Shown: one piece after another, positions 1 through 34,018 of the stretch
Layout of the letters: each line of letters starts with the position of its first letter
How positions within the stretch are numbered: position 1 is the first letter of the stretch
Source: an uncultured Dehalococcoidia bacterium
GTDB taxonomy: Bacteria; Chloroflexota; Dehalococcoidia; DSTF01; CAZFGZ01
Reading direction: 5' to 3'
DNA length: 34,018 bases
NCBI GenBank assembly: GCA_964518585.1
Contig: CAZFGZ010000004.1
Location: forward strand, 1 to 34,018
Made by a program: the position numbers and the translations under genes
The notes under the pieces: model-generated
The model's input: only the letters and a program-made list of their open reading frames with translations
What the model was told of the DNA's origin: nothing
The model's database searches: none

Positions 1-14
1 AGCCTGAGGAGAAG

Positions 15-443
15 GTGGTGGTCTTCACCTGCAACTGGTGCTCCTACCCCGGCGCCGACCAGGCGGGCATCGAGAAGATCCAGTATCCGCCTTCGAGCCG
101 CATCATTCGCACCATGTGTTCAGCGCGCATCGAGGAGGAATTTGTCGCCCGCGCCTTCGAGAAGGGAGCGGCGGCAGTCCTAATCACTGGCTGCCGCCTG
201 ACCGCGAGCGGCGGCTCCGACTGCCATTACAACTACGCCAACGAGCACACCAAGAAGCGCTTCGAGTTCTGGCAGCGCAAGTTCACCCGCCAGGGCATCG
301 AGCCCGAGCGGCTCCAGCTTCATTGGAACTCGGCGTCCGAAGGCAAGGAGTGGGCCGCCAAGATGCGAGAGATGGACGAGGTGGTTCAGAACCATGCGCG
401 CAAACTAGCCGAAGGAGTGGCCAGTGGTGAGTCAAGCAGCTGA
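15..443 (+). CDS. MvhD/FlpD-like [2Fe-2S] protein (methyl-viologen-reducing hydrogenase delta-subunit family, usually Hdr-associated)
   Basis: 142-aa ORF with a GTG start preceded by GAGGAGAAG. The N-terminal FTCNWCSYPGAD, the later ITGC and DCHY cysteines, and the overall sequence look like the MvhD/FlpD family. The window begins only 14 nt upstream, so the expected hdrA-like partner gene cannot be seen. Confidence 0.8.
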   Translation: MVVFTCNWCSYPGADQAGIEKIQYPPSSRIIRTMCSARIEEEFVARAFEKGAAAVLITGCRLTASGGSDCHYNYANEHTKKRFEFWQRKFTRQGIEPERLQLHWNSASEGKEWAAKMREMDEVVQNHARKLAEGVASGESSS

Positions 444-1626
444 AAGCCTCCTCCTGGAGGACAAAACCTGGGAACGGTTCGATAAGGCGACGGGAGGCGC
501 GGCGGCTCCCTGCTACCAGTGCGGGGTGTGCACGGCCATCTGCCCATGGGGGCTGGTGAAAGGGGAGACTGTCAGCATCCGGAAGATGGTCCGTCAGGCC
601 CAGCTAGGGCTGCCCGGCTGGACAGACGACCTCTGGCTCTGCACCACCTGCCTGTGGTGCGTAAGTCGCTGCCCTCACGAGGTGGACATCGCGAAGACCC
701 TCCTCGGCTTGCGCCAGCTAGCCTGGAAGGAGCGGGAAGTGCCGCACGGGCTGCCCTCCCTGATGTGGGACGTCTACCGCGACGGCAATCCCTGGGCGCG
801 GCCCCCTTCGGAGCGGACGGCTTGGGCCAAGGGTCTGGAGCTGAAGGACTTCGCGCCCAGCCAGGACATCCTCTTCTACGTGGGTTGCACGGGCTCCTAT
901 GACCCCCGCATTCAGAAGGTGGTGCGCGCGCTCGTCGGTATCCTCGGAACAGCCAACGTCGACTTCGGCGTGCTCGGCGACCGAGAACCGTGCTGCGGCG
1001 ACCCCGTACGGGAGTCTGGCAACTGGGCGTACGCCGAGAAGATGATCGACGATAACGTGGCCCTCTTCCGTGAACTCGGCGTGGGCACCCTGGTAACGGT
1101 CTCGCCCCACTGCTACGACATGTTCAAGAACTACCACACCGGCGTGGGAGAGGCCTTCCGTCCCCTTCACTACAGCCAGTACCTGGCGGAACTGGTGGCC
1201 GAGGAGAAGCTCAAGTTCGAGAATGAGCTGCCCCTCACCGTCACCTTCCATGACCCCTGCTACCTGGCCCGCCACAACAATGAAACCGAGGCGCCGCGCA
1301 AGGTGCTCAGCGCTATCACCGGCCTCACCCTGGTAGAGATGCCCCGCAGCGGTATCGACACCCTGTGCTGCGGCGGCGGCGGCGGCCGCATGTGGCAGGA
1401 GACCCTGCCCGGCGAGCGCTTCTCCGACCTTCGGGTGGCCGAGGCGGCCGAAACCGGCGCCGACATCCTGGTGACGGCCTGCCCGCACTGCATCTCCTGC
1501 CTGGAGGACAGCCTGGCCGGCGCCGACACGGCTATGCGCGTTATGGATCTGGCGGAGGTCGCAGCCGCCGCCCTCGGACTCGTGCCCGCGCCTCAGGCGC
1601 GACAACCTGCGGGAGCGACGACATGA
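424..1626 (+). CDS. HdrD/GlcF/GlpC-like iron-sulfur oxidoreductase (2x ferredoxin-type 4Fe-4S motifs plus two CCG cysteine-rich domains)
   Basis: Ferredoxin motifs CYQCGVCTAICP and CTTCLWCVSRCP are followed by CCG signatures (VGCTGSYDP...EPCCGDP...SPHCYDMF and DPCYLARH...LCCGGGGG...CPHCISC). GAAGGAG lies 6 nt before GTG 424. The gene overlaps the mvhD-like gene by 20 nt. No obvious transmembrane segment. Confidence 0.85.
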   Translation: MVSQAAESLLLEDKTWERFDKATGGAAAPCYQCGVCTAICPWGLVKGETVSIRKMVRQAQLGLPGWTDDLWLCTTCLWCVSRCPHEVDIAKTLLGLRQLAWKEREVPHGLPSLMWDVYRDGNPWARPPSERTAWAKGLELKDFAPSQDILFYVGCTGSYDPRIQKVVRALVGILGTANVDFGVLGDREPCCGDPVRESGNWAYAEKMIDDNVALFRELGVGTLVTVSPHCYDMFKNYHTGVGEAFRPLHYSQYLAELVAEEKLKFENELPLTVTFHDPCYLARHNNETEAPRKVLSAITGLTLVEMPRSGIDTLCCGGGGGRMWQETLPGERFSDLRVAEAAETGADILVTACPHCISCLEDSLAGADTAMRVMDLAEVAAAALGLVPAPQARQPAGATT

Positions 1627-2642
1627 ATGACATACAACCCTACGGAGCTGCCGATGGCAGCGGGCTCTGGGTCTTCCTGGAGCACGAGGAGGGGGAGCTG
1701 GTTGGTGTCTCCCTGGAGCTCCTCGGCAAGAGCCGCGAACTGGCCGACCGCCTGGGCACGCCACTCACGGGGCTCCTGCTGGGCCATCAGGTGCGCCCTC
1801 TGGCGGACCAGGCCTTCGCTGCAGGCGCGGACCAGGTGCTGCTGGCCGACGATCCTGACCTGGCCCTCTACAACACCGAGCCCTACACCAGGGTTGTCTC
1901 GGAGGTCATAGCCGAGCGCAAGCCGTCCATCTTCCTGCTGGGCGCCACCCCCGACGGCCGCGACCTGGCCGGTCGCCTGGCCGTTCGTGTCAGTACCGGC
2001 CTCACGGCCGACTGCACGGGCCTGGATGTGGACCCCGAGAGCGGCCTGCTGAAGGGCGACGTGGTGGGCTTCGGCGGAGGCATCGTGGCGACCATCCTTT
2101 GCCCGGACATGCGTCCCCAGATGGCTACGGTCCGGCCCGGAATCTTCCCCACCCCCGAACTCGCTCCCGACCGCAAGGGGACGCTGGAGGAGATCCCCGT
2201 GCGCATCCGCGAAGAGGACAAGCGGGTGAAGATACTCGAGCGGGTCACCGCCGCCGGCCTTGACATCACCAAGGCGCCCTGCATCGTGGCGGCCGGCCGG
2301 GGCATCCGCGGCGAGCTCTCGATGATCGAGGAGCTGGCACGGCTCTTCGGCGGCGAGATTGGCGCCACCCGAGTCGCCTGCGACGAGGGCTGGCTCGAGC
2401 GCGACCGGCAGATCGGGCAGACCGGCGTCGTCACCCGGCCCAAGCTGGCCATCTGCTGCGGCATCAGCGGCGCCATCCACTTCACCGTGGGCATTGAGGA
2501 CGCGGAGACGGTCGTCGCCATCAACACGGACGAGGAAGCTCCCATCTTCGAGGCGGCGGACTACTGCATCGTGGACGACCTCTTCGCCGTCCTGCCACCC
2601 CTCATCGAACAGCTCCGCGCGGCGGCCAACGGAGGGAAGTAA
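1623..2642 (+). CDS. etfA: Electron transfer flavoprotein, alpha subunit (copy 1)
   Basis: The track ORF starts at 1365, but that leader is Arg/Gly-rich junk. ATG 1623 overlaps the upstream stop (ATGA) and has GGGAG 8 nt upstream. From MNDIQPYG... the protein is colinear with EtfA/FixB (C-terminal FAD-binding region IVAAGRGI...ATRVACDEGW...QIGQTG..V.PKL.I.CGISGAIHF..G). Confidence 0.9.
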   Translation: MNDIQPYGAADGSGLWVFLEHEEGELVGVSLELLGKSRELADRLGTPLTGLLLGHQVRPLADQAFAAGADQVLLADDPDLALYNTEPYTRVVSEVIAERKPSIFLLGATPDGRDLAGRLAVRVSTGLTADCTGLDVDPESGLLKGDVVGFGGGIVATILCPDMRPQMATVRPGIFPTPELAPDRKGTLEEIPVRIREEDKRVKILERVTAAGLDITKAPCIVAAGRGIRGELSMIEELARLFGGEIGATRVACDEGWLERDRQIGQTGVVTRPKLAICCGISGAIHFTVGIEDAETVVAINTDEEAPIFEAADYCIVDDLFAVLPPLIEQLRAAANGGK

Positions 2643-3463
2643 TGACCGACCAGAGACCGCACATCATCGTCTGCATGAAGGTGGTGCCTCGCTCCGAGGA
2701 GATCCGCATCGAGCCTTCCACCATGACCATCGACCGGACCGGCGTGCGCTCTGAGATGAACCGGTCGGACATGAACGCCCTGGAAATGGCGCTCGCTCTG
2801 CGCGACGAGCACGGTGGGCGGGTCTCCACGATCTCTATGGGGCCGCCGGTCTTCGAGCAGTACCTGCGGGTGATGATCGCGGTGGGCGTCGATCACGCCT
2901 ACCTGCTGAGCGACCGCGCCTTCGCCGCCGCCGATACCCTGGCCACCTCACTCACCCTCGCCAAAGGCATCGAGAAGATCGGCGACTATGACCTAATCCT
3001 CTGCGGGGAGGAGTCCTCCGACGGAGCCACCGCCCAGGTGCCCCCGGGCATCGCCGAATGGATGGGCATTCCCCAGATCACCTACGCCACTGCGATGAAG
3101 CTCCTGCCGGATGACAACCGGGTGGAATCTCATCGGGAGATCCGGGGCGGGCATGAGGTGCTCTCGGTCCCGTTGCCGGCGGTGGCCTCCGTGAAGCTCG
3201 GCGTGAACGAGCCCCGCTTCATCGACATGGACCGGATCGACTGGGCTCAGACGGCTGACCTGGTCACCACCTGGAGCATCGCGGACCTCGGCATCGACCC
3301 CAAGACCGTGGGTCTGGACGGCTCCGGCACCATCGTGGAAGGGGTCTACGAGGCGCCCGCCGCCGAGCGCAAGCGTGAGTTCCTCAGGGGCTCGCCGGAG
3401 GAAGAGGCCAAGGCTCTCTTCGAGCGGATCAAGGAGTACCTCTCGCCCGGCGTTGAGGGCTGA
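2642..3463 (+). CDS. etfB: Electron transfer flavoprotein, beta subunit (copy 1)
   Basis: Typical EtfB/FixA N-terminus (IIVCMKVVP...MNRSDMNALEMALALRD...ISMGPP), plus SDRAFAAADTLATS and CGEESSDGATAQVPPGIAEWMGIPQIT. The start overlaps the etfA stop (TAATG), with GGAGGGAAG upstream. Confidence 0.9.
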   Translation: MTDQRPHIIVCMKVVPRSEEIRIEPSTMTIDRTGVRSEMNRSDMNALEMALALRDEHGGRVSTISMGPPVFEQYLRVMIAVGVDHAYLLSDRAFAAADTLATSLTLAKGIEKIGDYDLILCGEESSDGATAQVPPGIAEWMGIPQITYATAMKLLPDDNRVESHREIRGGHEVLSVPLPAVASVKLGVNEPRFIDMDRIDWAQTADLVTTWSIADLGIDPKTVGLDGSGTIVEGVYEAPAAERKREFLRGSPEEEAKALFERIKEYLSPGVEG

Positions 3464-3480
3464 GCCCGCTCTCCCCAAGC

Positions 3481-3515
3481 GGCCTCCTCGACCACTGAGG
3501 AGGCCCTTTCTTTGT
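3481..3515 (+). terminator. Rho-independent terminator candidate ending the mvhD-hdrD-etfAB operon
   Basis: Perfect 9-bp stem GGCCTCCTC / GAGGAGGCC with a 7-nt loop (GACCACT), followed by CTTTCTTTGT. It starts 18 nt after the etfB stop. Confidence 0.6.
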
Positions 3516-3565
3516 CCCCCGCTACGCCCGCGGGACTTGCCAAGTCAGCCCGCCGGCAGTAGGGT

Positions 3566-4429
3566 GTGGCCACCGGACGGTTGGACTGCCTGCCTCACCG
3601 AGCGAACATGGAGCACCCCGCACCAGACCTTCACTACACCCTGGAGCAGTTCCTCCCTCCCCGCGGCCGCGATGCCCTCTGGCACCTGCGCCGGATGGAG
3701 CGGTGCGTCCTCGGCTCCGCCGGGCCCGCCCGGGGCGATGTCGCCAGGCCGCGCCGGGTCCTGGACGTGGCCTGTGGAACGGGGACGCAGCTCGCCCGCC
3801 TGCGGCGAGAGGGTTGGGAATGCTGGGGCGTGGACGCGTCCGACTTCATGCTTCGTCTGGGGCAGTACATGTGGCCCGAGGTACGCACCTCGATGCCGCT
3901 GGTGCGGGGCCTTGCTGAGAGCCTGCCCTTCAAAGAGGCGTCCTTCGAGCTTGTCCTCTGCCAGGGCGCCCTCGACCATTTCACCGACCCGCCCGCCTTC
4001 CTGCGCGAGGCCGCGCGGGTGCTGGCACCGGGCGGCCGCCTGATCGTCGCCCTGGCCAACTACGAGAGCCTGGCCTGCCGGCTCGGCCGGGCTACCCATC
4101 GCCTGGGGACGCGGCTGGGCCTGCCCTCGCGGCGAGCACGGCCCTACTGGCGCATCCCCGACGATCACACGTTCAGGGGCAGCTACGGGTTCCTCAAGTC
4201 GCTGGGCGACGGCCGCCTGGAGCTGACCCAGGTCTACGGGGTGTCGCTGCTGCAGGCCGTGTGGCCCTGGCGGGCGCTCCTGCACGCCCTGCCTCTGCCA
4301 GTGGCGACGGCGGTCTGGAGGACGGCAGATCGCCTGGCCCGTCCGCTGCCGGCCCTCGCCGATACCACGGTGGCCGTCTGGCGCCGCCCGCCGGCCGCAG
4401 ACACCGTCAGCGTTCCGGCCCCACCGTAG
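3566..4429 (+). CDS. Class I SAM-dependent methyltransferase
   Basis: Motif I is VLDVACGTGTQ, the post-I acidic residue is in WGVDAS, and a later LAPGGRLIV is typical of Methyltransf_11/25-type enzymes. The start is uncertain: GTG 3566 or ATG 3608, both with weak RBS. Confidence 0.7.
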   Translation: MATGRLDCLPHRANMEHPAPDLHYTLEQFLPPRGRDALWHLRRMERCVLGSAGPARGDVARPRRVLDVACGTGTQLARLRREGWECWGVDASDFMLRLGQYMWPEVRTSMPLVRGLAESLPFKEASFELVLCQGALDHFTDPPAFLREAARVLAPGGRLIVALANYESLACRLGRATHRLGTRLGLPSRRARPYWRIPDDHTFRGSYGFLKSLGDGRLELTQVYGVSLLQAVWPWRALLHALPLPVATAVWRTADRLARPLPALADTTVAVWRRPPAADTVSVPAPP

Positions 4430-4459
4430 GTGAGGGCTCAGGAGGGAGGTTGATAGCCG

Positions 4460-5986
4460 ATGCAAGGGTCCTTCGACGCTATCGTGATCGGCTCAGGGAT
4501 GGGAGGGCTGACCTCAGCCGCCCTGCTGGCCAAGAACGGCCTCCGTCCCCTGGTCCTGGAGGCTCACTTCCTGCCGGGAGGCAATGCCCAAACCTTCCGT
4601 CGCAAGAAGATGTTCGATTTCGATGTGGGGGTTCACTACGTCGGCGACTGCGGCCCCGACGGCACCGTCCCTACAGTGCTCCGCCGGATCGGCATCGCCG
4701 ACGAGATCGAGTGGCTGCCCATGGACGCGGACGGCTTCGAGACTCTGATCTTCCCGGACATGACCTTCCGCGTGCCGGCGGGATGGGACCGCTATCGCGA
4801 GAGGCTGCAGCAGGCGTTTCCCCAGGAGACCCGCGCGATTGACCGCTACCTTGAGGTCATGCAACAGCTTTCGGCCGGTCCCATGGGACCGCGACCCGAG
4901 CAGCGGGCCGAGGTGGAGCGCGTGGTGCACAAGCCCTGGGACGAGTGCACGCTGGGTGAGGTCTTCGACAGCCTGGAGTGCAGCCTCCGGCTGCGCCACG
5001 TGCTGGCGGCGCAGAGCGGGACGTATGCGGCGCCGCCTTCGCGGGCCAGCGCCGCCGTTCACGCCCTCCTCACGAACCACTATCTGCGCGGCGCCTACTT
5101 CCCGCGGGGAGGCGGCCGCTCCCTGGTCGATGCCCTGGTGGGCTTCATCGAGGGCCAAGGAGGGGAGGTGCGGCTGCGCTCGCGTGTGCAGCGCATCCTC
5201 ATCGAGGGAGGGAGGGCGGTCGGCGTGGAGCTGGCCAAGGGGGGTGAGCTGCGGGCCCCTATCGTCATCTCCAATGCCGATGCGAAGCGTACGTACCTGG
5301 AGATGGTCGGCGAGAATTACCTGAGCCCAGAGCTGGCGCAGCGGGCGCGTGAGTCGAGGATGGCCCTGCCGCTATTCATGGTCTACGTGGCTATGAAGGT
5401 GGACCCGGCCGAGCTGGGCCTGGCCAACAGCAACTACGGCTTCATGGAATACACCCTGGAGGAGGACTACCAGGCCTGCTACGAGGGGCGCATCCCCGAG
5501 AAGCCCGAAGTCTTCATCTCTTTCGCCTCGCTCAAGGACCCCACCAGCCGCAACATCGCGCCCGAGGGCTACACCAACCTCCAGCTCATCACCATCGCGC
5601 CCGCGCAGCCCGAGACGTGGGGCGTGGAGAAGTCACCCGGCGAGGGCGGCCGCTACCGGCACACCCTCGACTACACGACGGTCAAGAAGGACCTGCAGGA
5701 ACGCATGCTCCGCCACGTGGAGGAGAAGATGCCCGGGCTCATCCGCAACGTCGAGTGGATGGAGTCGGCTACCCCGCTGACGCAGGAGCGCTTCACGCTC
5801 TCCACCGGCGGCACCAGCTACGGCCTCGAGCACAGCCCGGACCAGTACAGGGGGAAGCGCTTCGCGATGCAGACGGAGATCCCGGGCCTCTACCTGGCCG
5901 GCGCGAGCACGATCTTCGGCCACGGCATCGCGGGGGCGATGGTGAGCGGCGCCGCCGCCGCGGGGGCGGTGCTCGCCGCGCGGTGA
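4460..5986 (+). CDS. FAD/NAD(P)-dependent oxidoreductase, phytoene-desaturase (CrtI)/RetSat-like family
   Basis: N-terminal dinucleotide fold DAIVIGSGMGGLTSAALLAKNGLRPLVLEAHFLPGG and C-terminal GLYLAGASTIFGHGIAGAMVSG are typical of the CrtI/amine-oxidase superfamily. GGAGGGAGG lies upstream of the ATG. Confidence 0.8.
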   Translation: MQGSFDAIVIGSGMGGLTSAALLAKNGLRPLVLEAHFLPGGNAQTFRRKKMFDFDVGVHYVGDCGPDGTVPTVLRRIGIADEIEWLPMDADGFETLIFPDMTFRVPAGWDRYRERLQQAFPQETRAIDRYLEVMQQLSAGPMGPRPEQRAEVERVVHKPWDECTLGEVFDSLECSLRLRHVLAAQSGTYAAPPSRASAAVHALLTNHYLRGAYFPRGGGRSLVDALVGFIEGQGGEVRLRSRVQRILIEGGRAVGVELAKGGELRAPIVISNADAKRTYLEMVGENYLSPELAQRARESRMALPLFMVYVAMKVDPAELGLANSNYGFMEYTLEEDYQACYEGRIPEKPEVFISFASLKDPTSRNIAPEGYTNLQLITIAPAQPETWGVEKSPGEGGRYRHTLDYTTVKKDLQERMLRHVEEKMPGLIRNVEWMESATPLTQERFTLSTGGTSYGLEHSPDQYRGKRFAMQTEIPGLYLAGASTIFGHGIAGAMVSGAAAAGAVLAAR

Positions 5987-6029
5987 GCGCCAAAGTGGCA
6001 GCCCGAACCCTCACGAGCACACACGTCAA

Positions 6030-6054
6030 GGGCCCGGCCGCATTGGCCGGGCCC
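6030..6054. terminator. Bidirectional hairpin terminator candidate between convergent genes
   Basis: Perfect 10-bp GC stem GGGCCCGGCC / GGCCGGGCCC with a 5-nt loop (GCATT), in the 90-nt gap between the convergent CrtI-like (+) and thiolase (-) genes. A T-containing tract (CCGGTTCGTCTT) follows on the + strand. Confidence 0.5.
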
Positions 6055-6076
6055 CCGGTTCGTCTTGGGGCGGCGG

Positions 6077-7324
6077 CTACACGCTCAGCACGTGCACGGC
6101 GACGGCCGCGGCCTCCCCGCGCACCATGCCGCCGCCGTTCTCGGTGATCCCCACCTTGGCTCCCTGCACCTGGCGGTCGCCGGCTTCGCCGCGGAGCTGG
6201 CAGAAGATCTCGTAGATCTGGGCCACCCCCGTCGCGCCGATGGGATGCCCCTTGGACAGCAGACCGCCGCTGGTGTTGACGGGGACCTTGCCGGTGAGTT
6301 CGGTTACCCCCTCGTCGATGAGGCGGCCGCCCTCGCCCTGCTTGCAGAGCCCGATCTCCTCGTAGAGCACGACTTCGGCCGGGGCGGTGGCATCGTGCAG
6401 CTCGACGACGTGCGCATCCTCCGCGCCGATCCCTGCCATCTCGTATGCCTTCGTGGCCACCCGCTCGCTGATGCCCGGCTGGCCCTCCCTTCCGTCCTTG
6501 CCCGAGCCCAGGGCCGTCCCGCGCACCCACACCGGCTTGGTGGTGTGCTGGCGGACCTTGTCCTCGCTCACCAGGATCGCCGCAGCGGCCCCATCCCCGA
6601 TCGGCGAGCACATCAACCGCGTCAGCGGCTCCGCGACCAGCGGCGACGCCAGGATCTCCTCCAGCGTGTACACCTCCCGATACTGCGCGTGCGGGTTCAG
6701 ACTGCCGTGGTAGTGGTTCTTCACCGCTATCTTGGCGAACTGCTCCTTGGTGGTGCCGTACCTCTGCATGTGGTTGCGGGCGAGCGCGGCGTAGAGGTCC
6801 ATGAACATGCTGCGGGACTTGCCCGCGCCGGTCTCGGCCTCCGCCCCCTCCTTGGGTGGCTCCTTCTTGGCCTTTTCCTGGGCCTGCGCCTGCATCTGGG
6901 CGATGATCTGCTGCATCACCTCCACGTCCACCGCGCTGCCGATGGCGGCGAAGGAGCGACGCTTGTCCTCGTGGTAGAGCTTCTCCACGCCCAGGGCGAG
7001 CGCGATGTCGTACATGCCCGAGGCCACGTACAGCCAGGCGAGGTGAAAGGCGGTGGAGGAGCTGGCGCAGGCGTTCTCCGTGTTGACCATGGGGATGGCC
7101 TCGATCCCCATCTCGCGCAGGACCACTTGGGCGCGGACGCACTCCTGGCCCGTGACCAGCCCGGCGGCGGCGTTGCCCACCACGGCCACCTGAAGGTCCG
7201 ACTTGTCCATCCCCGCCGATTGGAGGGCTCCCTCCACGGCCTCGCGGCCCAGGTCCTTCATGCTGCGGTCCAGAAACTTGCCGAACCGCGTCATGCCGGC
7301 TCCGACGATGGCGACGTTCCTCAT
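6077..7324 (-). CDS. Thiolase-fold protein, SCP-x / nonspecific lipid-transfer-protein type
   Basis: The canonical N-terminus MRNVAIVGAGMTRFGK begins at ATG 7324 (AAAGGA upstream), so the 19-codon track extension from 7381 is unlikely. The active-site region is NTENACASSSTAF. The C-terminal region has GHPIGATG and NGGG without the second catalytic Cys, as in SCP-x/Ltp-type thiolases. Confidence 0.85.
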   Translation of the reverse strand: MRNVAIVGAGMTRFGKFLDRSMKDLGREAVEGALQSAGMDKSDLQVAVVGNAAAGLVTGQECVRAQVVLREMGIEAIPMVNTENACASSSTAFHLAWLYVASGMYDIALALGVEKLYHEDKRRSFAAIGSAVDVEVMQQIIAQMQAQAQEKAKKEPPKEGAEAETGAGKSRSMFMDLYAALARNHMQRYGTTKEQFAKIAVKNHYHGSLNPHAQYREVYTLEEILASPLVAEPLTRLMCSPIGDGAAAAILVSEDKVRQHTTKPVWVRGTALGSGKDGREGQPGISERVATKAYEMAGIGAEDAHVVELHDATAPAEVVLYEEIGLCKQGEGGRLIDEGVTELTGKVPVNTSGGLLSKGHPIGATGVAQIYEIFCQLRGEAGDRQVQGAKVGITENGGGMVRGEAAAVAVHVLSV

Positions 7325-7421
7325 CACGCTATCCTTTCGAGAGATCCGGTAGCCGTGATCGATTCCACAGCCAGGATACACACAGGCTTCTGCCCTGCCA
7401 AGGGCGATACGGCCTACGCAA

Positions 7422-8306
7422 CTAGAGGTGAGCGCGCTCCTCCAGGAACCGCACGATGCGCTCGGCTAGCTGCTCTGGCGAACCCTCGACCGGCCCGCCT
7501 TCCCGCTGCTCGATCCCCCCGCTGATGACCATCTGCCAGCGCTGCGCCGCCGGCATATCGCTGGGTGGAGCCGTCAGGCCACGCGTATCCGGCGGCGGCG
7601 GCGAGAGCGACACGACGCGGAGCGCCGAGCCCGCCGCTCCCACCTCCTCGGCCCGCAGGCCCAATTCGGCCAGCCCCCAATGCTCGATAGGCGCCGACTG
7701 CGACCGCAGGCGGACGCGCACCCGCGGATAGCGAGGGAGGTTGGCCCCAGTCTCGACCGTGCAAAGCGCCGGCAGCGGCGCCCTCTCCACCAGCCGATAG
7801 CCCCGCCCGGCCCGCCGCTGGGCGACCAGGGAGCGGCCCTCCTCCTGCACCTCCAGGCTCACCACGCTCGTGAGCAGAGGGATGTCCAGCAGCTCGGCGA
7901 GCTGGGGGCCTACCTGGCCGGTATTGCCGTCGGAGGAGCGGATCCCGCACAGCACCAGGTCCGCGCCGATGCGGCGCACCGCAGCGGCGAGGACGCGGGC
8001 GGTAGCCAGGGTGTCCGAGCCCTCAAAGGCATCGTCCCAGAGGCGAACGGCGAGGTCCGCGCCCTGAGCGAGACCGGCCCGCAGCGCCTCCTCGCACGGC
8101 GGGCGGCCCATGCTAACCGCAGTGACCTCGGTGTCCGGAAGAGCGTCGCGCACCTGGAGGGCCGCCTCAAGGGCATGAGCGTCGGCAGCGTTCAGGCTGT
8201 GCGCAAGGTTCTCCTCGTCCAGCGATAGGCTGCGAGGGGCTACCTCCAGAGGCTGCGCCGGGTCCACGACCCGGGCGACGCACACGACGATCTTCATCTT
8301 CGCCAT
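7422..8306 (-). CDS. etfB: Electron transfer flavoprotein, beta subunit (copy 2)
   Basis: KIVVCVARVVDP...NAADAHALEAALQVRD...VSMGRP, DDAFEGSDTLATA and CGIRSSDGNTGQVGPQLAELLDIPLLT are colinear with EtfB/FixA. It starts 9 nt downstream of the etfA copy 2 stop. Confidence 0.85.
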   Translation of the reverse strand: MAKMKIVVCVARVVDPAQPLEVAPRSLSLDEENLAHSLNAADAHALEAALQVRDALPDTEVTAVSMGRPPCEEALRAGLAQGADLAVRLWDDAFEGSDTLATARVLAAAVRRIGADLVLCGIRSSDGNTGQVGPQLAELLDIPLLTSVVSLEVQEEGRSLVAQRRAGRGYRLVERAPLPALCTVETGANLPRYPRVRVRLRSQSAPIEHWGLAELGLRAEEVGAAGSALRVVSLSPPPPDTRGLTAPPSDMPAAQRWQMVISGGIEQREGGPVEGSPEQLAERIVRFLEERAHL

Positions 8307-8315
8307 CTGTTCGTC

Positions 8316-9362
8316 TCAGGAGCCGCCAAGGGCGCGCAACAGGTCGGGCGGCGAGGGCCTCACCCCCACCGTCCGCCGCAGCCGCTCCGTCACCGCCGGG
8401 ACCACCTCAAGCACGTCCCCCACGATGCCCAGGTCGGCCAACTCGAAGATGGGGGCATGGCGATCGGTGTTGATGGCGATCACCGCCTTCGACTCCTTCA
8501 TGCCCACCACATGATGCACCGTGCCGGAGATGGCGCAGGCGATGTACAGACGGGGTGCCACCGTCCGGCCGGACAGCCCCACCTGCCGATGGGCCGGCAC
8601 CCAGCCCGCATCGACGGCGACCCTGCTGGCAGCCAGGGCACCGCCCAGCAGCTCGGCCAGCTCCTCCAGAAGGCGGAAGCCGTCCGGCCCGCCGATGCCA
8701 CGCCCTCCCGCCACGACAACTTCGGCGTCGGCCAGGTCCATGGTGGGCGGCGGGTCGCGGAAGACCCGCTCCACTGTGGTTCGCGGCGAGGCACCTTCCG
8801 TGCACACCTCCACCGGCACTACCTCAGGCTCCCTCGCCGGAGGAGCGGCCCGTTTGGCCCCGTAGCCCGCCTGAAAGGTGGCGATCTGGGGCCGGGCGTC
8901 CGGGCAGAGCACCGCAGCGGAGGCCCTGCCGCTGTAAGTGGGCCGGCTCGCCACCAGCAGGCCCTGGGCGTCCAGGTCCAGCCTGGTGCATTCCGAGGCC
9001 AGGCCGGTGCCCAGGCGGGCGGCCACACGCGGCGCCAGCTCGCGGACGCGCCGCCCCGCGGGGAAGGCCACGACGGCCGGCTCCTGCCGCCGGATAAGAG
9101 CCGCCAAGACGGGCGCGCACACGTCGGGATGTCCGTCGCCAAGCAGGGGATGGTCGGCCAGATAGGCGCGGTCGGCGCCACCCCGGCCCAGGGCCTGAGC
9201 CAACGTTCCCAAGCCCTCGCCGAGAGCCACCACGGCCAGCGCCGACCCCAGGCGGTCGGCAAGGGCGCGCCCTTCCGCCAGCAGCTCGAGCGACGCTTCC
9301 TCCAACTGCCCGGCACGGTGGTCAACGACCACCCACACCTCGCCCGGTGCCTGCTCGGCCAT
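8316..9362 (-). CDS. etfA: Electron transfer flavoprotein, alpha subunit (copy 2)
   Basis: The C-terminal FAD domain [11 protein letters not shown]...[10 protein letters not shown]...[29 protein letters not shown]...VIAINTD..APIF is diagnostic for EtfA/FixB. Confidence 0.85.
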
Positions 9363-9381
9363 CGCTATCGGAAGGGGACCA

Positions 9382-10197
9382 TCAGCGCTCCACGGTGAAC
9401 CACTCGCCCCGGCTGAGGGTGAAGCCGCTGGGGTCGATCTCGGCCCGCAGGATAGTCAGTTCCTCCTCCGACGGCGGCGCCAGCTCCTCCAGGGGGTCGG
9501 CTATGAGGGGCTCGAACTCCATTCTGGAGAGCACCTCCTCCAGGGAGATCCAGGGGGCTATGGCCTGCAGCCTCATCATGTGGCTCTTCTCGTCGAAGCC
9601 GAAGATGGCCCGCTCGGTGATCACCAGGTACGGGCCAGTGTTGGCGGGAAGCCCGGCGCGTTCTCGCGCCCCCGGACTGCCGTCCAGGTAGCCGGGCGAG
9701 GAGATGAAGTCGAGCTTCTCCACGAACTTGCGCTTCTCCAGTTTGGTCATGACGATGGTCCGCCAGCACTGGGAGGCGATCTCGTTGCCCCCGCCCGGCC
9801 CCCCGAAGCGCCTCTCCGGCTTCTCGTAGGTGCCTCCGATAAAGGTGGAGTTGAGGTTGCCGTACTTATCGATCTGGACGGCTGCCAGGACGCCGTAGTC
9901 CATGTAGCCGAGGGCAGCGTGGAAGTCCACCTCGTTCATGCTCGTCCAGCGCACGGAGCGATAGTGAGAGCGGCTCGCTCCGAACATCATACGCCAGAGA
10001 GGGAAGGTGGGGCTCGGCGTGACCGCTCCCTCCTCCACGACGTAGCCCACGTCCGGCGTTCGCATCCGCTTGGCCAGCAGGACGGCCATGAGGGGCGGGC
10101 CGGCCATCTGCACGAAGTAGAGCTTGTCCTCCTCGATGACCCGGGCAATGCTACAGATGTTTGACTCGATGTCCGTAAAGGTGAGTTGCTCACTCAT
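9382..10197 (-). CDS. CoA-transferase, subunit B (glutaconate-CoA-transferase GctB-like, family I)
   Basis: Size (271 aa) and sequence resemble GctB-type beta subunits (VQIDKYGNLNST.IG...GPGGGNEIA). The start overlaps the subunit A stop (ATGA at 10194-10197). Confidence 0.8.
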   Translation of the reverse strand: MSEQLTFTDIESNICSIARVIEEDKLYFVQMAGPPLMAVLLAKRMRTPDVGYVVEEGAVTPSPTFPLWRMMFGASRSHYRSVRWTSMNEVDFHAALGYMDYGVLAAVQIDKYGNLNSTFIGGTYEKPERRFGGPGGGNEIASQCWRTIVMTKLEKRKFVEKLDFISSPGYLDGSPGARERAGLPANTGPYLVITERAIFGFDEKSHMMRLQAIAPWISLEEVLSRMEFEPLIADPLEELAPPSEEELTILRAEIDPSGFTLSRGEWFTVER

Positions 10198-11165
10198 TCG
10201 TAGTAGCCCTCCCGGACGGTCTCTTCCTGCCTCAGCTCCAGGAGCTTCTTGGCCCCGACGCGTTGCTCCAGCATCTCCTCATGGGAGGCCACACTGTGCA
10301 CCCACTTCTCGAGGTACTCGTCCATCTTGCCCTGGGCCTGAGCGCCCACGAACTCCAGCATGTGCTGTATGTCGCTGCCGTAGAGCCCGGGGACGCTTCC
10401 CGGGTAGGTGCCAAATGGGGCCACAACCACCGCATCCACGAAGTAGTAGGGGATGGTGGTCCTCTGGGGCTGCCGGCGAATGGCCTCGTTGTCAATGATC
10501 TCCTCGGTGGAGATGATGAGCTTCTTGGAGGCCATGGCGATCTCGAGCGGCGCGACGCCGGCGCCGAAGACGCGCGCGTTGCCGTGGATGTCGCACTGGT
10601 GAACGTGAATGATGCCCACATCCGGGTTGAGGGCGGGCACCACGCAGACCGGTTTCCCCAGATAGGGATCCTCGACGAGCTTGGCGGCGGAGCGGGCAAA
10701 GGAGTCGGTTCCCCCCATGTACCTCATGGGGAGGAAGGGCACCCCCATGGCCCCGGCGAGGAGGCGATAGGAGAGGGCGCCGTTCGTCCACTCGATGAAC
10801 TCGATCTCCCCCTTCTGGAGCGCCTGGTTAACGATGGGGCCCGTCTCCATCCAGCCCACGTCCACCTTGCTGACGCAGCCGCCGGCGACGAGCAGGGTGA
10901 CATCGGACCAGGTGAACTTCGCGCAGATCCAGAGGTTCTTCTTGCGCTGGCGGATGATCTCCCTGAACAGCGAAGCGGGTCCCCTGCTGGCGATGTTCTG
11001 GTCGTAGGCCACGTAGTCTCCGTCGCTCACGAAGCGGGAGACCGCGTCCTGCTCCGACATCACCTTGTCGACGGCCTTGCGTTGTTTGTGGGTGCGGACG
11101 TATTCCCTCAGACCGTCGGGATCCGGGGGGAGGAACTCGCCGACGCCCGCGGCTAGGACTTCCAT
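10194..11165 (-). CDS. CoA-transferase, subunit A (GctA-like, family I)
   Basis: 323 aa and GctA-sized. MSEQDAVSRFVSDGDYVA, the later LLAGAMGVPFLPMR and the GSD... segments are typical of the alpha subunit. It is translationally coupled to subunit B. Confidence 0.8.
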   Translation of the reverse strand: MEVLAAGVGEFLPPDPDGLREYVRTHKQRKAVDKVMSEQDAVSRFVSDGDYVAYDQNIASRGPASLFREIIRQRKKNLWICAKFTWSDVTLLVAGGCVSKVDVGWMETGPIVNQALQKGEIEFIEWTNGALSYRLLAGAMGVPFLPMRYMGGTDSFARSAAKLVEDPYLGKPVCVVPALNPDVGIIHVHQCDIHGNARVFGAGVAPLEIAMASKKLIISTEEIIDNEAIRRQPQRTTIPYYFVDAVVVAPFGTYPGSVPGLYGSDIQHMLEFVGAQAQGKMDEYLEKWVHSVASHEEMLEQRVGAKKLLELRQEETVREGYYE

Positions 11166-11238
11166 GGTGCTTCACCTCCCGAGAAGATGCTGCGAGACGC
11201 TATCGTATTCTAAGCGGCACAGGGACCACGCACGGCCC

Positions 11239-12072
11239 CTAGGTCTGCTGAGATTCCCCTCTCATCTCCTCCCCGATGGCGCCCTCGGGCATCAGGTTCA
11301 GCGCGTTCCTTAGATAACGCAGCTCCTCCTGGCGCCAGGGGAGAGGGGCCGGCCGCTGGATCATCTTCTCCCGCTTCAGCTCTTCCACTACCTGCGGGTC
11401 CCCCTTGAAGGGCTTGCCGTACTCCATCTCGAAGAAGAGCTGCTCCAGGGGAGCCTTCACCGTCTGCCCCCCCGCCTCGGGGGACTCCGCGGAATAGCCC
11501 ACGGACATGATGCAGACGGGCACCTGAGTCTCGGGCAGCTTGAGCTGTTTGGCGACCTGCTCGACGGTGGGGCCGCTCATGCAGCAGGTGCCCAGGCCCT
11601 CGTCATAGGCCACCAGCGTGGCCTGGGCCACCGCCTGGCCTACGTCCATGAACGCCAGCGGCGACACCGCCGCCTGCTTCCAGATGGGCGTGAAGGCGGC
11701 CCGAAGGAGCTTGTCTATCTGCTCCTTCGTCCCCTTCATGTCTCCCATGCCCACCCGGCCGGTGTCTGCCAGGTTGAGCAGGTCCTGGATCCACTTGTTG
11801 ACCTCGTAGGCCATGGTGTTCTGACACCACAGGATGAAGCAGGGGGCCGTCTGCATCTGCTGGTAGCCCAGGGCTGGAGTGAGGGCCTGGATCAGCTCCG
11901 GAGAAGCCTTATCCCTCCAGACGACGACGGCGTTGGTGGCGTTGATGTTGCCCACGCAGGACGCCCTTCGCGCCGCCTCCAGCATCTTCTGGACCTTCTC
12001 CCGCTCCACAGGCTTGTGCGGAAGGTAGAAACGGATACTCCGCCTGTTACCGAGGACCTCTTTGAGCTCCAT
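11239..12072 (-). CDS. Nitroreductase-family flavoprotein
   Basis: The N-terminal LGNRRSIRFY signature (RRS.R.F) and the later MDVGQAVAQATLVAYDEGLGTC region are typical of the nitroreductase fold. GAAGGAGG lies upstream of the ATG. The gene ends 73 nt upstream of the CoA-transferase genes on the same strand. Confidence 0.75.
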   Translation of the reverse strand: MELKEVLGNRRSIRFYLPHKPVEREKVQKMLEAARRASCVGNINATNAVVVWRDKASPELIQALTPALGYQQMQTAPCFILWCQNTMAYEVNKWIQDLLNLADTGRVGMGDMKGTKEQIDKLLRAAFTPIWKQAAVSPLAFMDVGQAVAQATLVAYDEGLGTCCMSGPTVEQVAKQLKLPETQVPVCIMSVGYSAESPEAGGQTVKAPLEQLFFEMEYGKPFKGDPQVVEELKREKMIQRPAPLPWRQEELRYLRNALNLMPEGAIGEEMRGESQQT

Positions 12073-12311
12073 GCACGCCTCCTTCGCTCATCGCGCGGGA
12101 TGGTTCATCAGGGGCGCGGCCGCCGCTCGCGCCAGATCATGCCGAACAACTCCCAGAGGGCCACACCGTGCACCCCACCCGCAGGCCGTCGGTTGTGCGC
12201 TTAGGCTAGCGGCCGGGACTGACCAAGTCTAGGGGGCCAGCGCCACGCGAGAGTAGAGCCATCCCACCCATCTTTGCGGACTACCCGGCCCGCGAAGGGG
12301 ATTTCACCAGG

Positions 12312-12965
12312 CTACGGCGCGGCGAAGCACATCGTGTAGCCGAGGATCTGAGGGCTCTGCTCGAGGAATCGGAACCCGCTGGCGCGGCAGATATCCCTTA
12401 GACTGTCCTGGAACATGTAGTCCGGGTCTGTCAGCGTCTCCAGGAAGGAGAGGACGCCGCCGGGCTTGAGGACACGCCGGAGCTCGCCGAGCGCCTGCGG
12501 CCTGTCCGGGATCTCCCCCAGGACAGCAGCCAGGAAGGCGGCGTCCACGGAGCCATCGGGCAGCGGCAGGTTCACCGCATCGCCCACCATCGGATGGGCG
12601 TTGGCGACACGCTGCTCCTCCAGGCGCTGGCGAAGGGCCGCAAGCATCGGCGGCTGTAGATCCAAACAGAGAACCCTTCCCTCGGGGCCAACCATCCGGC
12701 CCGCCTCGACGGTGAAATAGCCTAGCCCGGGACCCAGCTCCAGGAGGGCATCGCCCGGCTTCAGATGGAACCTCTCCAGAGTGGACCGCACCGGGTGTAT
12801 CCAGCGGCGCAAGGGGTGCAGCAGGTGCGGGGCTTCGCTGAACGGCATGGGGCCGCCGCGCCCATGCCGCTCCCGGATCCACTGAACGACGTAGAGGATG
12901 ATGTAGAGGCACAGAAGCGCCCAGCCAGCGAACAGGACAACCAGGAGAATCCGTAGCCTACGCAT
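12312..12965 (-). CDS. Class I SAM-dependent methyltransferase with N-terminal membrane anchor
   Basis: A hydrophobic N-terminus (LRILLVVLFAGWALLCLYIILYVV) is followed by the SAM motif LLELGPGLGYF, then LDLQ and LKPGGVL. Confidence 0.75.
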   Translation of the reverse strand: MRRLRILLVVLFAGWALLCLYIILYVVQWIRERHGRGGPMPFSEAPHLLHPLRRWIHPVRSTLERFHLKPGDALLELGPGLGYFTVEAGRMVGPEGRVLCLDLQPPMLAALRQRLEEQRVANAHPMVGDAVNLPLPDGSVDAAFLAAVLGEIPDRPQALGELRRVLKPGGVLSFLETLTDPDYMFQDSLRDICRASGFRFLEQSPQILGYTMCFAAP

Positions 12966-13101
12966 GACGAATCAGGGCGGGGTTCCCCATTTCAGCCCGG
13001 CAACGCCCAGACCGGCGCCGCCCGCGACGGGCGAAATGCTACCGCCGCCCCCGTTCCGTGTCAAGCTCGCGCTCACCAGCGGCGGCAGGGCCGTCCGGCC
13101 C

Positions 13102-13131
13102 TGGAAGAGGAGCGCAAGGTACGCCTAGAAT
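13102..13131 (+). promoter_or_regulatory. Weak sigma-70-like promoter candidate for the PLP-enzyme gene
   Basis: A TAGAAT hexamer at 13126-13131 lies 43 nt upstream of ATG 13174, with only a weak -35-like TGGAAG about 18 nt upstream. Called by eye only. Confidence 0.25.
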
Positions 13132-13173
13132 GCGCCTGTCGGCCCCGCAGCTCTCTCATCACCGGGAAATCTT

Positions 13174-14292
13174 ATGACGGCTGAGGCTCCCTTTCCCCTC
13201 TACCAGCGCTATCCCGAACTGGAGGCGACCCTACCCCGGCTCTCCCTCACCCGCCGGCCAACCCCGGTGGAGCGGCTTGAGAAGCTGGGCACACGCATCG
13301 GCTGCGACCGCATCTGGATCAAGCGGGACAGCCTCTCCGGGGCCATCTACGGCGGGAACAAGCCCCGCAAGCTCGAGTTCATCCTGGCAGATGCCCTGGC
13401 CAGGGGCACCCGCACCATCATCACCTTCGGCGGCCTGGCCACCAACCACGGCCTGGCCACCGCCCTCTACGGCCGCGAGCACGGCCTGCGGACCGCCCTC
13501 CTGCTCGTCCACCAGCCGGTCGACGACCACGTCCGCCGGCAGATCCTCCGCCTGCACCAGGCGGGCGCCCGGCTGCACTACACAGTCTCGTCGATGCGGA
13601 CGCGGCTGCTCGCGCCCCTCTTTCTCGTGCGCTACGTGGACTGGCGCCGACGCAAGTTGCCGTACCTCCTACCACCCGGGGGCTCGACACCACTGAGCAC
13701 GCCGGGATTCGTCAACGCCGCCCTCGAGCTCGCGGACCAGATCGCAGCGGGAGAATGCCCGGAGCCGGAGCACATCGTGGTAGCCCTGGGATCGAACGGG
13801 ACCGCGGCCGGCCTGCTGCTGGGCCTGCGCCTGGCAGGCCTTTCCAGCCGCCTGGTGGCCGTCCAGATCAGCGACATCGGGACGCTGGGCCCGGCCAGCG
13901 TCGTCGGCCTCGCCAACCGCGCCGCCGAGCTGATGCGACGGCGGGGCGCAGCCCTGCCCCCGGGGCGCCTGAAGCCCTCAGACGTTACCGTCGTTTCCGA
14001 CTGGCTGGGCCCCGGCTACGGCCACCACACCGCTGCGGGCCAGCGGGCGCAGGCCCTCCTCCGGGAGACCGAGGACGTCATCCTCGACCCCACCTACACC
14101 GCGAAGACGATGGCGGCACTCCTGGGCATGCTGGAGGACGGGCGTCTTAGCGAAGGACCCATCCTCTACTGGCACACCTACAACGCTCTGCCCCTGCCCG
14201 AGCCCGACCAATCGGAGTTCCGGCGGCTCCCGCGGGCCTTCCATCGCTTCTTCGAGGGGCCGGCGGAGCCCTCGGACACGGGCGCAGGCTAG
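13174..14292 (+). CDS. PLP-dependent ACC deaminase / D-cysteine desulfhydrase family protein
   Basis: LTRRPTPVERL, IWIKRDSLSG..YGGNKPRKLEF (PLP lysine motif GGNK.RKLE) and TFGGLATNHGLATA match the family. Confidence 0.85.
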   Translation: MTAEAPFPLYQRYPELEATLPRLSLTRRPTPVERLEKLGTRIGCDRIWIKRDSLSGAIYGGNKPRKLEFILADALARGTRTIITFGGLATNHGLATALYGREHGLRTALLLVHQPVDDHVRRQILRLHQAGARLHYTVSSMRTRLLAPLFLVRYVDWRRRKLPYLLPPGGSTPLSTPGFVNAALELADQIAAGECPEPEHIVVALGSNGTAAGLLLGLRLAGLSSRLVAVQISDIGTLGPASVVGLANRAAELMRRRGAALPPGRLKPSDVTVVSDWLGPGYGHHTAAGQRAQALLRETEDVILDPTYTAKTMAALLGMLEDGRLSEGPILYWHTYNALPLPEPDQSEFRRLPRAFHRFFEGPAEPSDTGAG

Positions 14293-14305
14293 CTTCGGCG
14301 GCCCT

Positions 14306-16114
14306 CTAGGACCGTACCGAGTCCCTCGTCCGCACCAGGATCTGGTCGCCGTCCACCTTCACGTCGTAGGAGGGGATATCGCGCTTGAGGGCGCGGGGGT
14401 AGAAGGTGTAGAGCATGCGCCGCCACAAGGGGCGGTGCGCCCAGCAAGCCCAGGAGCCGTCGGCAATGTCGAAGCGGCACCCGTGCCCGGGGCAGGTGAC
14501 CACGGTCCCCTCCAGTTCGCCTTTGGCCAAACGAGAGCCCAGATGGGGACAGCGCGCCCCGAAGGCGAAGTAGGTGCCAGCGGCGTTGGCCACCGCTACC
14601 TCGAACCGGCCCAGGTCGGCCGTCATCATGGTGCCCTCGGGCACGTCCGAGACGCGGCAGACAGGTACGAACCGCGCAGCCAGCCGGGCGCGCGTTCGAG
14701 CCCGCTCCGTCAGGCTCAGCACCAGGGGGCCCGAGAGGGCGTGCAGCGCGAAGGCCGCCAGGAACGCGGGAACGGAGGCACCCAGCCAGGTCGCCTCCTC
14801 GCCCAGGGGGAAGGGAAGACGCAGCACCCCGGCGAAGAGCCCCTCCATGGCCCCCCGCCACCATGACAGCGTGCCCGGCTCGATCCAGTTGTAGATCAAG
14901 AAGCCGATAACCCAGACCGCGATGGCCGAGGGGTTCACGCCCCCCAGGTAGCTGTAGACACCCCGCTCATGGTAGAGGGCGTCCACCTCGAGGCGACGCC
15001 GCCGCAGCAGGAAGTAGTCGGCGGCCAGGATGCCGAAGAGGGGCACGAAGATGGAGCCCAGCAGGAGGAGGAAGCCCTCGAAGCGCAGGAAGTTCACGGC
15101 CAGGGCGAGCACGGTACACAGGACGCCGATAGCCAGCGAGGCCTGCCGCTGCCGCAGTTCTGGCGACACGTTCTGCAAGGACACGGAGGCAGAGTAGACG
15201 TTGGCGAAGGGCTGGTCCGTCTCCAGCCCCAGCACTATCACAATGCCGATGACACCCAACCCCGCCCCCAGGAAATAGCCCGGCAGGTCCTCCAGACCCA
15301 CCGCCGGCATGAACAGCATGCCCAGGGCGGTGAACCAGACGGTGGCCACAAAGAACCCCACGAAGGTACCCAAGAACGCGCCGCCCGACTTTCGAGAGAA
15401 GCGGGCGTAGTCAGCAGCGAGCGGCAGGAAGGCGACGGGCAAAGCGACGATGAGGTCCACGGCCTGCCAGAAGGAAGGCCACGCCCCGACGGAGGACCTC
15501 TCCAGCATGGTGGGCACGCCCGTCAGCCCGAATCCGAAGAGGCTGAACCCCGCCGCCACCAGCAGCGCGAACCAGATGGAGAACTTGCGCACCCACTGCC
15601 GCACCACCGTCTCCGGTCCCGCTGCGGCGAGGAAGGTCATAAGCCCGCCGAAGATGAGCACCCACAGGAGGCGCGTGTTCACCCCCAGGGCGCGCTCCGT
15701 CGCTGCCCCCGCCACCTCCGCCATGAGGGCAACCTGGAAGGTGCCCCACACGATGTTGCGCACTACCGTCAGCCCGCTGGCGACGTAGGAGCCCCGGATG
15801 CCCAGAGGCGCCCGATAGAGCACCATGCTGGGCGCGCCGGTGTCGGCACCGACCACCGCCGCCAGCGCCAGCAGCACGTTGCCGATCACCGCCCCGATGA
15901 TGACGGCCAGGATGGCCTGCCCCAGCCCCAGCGAGGGCACCAGGAGCGCCCCTGTGACCATCAGCACCAGGCTGAAGCCCAGGCTGCCCCAGAGGGCGAA
16001 GTTGTCGAAGGTGCCGAAGGTGCGCGCTTCCCGAGGGATGGGTCGGATGCCCCACTCCGCCGCGGCGGTGCGCGGCCGGCTCAGCGCCTGCAGTCGACCG
16101 GCCAGAACGGCCAC
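14306..16114 (-). CDS. Fusion protein: NCS1/CodB-CytX-type permease domain plus C-terminal Rieske [2Fe-2S] domain
   Basis: The first ~480 aa are polytopic and hydrophobic, with the N-terminal WGIRPIPREARTFG..DNFALWGS signature of purine-cytosine/CytX permeases. The last ~115 aa carry a complete Rieske motif, CPH-x16-CPGH (ARCPHLGSRL...VTCPGHGCRFD). The GTG start lies 18 nt after the alpha1 stop, and GGGAGAGAGGA sits in that gap. Confidence 0.8.
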   Translation of the reverse strand: MAVLAGRLQALSRPRTAAAEWGIRPIPREARTFGTFDNFALWGSLGFSLVLMVTGALLVPSLGLGQAILAVIIGAVIGNVLLALAAVVGADTGAPSMVLYRAPLGIRGSYVASGLTVVRNIVWGTFQVALMAEVAGAATERALGVNTRLLWVLIFGGLMTFLAAAGPETVVRQWVRKFSIWFALLVAAGFSLFGFGLTGVPTMLERSSVGAWPSFWQAVDLIVALPVAFLPLAADYARFSRKSGGAFLGTFVGFFVATVWFTALGMLFMPAVGLEDLPGYFLGAGLGVIGIVIVLGLETDQPFANVYSASVSLQNVSPELRQRQASLAIGVLCTVLALAVNFLRFEGFLLLLGSIFVPLFGILAADYFLLRRRRLEVDALYHERGVYSYLGGVNPSAIAVWVIGFLIYNWIEPGTLSWWRGAMEGLFAGVLRLPFPLGEEATWLGASVPAFLAAFALHALSGPLVLSLTERARTRARLAARFVPVCRVSDVPEGTMMTADLGRFEVAVANAAGTYFAFGARCPHLGSRLAKGELEGTVVTCPGHGCRFDIADGSWACWAHRPLWRRMLYTFYPRALKRDIPSYDVKVDGDQILVRTRDSVRS

Positions 16115-16132
16115 AGCGTTTCCTCTCTCCCT

Positions 16133-19015
16133 CTAGACGATCCTCTCCACGTCTACGGCGATGGCCCGGTCGATCTGCTGAGGCTGCCAGTTGTTCCGCC
16201 AGAAGCGCAGGTGACCGTAGCCCCCCGCCAGGTGCAGCCACTTGACCAGCCCGGGCACCACGGTGTCGTAGGGCTTCCAGTCGCGGTACTGGTACGGCTC
16301 CCAGGCGTGGTAGATGATGACCTCGCCGGGTCGCGCGCCCGAAGAGATCTTCACCCGCAGCTTGCAGGAGTCGAAGTCGTTGAACACGCGGACCTCCTCG
16401 TTGTCCCGGATGCCGCGCTCCTCAGCATCCTCGGGGTTCATGAAAATCGAGGGCTGGCCGCGATGGGTGCGCAGCATGAGCTTGTTGGCCGTCCAGGTGG
16501 AGTGGATACTCGAGCGCTGGTGCCCGCTGCAAAGGCGAAGCGGATAGTCGCCCCCCTGCCGGGGGTTGGGCTTGTGGACGGGGAGCTCCTCGCCGGCCTC
16601 CAGGAACCAGGGATGGTCGATGTAGAACTGGATGCGGCGCGTCAGGGTGGGATAGGGGACTTTCTTTACGACGTGCCAGCTCAGGGGGTTGATGGTCTCG
16701 TTGGGCTTGATGTCGGTGGCCAGGTTCAGGCCCGGCGCGTCCACGCCCGTGCCGGTGAAGCGAAGGATGCCGTGCTCGCGGAGGTCGTCGAGGGTGGTGC
16801 GCTCAGGGAAGGCGCCCGCGCGCACCGTGTCCAGCATAATGTCCTCAGCCAGCTTATCATCGTCATGCTCGCGGATCTCGCCGTCGTAGGTGAAGAGGCG
16901 GTACATGTCGTCGAGCTTGTAGGTTGTCTCATGCACGTCCTGGTACTCGCCGAACTCCCGCTCGCGGGCCCGCTCCTCGATCTTCTTGGAGAGCAGGCAG
17001 AATATCTCCCACTCCGGTTTGCACTCTCCGGGCGGCTCGGCCGCCTTCTCGGTGAGGGTGAGGAAGTTGACGTGGGCCGTGGGGAAGCGGAAGTCCAGCC
17101 TCTCGTAGAAGGAAGCGACCGGCAGCACGATATCCGAGAAGAGGGCGGTGGTGCTCATGCGCAGGTCCACGGTGACGATCTTCTTGAGCTGAGGCCAGAG
17201 CTTTTCCCGCAGAACCTTGAAGCCGCCGCGGGTTCGCCGCAGGGTGGAGCCGTTGACCTCGAAGAATACACGAGGCGGCCTGTCCGGGGGCGGCAGCATC
17301 ACCTTGCCCCACCACTCCTTGTCAACCGCCTCCTGGAAGTACTCGTCGAAGGTGCGCACCATGGCCGGATCGGACCAGTCGCGGCGGTTCCAGATGTCCT
17401 TGTAGCCGGCGTGCCAGTACCAGAAGAAGACCGCCGGGACCGTGATGGGGCTCATGGGGAGGACGGTGACCGTCTCCTGCTCGATGGCGACCATCTCCTC
17501 GGTCAGCGTCGGGTCTTCTTCCCTGAGCTCCTTCTCCAGGTTGGTCGCCTCCAGCGAGAACTCGAGGAAGCCCTCCATGCCCGGCCGCCTCTTGAGCGGG
17601 GTGAGCACGGCGAGCTGGCCGCTGTTCCAGCCCCGCATGCCGGTGCCCTTGCGGCCGAAGTTGCCCGTGAGGGCGAGGAGGAGGGCCATCGAGCGCTCCA
17701 TGAGGTCGCCGTGGAAGTGCTTGTTCGTGTCGAAGCCCTGGATGATGTGGATGTTGCGTGCCCGCATCACCATGTCCGCGAGCCTCTCGATAAGCGGCGT
17801 GCAGACGCCGGTGATGCTCGCGACCGTGTCGAGGTCGTAGGCCTGCACCTTCTCCTTCATCAGCTCGAAGGCCGGGGTGACCTCCACCTCCGTGCCATCG
17901 GCCAGGGCCACCTGGTAGCGACCCTCCAGGGCAGGGTCCACCTCACCCAGGGCCAGCGTGCCCCGAGGCGCCTCAACCGCCTTGCCGGCCTTCGTGTCCC
18001 AGAAGTAGAACTGGTCCTCCCGGCCCTCCCCCGTCACGTCGGGCTGCCGCAGGAAGCGCCGGTTGTCCAGGCGGACCAGCAAGGGCAGGTCGGTCTGGTC
18101 CTTGACGAAGGCCTCGTTCACCTTGCCCTCGTCCAGGATGATCTTGCAGAGGCCCAGGGCCAGGGCGGCGTCGCTGCTCGGCACCACGGGGACCCACAAA
18201 TCGGTGTGGATGCTGGTGGCGCTGTAGTCGGGCGCGATGCAGACCACCTGAGAGCCACGGTAGCGGGCCTCGGTTATGTAGTGCACGCAAGGGATGCGCG
18301 TGTACAGCGGGTTGCAGTGCCAGACCATGATCAGGTCGGCGTGCACCCAGTCGTCCACCGAGCTCACGAAGTGGAACTTGCCGAAGGTCTCGTATATGCC
18401 GACGCTGAAGTCGCCGATCTGCCCGTCGGCATCGAGGACGGTGGCGCCGAGGAGGCGGGCAAGGCGCCAGCCGGGGATGGAGCCATGGATGATGGCGTGG
18501 CCGCCGCCGAACTCGTATATGATCGATTCCGGCCCCACCTCCTCGATGGCGTCGAGGACGGCGTCGGCGGTTTCGGTGAGGGCCTCGTCCCAGGAGATCC
18601 GCTCCCAGCGGCCGGAGCCCCGCTCGCCCAGCCGGCGCAGCGGGTAGCGCAGTCGCTCCGGCGCGTAGACTACCTGGCTGAAGGTGCCCCCCTTCTGGCA
18701 GCCGCGAGGGTTCATGTCGGGCACGTCCTCCTCGATCTGGGGATAGGTGCCCGCCTGCTCCTCCCGCCAGATGAGGCCGTCCTTCACGTAGGTCCGCCAC
18801 AGGCAGGAACCCGGGTAGCAGTCCACGCAGTGCGTGCTCCACACGACCTTGTCCCAGGTCCAGTGCTCGCGATAGAGGTCTTCCCAGCCCCGGTAGATGA
18901 CCTCCTCGAGAAGCTCCTCCTCTTTCTCGCGGACGCAGCCCAACTGGGTGAGATACAGCGCCAGGACGGACGCCCCGGTCGCCTTCAAGAAGCCGCGCCG
19001 TGAGATCCTCGGCAT
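16133..19015 (-). CDS. DMSO-reductase-family type II molybdopterin oxidoreductase, alpha subunit, Tat-signal paralogue (alpha1)
   Basis: Starts at ATG 19015 (GGAGGT upstream) with MPRISRRGFLKATGASVLALYL, which carries the twin-arginine motif. The FS0 motif is H-x3-C-x4-C-x34-C (THCVDCYPGSC...NPRGC). IGDFS aligns with the Mo-ligating Asp segment of NarG. Length (~960 aa) and FYIDHPWFLEAGEELPVHK fit the EbdA/SerA/DdhA-sized enzymes. Confidence 0.9.
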   Translation of the reverse strand: MPRISRRGFLKATGASVLALYLTQLGCVREKEEELLEEVIYRGWEDLYREHWTWDKVVWSTHCVDCYPGSCLWRTYVKDGLIWREEQAGTYPQIEEDVPDMNPRGCQKGGTFSQVVYAPERLRYPLRRLGERGSGRWERISWDEALTETADAVLDAIEEVGPESIIYEFGGGHAIIHGSIPGWRLARLLGATVLDADGQIGDFSVGIYETFGKFHFVSSVDDWVHADLIMVWHCNPLYTRIPCVHYITEARYRGSQVVCIAPDYSATSIHTDLWVPVVPSSDAALALGLCKIILDEGKVNEAFVKDQTDLPLLVRLDNRRFLRQPDVTGEGREDQFYFWDTKAGKAVEAPRGTLALGEVDPALEGRYQVALADGTEVEVTPAFELMKEKVQAYDLDTVASITGVCTPLIERLADMVMRARNIHIIQGFDTNKHFHGDLMERSMALLLALTGNFGRKGTGMRGWNSGQLAVLTPLKRRPGMEGFLEFSLEATNLEKELREEDPTLTEEMVAIEQETVTVLPMSPITVPAVFFWYWHAGYKDIWNRRDWSDPAMVRTFDEYFQEAVDKEWWGKVMLPPPDRPPRVFFEVNGSTLRRTRGGFKVLREKLWPQLKKIVTVDLRMSTTALFSDIVLPVASFYERLDFRFPTAHVNFLTLTEKAAEPPGECKPEWEIFCLLSKKIEERAREREFGEYQDVHETTYKLDDMYRLFTYDGEIREHDDDKLAEDIMLDTVRAGAFPERTTLDDLREHGILRFTGTGVDAPGLNLATDIKPNETINPLSWHVVKKVPYPTLTRRIQFYIDHPWFLEAGEELPVHKPNPRQGGDYPLRLCSGHQRSSIHSTWTANKLMLRTHRGQPSIFMNPEDAEERGIRDNEEVRVFNDFDSCKLRVKISSGARPGEVIIYHAWEPYQYRDWKPYDTVVPGLVKWLHLAGGYGHLRFWRNNWQPQQIDRAIAVDVERIV

Positions 19016-19282
19016 GGCTACGCCCCTACCTCCGGCCATCGAATCGCCAGAGGCGCAGCCCTAGCCGAGAGCCGTCTCGCCATAGCTGCAACACCACCCC
19101 AGCAGGGGATCGAGCATCCTCTCATCTCTGACCGCGTCCCCGCACAAGCATGGCGCGCCTCGCAAGGGCGAAAGCGCGCCACGAATCTCGCTGCGACACG
19201 ACCGTTCCCTATCGGGAAGGCCCAAGACCTGGACACCGCCCAGCCCTTCTAGAAGCCTTCGCCCCCTTCTATGTCTGGCCCG

Positions 19283-20320
19283 CTAGCTCCACTTGATCTC
19301 CGCAGGGTCCTGGACGAAAGGCCCAAACAGGTCCAACCAGTGATACACGATCAGCGTGTCCATCAGCTCGGACGGCTCACCCCTCCTCCTCTTGTCCAGC
19401 TCCTCCCTCAGCGTGTCCAGGGCCTTGTGCACCCCCGGACCGAACAGATGCTCCTGATACTCACTCGGGATGCGCGGCGTGGACTCGTCGAAGCTGCCGT
19501 CCTCGTTCAAGCGGAGCGGGGCCAGCGGCGGGATGTAGAAGACGTTAGGCTCTGTACCATACTCCGCGTGCAGGGGCAGCGCGACCTCCCACTCGTTCAC
19601 CAGCCTGTGGATGGGCCCCTTGGCGTCATCCAGATAGCCGACGAAGACCAGCCGGCCGGGGCACTGCCGCGCACAGGCCGGCGCCACGTTCTTCTCCAGG
19701 CGCGGGAAGCAGAACATGCAGTGCTGGGCGACCTTGCGCACATGGTTGAAGTAGATCTTCTTGTAGGGGCAGGCCTCCATGCAGAAGCGATAGCCCCGAC
19801 AGAGGTCCTCGTTGCGCAGGACGATGCCGTCCTCCTGCCGCTTGTACATGGCGCCTCGAGGGCAGGCCTCAACGCAGGCCGGGTGTGTGCAGTGATTGCA
19901 GAAACGCGGCAGGTAGAAGAAGTAGCTGTTGGGGTACTCGCCGGCGCCCTCGTCCTCATCCCAGTTCGGGCCCCACGTGGGGGCAGGGCCCTTGGCCTGG
20001 AGGAAGACTGAGTTCCCCTTGCCCTGGTAGAACACCTCTTCGTAGTTGAAGTCCCAGCCGCCCCCGAACTCGTCGCGGGTGGGCAGGTGTCCCAGGACGG
20101 GGTTACCGTCGCGATAGCCGCCCCCCATCTGCTCCCAGTCCTTTGGCGTCCCCTTGCCGGGCTGCGTGTTCACCGAGCACCACCACTGGTACTCCTCGCC
20201 CTCCTCCCGGGTCCACAGGACCTTGCAGCCCACGGAGCAGGTCTGACAACCGATGCACTTGTTGAGGTCCAAGACCAGCGCCAGCTGGTGCTGAGGAGCG
20301 GTCCGCTCTTGCCTAACCAT
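19283..20320 (-). CDS. DMSO-reductase-family type II, beta (NarH/EbdB-like four-cluster Fe-S) subunit
   Basis: The cluster motifs are CIGCQTCSVGC, CNHCTHPACVEACP, CRGYRFCMEACPYKKIYFN and CMFCFPRLEKNVAPACARQCP. The third has an aromatic residue where NarH has Trp, which implies a 3Fe-4S cluster. The likely start is ATG 20320 (GGAGGT 4 nt upstream) rather than 20353. Confidence 0.9.
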   Translation of the reverse strand: MVRQERTAPQHQLALVLDLNKCIGCQTCSVGCKVLWTREEGEEYQWWCSVNTQPGKGTPKDWEQMGGGYRDGNPVLGHLPTRDEFGGGWDFNYEEVFYQGKGNSVFLQAKGPAPTWGPNWDEDEGAGEYPNSYFFYLPRFCNHCTHPACVEACPRGAMYKRQEDGIVLRNEDLCRGYRFCMEACPYKKIYFNHVRKVAQHCMFCFPRLEKNVAPACARQCPGRLVFVGYLDDAKGPIHRLVNEWEVALPLHAEYGTEPNVFYIPPLAPLRLNEDGSFDESTPRIPSEYQEHLFGPGVHKALDTLREELDKRRRGEPSELMDTLIVYHWLDLFGPFVQDPAEIKWS

Positions 20321-20368
20321 GCCTACCTCCTGCCTGTGAGATCCCATCGGCAAGCGAGGGGACCCAAC

Positions 20369-21019
20369 CTACGCCTCTAGCTCCAGCTCACGCCATTCCC
20401 TGGAGAAGGACTTGAGCCCGGCGCGCTCCCCCTTGGAGCCCTCCCAGACGGCGAAGGCCACCTTCACACTCTTGCCAGCCTCCAGTTGCACCGCGGCCTC
20501 GGTCTCGCCCTTCGTCGCGAGCGGCCGACTCAGCACGACCTGCCAGGCGCCCGCGTCCCAGCGGGCTCCCGTGGCGATCTGGCCGCCGCCCGTCTCCTCC
20601 ACCGTGCCCAGGCCGCCAGCGGCCAGGTTCTGGGCGGCATTCTCCAGGTCGGCCCGCCAGAACCAGGCGTTGACCGGCTGGCTCTGGCTGCCCATCGTGT
20701 TCAGGGGAGCATCCCCCTTCAGCGGGAAGAGGATGCCCGCCCCGTCGGGGCTGTTGCCCTCCAGGAAATCAAGGTTCTGGGTAGAGTCGGGCCACGCGAG
20801 CAGGAAGGCGATGTCGCTGCCGTTGTGCGCGGCGCGCACGGTGAGGTTCTCCAGTTTCCCGTAGGGGCGCTCGCGGGCCCACAGTTGGACATAGCGGCTG
20901 TTCTGATTCTCGGCGGGCGCGGGGCCCATAGCGATGGTCTCGGCTGGCACGTCCCGCCACTGGGACGCTGTGGGGTCGAGCAGAACCTTAGAATCGACGT
21001 CAACCCGCTTAGCTTGCAT
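20369..21019 (-). CDS. DMSO-reductase-family type II, gamma subunit, EB_dh (ethylbenzene-dehydrogenase gamma-like) heme-b domain, no signal peptide
   Basis: 216 aa with an EbdC/SerC/DdhC-like sequence (DIAFLLAWPD, FPLKG...NTMGS, NAWFWRAD, VAFAVWEGSKGERAGLKSFS). Candidate Met and Lys heme ligands are present. GGGAGGGAGG lies upstream of the ATG. An in-frame TGA 11 codons upstream, with no intervening start codon, excludes a leader peptide. Confidence 0.8.
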   Translation of the reverse strand: MQAKRVDVDSKVLLDPTASQWRDVPAETIAMGPAPAENQNSRYVQLWARERPYGKLENLTVRAAHNGSDIAFLLAWPDSTQNLDFLEGNSPDGAGILFPLKGDAPLNTMGSQSQPVNAWFWRADLENAAQNLAAGGLGTVEETGGGQIATGARWDAGAWQVVLSRPLATKGETEAAVQLEAGKSVKVAFAVWEGSKGERAGLKSFSREWRELELEA

Positions 21020-21076
21020 GGCGCCTCCCTCCCTTGCAGCGTGTAGCCATCAGCAACTCCCCACCGCCGCTTCGCC

Positions 21077-23845
21077 TCACCTCGCCGCCCCGTCGATCTT
21101 CGCCACGTCCAGGTGGATAGCCCGGTCGATGGGGACGGGCTGCCAGTGAATTGCCCGGTAGCGCAGGTGGCCGTAGCCGCCGGCCAGGTGCAGCCACTTC
21201 ACCATCCCCGGCTCCACGTTGGCCGCGTCCTTCCAGTCGCGGTGCATGTAGGGCTCAAAGCCATTGTAGATGATCAACTGCCCCGGCTGCACCGCGGGCG
21301 AGATCTTCACCCACACGGTCATCGAGCCCATGTCGTTGAACGCCCGCACCTCCTCGCCGTTGTCGATGCCCCGCTCGCGGGCGTCCCCGTCGTTCATGAA
21401 CATGAAGGGCCGCCCCTGGTGGGTGTTCAGCAGTATCTTGCTGGTCATGTTCATGGAGTGGATGCTCCAGCGGTTGTGGCCGGAGGTCAGCAGGAAGGGA
21501 TAGTTTCCGCCCTGCATGGGAGTGTCCTTGTGCACGGGGAGCTCCTCCCCCGCTTCCAGGAACCAATCGTGGTCGATGTAGAACTGGGCGCGCCGCGTGA
21601 GGGTGGGGAAGGGCATCTTCTTCTCGGTGTGCCAGCGGAATGCCGCGTGGGTCTCATTGGGCTTGAGGTCGGAGGCCTGCGCCAGGGCCATGGAGCTCCG
21701 GCCCCAGTCGATGAACCGCACGTGACCCTTCTCCCGCATCGTCTCGAGGGTGGTGCCCTCGGGCAGAGTCCCCAGGAGGGCGCTGTCCCGCACCATCTCA
21801 TCCAGTATCCTGTCGGTGTTCTCCAACCGCCCGTTCAGGGTCATGGTCTCGTACATGTTCTCGAAGTTGATCGTGGCTCCGGAAGGGAACTGGAGCTCTG
21901 TCAGCCCTCTGGCCTTGGCCCGCTCCTCCAGCTTCTTGGTCAGAGCGAGGTTGATATGCCACTCATCCATGGCCTCGCCCGGCGGGTCCACTGCCTTGTC
22001 GGAGAGGGTGAGGTTGAGGACGTGGCAGGAGGTGTAGGTGAAGTTGGGCTTCTCGTAGTGGTGGGCTGCCGGCAGCACGAAGTCGGAGTGGAGGCCGGTG
22101 GTGCTCATGCGCGGGTCAATGCTCACGATCATCTTGAGCTTGGGCCAGAGGTGCTTCAGGAGCATGCCCTGGCCGCCCCGCTGGCGCCGCAACAGGTTGC
22201 CGCCGATCTCGAAAATCACGCGGGGCTCCGTCTCCTGCGGAGGGAGCATGAAGCCCTGCCACCAGCCCTTCTCGATGCCCTCCTTTATGTACTCGTCGAA
22301 GGAGCGGGGCATACTCGGGTCGTTCCATTCCTTCTTGTTCCAGATGTCGCGGTAGCCGCAGTGCCAGTACCAGAAGAAGACCGGCGGTGTCCAGCCGCCC
22401 ATGGCGGCGGCGCGGTAGCTCGACTCCGCCATCACCATCTCGTCGGTCATGGTGGGGTCCTCCGCCTTGACGGCATCCAGCATGGAGTCTCGGAGCGCGA
22501 TGGCCCGGCGGCTGGCCTCCTCACCGAGGTCGGTCTTCATCGCCGCCAGGCCCATCCCGTCGAACATGCCGACGGCCCAGCTCCGCGCGCCTGACCCCTT
22601 CCTGCCCCAGTTGCCGGTAAGGCCCAGCAGCAGCATCATGGAGCGCTCCATGAGGTCACCGTGGTAATACTTGCCGGCGTTCCAGCCCATGAGGGCGCGG
22701 GTGCGCTTCACGGCAGCCTTCCGCGCGACGCTTCGGATAGAATCCGGGTGCACGCCGCAGATCTTGGAGGCCTCCTCCGGGCGATATTCCTGCAGCCGCT
22801 CCTTGAGCAGCACGAAGGCCGGGGTCACCTCCACCAGCGTCCCATCGGAGAGAGCGGCCTGGTATGCTCCCTCCAGGGCGGGGTCGACCTCGCCGAGGGC
22901 GAGGGTAGCCCGGGGTGCTTCCGCCACCTTGTTGGTCTTCGTGTCCCAGAAGTAGAACTGGTCCTCCAGTCCCCCCTCCTGCATGTCGCTCCCCCGCAGG
23001 AAGCGCCGGTTGTCCAAGCGCACCAAGAGGGACAAGTCCGTCTGCTCCTTGACGAAATCCACGTGGTGCAGGTTCTCCTCGACGAGGACCTGACACATGG
23101 ACAAGGCGAGGGCAGCATCGGTGCCCGGACGCACCGGCAGGTGATAGTCGGCGTGGATGGCCGAGGGGCTGTAGTCCGGGGCGATGGTCACCACCTCCGC
23201 ACCCTTGTAGCGACCCTCCGCGACGAAGTGATACCAGGGGATGGATGTGTACACGGGGTTGATCTGCCAGAGCAGCGTGAGGTCGGTGTGGAACCAGTCG
23301 TCGCAGCTGCTGGCGGGGTCGAACTTGCCGAAGGTGACGTAGATGCCGGGGCTGAAGTCGTTGATCTCCGCCTGAAGGTCCGTGGTAGTGCCACCCAGGC
23401 GCATGAGGAAGGCGCCGGCCAGCATCAGCGTCTGCATCCCACCCTCCGCGGGCGTGCCGATGCGCATGATCGAATTGGGCCCCTGCTCCTGCAGCGCATC
23501 CAGTATGGCATCCGCGATCTCGCCGAGAGCCTGATCCCAGGAGACCTGCTGCCACTTGCCGGACCCGCGCTCGCCCACCCGCTTCAGGGGATGCAGCACC
23601 CGCTCCTTGCCGTAGAGGAGCTGGCTCCAGCAGGCCCCCTTCTGGCACCCCGCGGGGTTCATGTCGGGGACACCCTCCTCGATGGTGCGGAAGGTGCCGG
23701 CCTGCTCCTCGCGGAGAACCACCCCGTCCTTCGAGTAGACCCGAAACGGGCAGTTGGTGGGGTAGCAGTCCACAGCGTGGCTGCCCCAGGTGACCCTGTC
23801 CCACTTCCACATGTCCCGGTAGCGGTCCTCCCAGGTCCCAGGCAT
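21077..23845 (-). CDS. DMSO-reductase-family type II molybdopterin oxidoreductase, alpha subunit, leaderless paralogue (alpha2)
   Basis: Colinear with alpha1, sharing identical blocks (LVRLDNRRFLR, EDQFYFWDTK, TLALGEVDPALEG, HGDLMERSM, VFFWYWH, VKWLHLAGGYGHLR). It has the same H-x3-C-x4-C-x34-C motif (SHAVDCYPTNC...NPAGC) and INDFS at the Asp-ligand position. It starts MPGTWEDRYRDMW, which aligns about 40 residues into alpha1. AAGGAG lies 6 nt upstream, and an in-frame TGA lies 10 codons upstream. Confidence 0.9.
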   Translation of the reverse strand: MPGTWEDRYRDMWKWDRVTWGSHAVDCYPTNCPFRVYSKDGVVLREEQAGTFRTIEEGVPDMNPAGCQKGACWSQLLYGKERVLHPLKRVGERGSGKWQQVSWDQALGEIADAILDALQEQGPNSIMRIGTPAEGGMQTLMLAGAFLMRLGGTTTDLQAEINDFSPGIYVTFGKFDPASSCDDWFHTDLTLLWQINPVYTSIPWYHFVAEGRYKGAEVVTIAPDYSPSAIHADYHLPVRPGTDAALALSMCQVLVEENLHHVDFVKEQTDLSLLVRLDNRRFLRGSDMQEGGLEDQFYFWDTKTNKVAEAPRATLALGEVDPALEGAYQAALSDGTLVEVTPAFVLLKERLQEYRPEEASKICGVHPDSIRSVARKAAVKRTRALMGWNAGKYYHGDLMERSMMLLLGLTGNWGRKGSGARSWAVGMFDGMGLAAMKTDLGEEASRRAIALRDSMLDAVKAEDPTMTDEMVMAESSYRAAAMGGWTPPVFFWYWHCGYRDIWNKKEWNDPSMPRSFDEYIKEGIEKGWWQGFMLPPQETEPRVIFEIGGNLLRRQRGGQGMLLKHLWPKLKMIVSIDPRMSTTGLHSDFVLPAAHHYEKPNFTYTSCHVLNLTLSDKAVDPPGEAMDEWHINLALTKKLEERAKARGLTELQFPSGATINFENMYETMTLNGRLENTDRILDEMVRDSALLGTLPEGTTLETMREKGHVRFIDWGRSSMALAQASDLKPNETHAAFRWHTEKKMPFPTLTRRAQFYIDHDWFLEAGEELPVHKDTPMQGGNYPFLLTSGHNRWSIHSMNMTSKILLNTHQGRPFMFMNDGDARERGIDNGEEVRAFNDMGSMTVWVKISPAVQPGQLIIYNGFEPYMHRDWKDAANVEPGMVKWLHLAGGYGHLRYRAIHWQPVPIDRAIHLDVAKIDGAAR

Positions 23846-24085
23846 GACGCCGCTCCTTGCTAATCCGGCTCGTCAGTCGTGCAATGCAGGCAACACACCC
23901 ATGGCGCCCCTGTCCCCGGCACTACCGCTTGGGCTGCACATCTCGATGACGGCTTCCGGGAAGCCAGGACGCAATGGGAGCTGCCGCTTTCCACCGTTGC
24001 GCAGGTAGTCCCTGAGTCTAGAAATGCCGGGAGGCTCGCATCCAGAGCCATCCATCCCCTTGTCCCCGGGCCAAACGTCCCGCTA

Positions 24086-24113
24086 ATTCTAGCAGTTGCT
24101 AGGTTCAGCGCAA
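24086..24113 (-). promoter_or_regulatory. Sigma-70-like promoter candidate for the alpha2-gamma-beta operon
   Basis: On the minus strand, TTGCGC (24113-24108), a 16-nt spacer, then TAGAAT (24091-24086). This would give a leader of roughly 235 nt before ATG 23845. Called by eye only. Confidence 0.3.
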
Positions 24114-24171
24114 GACAGGGACATGAGAGAACCAGGCGAGCGGCTCGGCAGGCCTGCCGCGGCAGCCAGAT

Positions 24172-24756
24172 CTACTGGCTCGACTCCGGAATGGTGAGCT
24201 GCTGGCCGACGATGAGGTCCGCCGCGTCCTCCAGCCCGTTGGCCTCTACCAGGGCGTCTACGGTGGTGCCGAAGCGCTGGGCGATGTCCCAGAGCGTATC
24301 GCCGCTCTCCACCACGTAGGTCTCAGCCCCACCCTGGGCCGGCGTCGCGACCGCCGCCGGAGTCACCGCCACCCCGGCCACGGAGGATACGGGCGTAGAG
24401 ACAGTGACGGGAGAGGTCACCTCCTCGGCCTCCGATTCACCCGAGTCAGTCGTGGGCACCAGCAGGAGGGCCAGCAGCATCGCACCCGCGCCCGCCAGCA
24501 GCAAGGGCAGCCTGGAGCCAGCCAGGGCCGGGCGCGCCGCCATGGGCTGGAGCGGGCCCCGCTGAGCCCGCGTGAATACCGCCACCGCAGCCCCGCCGAC
24601 GAGGAGCAGGCCCACGACCAGATACCACACGCCCGTCCCAGACCACACGAGGCGGAGGAGCAACAGCGTGAGAAAGCCGACGAGGGCCAGCATCGCCAGG
24701 CCCAGCCAGGGGCGCTCCTCGACGCTGGGGCGCTCGGGAGGAGTCCAGGAAGCCAT
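24172..24756 (-). CDS. Membrane protein with C-terminal LysM peptidoglycan-binding domain
   Basis: The C-terminus [29 protein letters not shown]...[10 protein letters not shown] is a canonical LysM domain. There are three hydrophobic segments upstream. The preferred start is ATG 24756 (MASW..., GGAGG 5 nt upstream) rather than the track start at 24807. Confidence 0.75.
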
Positions 24757-24953
24757 ATCGCACCTCCCCATACTGACTGTCTTCACTGCACAAGATACAC
24801 GATCCACAGACGGATCACAATATGTGGGAAATTATGGCGATTATTCTCAGCATCTTGTAGCGCGGCATCGCTTTCCCCGAAGGCGACTCTCTTCCCTCCG
24901 TGCCCCGGGAGCCTGCCGCCCGGTCGCCAGCGCCAGGCCTCTTCCGTAGCCCG

Positions 24954-25730
24954 CTAGCGGCCCGTGAACCTGGGCTGGCGCTTCTCGAGGAAGGCCTGCA
25001 CCCCCTCCGCCACATCCTCGCTCTGGAGGGCGAGGCGCCGCAGGGCCTCGCCCATGCGGAGGGCCTCGGCGAAGGGGAGGTCGAGGCCGCGTATCGCCGC
25101 CTCCTTGGTGCAGCGCAGCGCCAGCGGCCCGTTGCGGCAGAGGCGCTGAGCGAACTTCTCCGCCTCCGCTTTGACCGCGTCGTGCGGGACCACCCGATGC
25201 ACCAGCCCCATCTGGAGCGCCCGCTGCGCGTCGATCCGGTCGCCGGTCAGCAGCAACTCCAGGGCGTTGCCCAGTCCCACCAGCCGGGGCACCCGGATGG
25301 CCCCCACGATCGTGGGCAACGCCAGGGTCACCTCCGGAAAGCCGAAGGTGGCGCGCTCGGACGCGATGCGGAAGTCGCAGGCCGCGATGAAGGTCAGGCC
25401 CTCCCCCAGGCAGTGGCCGTTCACCGCAGCCACGATGGGCTTCCACACCTCCAGCCCCTCCTGGATGTCACCGCCGAACCAGTTTTCCCAGAAGGTGCGC
25501 TGCGCCCTCTCGGCGCGCTGCGCGCCGATCTGGCGCACGTCCTGACCGGCCGAGAACGCCCGGTCGCCAGCGCCGGTGACCACAGCCACCCAGACATCGT
25601 TGTCCTCGCGGAAATCCAGCCATGTCTCTCGCAGTCGCTCGTGCATGGCCAGATTGAAGGCGTTGAGCACCTCCGGGCGGTTCAGGGTGATGTAGGCGAT
25701 GCGCCCCTTCTTCTCATAGATGACGGGCAT
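24954..25730 (-). CDS. Enoyl-CoA hydratase/isomerase (crotonase superfamily)
   Basis: IAYITLNRPEVLNAFN...VVTGAGDRAFSAGQD..., and later AAVNGHCLGEGLTFIAACDFRIA, match the crotonase fold. AAGGGGAG lies upstream of the ATG. Confidence 0.85.
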   Translation of the reverse strand: MPVIYEKKGRIAYITLNRPEVLNAFNLAMHERLRETWLDFREDNDVWVAVVTGAGDRAFSAGQDVRQIGAQRAERAQRTFWENWFGGDIQEGLEVWKPIVAAVNGHCLGEGLTFIAACDFRIASERATFGFPEVTLALPTIVGAIRVPRLVGLGNALELLLTGDRIDAQRALQMGLVHRVVPHDAVKAEAEKFAQRLCRNGPLALRCTKEAAIRGLDLPFAEALRMGEALRRLALQSEDVAEGVQAFLEKRQPRFTGR

Positions 25731-25817
25731 AGCTCCCCTTCTCTCTCGACATGGCGGCTCGGGTTGAAGAGCGTGACGCAGAAGTCAGGTGTTTGCAGCC
25801 GATCGCCGGTCTCCCCA

Positions 25818-25845
25818 TTGACCGGACGGCCTACCTCGATAACAT
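25818..25845 (+). promoter_or_regulatory. Sigma-70-like promoter candidate for the cyclase-family gene
   Basis: TTGACC (25818-25823), a 16-nt spacer, then TAACAT (25840-25845), 53 nt upstream of ATG 25899 in a divergent intergenic region. Called by eye only. Confidence 0.3.
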
Positions 25846-25898
25846 GGACCGTAGCCTTCCACACTCATCGACGCCCGTCAACAGCGAAGGAGACCACC

Positions 25899-26861
25899 AT
25901 GTCAGATCAAGACTTCGAGAATCTGCCCTCCTACGCCGATCTCTCCGACCGTGAGGACGCGCCAAAGGGCACCAACTGGGGGCTGTTCGGGGCCGACGAC
26001 CAGCTCGGCACGGTCAACTTCCTCACCGCCGAGAGGGTACGCGAGGCGGCCGGGCTGGTGCGGCACGGGAGGGTATTCGCTTTGAACCTGCCGCTTCACC
26101 TCCCCAGCCCCGCGCTGTTCAACCGCAAGGGTCTACAGCACCACATCATCCGCTTCGAGGGCGGCGGGGGCCACGATGACTACGTGGACGAGCTCTATCT
26201 CCACGGCTCCACGCACTGGGATGGCCTGACGCACATCGGCAACCCGCGTTACGGCTTCTACAACGGCGTCCGGCCCGATCAGGTGACCGGCGAGGAGGGG
26301 ACACGCAACGGCGTCGAGCACTGGGCACGGCGAGGCATGGTCGGGCGGGGCGTGCTGCTCGACGTGGCGCGGCACATGGAGTCGCAGGGGAAGCCAATCG
26401 ATCCCTGGAGCTCACATGCCATCAAAGTCGACGCGCTCGAGGCCACAGCCCGCGCCAGGGGCGTCGAGGTCAGGCCCGCCGACATCCTCCTCATCCGTAC
26501 GGGCTGGGTGAAGTTCTACCTGGGGGCCGACCGGGCCACGCGCGAGCAGGTCGCCGAGGATCTCAGGTCGCCCGGGCTGGAGGGGAGCACGGAGATGGCG
26601 GGCTGGCTGTGGGACCATCATATCGCCGCGCTGGGAACGGACTGCCCGGCGGTGGAGCCCTGGCCCTGGGACCCGTCGGCTGGCGTGCTGCACGCCCGCG
26701 TGCTCTGCTACCTGGGGATGCCCATCGGCGAGATGTTCGACCTGGAGGCGCTGGCCGAGGACTGCGCCGCGGATGGCACGTACGAGTGCATGTTCACCTC
26801 GGCACCCCTCAACCTGCTGGGCGGGGCGGGCTCCCCACCCAACGCCCTGGCCATCAAGTAG
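25899..26861 (+). CDS. Cyclase-family protein (kynurenine-formamidase-like metal hydrolase fold)
   Basis: The motif HGSTHWDGLTHIG fits the HxGTHxDxPxH-type signature of the putative-cyclase family. The true start is ATG 25899 (GAAGGAGA upstream). The 333 upstream codons of track ORF 24900 are antisense to the crotonase gene and low-complexity. Confidence 0.8.
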   Translation: MSDQDFENLPSYADLSDREDAPKGTNWGLFGADDQLGTVNFLTAERVREAAGLVRHGRVFALNLPLHLPSPALFNRKGLQHHIIRFEGGGGHDDYVDELYLHGSTHWDGLTHIGNPRYGFYNGVRPDQVTGEEGTRNGVEHWARRGMVGRGVLLDVARHMESQGKPIDPWSSHAIKVDALEATARARGVEVRPADILLIRTGWVKFYLGADRATREQVAEDLRSPGLEGSTEMAGWLWDHHIAALGTDCPAVEPWPWDPSAGVLHARVLCYLGMPIGEMFDLEALAEDCAADGTYECMFTSAPLNLLGGAGSPPNALAIK

Positions 26862-26867
26862 GCGGTC

Positions 26868-27578
26868 CTAGTCCAGCACGAGGCGGCGGAAGCTCTCGGC
26901 GAAGGTATGGGGGCTGCCCCGGGCCTCGGCCTTCGACATCTCAGGGATGAAGTCCTCCAGTGGGAACCTGCTGAGCTGGCTCTCGTGCATGCGCAGGGCG
27001 GCGATCTTCTGCTCCAGCACGGGCTCGATATCGACCCAGTGGTTCGGGGAGGAGCTGGCGCCGAGCCAGAGCTCTTTCACCTTGTGGGGCTCCAGGCCCT
27101 CGTCCAGCAGCTCGGGGAAGGTCAGGCGGTCACGCGCAGCGGGGAAGACAGCGTCCACCGCGGCGTCGCCGGTCGCGCGATGGTCCGGGTGGTTGGGGTA
27201 GTTGTCGCTGATGAAGCGCGTGGTGGGATCGAACGTCACCAGCGTCTGGGGTCGGTGGGAGCGGATGACCCTGGTGAGGTCACAGCGGAGCTCGAGTGTG
27301 GGCTGGAGCATGCCGTCCTCGTAGCCGAGGAAGAGCACCTGCTTCACCCCCAGGCTGGCGGCCGCCCGCCGCTGCTCGCCCTCGCGGATGACGACGAGTT
27401 GCTCGCTGGTCATGTCGGGGTCATCAGAGCCCTTGTCACCGTTCGTGACGATGACGTAGGTGACCTCCGTCCCCTCGCGGGCCCATAGAGCGGCCGTGCC
27501 CGCAACCAGGAACTCGGCGTCGTCGGTGTGGGCGACGACGACCATCGCCCTATCGGGTGCGGTCTTCTCGGATACCAT
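26868..27578 (-). CDS. PIG-L/LmbE-family N-acetylglucosaminyl deacetylase
   Basis: VVAHTDDAEF (AHPDD.E-type motif), VTNGDKG and NHPDHRATG are family signatures. The start is ambiguous: GGAGG abuts ATG 27578, and the alternative is ATG 27545. Confidence 0.8.
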   Translation of the reverse strand: MVSEKTAPDRAMVVVAHTDDAEFLVAGTAALWAREGTEVTYVIVTNGDKGSDDPDMTSEQLVVIREGEQRRAAASLGVKQVLFLGYEDGMLQPTLELRCDLTRVIRSHRPQTLVTFDPTTRFISDNYPNHPDHRATGDAAVDAVFPAARDRLTFPELLDEGLEPHKVKELWLGASSSPNHWVDIEPVLEQKIAALRMHESQLSRFPLEDFIPEMSKAEARGSPHTFAESFRRLVLD

Positions 27579-27744
27579 CCTCCGTCCTCTCCAGAGGGCC
27601 AGCCCGAGAGTCTGGAGCGGCGCCCCGCCCTCATCATAGCGGCTGGCCGCCGCCCGTCAACGGCCACGGCCGGCTTCTGGCGCCACGGGCGTCGCCGCGA
27701 TATGCTAGGCACCACGCCCCGATCACGGAGGAGACAGGACTGCC

Positions 27745-28644
27745 ATGCGCCTACTGACCTACGACCGCCAGGACGCCCCCCGGACGGCACTGCTGCTGGG
27801 AGAGCGCGTGTTTGACCTCGCGGACGCCGCAGCGAACCTGGGCGGGGAGCCCCTGCCGGCTGGCATGCTCGCGTTCATCGCCGCGGGCGAGGAGGCGTGG
27901 GCAGAGGCTCAAGACCTGGCCGCGCGTCTGGAGGGAGGCGAGGCTGCGGACCTCGCCCGCCCCCTCGCCGACACGAGGCTGCTGGCACCCCTGCCCCGGC
28001 CCGCCAAGAACATCGTGTGCGTGGGTCTCAACTATGCCGACCACGCGCGGGAGACCGCCCAGCAAGTCTCACCCTACCCGGTGTTCTTCACCAAGCCGCC
28101 CACCACGGTGATCGGGCCCGAAGCGCCCATCCCCTGGCATCCCTCGGTGAGCACCCACATAGACTGGGAGGCGGAGCTGGCGGTGGTGATCGGCTGGCCG
28201 GGGCGAGACATCCCCGAGCAGTCGGCCCTCCAGCACGTCTTCGGCTACACCATCGCCAACGACGTGAGCGCCCGCGACCTTCAGCGCCGCCACGTCCAGT
28301 GGTACAAGGGCAAAAGCCTCGACGGGTTCTGCCCCCTCGGTCCCTGGATCGTTACCAGCGACGAGATCCCGAATCCCCAGGCCCTGAGCATCTGCCTGCG
28401 GGTCAACGGCGAGACGAAGCAGGACTCCAGCACGAGCCAGATGGTCTATACCGTGGCCCGCCTCATCGCCGTCCTCTCCGCGGGCCTCACCCTGGAGGCC
28501 GGCGATATCCTCATCACGGGCACGCCCGCGGGCGTGGGCTTCGTCCGCGAGCCCCCGGAGTACCTGCGCCCCGGGGACCTGGTAGAGGCGGAGATCGAGC
28601 GCATCGGTGTGCTCCGCAACCCAGTGGCGCAGCAAGAGCAATAG
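27745..28644 (+). CDS. Fumarylacetoacetate hydrolase (FAH) family protein
   Basis: NIVCVGLNYADHA, IDWEAELAVVIG, GYTIANDVSARD, KSLDGFCPLGPW and GDILITGTPAGVG are typical FAH-family blocks. Confidence 0.85.
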   Translation: MRLLTYDRQDAPRTALLLGERVFDLADAAANLGGEPLPAGMLAFIAAGEEAWAEAQDLAARLEGGEAADLARPLADTRLLAPLPRPAKNIVCVGLNYADHARETAQQVSPYPVFFTKPPTTVIGPEAPIPWHPSVSTHIDWEAELAVVIGWPGRDIPEQSALQHVFGYTIANDVSARDLQRRHVQWYKGKSLDGFCPLGPWIVTSDEIPNPQALSICLRVNGETKQDSSTSQMVYTVARLIAVLSAGLTLEAGDILITGTPAGVGFVREPPEYLRPGDLVEAEIERIGVLRNPVAQQEQ

Positions 28645-28652
28645 GTGCGGCC

Positions 28653-29765
28653 ATGATCGTGGGCACGGTGCGCGAGACCAAGACAGAGGAGTATCGCGTG
28701 GGCCTCACACCGGAGGGCGTTCACGCCCTCGCTCGGGCCGGGCACCACGTACTGGTGGAAGCCGGGGCAGGCCTGGGCAGCGGCTTCGATGATGAGGCGT
28801 ACCGGGAGGCCGGCGCCGAGGTGGTGCCCTCAGCCGAGCAGGTGTGGGGAAAGGCCGATCTCCTGGTGAAGGTCAAAGAGCCGCAGCCACAGGAGTTCGA
28901 CCGCCTGCGGCCCGGCCTCACCCTTTTCGGCTACCTGCACCTCGCTCCGTTGCCCGAGACCACCCGCGCCCTCCTCGACCGGCTGGTCACCGGCATCGCC
29001 TTCGAAACGGTGCAGCTACCGGAAGGCACCCTCCCTCTACTCGTGCCGATGAGCCAGATCGCCGGCCGCATGGCAACCGAGGTAGGGGCACAGTGGCTGC
29101 GCAAGCCCGGCCCCGGCCGGGGTAAGCTTCTCTCCGGCCTCGCCGGCTCCCTACCGGCCCATGTGGTCATTCTGGGCCCCGGTACGGTAGGCACCAACGC
29201 CTGCGCGGAGGCGATCGCACTGGGCGCGCGAGTGACGATGCTGGGCCGGAACCTGGAACGGATGAGACACCTCGAGGCCACCTGGCACGGCCGCCTCACC
29301 ATCCTTGTCTCAACGCCCGCGGCCATCGCCGAAAGCCTCGAGGACGCGGATCTGCTCGTCGGCGCCATACTGGTGCCGGGCGGCGTCGCCCCCAAGCTGG
29401 TGAACGCGGAGATGGTGCGCAGCATGGGCCCGGGGGCGGTGATAGTGGACGTCTGCATCGACCAGGGGGGCTGTGTGGAGACCTCCAGGCCCACCAGCCA
29501 CGCCGACCCCATCTACGTGGAGGAGGGGGTGGTGCACTACTGCGTGCCCAACATGCCCGGGGCGGTGCCCCGCACCGCGACCACCGCCCTCGCGGCGGCC
29601 ACGCTTCCCTTCGTCCTCAAGCTGGCCGAGCAGGGCCCCGAAGATGCCCTCCGCTCCGACCCGGCGCTGGCCAGTGGCCTCAATACCTATGACGGCCACA
29701 TCGCCTACGGCCACGTGGCCGAGGCGCAGGGCCTGCCGCACACATCCACCGACGAGTTGCTCTGA
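28653..29765 (+). CDS. ald: Alanine dehydrogenase
   Basis: MIVGTVRETKTEEYRVGLTPEGV...GSGFDDEAY..AGAEV...DLLVKVKEP...LFGYLHLA, the NAD fold VVILGPGTVGTNA, and VIVDVCIDQGG are colinear with Ald. The real start is ATG 28653, not the track start at 27897. Confidence 0.9.
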   Translation: MIVGTVRETKTEEYRVGLTPEGVHALARAGHHVLVEAGAGLGSGFDDEAYREAGAEVVPSAEQVWGKADLLVKVKEPQPQEFDRLRPGLTLFGYLHLAPLPETTRALLDRLVTGIAFETVQLPEGTLPLLVPMSQIAGRMATEVGAQWLRKPGPGRGKLLSGLAGSLPAHVVILGPGTVGTNACAEAIALGARVTMLGRNLERMRHLEATWHGRLTILVSTPAAIAESLEDADLLVGAILVPGGVAPKLVNAEMVRSMGPGAVIVDVCIDQGGCVETSRPTSHADPIYVEEGVVHYCVPNMPGAVPRTATTALAAATLPFVLKLAEQGPEDALRSDPALASGLNTYDGHIAYGHVAEAQGLPHTSTDELL

Positions 29766-29776
29766 GCGGGCCGCGG

Positions 29777-30661
29777 CTAGCTGGTGTCGGAGGGTGAGGC
29801 GCCCCCGGCCGTCACGTCTTCCACGAACCTCCGCACCGCCGGCGCGATCAGCTCCGCCGGCAGGTCGGTGTGGGCCGCGCCAGGCAGGGCCAGGAAGGTA
29901 CGGGGGCCCGGGGCTAGCTCGTAGAGGCGGCGGCCCATCCAGAGAGGCACGGCCTCGTCCGCCTCGCCGTGCATTACCAGCACCGGCACCCGCAGGTTGG
30001 GTATCTTCGCCGCCGAATCGTAGCGCGTCAGGGGCAGCCAGGGCATCAGCCGGAACAACATCCTCAGGGCGGGCAACCGTTCCTCCGCCACCTCTCGCAG
30101 CGAGGTGAAGGCTGCCCGCAGGATGAGGCCGCGGCAGGACTCACGCAGGGCGAGCTCTACCGCCACACCCGTCCCCAGGGAGAAGCCATAGAGGATTATC
30201 CGCCCGGGATCCACGTCCGGGCGCGCCTGGAGATGAGCCAGCGCAGCTTCCGCGTCCAGGTAGGTCGCCTGCTCGCTGGGGGCAGGGCTGCCGGGCGCAT
30301 GGCCCCGGTAGTCGAACACGAAGAAGTTGCAGCTTGCGCCCCGCAGGAAGTCCCCGAAGGCCCGCGCCCGCTCCCGGCCCGACCATAAGACCCGCGCGTT
30401 GTACCTGGTGCCGCGCATGAAGAGAATGGTGGCCAGGGGGCTCTGAGCGGGGAAGTACCAGCCGGGGAGGGAGAGACCGTCGGCGGTGCAGAAGGTCACC
30501 TCCTCGCAGGGAAGGCCGGTGCCCGCGGGGCTGGCCGAAGACCACTCGGAGATGCGGTAGAGGTGGCGGCGCAGCAACGCCTCGAAGAGGGCGGTGATGC
30601 CTACCACCGCCCCCGACGCCGCAGCCAGGGGAAGGAGCGCGCTTCTGCGCATAGTCGCCAC
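29777..30661 (-). CDS. Alpha/beta-fold hydrolase with N-terminal hydrophobic anchor/signal
   Basis: The nucleophile elbow is GFSLG. Late acidic/His residues (HGEADEAVP, GAAHTD) fit the fold. The N-terminus RRSALLPLAAASGAVVGITALF is hydrophobic. The start is GTG 30661 or ATG 30652. Confidence 0.75.
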   Translation of the reverse strand: MATMRRSALLPLAAASGAVVGITALFEALLRRHLYRISEWSSASPAGTGLPCEEVTFCTADGLSLPGWYFPAQSPLATILFMRGTRYNARVLWSGRERARAFGDFLRGASCNFFVFDYRGHAPGSPAPSEQATYLDAEAALAHLQARPDVDPGRIILYGFSLGTGVAVELALRESCRGLILRAAFTSLREVAEERLPALRMLFRLMPWLPLTRYDSAAKIPNLRVPVLVMHGEADEAVPLWMGRRLYELAPGPRTFLALPGAAHTDLPAELIAPAVRRFVEDVTAGGASPSDTS

Positions 30662-30712
30662 CTATGCTAGCAGACTCGACCGGCCCCCGGCGAGCCTGCG
30701 CGAGCCGCCGCG

Positions 30713-30721
30713 TGCTATAGT
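30713..30721 (+). promoter_or_regulatory. Extended -10 promoter candidate (TGcTATAGT)
   Basis: TG-n-TATAGT at 30713-30721, in the divergent intergenic region upstream of the 30918 gene. No convincing -35 element. Called by eye only. Confidence 0.25.
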
Positions 30722-30917
30722 GAATCCATCCCGGCATTCCGTGGAGACTGAAGCATGCACTACGCCCACAACTTCAGCGAGCCTTTGCCCGCACGCCGAG
30801 ACGGCTTCCTCAGCGTCCTCTTTAGGGCTGGGCTGCTCGAACCGACCATTAACTCAGATGCTGTGACTGCGTCGACTCGGGGCCACCACTCGCTCCGTCG
30901 AGGGGGTAAGGGCACTG

Positions 30918-31394
30918 GTGTCTGCTGAAGACTTTGAATTCGCTGTGGCGGTGGCGGGGACATCCATAGGGCTGGCAGCTCTCCTGTTGCTCGCCATGGT
31001 GAGCCTCATCAGCACCTGGAAACTGTTCCGCCAGGCAAGGGAGGCCAACGAAGCCGCCACTCGGTCGCATCTGGCAGTGGAGGAGCTGGCCCGACGCCTG
31101 GCCCGCCCCGAGGGGCCGGCGCCGGCTCCTGCGCCGGAGACCCGGGCAGGAGAGGAACTCGCGGAACTGCGACGCCAGGCCGAAGACCTCATGGAACGCC
31201 AGTCCCGCATACAGGAGACGATGCGCAACCTCATCGAGTCGGGCGTGCTGGAGACGGGGGTCCCGGCGGAGTCTTTTGAGAATCTAGAGGAGGCGGTGCG
31301 GCAGTTGGAGAGCACCGTCAGTCAGATGGCCGCCGCCATGGCTAACCTCATGCAGGAAGTGGAGCGACGGGGCAGCACCCCCGGGGCAGGTTAG
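30918..31394 (+). CDS. Hypothetical membrane-anchored coiled-coil protein
   Basis: 158-aa ORF with one N-terminal transmembrane segment (VAVAGTSIGLAALLLLAMVSLI), then heptad-like E/R/L/A-rich sequence. The antisense ORF (30854-31315) is Ser/Arg-rich junk. No family recognised. Confidence 0.5.
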   Translation: MSAEDFEFAVAVAGTSIGLAALLLLAMVSLISTWKLFRQAREANEAATRSHLAVEELARRLARPEGPAPAPAPETRAGEELAELRRQAEDLMERQSRIQETMRNLIESGVLETGVPAESFENLEEAVRQLESTVSQMAAAMANLMQEVERRGSTPGAG

Positions 31395-31395
31395 A

Positions 31396-32475
31396 TTGAC
31401 GCAGCAGGCGAGCAACGAGCAGCAGTTTCGGGACCCGTCGCCGTACAACGACCCTACAGTGCTCGGCGAGGCGCTCCTGAGGCTGCATAGCGCCAAGAGC
31501 GAGGCCTGGCTGGTGGACGCGGCCATGGACGCGGCGGAGCGCAGTCTGGGCGCCCTCCACACCTTCGTCTTCCTCTTCGACTCGTCCGGGTGTCTGGTCG
31601 GGCAGCAGTCGCCCTCGGAGGGCCGCGCCCGCTCGTTGAGTCGCGTTCACAGCGCTCTCGGCCAGCCTCTGGCCAGGCTCAGGCTTGTCCCGACCGATGA
31701 TACGCTCTTCACGCAGTCCCTTCGGGAGCATCACCCTGTCACGACCGAGAGCCTGGCCGAAGCACTGAACCAGGTCATCGACTCCGCGACCTGCCAGCAG
31801 GCACAGCAGCAGCTCGGGATAGCGAGCTGCTGCCTCTCGCCCATCGAGATGTCGGCCGAGCAGCTAGGGGTAGCGCTGTTGCTGTTCGGGAAGGGGCACG
31901 CGCCTATCTCACACATCGGCCTGCTGTGCGAGCACGTGGCCAGAGCGCTCTTGAACCTCCGAGAGCGGGAGGCTGGGCGCCGCCGGGGCGAACTGGACGC
32001 CGTGCGCTGGGTTTCCGACGAGCGCCGTTTCGCGGACGAGTTCGAGCGCGAACTGGGCCGGGCCAACCGCCACCAGCGCCCCCTCTCGATCCTGCTCGTG
32101 CGTGTGGGCAACTTCCAGGAGATGCGCGTCCAGCTCGGCCGCTTCCTGGCGGACCGTCTCCTGCGCAGGATAGGCGCGATTCTCTCCGAGCAGATCCGCG
32201 GCTCCGATTTCCTGGGGGCCTATGGGGAGGACGGCTTCGCTCTCATCATGGCCGAGGCCAATTCAGCGGCCGCGGCCGAGGGCGCCCACCGCCTCATGCC
32301 GATGACCTCGAGCGTGCAGCTCGAGGGCGGCGGAACGCTGACCCCGCTCCTGTTCTACGGCACGGCCACGTTCCCTGAAGACGGGTCTACCGTGGAAGCC
32401 CTGATAGCGGCGGCGGAGGCGAGTCTGCGCCCTCTCTCCTTCGGACGGGCCGAAGCACAAAACGACGTGGCCTAG
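31396..32475 (+). CDS. GAF-like sensor domain plus degenerate GGDEF domain protein
   Basis: The C-terminal domain is colinear with GGDEF (ERRFADEFERELGRANRHQRPLSILLV...FLADRLLRRIG..L......D.LGAYGEDGFALIM). The GG(D/E)EF motif reads GEDGF, and the upstream metal/substrate residues are also replaced. The TTG start sits directly after the upstream stop, so the boundary is uncertain. Confidence 0.7.
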   Translation: MTQQASNEQQFRDPSPYNDPTVLGEALLRLHSAKSEAWLVDAAMDAAERSLGALHTFVFLFDSSGCLVGQQSPSEGRARSLSRVHSALGQPLARLRLVPTDDTLFTQSLREHHPVTTESLAEALNQVIDSATCQQAQQQLGIASCCLSPIEMSAEQLGVALLLFGKGHAPISHIGLLCEHVARALLNLREREAGRRRGELDAVRWVSDERRFADEFERELGRANRHQRPLSILLVRVGNFQEMRVQLGRFLADRLLRRIGAILSEQIRGSDFLGAYGEDGFALIMAEANSAAAAEGAHRLMPMTSSVQLEGGGTLTPLLFYGTATFPEDGSTVEALIAAAEASLRPLSFGRAEAQNDVA

Positions 32476-32522
32476 CACCAAGGCCGGCCACGCCGCTGCC
32501 TTTGTCCTCGCGAATGGGAAGT

Positions 32523-33203
32523 CTAGGCCGCCGGCTCCTCCGACAGGCTGATGGAGACTTCTCCGCTCTGGCCCTCTGCGTCCAGGTTCGACCTGAGCCT
32601 TTCCAGCAGGTCCGACCGCACCTGCGCCGGCTCAGCTTCGTGCTCCACCCAGATCTTCAGGGAAGCGCGACGACCGTCGTAGTCCAGCAGGGCCACATCC
32701 ACCACCCCGGCGTTCTCACTCACGGAGCGGTCCACCGTCTTGAGGTCCAGCGAGCCCTGGTCCGCCTCCACCTCCAGCCGGAAGCAGTGACGGGCGAGCT
32801 CCGCAGGCCGGGACGCCTGGACCGAATCCTCCTCCACCCTGCGTGGAGCCTCCGGCATGCCGTACGCCTCCGCGGGCTCGGGCTCCGCCTGCGGAACAGC
32901 CTGCAGCGCCGGGCTCGGGGCCGGGCTCGGGGCCGGGCTTGAAACCGGGCTTGGCGCGGCCTCCACTTGAGGCGTGTCCGCCGACCTTATCATCTGCTGG
33001 ATACGGGCCAGGGTCGCATCCAGGTCGCCCAGCACAGACTCCAGGGCAGCGACCCGGGGCAGGAGCGCCCTCATCTCGGCGGCGCTCCGCGTCGCCTCGC
33101 CGAGGCCCGTCTCCAGGGCCTCCAGCTTCTGCCCCAACTCGGCCACGATCGACGTTACCTCTCCCTCGGAGGTACCCGTGTCGCTAGACCATTGCTCGTT
33201 CAT
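32523..33203 (-). CDS. Hypothetical protein: N-terminal coiled coil, proline-rich repeat linker, C-terminal globular domain
   Basis: 226-aa ORF with protein-like composition, whereas the overlapping + strand ORFs are Arg/Pro/Gly-rich shadow ORFs. It contains SPAPSPAPSPA. No family recognised. Confidence 0.5.
   Translation of the reverse strand: MNEQWSSDTGTSEGEVTSIVAELGQKLEALETGLGEATRSAAEMRALLPRVAALESVLGDLDATLARIQQMIRSADTPQVEAAPSPVSSPAPSPAPSPALQAVPQAEPEPAEAYGMPEAPRRVEEDSVQASRPAELARHCFRLEVEADQGSLDLKTVDRSVSENAGVVDVALLDYDGRRASLKIWVEHEAEPAQVRSDLLERLRSNLDAEGQSGEVSISLSEEPAA
32911..32940. repeat. Short tandem repeat (12-nt unit GGGCTCGGGGCC, about 2.5 copies) inside the CDS
   Basis: GGGCTCGGGGCC occurs at 32911-32922 and again at 32923-32934, followed by a partial third copy. 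It encodes the (SPAP)n linker on the minus strand. Confidence 0.7.
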
Positions 33204-33469
33204 GCTAGCTCCTCCCGTGCTCTGTTGTCCGAGGCATCCTACCGCCGGTGGCGCCCGGCCGGCTGGTATCGGGTGGCGAGCCGCGCGCGGACCGGCGCTC
33301 TTTGCTGATTATCGACAGGGCAGAGGCAGAACTAGAGCGGGTCGGCAGCCGTCTGAGGGGTATTTGGTGGTGAGCGCGAGGGCGGCCCGAAGGGGCGCGG
33401 GGCACGCTTGAGAAAAGCACCCCCGCAGCCGTAGTATGGACCCGCTACATGCCCGAGAGGTGATGCCCC

Positions 33470-33679
33470 ATGCAGACGGAGCTCTACGAATCGGACCCCT
33501 TCACCGCCAAGCGGCAGGACCTGCTGGCGTCCTTCGAGTCGGACTACCGGTTTCAGAAGGGCGACGAGATCTACATCGACCGGGCACGGCGGCCCCTGAA
33601 GGTGCGCATCATCGACGTGCGCGTCCACATGAGCGACAGCGGCCGCCTCACCCGCGAGATGCTGGCCCTGAGGCTCTAG
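33470..33679 (+). CDS. Small hypothetical protein (69 aa)
   Basis: ATG is preceded by GAGAGG. GC3 is very high, like the neighbouring genes, and the amino-acid composition is balanced. No family recognised. Confidence 0.5.
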   Translation: MQTELYESDPFTAKRQDLLASFESDYRFQKGDEIYIDRARRPLKVRIIDVRVHMSDSGRLTREMLALRL

Positions 33680-33845
33680 GCGACGGGTGGTAGAGGGAGC
33701 CTGCCCTTTGCCCGGGTGCGCGAGGGGTGGCCACTCGCCGCCGCGTCGTTTCCTTATGGTAAGTAGGCTGCGGGGGAGCGCCCGCTGTCCCACCACCGGC
33801 ATCGATACCGGCCGGCGCCGTGCGACCTGACCAGGCACAGTGTAC

Positions 33846-33916
33846 TTGTCCAGACACATGAGGGACACCTAGAATGGTGTTATCACGACTATGACGATTA
33901 TCATGGTTGTCGTCAT
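33846..33916 (+). promoter_or_regulatory. Promoter candidate plus downstream inverted repeat (possible operator) for a gene starting at the window edge
   Basis: TTGTCC (33846-33851), an 18-nt spacer, then TAGAAT (33870-33875). An inverted repeat ATGACGA-n12-TCGTCAT follows (33891-33897 / 33910-33916), then the hairpin CCCAGG-GCGTT-CCTGGG. A possible ATG at 33977 (MEADMLLRPIRSIA...) runs off the window. Confidence 0.3.
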
Positions 33917-34018
33917 CGGGACAGCGCCCAGGGCGTTCCTGGGCACGATTCATCTGGGGTCGACAGCCTGACAGACATGGAGGCGGATATGCTGCTGCGA
34001 CCGATTCGTTCCATCGCC

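Follow-up and report, generated by a model that had tools for sequence, protein, structure and literature searches.

The fusion gene

The gene at 14306..16114 on the minus strand of the window (the whole 34,018-nucleotide stretch of DNA analysed here, from a soil Dehalococcoidia bacterium) raises the question of what a Rieske domain does on a solute transporter. We know of no secondary transporter of the LeuT superfold that carries a redox cofactor. The gene is complete, with a GTG start at 16112-16114, 602 codons and a stop codon at 14306-14308. Its unbroken frame encodes 602 amino acids, in which a complete Rieske [2Fe-2S] domain comes after an NCS1/LeuT-fold permease. The only Pfam matches are to the Transp_cyt_pur and Rieske families, both above cut-off (E 7e-42 and 9.3e-16, respectively), and the single uninterrupted permease–Rieske frame of the preliminary description is borne out by the profile check proposed with it. 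The NCBI annotation is plain 'cytosine permease', a label that takes no account of the Rieske domain or of the operon around the gene.

A database search for the same architecture returned at least 12 sequences, all sharing the junction (..LTxRARTRxRLxxxFVPxCR..), from NCBI, ENA, Logan and JGI assemblies. They include a relative from a Dehalococcoidia metagenome-assembled genome (L005, 91% identity), two relatives with 76% identity from two different sequencing runs (P0002/L001 and P0003/L002), two C-terminal fragments that carry the junction (P0121 and P0291) and seven more sequences of the 90% cluster, again from NCBI, ENA, Logan and JGI. An assembly artefact or fused-gene error was considered and rejected, since the identical junction is common to many independent assemblies. 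The NCS1 permease–Rieske fusion is real. Of 1.84 billion representatives, the 150 best include a permease with this type of Rieske domain only in the fusion's own cluster. The literature search, like the preliminary description, found no NCS1–Rieske fusion; as its coverage was partial, this is weak evidence of novelty, and the combination is apparently undescribed as far as our searches show.

Permease body

The permease body comprises residues 1-469 (14708..16114, minus strand) with 12 transmembrane (TM) helices, and the signature WGIRPIPREARTFG..DNFALWGS occupies residues 21-44. The Transp_cyt_pur match (PF02133, 144.2 bits, cut-off 23.5) covers residues 25-411 (14882-16042, minus strand). 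The AlphaFold model of the fusion protein has 12 long helices (pLDDT 89.6; pTM 0.86, a value dominated by the large domain). In Foldseek comparisons, the permease superimposes on the cytosine permease CodB with TM-scores of 0.87-0.88 (7qoa: E 8e-14, 0.87) and on the hydantoin permease Mhp1 (4d1a) with 0.82, all normalised to the target. Both have the 12-TM LeuT-type fold of the fusion permease, although identity to it is only 19-22% (sequence E-values 1e-17 for Mhp1 and 6e-12 for CodB), and unlike the fusion, neither has an extra domain or linkage to a redox enzyme. The Mhp1 alignment spans TM1-11 of the permease. Trp117 and Gln121 of Mhp1 align with W123 and Q127, and Ser312 and Thr313, which we take to be part of the Na+ site, align with Thr299 and Asp300.

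The strict NCBIfam profile of the ncs1 subfamily (TIGR00800) does not claim the permease (161 bits, below the trusted cut-off of 353.1), whereas Pfam and the fold both do. The top-scoring named family is CytX (TIGR02358, putative hydroxymethylpyrimidine transporter, NCS1), which gives 259.2 bits over residues 37-411, below the equivalog cut-off of 309.85. The permease shares with CytX the family-wide motifs, including ETD..FAN.YS in TM8, and a conserved TM11-12 loop. It differs in the added C-terminal Rieske domain and in clade-specific changes in TM1, TM3, TM7 and TM8 (S48, R119, N120, T258, P270 and L297). S48, R119 and N120 would be changes in the pocket, as TM1 and TM3 hold substrate-binding residues in Mhp1. 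The family-wide transport motifs are kept. From sequence and model, the gene product is predicted to be a genuine 12-TM NCS1 (LeuT-fold) secondary transporter.

Junction and membrane topology

TM12 and its helical cytoplasmic extension form residues 447-481 (14672..14776, minus strand), with the basic linker ERARTRARLAAR as the fusion junction. In the AlphaFold model, residues 447-480 are one unbroken helix (pLDDT 86-98) leading into the Rieske domain, and the junction is conserved across all fusion sequences. Lysine and arginine residues in the predicted loops number 22 inside and 4 outside; five of the 22 are contributed by the linker. No hydrophobic segment or RR motif follows the linker, and no Tat signal or signal-anchor (an RR-plus-hydrophobic segment) precedes the Rieske domain. 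The protein is thus predicted to have 12 TM helices with both termini inside, and the Rieske domain, because it is placed after TM12 of this fold, would be cytoplasmic. A 13th helix that would place the Rieske domain outside was rejected, as the Mhp1 alignment and the model make the last helix TM12.

This geometry bears on a redox-gated transporter, in which the Rieske domain would sense cytoplasmic redox state, O2 or NO, and its oxidation state or integrity would turn transport by the permease on or off. In favour of gating, the model shows the domain rigidly attached to TM12 at the cytoplasmic face, and transporters of the superfold often carry regulatory domains at a cytoplasmic C-terminus (BetP and NKCC; NKCC1 is among the Foldseek fold matches). 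However, TM11 and TM12 are peripheral to the rocking core of the NCS1 fold, so the geometry implies neither gating nor docking. No Rieske-based regulation of a transporter was found in the literature, within the partial coverage of our search. Taken with the evidence below, we regard redox gating as rather unlikely.

Rieske domain

The Rieske domain comprises residues 482-596 (14327..14671, minus strand). It matches Rieske (PF00355) over residues 482-556 (58 bits, cut-off 20.3) and Rieske_2 over residues 482-595 (E 7.8e-08, 32.6 bits, cut-off 27). The complete motif CPH-x16-CPGH was found as first described: C522-P-H524 (14543..14551, minus strand) is invariant in the Rieske alignment, and C541-P-G-H544 (14483..14494, minus strand) is kept in the window, L005, L001, P0121 and P0291. 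The spacing C522-x-H524-x16-C541-x2-H544 fits the CxH-x15-17-CxxH set. In L002, a single short contig, the second motif reads CPRC and the fourth ligand, the histidine, is gone; CPRC fits poorly with obligatory electron transfer.

The top PDB sequence matches of the domain are the ferredoxins 5bok, 2qpz and 1fqt, and Foldseek superimposes it on 5bok, 3dqy, 1fqt and 2qpz with TM-scores of 0.83-0.88 normalised to the target (rmsd 2.0-2.4 Å). In sequence and fold, the best matches are the Rieske ferredoxins of oxygenase systems: BphF (1fqt) and the ferredoxins of NDO (2qpz), TDO (3dqy), CarAc (1vck) and T4moC (1vm9), which share the fold with TM-scores of 0.78-0.88 normalised to the target, with the 3-nitrotoluene dioxygenase ferredoxin (5bok) belonging to the same group. 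These are soluble, cytoplasmic-type proteins that share the CxH...CxxH ligands and have no disulfide. The fusion differs from them in that its Rieske domain is tethered covalently to a transporter, has an insertion of about 25 residues and has no oxygenase or reductase gene as a neighbour.

The Rieske proteins of arsenite oxidase (AioB) and of the bc1 and b6f complexes are high-potential, disulfide-bridged, Tat-exported proteins of the outer face. They resemble the fusion in tying a Rieske cluster to a Mo-bisPGD enzyme or a membrane complex. The fusion domain, however, is predicted to be cytoplasmic and lacks the disulfide cysteines of the CxHxGC/CxCH pattern, its cluster loops being CPHLGS and CPGHGC, and a Phe rather than a Tyr follows the second motif (CPGHGCRF). 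Neither L001 nor L002 conserves the extra cysteines C546 and C557. The analogy with the arsenite oxidase small subunit drawn in the preliminary description fails because the domain is ferredoxin-type, with no disulfide cysteines and no export signal. From sequence and model, we assign it as a ferredoxin-type, putative [2Fe-2S] Rieske domain.

The insertion, residues 556-581 (ACWAHRPLWRRMLYTFYPRALKRDIP; 14372..14449, minus strand), is modelled with low confidence (pLDDT 50-61) and has a dN/dS of 0.10-0.28. We rejected it as a fusion-specific interface, since it characterises the free-standing Rieske subfamily from which the domain came; it is common to the stand-alone proteins P0129, P0131, P0137 and P0140 and to the TM-anchored P0128. 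A strongly amphipathic, membrane-seeking helix was also dropped, the hydrophobic moment being an unremarkable 0.37-0.50.

Over the whole domain, dN/dS is 0.08-0.38, compared with 0.17-0.25 for the permease part, values that show purifying selection on the Rieske domain. These values bear on an accidental or decaying fusion, in which a neighbouring small Rieske gene would have been joined by loss of a stop codon and would have no role in transport or in the operon. The lost ligand histidine in L002 and a C-terminal duplication in P0391 are in its favour. Against it, the Rieske part is constrained no less strongly than the permease (dN/dS down to 0.08), the junction is a continuous conserved helix and not a read-through spacer, and the fusion is kept across lineages that are only 63-76% identical. 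Even with the narrow distribution described below counted in its favour, an accidental fusion is very unlikely.

Molybdoenzyme operon

The fusion gene follows that of alpha1 (16133..19039, minus strand; 968 aa), an ethylbenzene-dehydrogenase (EBDH)-like catalytic subunit of the type II DMSO-reductase family (TIGR03479, 994 bits, above cut-off; best PDB match EBDH alpha, 2ivf, 791 bits). The alpha1 stop codon TAG at 16133-16135 is followed by an 18-nt gap (16115..16132, minus strand; AGGGAGAGAGGAAACGCT) and then by the GTG of the fusion gene, in agreement with the spacing described before. No promoter-like or terminator-like site was seen in or around the gap, which contains the Shine-Dalgarno-like GGGAGAGAGGA. 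Co-transcription with alpha1 is supported; the 'translational coupling' claimed earlier is too strong for genes that do not overlap, the second having its own Shine-Dalgarno sequence.

The N-terminus of alpha1 (MAGGRGVAMPRISRRGFLKATGASVLALYLTQLGC; about 18935-19039, minus strand) is a canonical twin-arginine signal with the motif SRRGFLK. It is kept in all alpha1 orthologues examined, and alpha1 is predicted to be exported. Upstream of alpha1 are genes for a beta (Fe-S) subunit (19283..20353, minus strand; TIGR03478, 493 bits, above cut-off), a gamma (heme b, EB_dh) subunit that lacks a signal peptide (20369..21019, minus strand; Pfam EB_dh, E 7.8e-31) and a paralogous catalytic subunit, alphaA (21077..23845, minus strand; 922 aa), which is 52% identical to alpha1 and has no Tat signal. 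Orthologues of the alphaA type consistently lack it. The 34-kb window has no gene for a ferredoxin reductase, a Rieske oxygenase, a ferritin-like protein or a NarJ-like delta subunit.

The preliminary description proposed that the fusion protein anchors the exported alpha1 in the membrane and serves for electron entry or exit, replacing the heme subunit, by analogy with AioB. The tight, conserved adjacency to alpha1 speaks for this, as do the permeases embedded in alpha1-gamma-beta-delta operons elsewhere and the single beta/gamma set for two alpha genes in the window. The idea is largely refuted by topology: the Rieske domain is predicted to be cytoplasmic whereas alpha1 carries a canonical Tat signal, so that the domain, on the opposite side of the membrane, could not wire alpha1 directly; the membrane is too wide for one cluster to bridge, and no cofactor motif is present in the permease body. 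In addition, gamma (EB_dh) and beta genes are present, the ferredoxin-type domain lacks the AioB/bc1 disulfide cysteines, and Pfam found no homology of the fusion protein to the known gamma or anchor families (EB_dh, NarI, NrfD-type). Nor does alpha1 need a Rieske domain, because about 34 of the 38 alpha1–permease pairs have none. An anchor or electron module for alpha1 is therefore extremely unlikely.

Distribution and origin

Linkage to molybdoenzyme genes, chosen beforehand as a test, is strongly conserved. An alpha1-type gene lies immediately upstream of a permease of this clade in 13 genome loci (the window included) and 25 metagenome loci, giving about 38 loci in Chloroflexota, mostly Dehalococcoidia. 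In these bacteria, the gene for a permease of this clade always comes straight after one for a Tat-signal-bearing, EBDH-like subunit. The order alpha1-permease-gamma-beta(-delta) is seen in L006, L007, L070, L071 and L073, and four contigs that end at this point, with the upstream region cut off (L068, L069, L084 and L092), have permease-gamma-beta(-delta). In the neighbour-joining tree, the alpha1-linked permeases are monophyletic, the four fusions are nested within them and the CytX transporters are the sister clade. A TPP riboswitch lies upstream of the sister-clade permease genes in L011, L013, L017 and L029. This is the control typical of CytX, unlike that of the fusion permease, which sits in a molybdoenzyme operon; an Rfam search of the window gave no match and thus no TPP riboswitch.

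Within this clade, the Rieske domain was gained once, in one shallow permease sublineage. Its source is a family of small free-standing Rieske proteins about 120 aa long (members of about 116-121 aa, orphan genes common in Chloroflexota). The narrow spread and the orphan source family are what an accidental fusion would also leave. No separate Rieske gene was found by tblastn (E 1e-3 to 1e-4) in any alpha1-linked locus with a non-fused permease; L136 has the sole match, at a distance of 4 kb from an unlinked permease. That most of the permease clade functions with no Rieske domain is an argument against redox gating.

No recurrent partner gene stands beside the stand-alone Rieske relatives P0125, P0127, P0280, P0126 and P0345. 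Their neighbours are archaeal ribosomal, shikimate-pathway, PEPCK and hemerythrin, and sulfur-carrier genes, unrelated housekeeping contexts that therefore give no partner or functional clue. Other related Rieske domains (E 1e-12 to 1e-29 against the query) are joined to an integral membrane module, as in Rieske-DUF2231-Rieske, DAO-Rieske-Ferric_reduct and the TM-anchored P0128, but unlike in the fusion, the partner module is never a solute transporter. One close relative (P0146) is fused to a protoglobin sensor domain.

Functional implications

The explanation we put forward is that the permease carries the substrate or product of alpha1 and that the Rieske domain is an electron carrier at the inner face. 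As a whole, it is tentative, a real possibility that falls somewhat short of being probable. Outside the cell, alpha1 would convert a heterocycle that is small and polar and probably resembles a pyrimidine or hydantoin, and the permease would move the enzyme's substrate or product through the membrane. Held at the transporter's inner mouth, the Rieske domain may then act as a tethered one-electron carrier, whose partner would be a redox enzyme in the cytoplasm acting on the imported compound. This specific electron-carrier step is possible but doubtful. The absence from the window of genes for a ferredoxin reductase, a Rieske oxygenase or a ferritin-like protein speaks against the explanation.

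Cytoplasmic redox partners are plausible: alphaA-type paralogues consistently lack a Tat signal, as does the product of the alpha gene downstream of the fusion in L001 and L002. Candidates are the complex of the Tat-less alpha paralogue and an enzyme of the di-iron or oxygenase type, for example the ferritin-like protein that occupies the same operon position in sister loci: in eight of these, a ferritin-like frame of 220 aa (2x EXXH) lies between alpha1 and the permease.

The alternative role for the domain, that of a redox sensor gating the permease, is favoured by the absence of an electron-transfer partner gene nearby and by close Rieske relatives that are orphan genes or, in P0146, carry a protoglobin sensor domain. 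The altered ligand set of L002 would also be better tolerated in a sensor or structural role than in electron transfer. The nearest characterised Rieske homologues, however, are all electron carriers, and we consider a sensor role somewhat unlikely. Either way, a [2Fe-2S] fusion that is conserved and under selection lends itself to studying redox control of solute uptake, or the channelling of compounds where they leave a transporter.

A more far-reaching reading is a metabolon that converts outside, imports, and oxidises inside. The Tat-exported EBDH-like hydroxylase would act at the cell surface on a polar N-heterocycle, which in view of the CytX ancestry might be a methyl- or alkyl-pyrimidine, and the dedicated NCS1 permease would import the product. 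The fused Rieske domain would exchange electrons with a cytoplasmic enzyme docked at the transporter exit, with the Tat-less alpha paralogue or a di-iron protein as candidates, or would gate uptake by redox state. In this complete form, the proposal is speculative and unlikely to hold in every part. If true, no secondary transporter described before it would, as far as our searches show, have an intrinsic redox cofactor that couples solute flux to electron flow.

EBDH-family enzymes have so far been linked to hydrocarbons and steroids. That uncultivated Chloroflexota have a dedicated NCS1 clade in their EBDH-like operons points to polar heterocycles as substrates, and the transporter offers a practical handle for identifying the substrates of EBDH-like enzymes.

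Fusion gene and domain composition

The fusion is encoded by an uninterrupted ORF with a GTG start (14306..16114, minus strand; 602 residues). In the protein, Pfam places Transp_cyt_pur at residues 25–411 (E 7e-42), Rieske at 482–556 (E 9.3e-16) and Rieske_2 at 482–595; the Rieske ligands are C522-P-H524 and, after 16 residues, C541-P-G-H544. The molybdoenzyme catalytic subunit gene alpha1 (16133–19039, minus strand) lies directly upstream, its TAG stop being separated from the fusion GTG by an 18-nt gap, AGGGAGAGAGGAAACGCT, in which a search for promoter-like and terminator-like sites found none. The preliminary description read ORF, domains, ligand motif and gap correctly; only its term ‘translationally coupled’ is too strong for non-overlapping genes with a Shine-Dalgarno sequence. 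Taken singly, each domain is ordinary. In NCBI the protein is labelled simply ‘cytosine permease’; the literature available for search gave no description of an NCS1–Rieske combination, and likewise no report of a permease–molybdoenzyme linkage.

Fold, topology and Rieske class

The AlphaFold model of the fusion has a mean pLDDT of 89.6 and a pTM of 0.86. Foldseek matches the permease body to CodB (target-normalised TM-score 0.87–0.88) and Mhp1 (0.82); for the tail, the matches are Rieske ferredoxins from oxygenase systems (0.83–0.88, target-normalised). PDB sequence searches agree for both parts. Since the Mhp1 alignment reaches through TM11, the last permease helix is TM12 and there is no extra helix. 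With canonical N-in/C-in topology assumed, the predicted inside loops hold 22 Lys and Arg residues versus 4 outside, and five of the 22 are located in the linker ERARTRARLAAR. Inspection of the translation after the linker found neither a hydrophobic segment nor a twin-arginine motif. The Rieske domain is therefore predicted to be cytoplasmic.

The cluster loops are CPHLGS and CPGHGC(R)F. The fusion lacks the cysteines that form a disulfide in Rieske proteins of the bc1 and AioB types, and also their Ser/Tyr hydrogen-bond donors, which raise the redox potential in those proteins. The domain is ferredoxin-type and probably low-potential. The leading earlier hypothesis, in which the fusion would anchor alpha1 to the membrane and handle its electrons in place of the heme subunit, by analogy with arsenite oxidase, fails on four grounds. 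The Rieske domain lies inside and alpha1 is predicted to be exported; the gamma gene is present in the window; about 34 of 38 alpha1–permease pairs do without a Rieske domain; and the domain belongs to the wrong Rieske class.

Independent occurrence and selection

A Dehalococcoidia MAG (L005) carries the same fusion and junction (91% identical) and shares flanking genes with the window. The same fusion, at 76% identity, is encoded on the Logan contigs P0002/L001 and P0003/L002, each of which stems from its own sequencing run, and short JGI and ENA contigs hold two C-terminal fragments of it (P0121 and P0291). The 90% cluster of the fusion has seven more members (NCBI, ENA, Logan and JGI). The same architecture and junction in independent assemblies show that the fusion is not an assembly artefact, a concern raised at the outset. 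In the AlphaFold model, residues 447–480 form one unbroken helix running directly into the first Rieske strand. Pairwise dN/dS is 0.08–0.38 for the Rieske domain, 0.17–0.25 for the permease body and 0.10–0.28 for the Rieske insertion (residues 556–581). These substitution patterns indicate that selection keeps the Rieske domain in the fusion; a functionless fusion is unlikely because of this purifying signal.

Two variants were observed. P0391 (628 aa), which falls in the 90% cluster of the window protein, has its last ~26 Rieske residues tandemly duplicated (..DPHALERDIPPYDVKADGDQILVRTKDSVRP). In L002 alone, CPRC(Q) replaces CPxH at residues ~542–545 and the fourth ligand, a His, is absent; the motif is read from a single 2.6-kb Logan contig, where a sequencing error is possible.

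Origin of the Rieske domain

With the Rieske part as query, an exhaustive HMMER search across 1.84 billion representatives gave only one protein below E 1e-30, the fusion's own cluster. The next matches are free-standing Rieske proteins of ~116–121 aa with the same ~25-residue insertion, common in Chloroflexota and also found in Methanosarcinales and Coriobacteriia. The genomic contexts of those looked up are mutually unrelated. The domain thus entered the fusion by a single recruitment from this orphan free-standing family. Relatives in other fusions (P0128, P0130, P0134, P0146, P0151, P0215 and P0222) comprise a two-TM-anchored protein (P0128), tandem multi-Rieske proteins, among them P0134 with 1806 aa and 15 matched stretches, protoglobin–Rieske (P0146), membrane proteins with Rieske–DUF2231–Rieske (P0151 and P0215) and DAO–Rieske–Ferric_reduct (P0222).

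Permease clade

Scanning the genome collection found 53 related permease loci. In a neighbour-joining tree, every permease with an alpha1-type gene directly upstream falls in one clade, and nested within it, as one subclade, are the four full-length fusions; the fusion is phylogenetically narrow. The metagenome scan added 25 pairs in which a permease follows alpha1, and in all of them the Rieske domain is absent. Permeases that share 55% identity or more with the query all have an alpha1-type gene upstream wherever upstream DNA was available. The gene order is alpha1–permease–gamma–beta(–delta) in L006, L007, L070, L071 and L073, and permease–gamma–beta(–delta) in four contigs whose upstream side is cut off (L068, L069, L084 and L092); this makes the permease a core part of the operon. 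CytX is the sister clade, with a TPP riboswitch upstream in L011, L013, L017 and L029; none was found in the window. Clade-specific residues include S48 in TM1, which we take to align with the substrate-site residue Gln42 of Mhp1, R119 and N120 in TM3, and others in TM7 and TM8. Because these changes accompany retained transport motifs common to the whole family, the sequences suggest a functional transporter with changed specificity.

Molybdoenzyme operon

TIGR03479 recognises alpha1, at 994 bits and above cut-off, as a subunit of the type II DMSO-reductase family. Its closest solved relative is the alpha subunit of ethylbenzene dehydrogenase (2ivf, 791 bits versus 525 bits for perchlorate reductase). 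Alpha1 carries a canonical SRRxFLK signal, and so does every orthologue examined. AlphaA, the operon's first catalytic paralogue (21077–23845, minus strand; 922 aa, 52% identical to alpha1), has no Tat signal, nor do its orthologues (L003, L005, L010, L037, L049 and L147). The window also encodes the Fe-S beta and heme-b gamma (EB_dh) subunits, and the gamma subunits have no Sec signal. This distribution of signals suggests that one enzyme is cytoplasmic and the other exported, with beta and gamma subunits either shared between them or duplicated. In L001 (2543–2887) and L002 (2119–2556), the fusion is followed by an alpha gene of a third type that likewise has no Tat signal; as we read its translated N-termini, the first FS0 ligand is of the Cys type (C-x4-C-x3-C) and not of the His type.

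No NarJ-like delta chaperone gene was found in the beta–alpha1 gap (19040–19282) or elsewhere in the window. This position holds delta in L003, L007 and L037, and L049 has delta genes in a different arrangement; L005 and L010, like the window, have no delta gene. Eight sister loci have a 220-aa ORF between alpha1 and permease (L007 9299–9961 (+); L068, L070–L073, L082 and L121). It contains two EXXH motifs (DEARH and DERFH) and is weakly similar to ferritin-like di-iron proteins (DUF455, aldehyde-deformylating oxygenase and R2-like oxidase). A homologue was sought in the window and not found.

Proposed function

What the evidence supports is that the permease would transport the substrate or product of alpha1 and that one lineage added a cytoplasmic iron-sulfur domain. 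The exported enzyme's compound would be carried by this dedicated permease, and the Rieske domain may be a tethered one-electron carrier for a cytoplasmic redox enzyme acting on the imported compound. We tentatively favour this role for the domain because all characterised homologues are carriers, Tat-less alpha paralogues occur in the operon family, and a di-iron-type protein sits at the same operon position in sister loci; Rieske ferredoxins supply this enzyme class (T4moC to T4moH). Slightly more doubtful, yet almost as likely, is a redox-sensing gate of the permease, to which three observations point: none of the genes within 34 kb encodes a partner, Rieske relatives are orphans or are fused to a sensor, and L002 has no fourth ligand His. 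As for the substrate, an alkyl-substituted pyrimidine-like heterocycle would be an attractive guess in view of the permease's CytX ancestry and an EBDH-like catalytic subunit.

Neighbouring genes

The window contains two separate EtfAB-like gene pairs (424–3463 (+) and 7422–9362 (−)), one adjoining a CCG/4Fe-4S dicluster protein (424–1626). Nearby are two CoA-transferase subunits (9382–11165), a nitroreductase (11239–12072) and a flavin amine oxidase (4460–5986). Together, these genes point to electron-bifurcating or acyl-CoA metabolism. A PLP-dependent enzyme resembling D-cysteine desulfhydrase, ACC deaminase or cysteate sulfo-lyase (13174–14292 (+)) is convergent to the fusion, its stop codon 13 nt away from that of the fusion; L005 has it in the same position, L001 and L002 do not. 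Opposite the fusion and alpha1 runs a 1344-aa ORF (14969–19003 (+)). Both minus-strand genes are strongly supported by homology. Shadow ORFs are common in G+C-rich DNA, and we take this one as a probable example.

Follow-up and report, generated by a model that had tools for sequence, protein, structure and literature searches.

Why would a bacterium keep, side by side, two catalytic subunits of the same kind of molybdenum enzyme, only one of which has an export signal, together with one beta and one gamma subunit? The question is raised by a locus within a stretch of 34,018 nucleotides (the window, meaning throughout the whole stretch of DNA analysed) from a Chloroflexota (Dehalococcoidia-like) host, which encodes a type II (Asp-ligated) Mo-bisPGD enzyme of the ethylbenzene dehydrogenase (EBDH) group. 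All the genes concerned lie on the minus strand, and the order and positions given in a preliminary description of this DNA are correct. First comes alpha2 (21077..23845, 922 aa), a leaderless, EbdA-like Mo-bisPGD catalytic subunit preceded by 326 bp of non-coding DNA (23846..24171) that is presumed to be its promoter region. The gene for gamma (20369..21019, 216 aa), a leaderless EB_dh heme-b subunit, begins only 57 nt after the alpha2 stop codon and is followed by that for the iron-sulfur subunit beta (19283..20320, 345 aa, four cysteine groups, no leader). A gap of 267 bp (19016..19282), with an 8-bp GC hairpin at 19151-19181, then separates beta from alpha1 (16133..19015), a Tat-targeted Mo-bisPGD catalytic subunit of 960 aa, and a permease gene (14306..16114) starts 18 nt downstream of it. 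The inventory of one Tat-bearing alpha, one leaderless alpha, one beta and one leaderless EB_dh gamma therefore stands as it was described. The five genes are under purifying selection (dN/dS of 0.09-0.21 in the comparison of the window with the related locus L002; 0.09 for alpha1, 0.16 for alpha2 and 0.21 for gamma), which indicates that they are functional. As to regulatory signals, no Rfam family, the Moco riboswitch included, was found in the window at gathering thresholds, a consensus scan gave no promoter-like sites (and no sigma-70 consensus upstream of alpha2), and terminator-like sites in the window were not more frequent than in shuffled sequences.

The two catalytic subunits differ at their N termini. 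The Tat leader attributed to alpha1 is borne out by a perfect SRRGFLK motif plus an h-region (signal region at about 18935-19015, MPRISRRGFLKATGASVLALYLTQLGC), and this is the sole strict Tat motif in the six frames of the window. The open reading frame opens at 19039, and we have preferred the start at 19015 (MPRISRRGFLK) because it matches the called start of a 93%-identical database protein. A Tat signal is present in every complete sequence of the alpha1 clade. The LTQLGC sequence of alpha1 fails the canonical lipobox patterns at position -3, and a lipobox is kept only as a possibility. Against the subfamily model TIGR03479 alpha1 scores 994 bits, above the cut-off, and its alignment with EbdA (E 2e-236) opens at EbdA residue 21, so that the leader is included. 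The alpha2 protein has the Pfam matches Molybdopterin and Molydop_binding and scores 925 bits over positions 43-912 of TIGR03479, just below the cut-off since it has no counterpart to the first 42 positions of the model; its best solved structure is also EbdA (2IVF_A, E 1e-234), in an alignment that opens at EbdA residue 63.

Neither of the remaining subunits carries a leader. As had been stated, gamma cannot be extended, with an in-frame TGA 11 codons upstream of its start. It matches PF09459 (E 8e-31, above the cut-off), scores 163.8 bits against TIGR03477, just under the cut-off of 169.85, and aligns through residues 1-213 with residues 1-211 of EbdC of the crystallised EBDH (2IVF_C, E 1e-31). 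Its Met109 and Lys203 are the conserved counterparts of EbdC Met108 and Lys201, which we take to be the heme ligands. The beta subunit is better started at the ATG at 20320, behind an AGGAGG, than at the listed TTG at 20353, as the preliminary description had it; it scores 493.2 bits against TIGR03478 (cut-off 480.7) and aligns through residues 8-340 with residues 14-349 of EbdB (2IVF_B, E 3e-126). Four groups of Cys are visible in its sequence, the third with three Cys only. In 2IVF both EbdB and EbdC are without leader, and only the EBDH alpha carries extra N-terminal sequence. The leaderless gamma, first taken for an anomaly, is thus the norm for the clade, since EbdC is leaderless too and the two align residue 1 to residue 1. 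Nor do the predicted topologies conflict, as had been thought: neither beta nor gamma has a signal that would target it, and the two topologies are for that reason compatible. Two other contrasts drawn with characterised enzymes, that in these beta precedes gamma and that a delta gene accompanies them, do not apply to S26DH1, whose subunits are listed as gamma-beta-alpha under three consecutive accessions (the order of the contiguous gamma-beta-alpha1 in the window) and whose delta is filed under an accession that does not adjoin these (PMC7411048).

The blocks said to be identical between alpha1 and alpha2 are present in both, and overall the two proteins are 52% identical, with a nucleotide identity of 66% and a longest exact nucleotide match of 31 nt. 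A stretch of 30 codons near LVRLDNRRFLR has a high third-position identity, which is unconvincing as a sign of gene conversion given a GC3 near 0.9. When 73 sequences are placed in a neighbour-joining tree, the large leaderless clade to which alpha2 belongs forms a monophyletic group whose sister is the Tat clade of alpha1, with EbdA outside both. A recent duplication or gene conversion was rejected on these grounds; alpha1 and alpha2 represent two old sister clades, and the leaderless state is ancestral and stable. No substitution occurs at Asp223, His82, Cys86, Cys92, Cys127 or Lys450 (numbered as in EbdA) in either alpha or in any of the 73 aligned sequences, so both alphas keep the Mo ligand Asp223 and the His/Cys/Cys/Cys ligands of FS0.

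The pairing of these two kinds of alpha is not a peculiarity of the window. The synteny survey foreseen in the preliminary description found a module consisting of leaderless alpha, (gamma), beta, (delta), Tat-alpha and NCS1-type permease in 10/10 loci examined (the window, L001, L002, L007, L020, L021, L022, L025, L026 and L027). Exactly one beta and one gamma are present in the fetched DNA (19-34 kb) of four of these, namely the window, L001, L002 and L025, and extra copies of beta, gamma and delta occur close by in L007, L020, L022 and L026.

We consider it probable, by a modest measure, that one beta-gamma module serves both alphas, with the alpha1 complex exported and the alpha2 complex cytoplasmic. 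The locus would then encode two water-dependent Mo hydroxylases/dehydrogenases of the EBDH/steroid-C25-dehydrogenase type, with different substrate pockets and a common module made of beta (three [4Fe-4S] and one [3Fe-4S]) and gamma (heme b with Met/Lys ligation). Both module subunits would mature in the cytoplasm and join either alpha, depending on which is available. The complex with alpha1 would be exported folded via Tat, its partners hitch-hiking, and come to lie on the outer side of the cytoplasmic membrane, the cell presumably being monoderm as Dehalococcoidia are regarded to be (PMC10284905); it may stay anchored there by an uncleaved or lipid-modified signal; the complex with alpha2 would remain in the cytoplasm. 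Of the two readings offered in the preliminary description, a shared module and a cytoplasmic alpha2-beta-gamma enzyme beside an exported alpha1, it is the former that fits best, the arrangement being kept throughout the related loci. It is favoured by the Tat motif of alpha1 together with the lack of a leader, or of room or a frame for one, in alpha2, beta and gamma; by the stability of the leaderless state among the homologues of alpha2 and of the Tat signal in the alpha1 clade; by the precedent of EBDH, whose EbdB and EbdC align from their N termini with the beta and gamma of the window; by the conserved pairing, including the four loci with a single beta-gamma; by the intact cofactor ligands of both alphas and gamma; and by the low dN/dS values. 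The steroid side-chain dehydrogenases S25DH1-4/S26DH1 of Sterolibacterium denitrificans provide a further precedent, with several alphas, fewer beta/gamma sets and two delta copies (PMC7411048, PMC6016249, PMC6153880); in that organism's genome, 8 alpha genes and 5 further beta/gamma sets have been reported alongside no more than 2 copies of the chaperone (PMC6153880). This likeness, which extends to a catabolic setting (theirs being the alkyl side chain), is one of gene content and order; all their alphas are Tat-bearing and assigned to the periplasm (PMC7411048), whereas one of the two alphas here is leaderless. On the other side, leaderless alphas lie beside a beta without gamma in L003, L004 and L019, and alpha2 may therefore not need gamma. 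We know of no acceptor for a cytoplasmic heme b of the EBDH type, and count this against a shared module. In EBDH the potential of this heme is high, and its presumed acceptor is a periplasmic cytochrome c (PMC8840923).

The alternative that survives best is that of two independent enzymes, a self-contained cytoplasmic alpha2-gamma-beta and a separate alpha1 with its permease, which would use beta-gamma and delta from elsewhere. The 267-bp gap with its GC hairpin could separate two transcription units, which speaks against a shared module, and the multiple beta, gamma and delta genes found close to such clusters in related genomes make a second set outside the window possible. A delta would have to come from elsewhere in any case. 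As previously described, no delta chaperone is detectable anywhere in the 34-kb window: PF02613 (NarJ-type delta) had no match in Pfam scans of about 30 of its genes, and a search of the six-frame translations with a delta HMM derived from six related loci gave no hit, even at E<=50, which also disposes of a delta remnant or pseudogene in the beta-alpha1 gap or the rest of the window. In L021 a PF02613 gene of 196 aa sits between beta and the Tat-alpha, i.e. at the position of the gap in the window, and delta genes are likewise present in L007, L020, L022, L026 and L027. Chaperones of this type bind the alpha N terminus in the Nar/NXR family (PMC10609526, PMC10100899), and the gene for that of the window enzymes probably lies in another part of the genome. 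Against two independent enzymes, the Tat-alpha directly follows beta or beta-delta in every one of the ten loci, four of which have one beta-gamma only within 19-34 kb, and the order listed for S26DH1 makes a gamma-beta-alpha1 unit as natural as alpha2-gamma-beta. We regard two separate enzymes as unlikely.

What the enzymes act on has to be approached through their relatives and their neighbours. EBDH of Aromatoleum aromaticum, EbdABC(D), is the closest of the former, with full-length matches (1e-234 to 1e-236 for the alphas, 3e-126 for beta and 1e-31 for gamma), the Mo ligand Asp, the FS0 His/Cys ligands, Lys450 and the residues at EbdC Met108/Lys201 kept, leaderless beta and gamma, and a Tat leader on alpha1. 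The window differs in alphas that are 40-41% identical to EbdA, in the order alpha-gamma-beta-alpha versus alpha-beta-gamma-delta, in the second, leaderless alpha and in the lack of an adjacent delta. The NCBIfam EBDH equivalog models give 835 (alpha1) and 825 (alpha2) against a cut-off of 2000, 434 against 740 for beta and 139 against 400 for gamma; with scores far below these cut-offs and EbdA outside both clades, the window genes do not appear to be orthologues of EbdABC. Neither His192 nor Asp485 of EbdA, presumably active-site residues of EBDH, is conserved in the window alphas, which also weighs against the shared module of hydroxylases proposed above. A similar EBDH-like enzyme, by description, is AhyABC of the non-denitrifying anaerobe Desulfococcus oleovorans Hxd3, a putative alkane C2-methylene hydroxylase (PMC3653055) that has been proposed to hydroxylate non-aromatic hydrocarbons (PMC3653055).

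Among the neighbours are CoA transferases, a thiolase, an enoyl-CoA hydratase, two ETF pairs and a nitroreductase, and the same catabolic genes are found again beside homologous clusters. The permease, of NCS1 type with about 12 transmembrane segments, has Pfam matches to PF02133 and PF00355, its closest NCBIfam model being the CytX-like TIGR02358, below its cut-off. It adjoins the alpha1-type gene in all ten loci and may serve as the membrane transporter of either the substrate or the product of hydroxylation, so that the two enzymes would act on the two membrane sides of one catabolic route feeding the nearby CoA-transferase, thiolase, hydratase and ETF genes. Its C-terminal Rieske [2Fe-2S] domain (14309-14671) is predicted to be cytoplasmic from an Arg-rich stretch after the last transmembrane segment. 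This fusion occurs only in the window and L002, and the Rieske domain was rejected as a general partner of the system.

The possibility that we are dealing with respiratory oxyanion, N-oxide or S-oxide reductases or dehydrogenases (Ser/Clr/Pcr/Ddh/Nar-like) and not with C-H hydroxylases is improbable. The models TIGR03477-9 span all type II enzymes, perchlorate reductase is the second-best structural relative (E 1e-151 to 1e-156) and the lack of His192 and Asp485 would agree with such a function, but EbdA (E 1e-234) is by far the closest characterised relative, it is the hydroxylases that typically have arrays of several alphas, and the recurring neighbours are catabolic.

In this enzyme family, subunits that lack a signal are known to hitch-hike through Tat, and the leaderless EbdB and EbdC fit this. 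Both alphas could on these grounds end up outside, with alpha2 carried along by a larger complex of which alpha1 is part or by some other partner that has a signal, and the related NXR does form higher-order assemblies (PMC8387239). This we consider very improbable, given that EBDH is a soluble three-subunit alpha-beta-gamma enzyme without a second alpha (PMC8840923), that many leaderless alphas have no Tat-alpha nearby (L004, L019, L024) and that the window holds no candidate carrier gene. The NarGHI/pNar and NXR enzymes offer a parallel for two locations, as some members face the cytoplasm with a lost or degraded Tat signal and others are exported (PMC10609526, PMC10100899). Their orientations belong to separate organisms or operons, with separate sets of partner subunits, and differ from the present case also in the membrane partner (NarI or another gamma type) and in the chemistry (nitrate/nitrite redox).

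The characterised anaerobic C-H hydroxylases (EBDH, p-cymene dehydrogenase, S25DH/S26DH) are all listed as periplasmic (PMC10100899), and in the literature searched we have found no leaderless or cytoplasmic EBDH-like enzymes and none from Chloroflexota, although a 2016 review by Heider and co-workers could mention them. It is possible, although we would put it forward only tentatively, that Chloroflexota, and probably Binatia and some Deltaproteobacteria, harbour a large clade of cytoplasmic EBDH-type enzymes, with the module split between the alphas and the permease shuttling an intermediate. If the leaderless clade does work in the cytoplasm, hydroxylation without oxygen would be known from a new compartment and from abundant uncultured monoderm bacteria, the electron acceptor for a high-potential heme b inside the cell would become the question, and biocatalysis would gain signal-less enzymes whose expression may be simpler. 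The conserved association with a permease and an exported paralogue provides a concrete, testable model in which the bound alpha sets the compartment of the electron-transfer module; if the split is real, the choice of alpha would decide on which side of the membrane the same module works.

All this presupposes that alpha2 is intact as it stands. Its N terminus, MPGTWEDRY, is as first reported, with AAGGAG ahead of the ATG, and the missing leader is genuine, as had been maintained. A hidden leader or a frameshift upstream of alpha2 or gamma was ruled out by the in-frame stops and the lack of a Tat motif in any frame (none Tat-like, for alpha2, in three frames of the 326-bp region upstream). 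That the loss is an artefact of assembly or annotation, or alpha2 a decaying pseudogene, is scarcely credible, for only the short N terminus speaks for it, and against it stand the same start residue in proteins 90-92% identical from independent assemblies in three sources (ENA, JGI, NCBI), the absence of a leader in 120/120 best homologues, the TGA 10 codons upstream with no Tat motif in any frame, the dN/dS of 0.16 and the integrity of every cofactor ligand. The N terminus of alpha2 is the shortest of its clade. One leaderless relative, P0030 (64% identical), carries the automatic JGI label 'steroid C-25 hydroxylase alpha subunit', which we note as a hint only.

The locus lies on the minus strand of DNA with a G+C content of ~67%, whose nearest relatives in public databases are genomes assembled from metagenomes, of Dehalococcoidia and other Chloroflexota. 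Read along that strand, it consists of alpha2 (21077-23845, 922 aa), gamma (20369-21019, a 216-aa EB_dh protein), beta (19283-20320, a 345-aa Fer4_11 protein with four cysteine groups), a gap of 267 bp (19016-19282), alpha1 (16133-19015, 960 aa) and, 18 nt further on, a permease gene (14306-16114). Both alphas contain Molybdopterin and Molydop_binding domains. The subunits scored at or beside the cut-offs of the NCBIfam subfamily models for type II DMSO-reductase alpha, beta and gamma and far under those of the equivalog models for ethylbenzene dehydrogenase (EBDH), and the best solved relative of alpha, beta and gamma alike is EBDH (PDB 2IVF), followed by perchlorate reductase. The locus belongs to the EBDH-like branch of the type II, Asp-ligated Mo-bisPGD family and is not an EbdABC orthologue. 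The Mo-ligand Asp, the FS0 His/Cys ligands and Lys450 are kept in both alphas, and in gamma the positions matching Met108 and Lys201 of EbdC, the axial heme ligands in EBDH, are likewise preserved. Comparison with the related locus L002 (90-95% identical) gave dN/dS values of 0.09-0.21 for all five genes, indicating purifying selection. A 1344-aa open frame on the opposite strand (14969-19003, plus), antisense to alpha1 and the permease gene, was rejected: unlike the genuine genes here, it does not pass the filter on GC by codon position, which marks it as a shadow ORF of the kind common in high-GC DNA.

The absence of a leader on alpha2, already pointed out in the preliminary description, was confirmed. 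The protein starts at MPGTWEDRY behind an AAGGAG, with an in-frame TGA ten codons upstream; no Tat-like peptide appeared in any of the three frames of the 326-bp upstream region, and throughout the six frames of the window the strict S/T-R-R-x-F-L-K motif is found only in alpha1. The same start residue is found in proteins 90-92% identical to alpha2 from assemblies in ENA, JGI and NCBI, so that the leaderless start is not explained by an assembly error. Gamma starts 57 nt past the alpha2 stop codon and, as had been described, cannot be extended, an in-frame TGA being located eleven codons upstream.

Alpha2 is not an oddity of one genome. Neither a twin-arginine leader nor a hydrophobic N-terminal region was present in any of its 120 best homologues (59-92% identity), which come from Dehalococcoidia, other Chloroflexota, Binatia and Deltaproteobacteria. 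Alpha1 belongs to a distinct clade (55-93% identity) with a Tat signal in every complete sequence. In a neighbour-joining tree of 73 sequences, built from simple distances and without bootstraps, the leaderless clade was monophyletic and sister to the Tat-bearing clade with alpha1, with EbdA outside both. Alpha1 and alpha2 share 52% identity, and each has ~40% identity to EbdA; no convincing sign of recent gene conversion between them was detected, and they are old paralogues. The N termini of alpha2 and its 90-92%-identical relatives are the shortest in the leaderless clade. Most other members have 15-40 additional residues, polar and rich in Lys/Arg, ahead of a conserved W-E/A-D-x-Y-R motif; by analogy with the N terminus of NarG, this extension might be a remnant chaperone-binding peptide.

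The pairing of the two types of alpha is also conserved. In all ten loci examined that contain an alpha1-type gene (the window and the related loci L001, L002, L007, L020, L021, L022, L025, L026 and L027) a leaderless alpha is located just upstream of it, with only gamma, beta and/or delta between, and an NCS1-type permease gene just downstream, preceded in some of them by a CN_hydrolase gene. Both the leaderless clade and its conserved pairing are real and widespread. As for the NarJ-type delta chaperone, its reported absence from the window holds: Pfam scans of ~30 window genes gave no match to the NarJ/TorD family (PF02613), and an HMM built from the delta genes of six related loci retrieved nothing from the six-frame translation of the window, even at E<=50. 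The order in L021 is alpha, gamma, beta, delta, Tat-alpha, permease, delta occupying the exact place of the 267-bp gap, in which no delta remnant was detectable. Since L021 has delta in place whereas the window and L025 share a delta-less arrangement, the delta gene was apparently lost from the cluster within one sub-lineage, with the rest of the module intact. In three other loci (L003, L004 and L019) the leaderless alpha is preceded by beta, and no gamma was detectable in ~10 kb to each side; alpha-beta without a heme subunit may be the working form of some cytoplasmic members.

The permease gene codes for a 602-aa NCS1/CytX-like membrane protein with a C-terminal Rieske [2Fe-2S] domain (14309-14671, minus), in which the CPH...CPGH ligands are intact. 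This fusion was found only in the window and L002. The Rieske domain is predicted to face the cytoplasm, because an Arg-rich stretch follows the last transmembrane segment.

The preliminary description had regarded the locus as anomalous compared to characterised enzymes. Its gene facts (coordinates, starts, leaders, lack of delta in the window) stand, but the contrast fails for the closest relatives and, half of the supposed anomalies being normal for the clade, they are less striking than was held. A gamma with its own signal is not the norm: EbdC in 2IVF (214 residues) aligns residue 1 to residue 1 with the window gamma (MKAKRV... against MQAKRV...), EbdB also aligns from its N terminus with the window beta, and in EBDH extra N-terminal residues are confined to alpha, the alignment with alpha1 beginning at EbdA residue 21 and that with alpha2 at residue 63. 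A leaderless gamma is therefore the normal state in the EBDH-like clade, where the Tat signal of alpha serves for export of the entire complex. Nor do the predicted topologies conflict, as neither beta nor gamma carries an address of its own. For the steroid C26 dehydrogenase S26DH1 of Sterolibacterium denitrificans the subunits are given as gamma-beta-alpha under three consecutive accession numbers, with a non-adjacent one for delta (PMC7411048), and in the genome eight alpha genes are accompanied by five additional beta/gamma sets and no more than two copies of the chaperone gene (PMC6153880). Gamma before beta, a non-adjacent delta and more alphas than beta-gamma sets were thus all known before. 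The locus works most like this multi-alpha S25DH/S26DH system and is a candidate member of that group. S25DH has already been expressed heterologously in Thauera aromatica. EbdA, CmdA and S25dA are listed as periplasmic in reviews (PMC10100899). Orientation switches do occur in the wider family, for example in Nar and NXR. We know of no case in which one conserved module, with just one electron-transfer pair, combines both orientations. A full-text literature search returned no description of leaderless EBDH-like enzymes or of EBDH-like enzymes in Chloroflexota, although they may have been mentioned before.

What the sequence establishes is a set of genes co-inherited long-term, with two intact catalytic subunits bearing different addresses and an intact, leaderless beta and gamma. 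We consider it moderately probable that beta and gamma are shared, with an exported alpha1 complex, an alpha2 complex inside and the permease between them. After maturation in the cytoplasm, beta and gamma would associate with either alpha; with alpha1 they would be exported as a folded complex via Tat, as in EBDH, and with alpha2 they would remain inside the cell. Dehalococcoidia are regarded as monoderm (PMC10284905), and an exported alpha1 complex would therefore need retention. The Tat signal of alpha1 (residues 1-27; 18935-19015, minus) has no Ala-x-Ala cleavage site, and directly after its h-region there is a Cys (LTQLGC) conserved across the alpha1 sub-clade including the window (~13 of the sequences listed). 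LTQLGC departs from the canonical lipobox at position -3; the Cys might be a lipid anchor or part of an uncleaved signal anchor in a monoderm cell. The invariable linkage of the permease points to transport of a substrate or product across the membrane, from one enzyme to the other, much as periplasmic and cytoplasmic steps have been proposed to alternate in anaerobic cholesterol degradation (PMC7411048).

It is less likely, if still a serious candidate, that the two enzymes are independent and alpha1 uses another beta-gamma encoded elsewhere. The gap between beta and alpha1 speaks for this, with its hairpin (19151-19181; GC-rich 8-bp arms around a 15-nt loop, without a T-tract), as do the extra beta, gamma and delta copies near such clusters in related genomes. 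Against it, the window, L001, L002 and L025 contain one beta and one gamma each in the 19-34 kb of DNA compared. That the enzymes are oxyanion reductases rather than hydroxylases is improbable, given their much closer similarity to EbdA and a catabolic genomic context: two ETF pairs, an Hdr-like FlpD/CCG pair, an SCP-x-type thiolase, CoA transferases, an enoyl-CoA hydratase and a nitroreductase, with similar genes recurring around homologous clusters, point to catabolism of an organic substrate and not to oxyanion respiration. Export of alpha2 by piggy-backing found no support and is very improbable; many leaderless alphas have no Tat-alpha nearby. An artefact or pseudogene is hardly credible for alpha2, considering the common start in independent assemblies, the purifying selection and the preserved cofactor ligands. 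Any cytoplasmic model, shared beta-gamma included, is weakened because we know of no acceptor inside the cell for an EBDH-type heme b. The heme of EBDH, which is of high potential, is believed to pass its electrons to periplasmic cytochrome c (PMC8840923).

The pockets of alpha1 and alpha2 differ from each other and from that of EBDH where EBDH has His192 and Asp485, and for this reason we assign no substrate to either enzyme. A gene of the CN_hydrolase (nitrilase/amidase) superfamily accompanies the alpha1-type/permease pair in three loci, between both genes in L022 (12907-13968) and L027 (11904-12977) and just after the permease in L020 (14626-15624). Together with the NCS1 permease, it hints at an N-containing or heterocyclic substrate. 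A nitroreductase-family protein with two CoA-transferase subunits, A and B, is encoded at 9382-12072 (minus) in the window, at 17552-20194 in L023 and, following the delta-less cluster, at 17721-20384 in L025, so that, besides the window, at least two Chloroflexota contigs have this trio next to EBDH-like clusters. L023 has, in addition, numerous genes for SCP-x-type thiolases and ChsH2-like (DUF35) proteins, which are known from the degradation of sterol side chains. In the left part of the window (15-9362), two ETF alpha/beta pairs on opposite strands are found with genes for FlpD-like, CCG/4Fe-4S Hdr-like, amine-oxidase-type flavoprotein and SCP-x-type thiolase proteins, which together might form an electron-transfer route for acyl-CoA oxidation.
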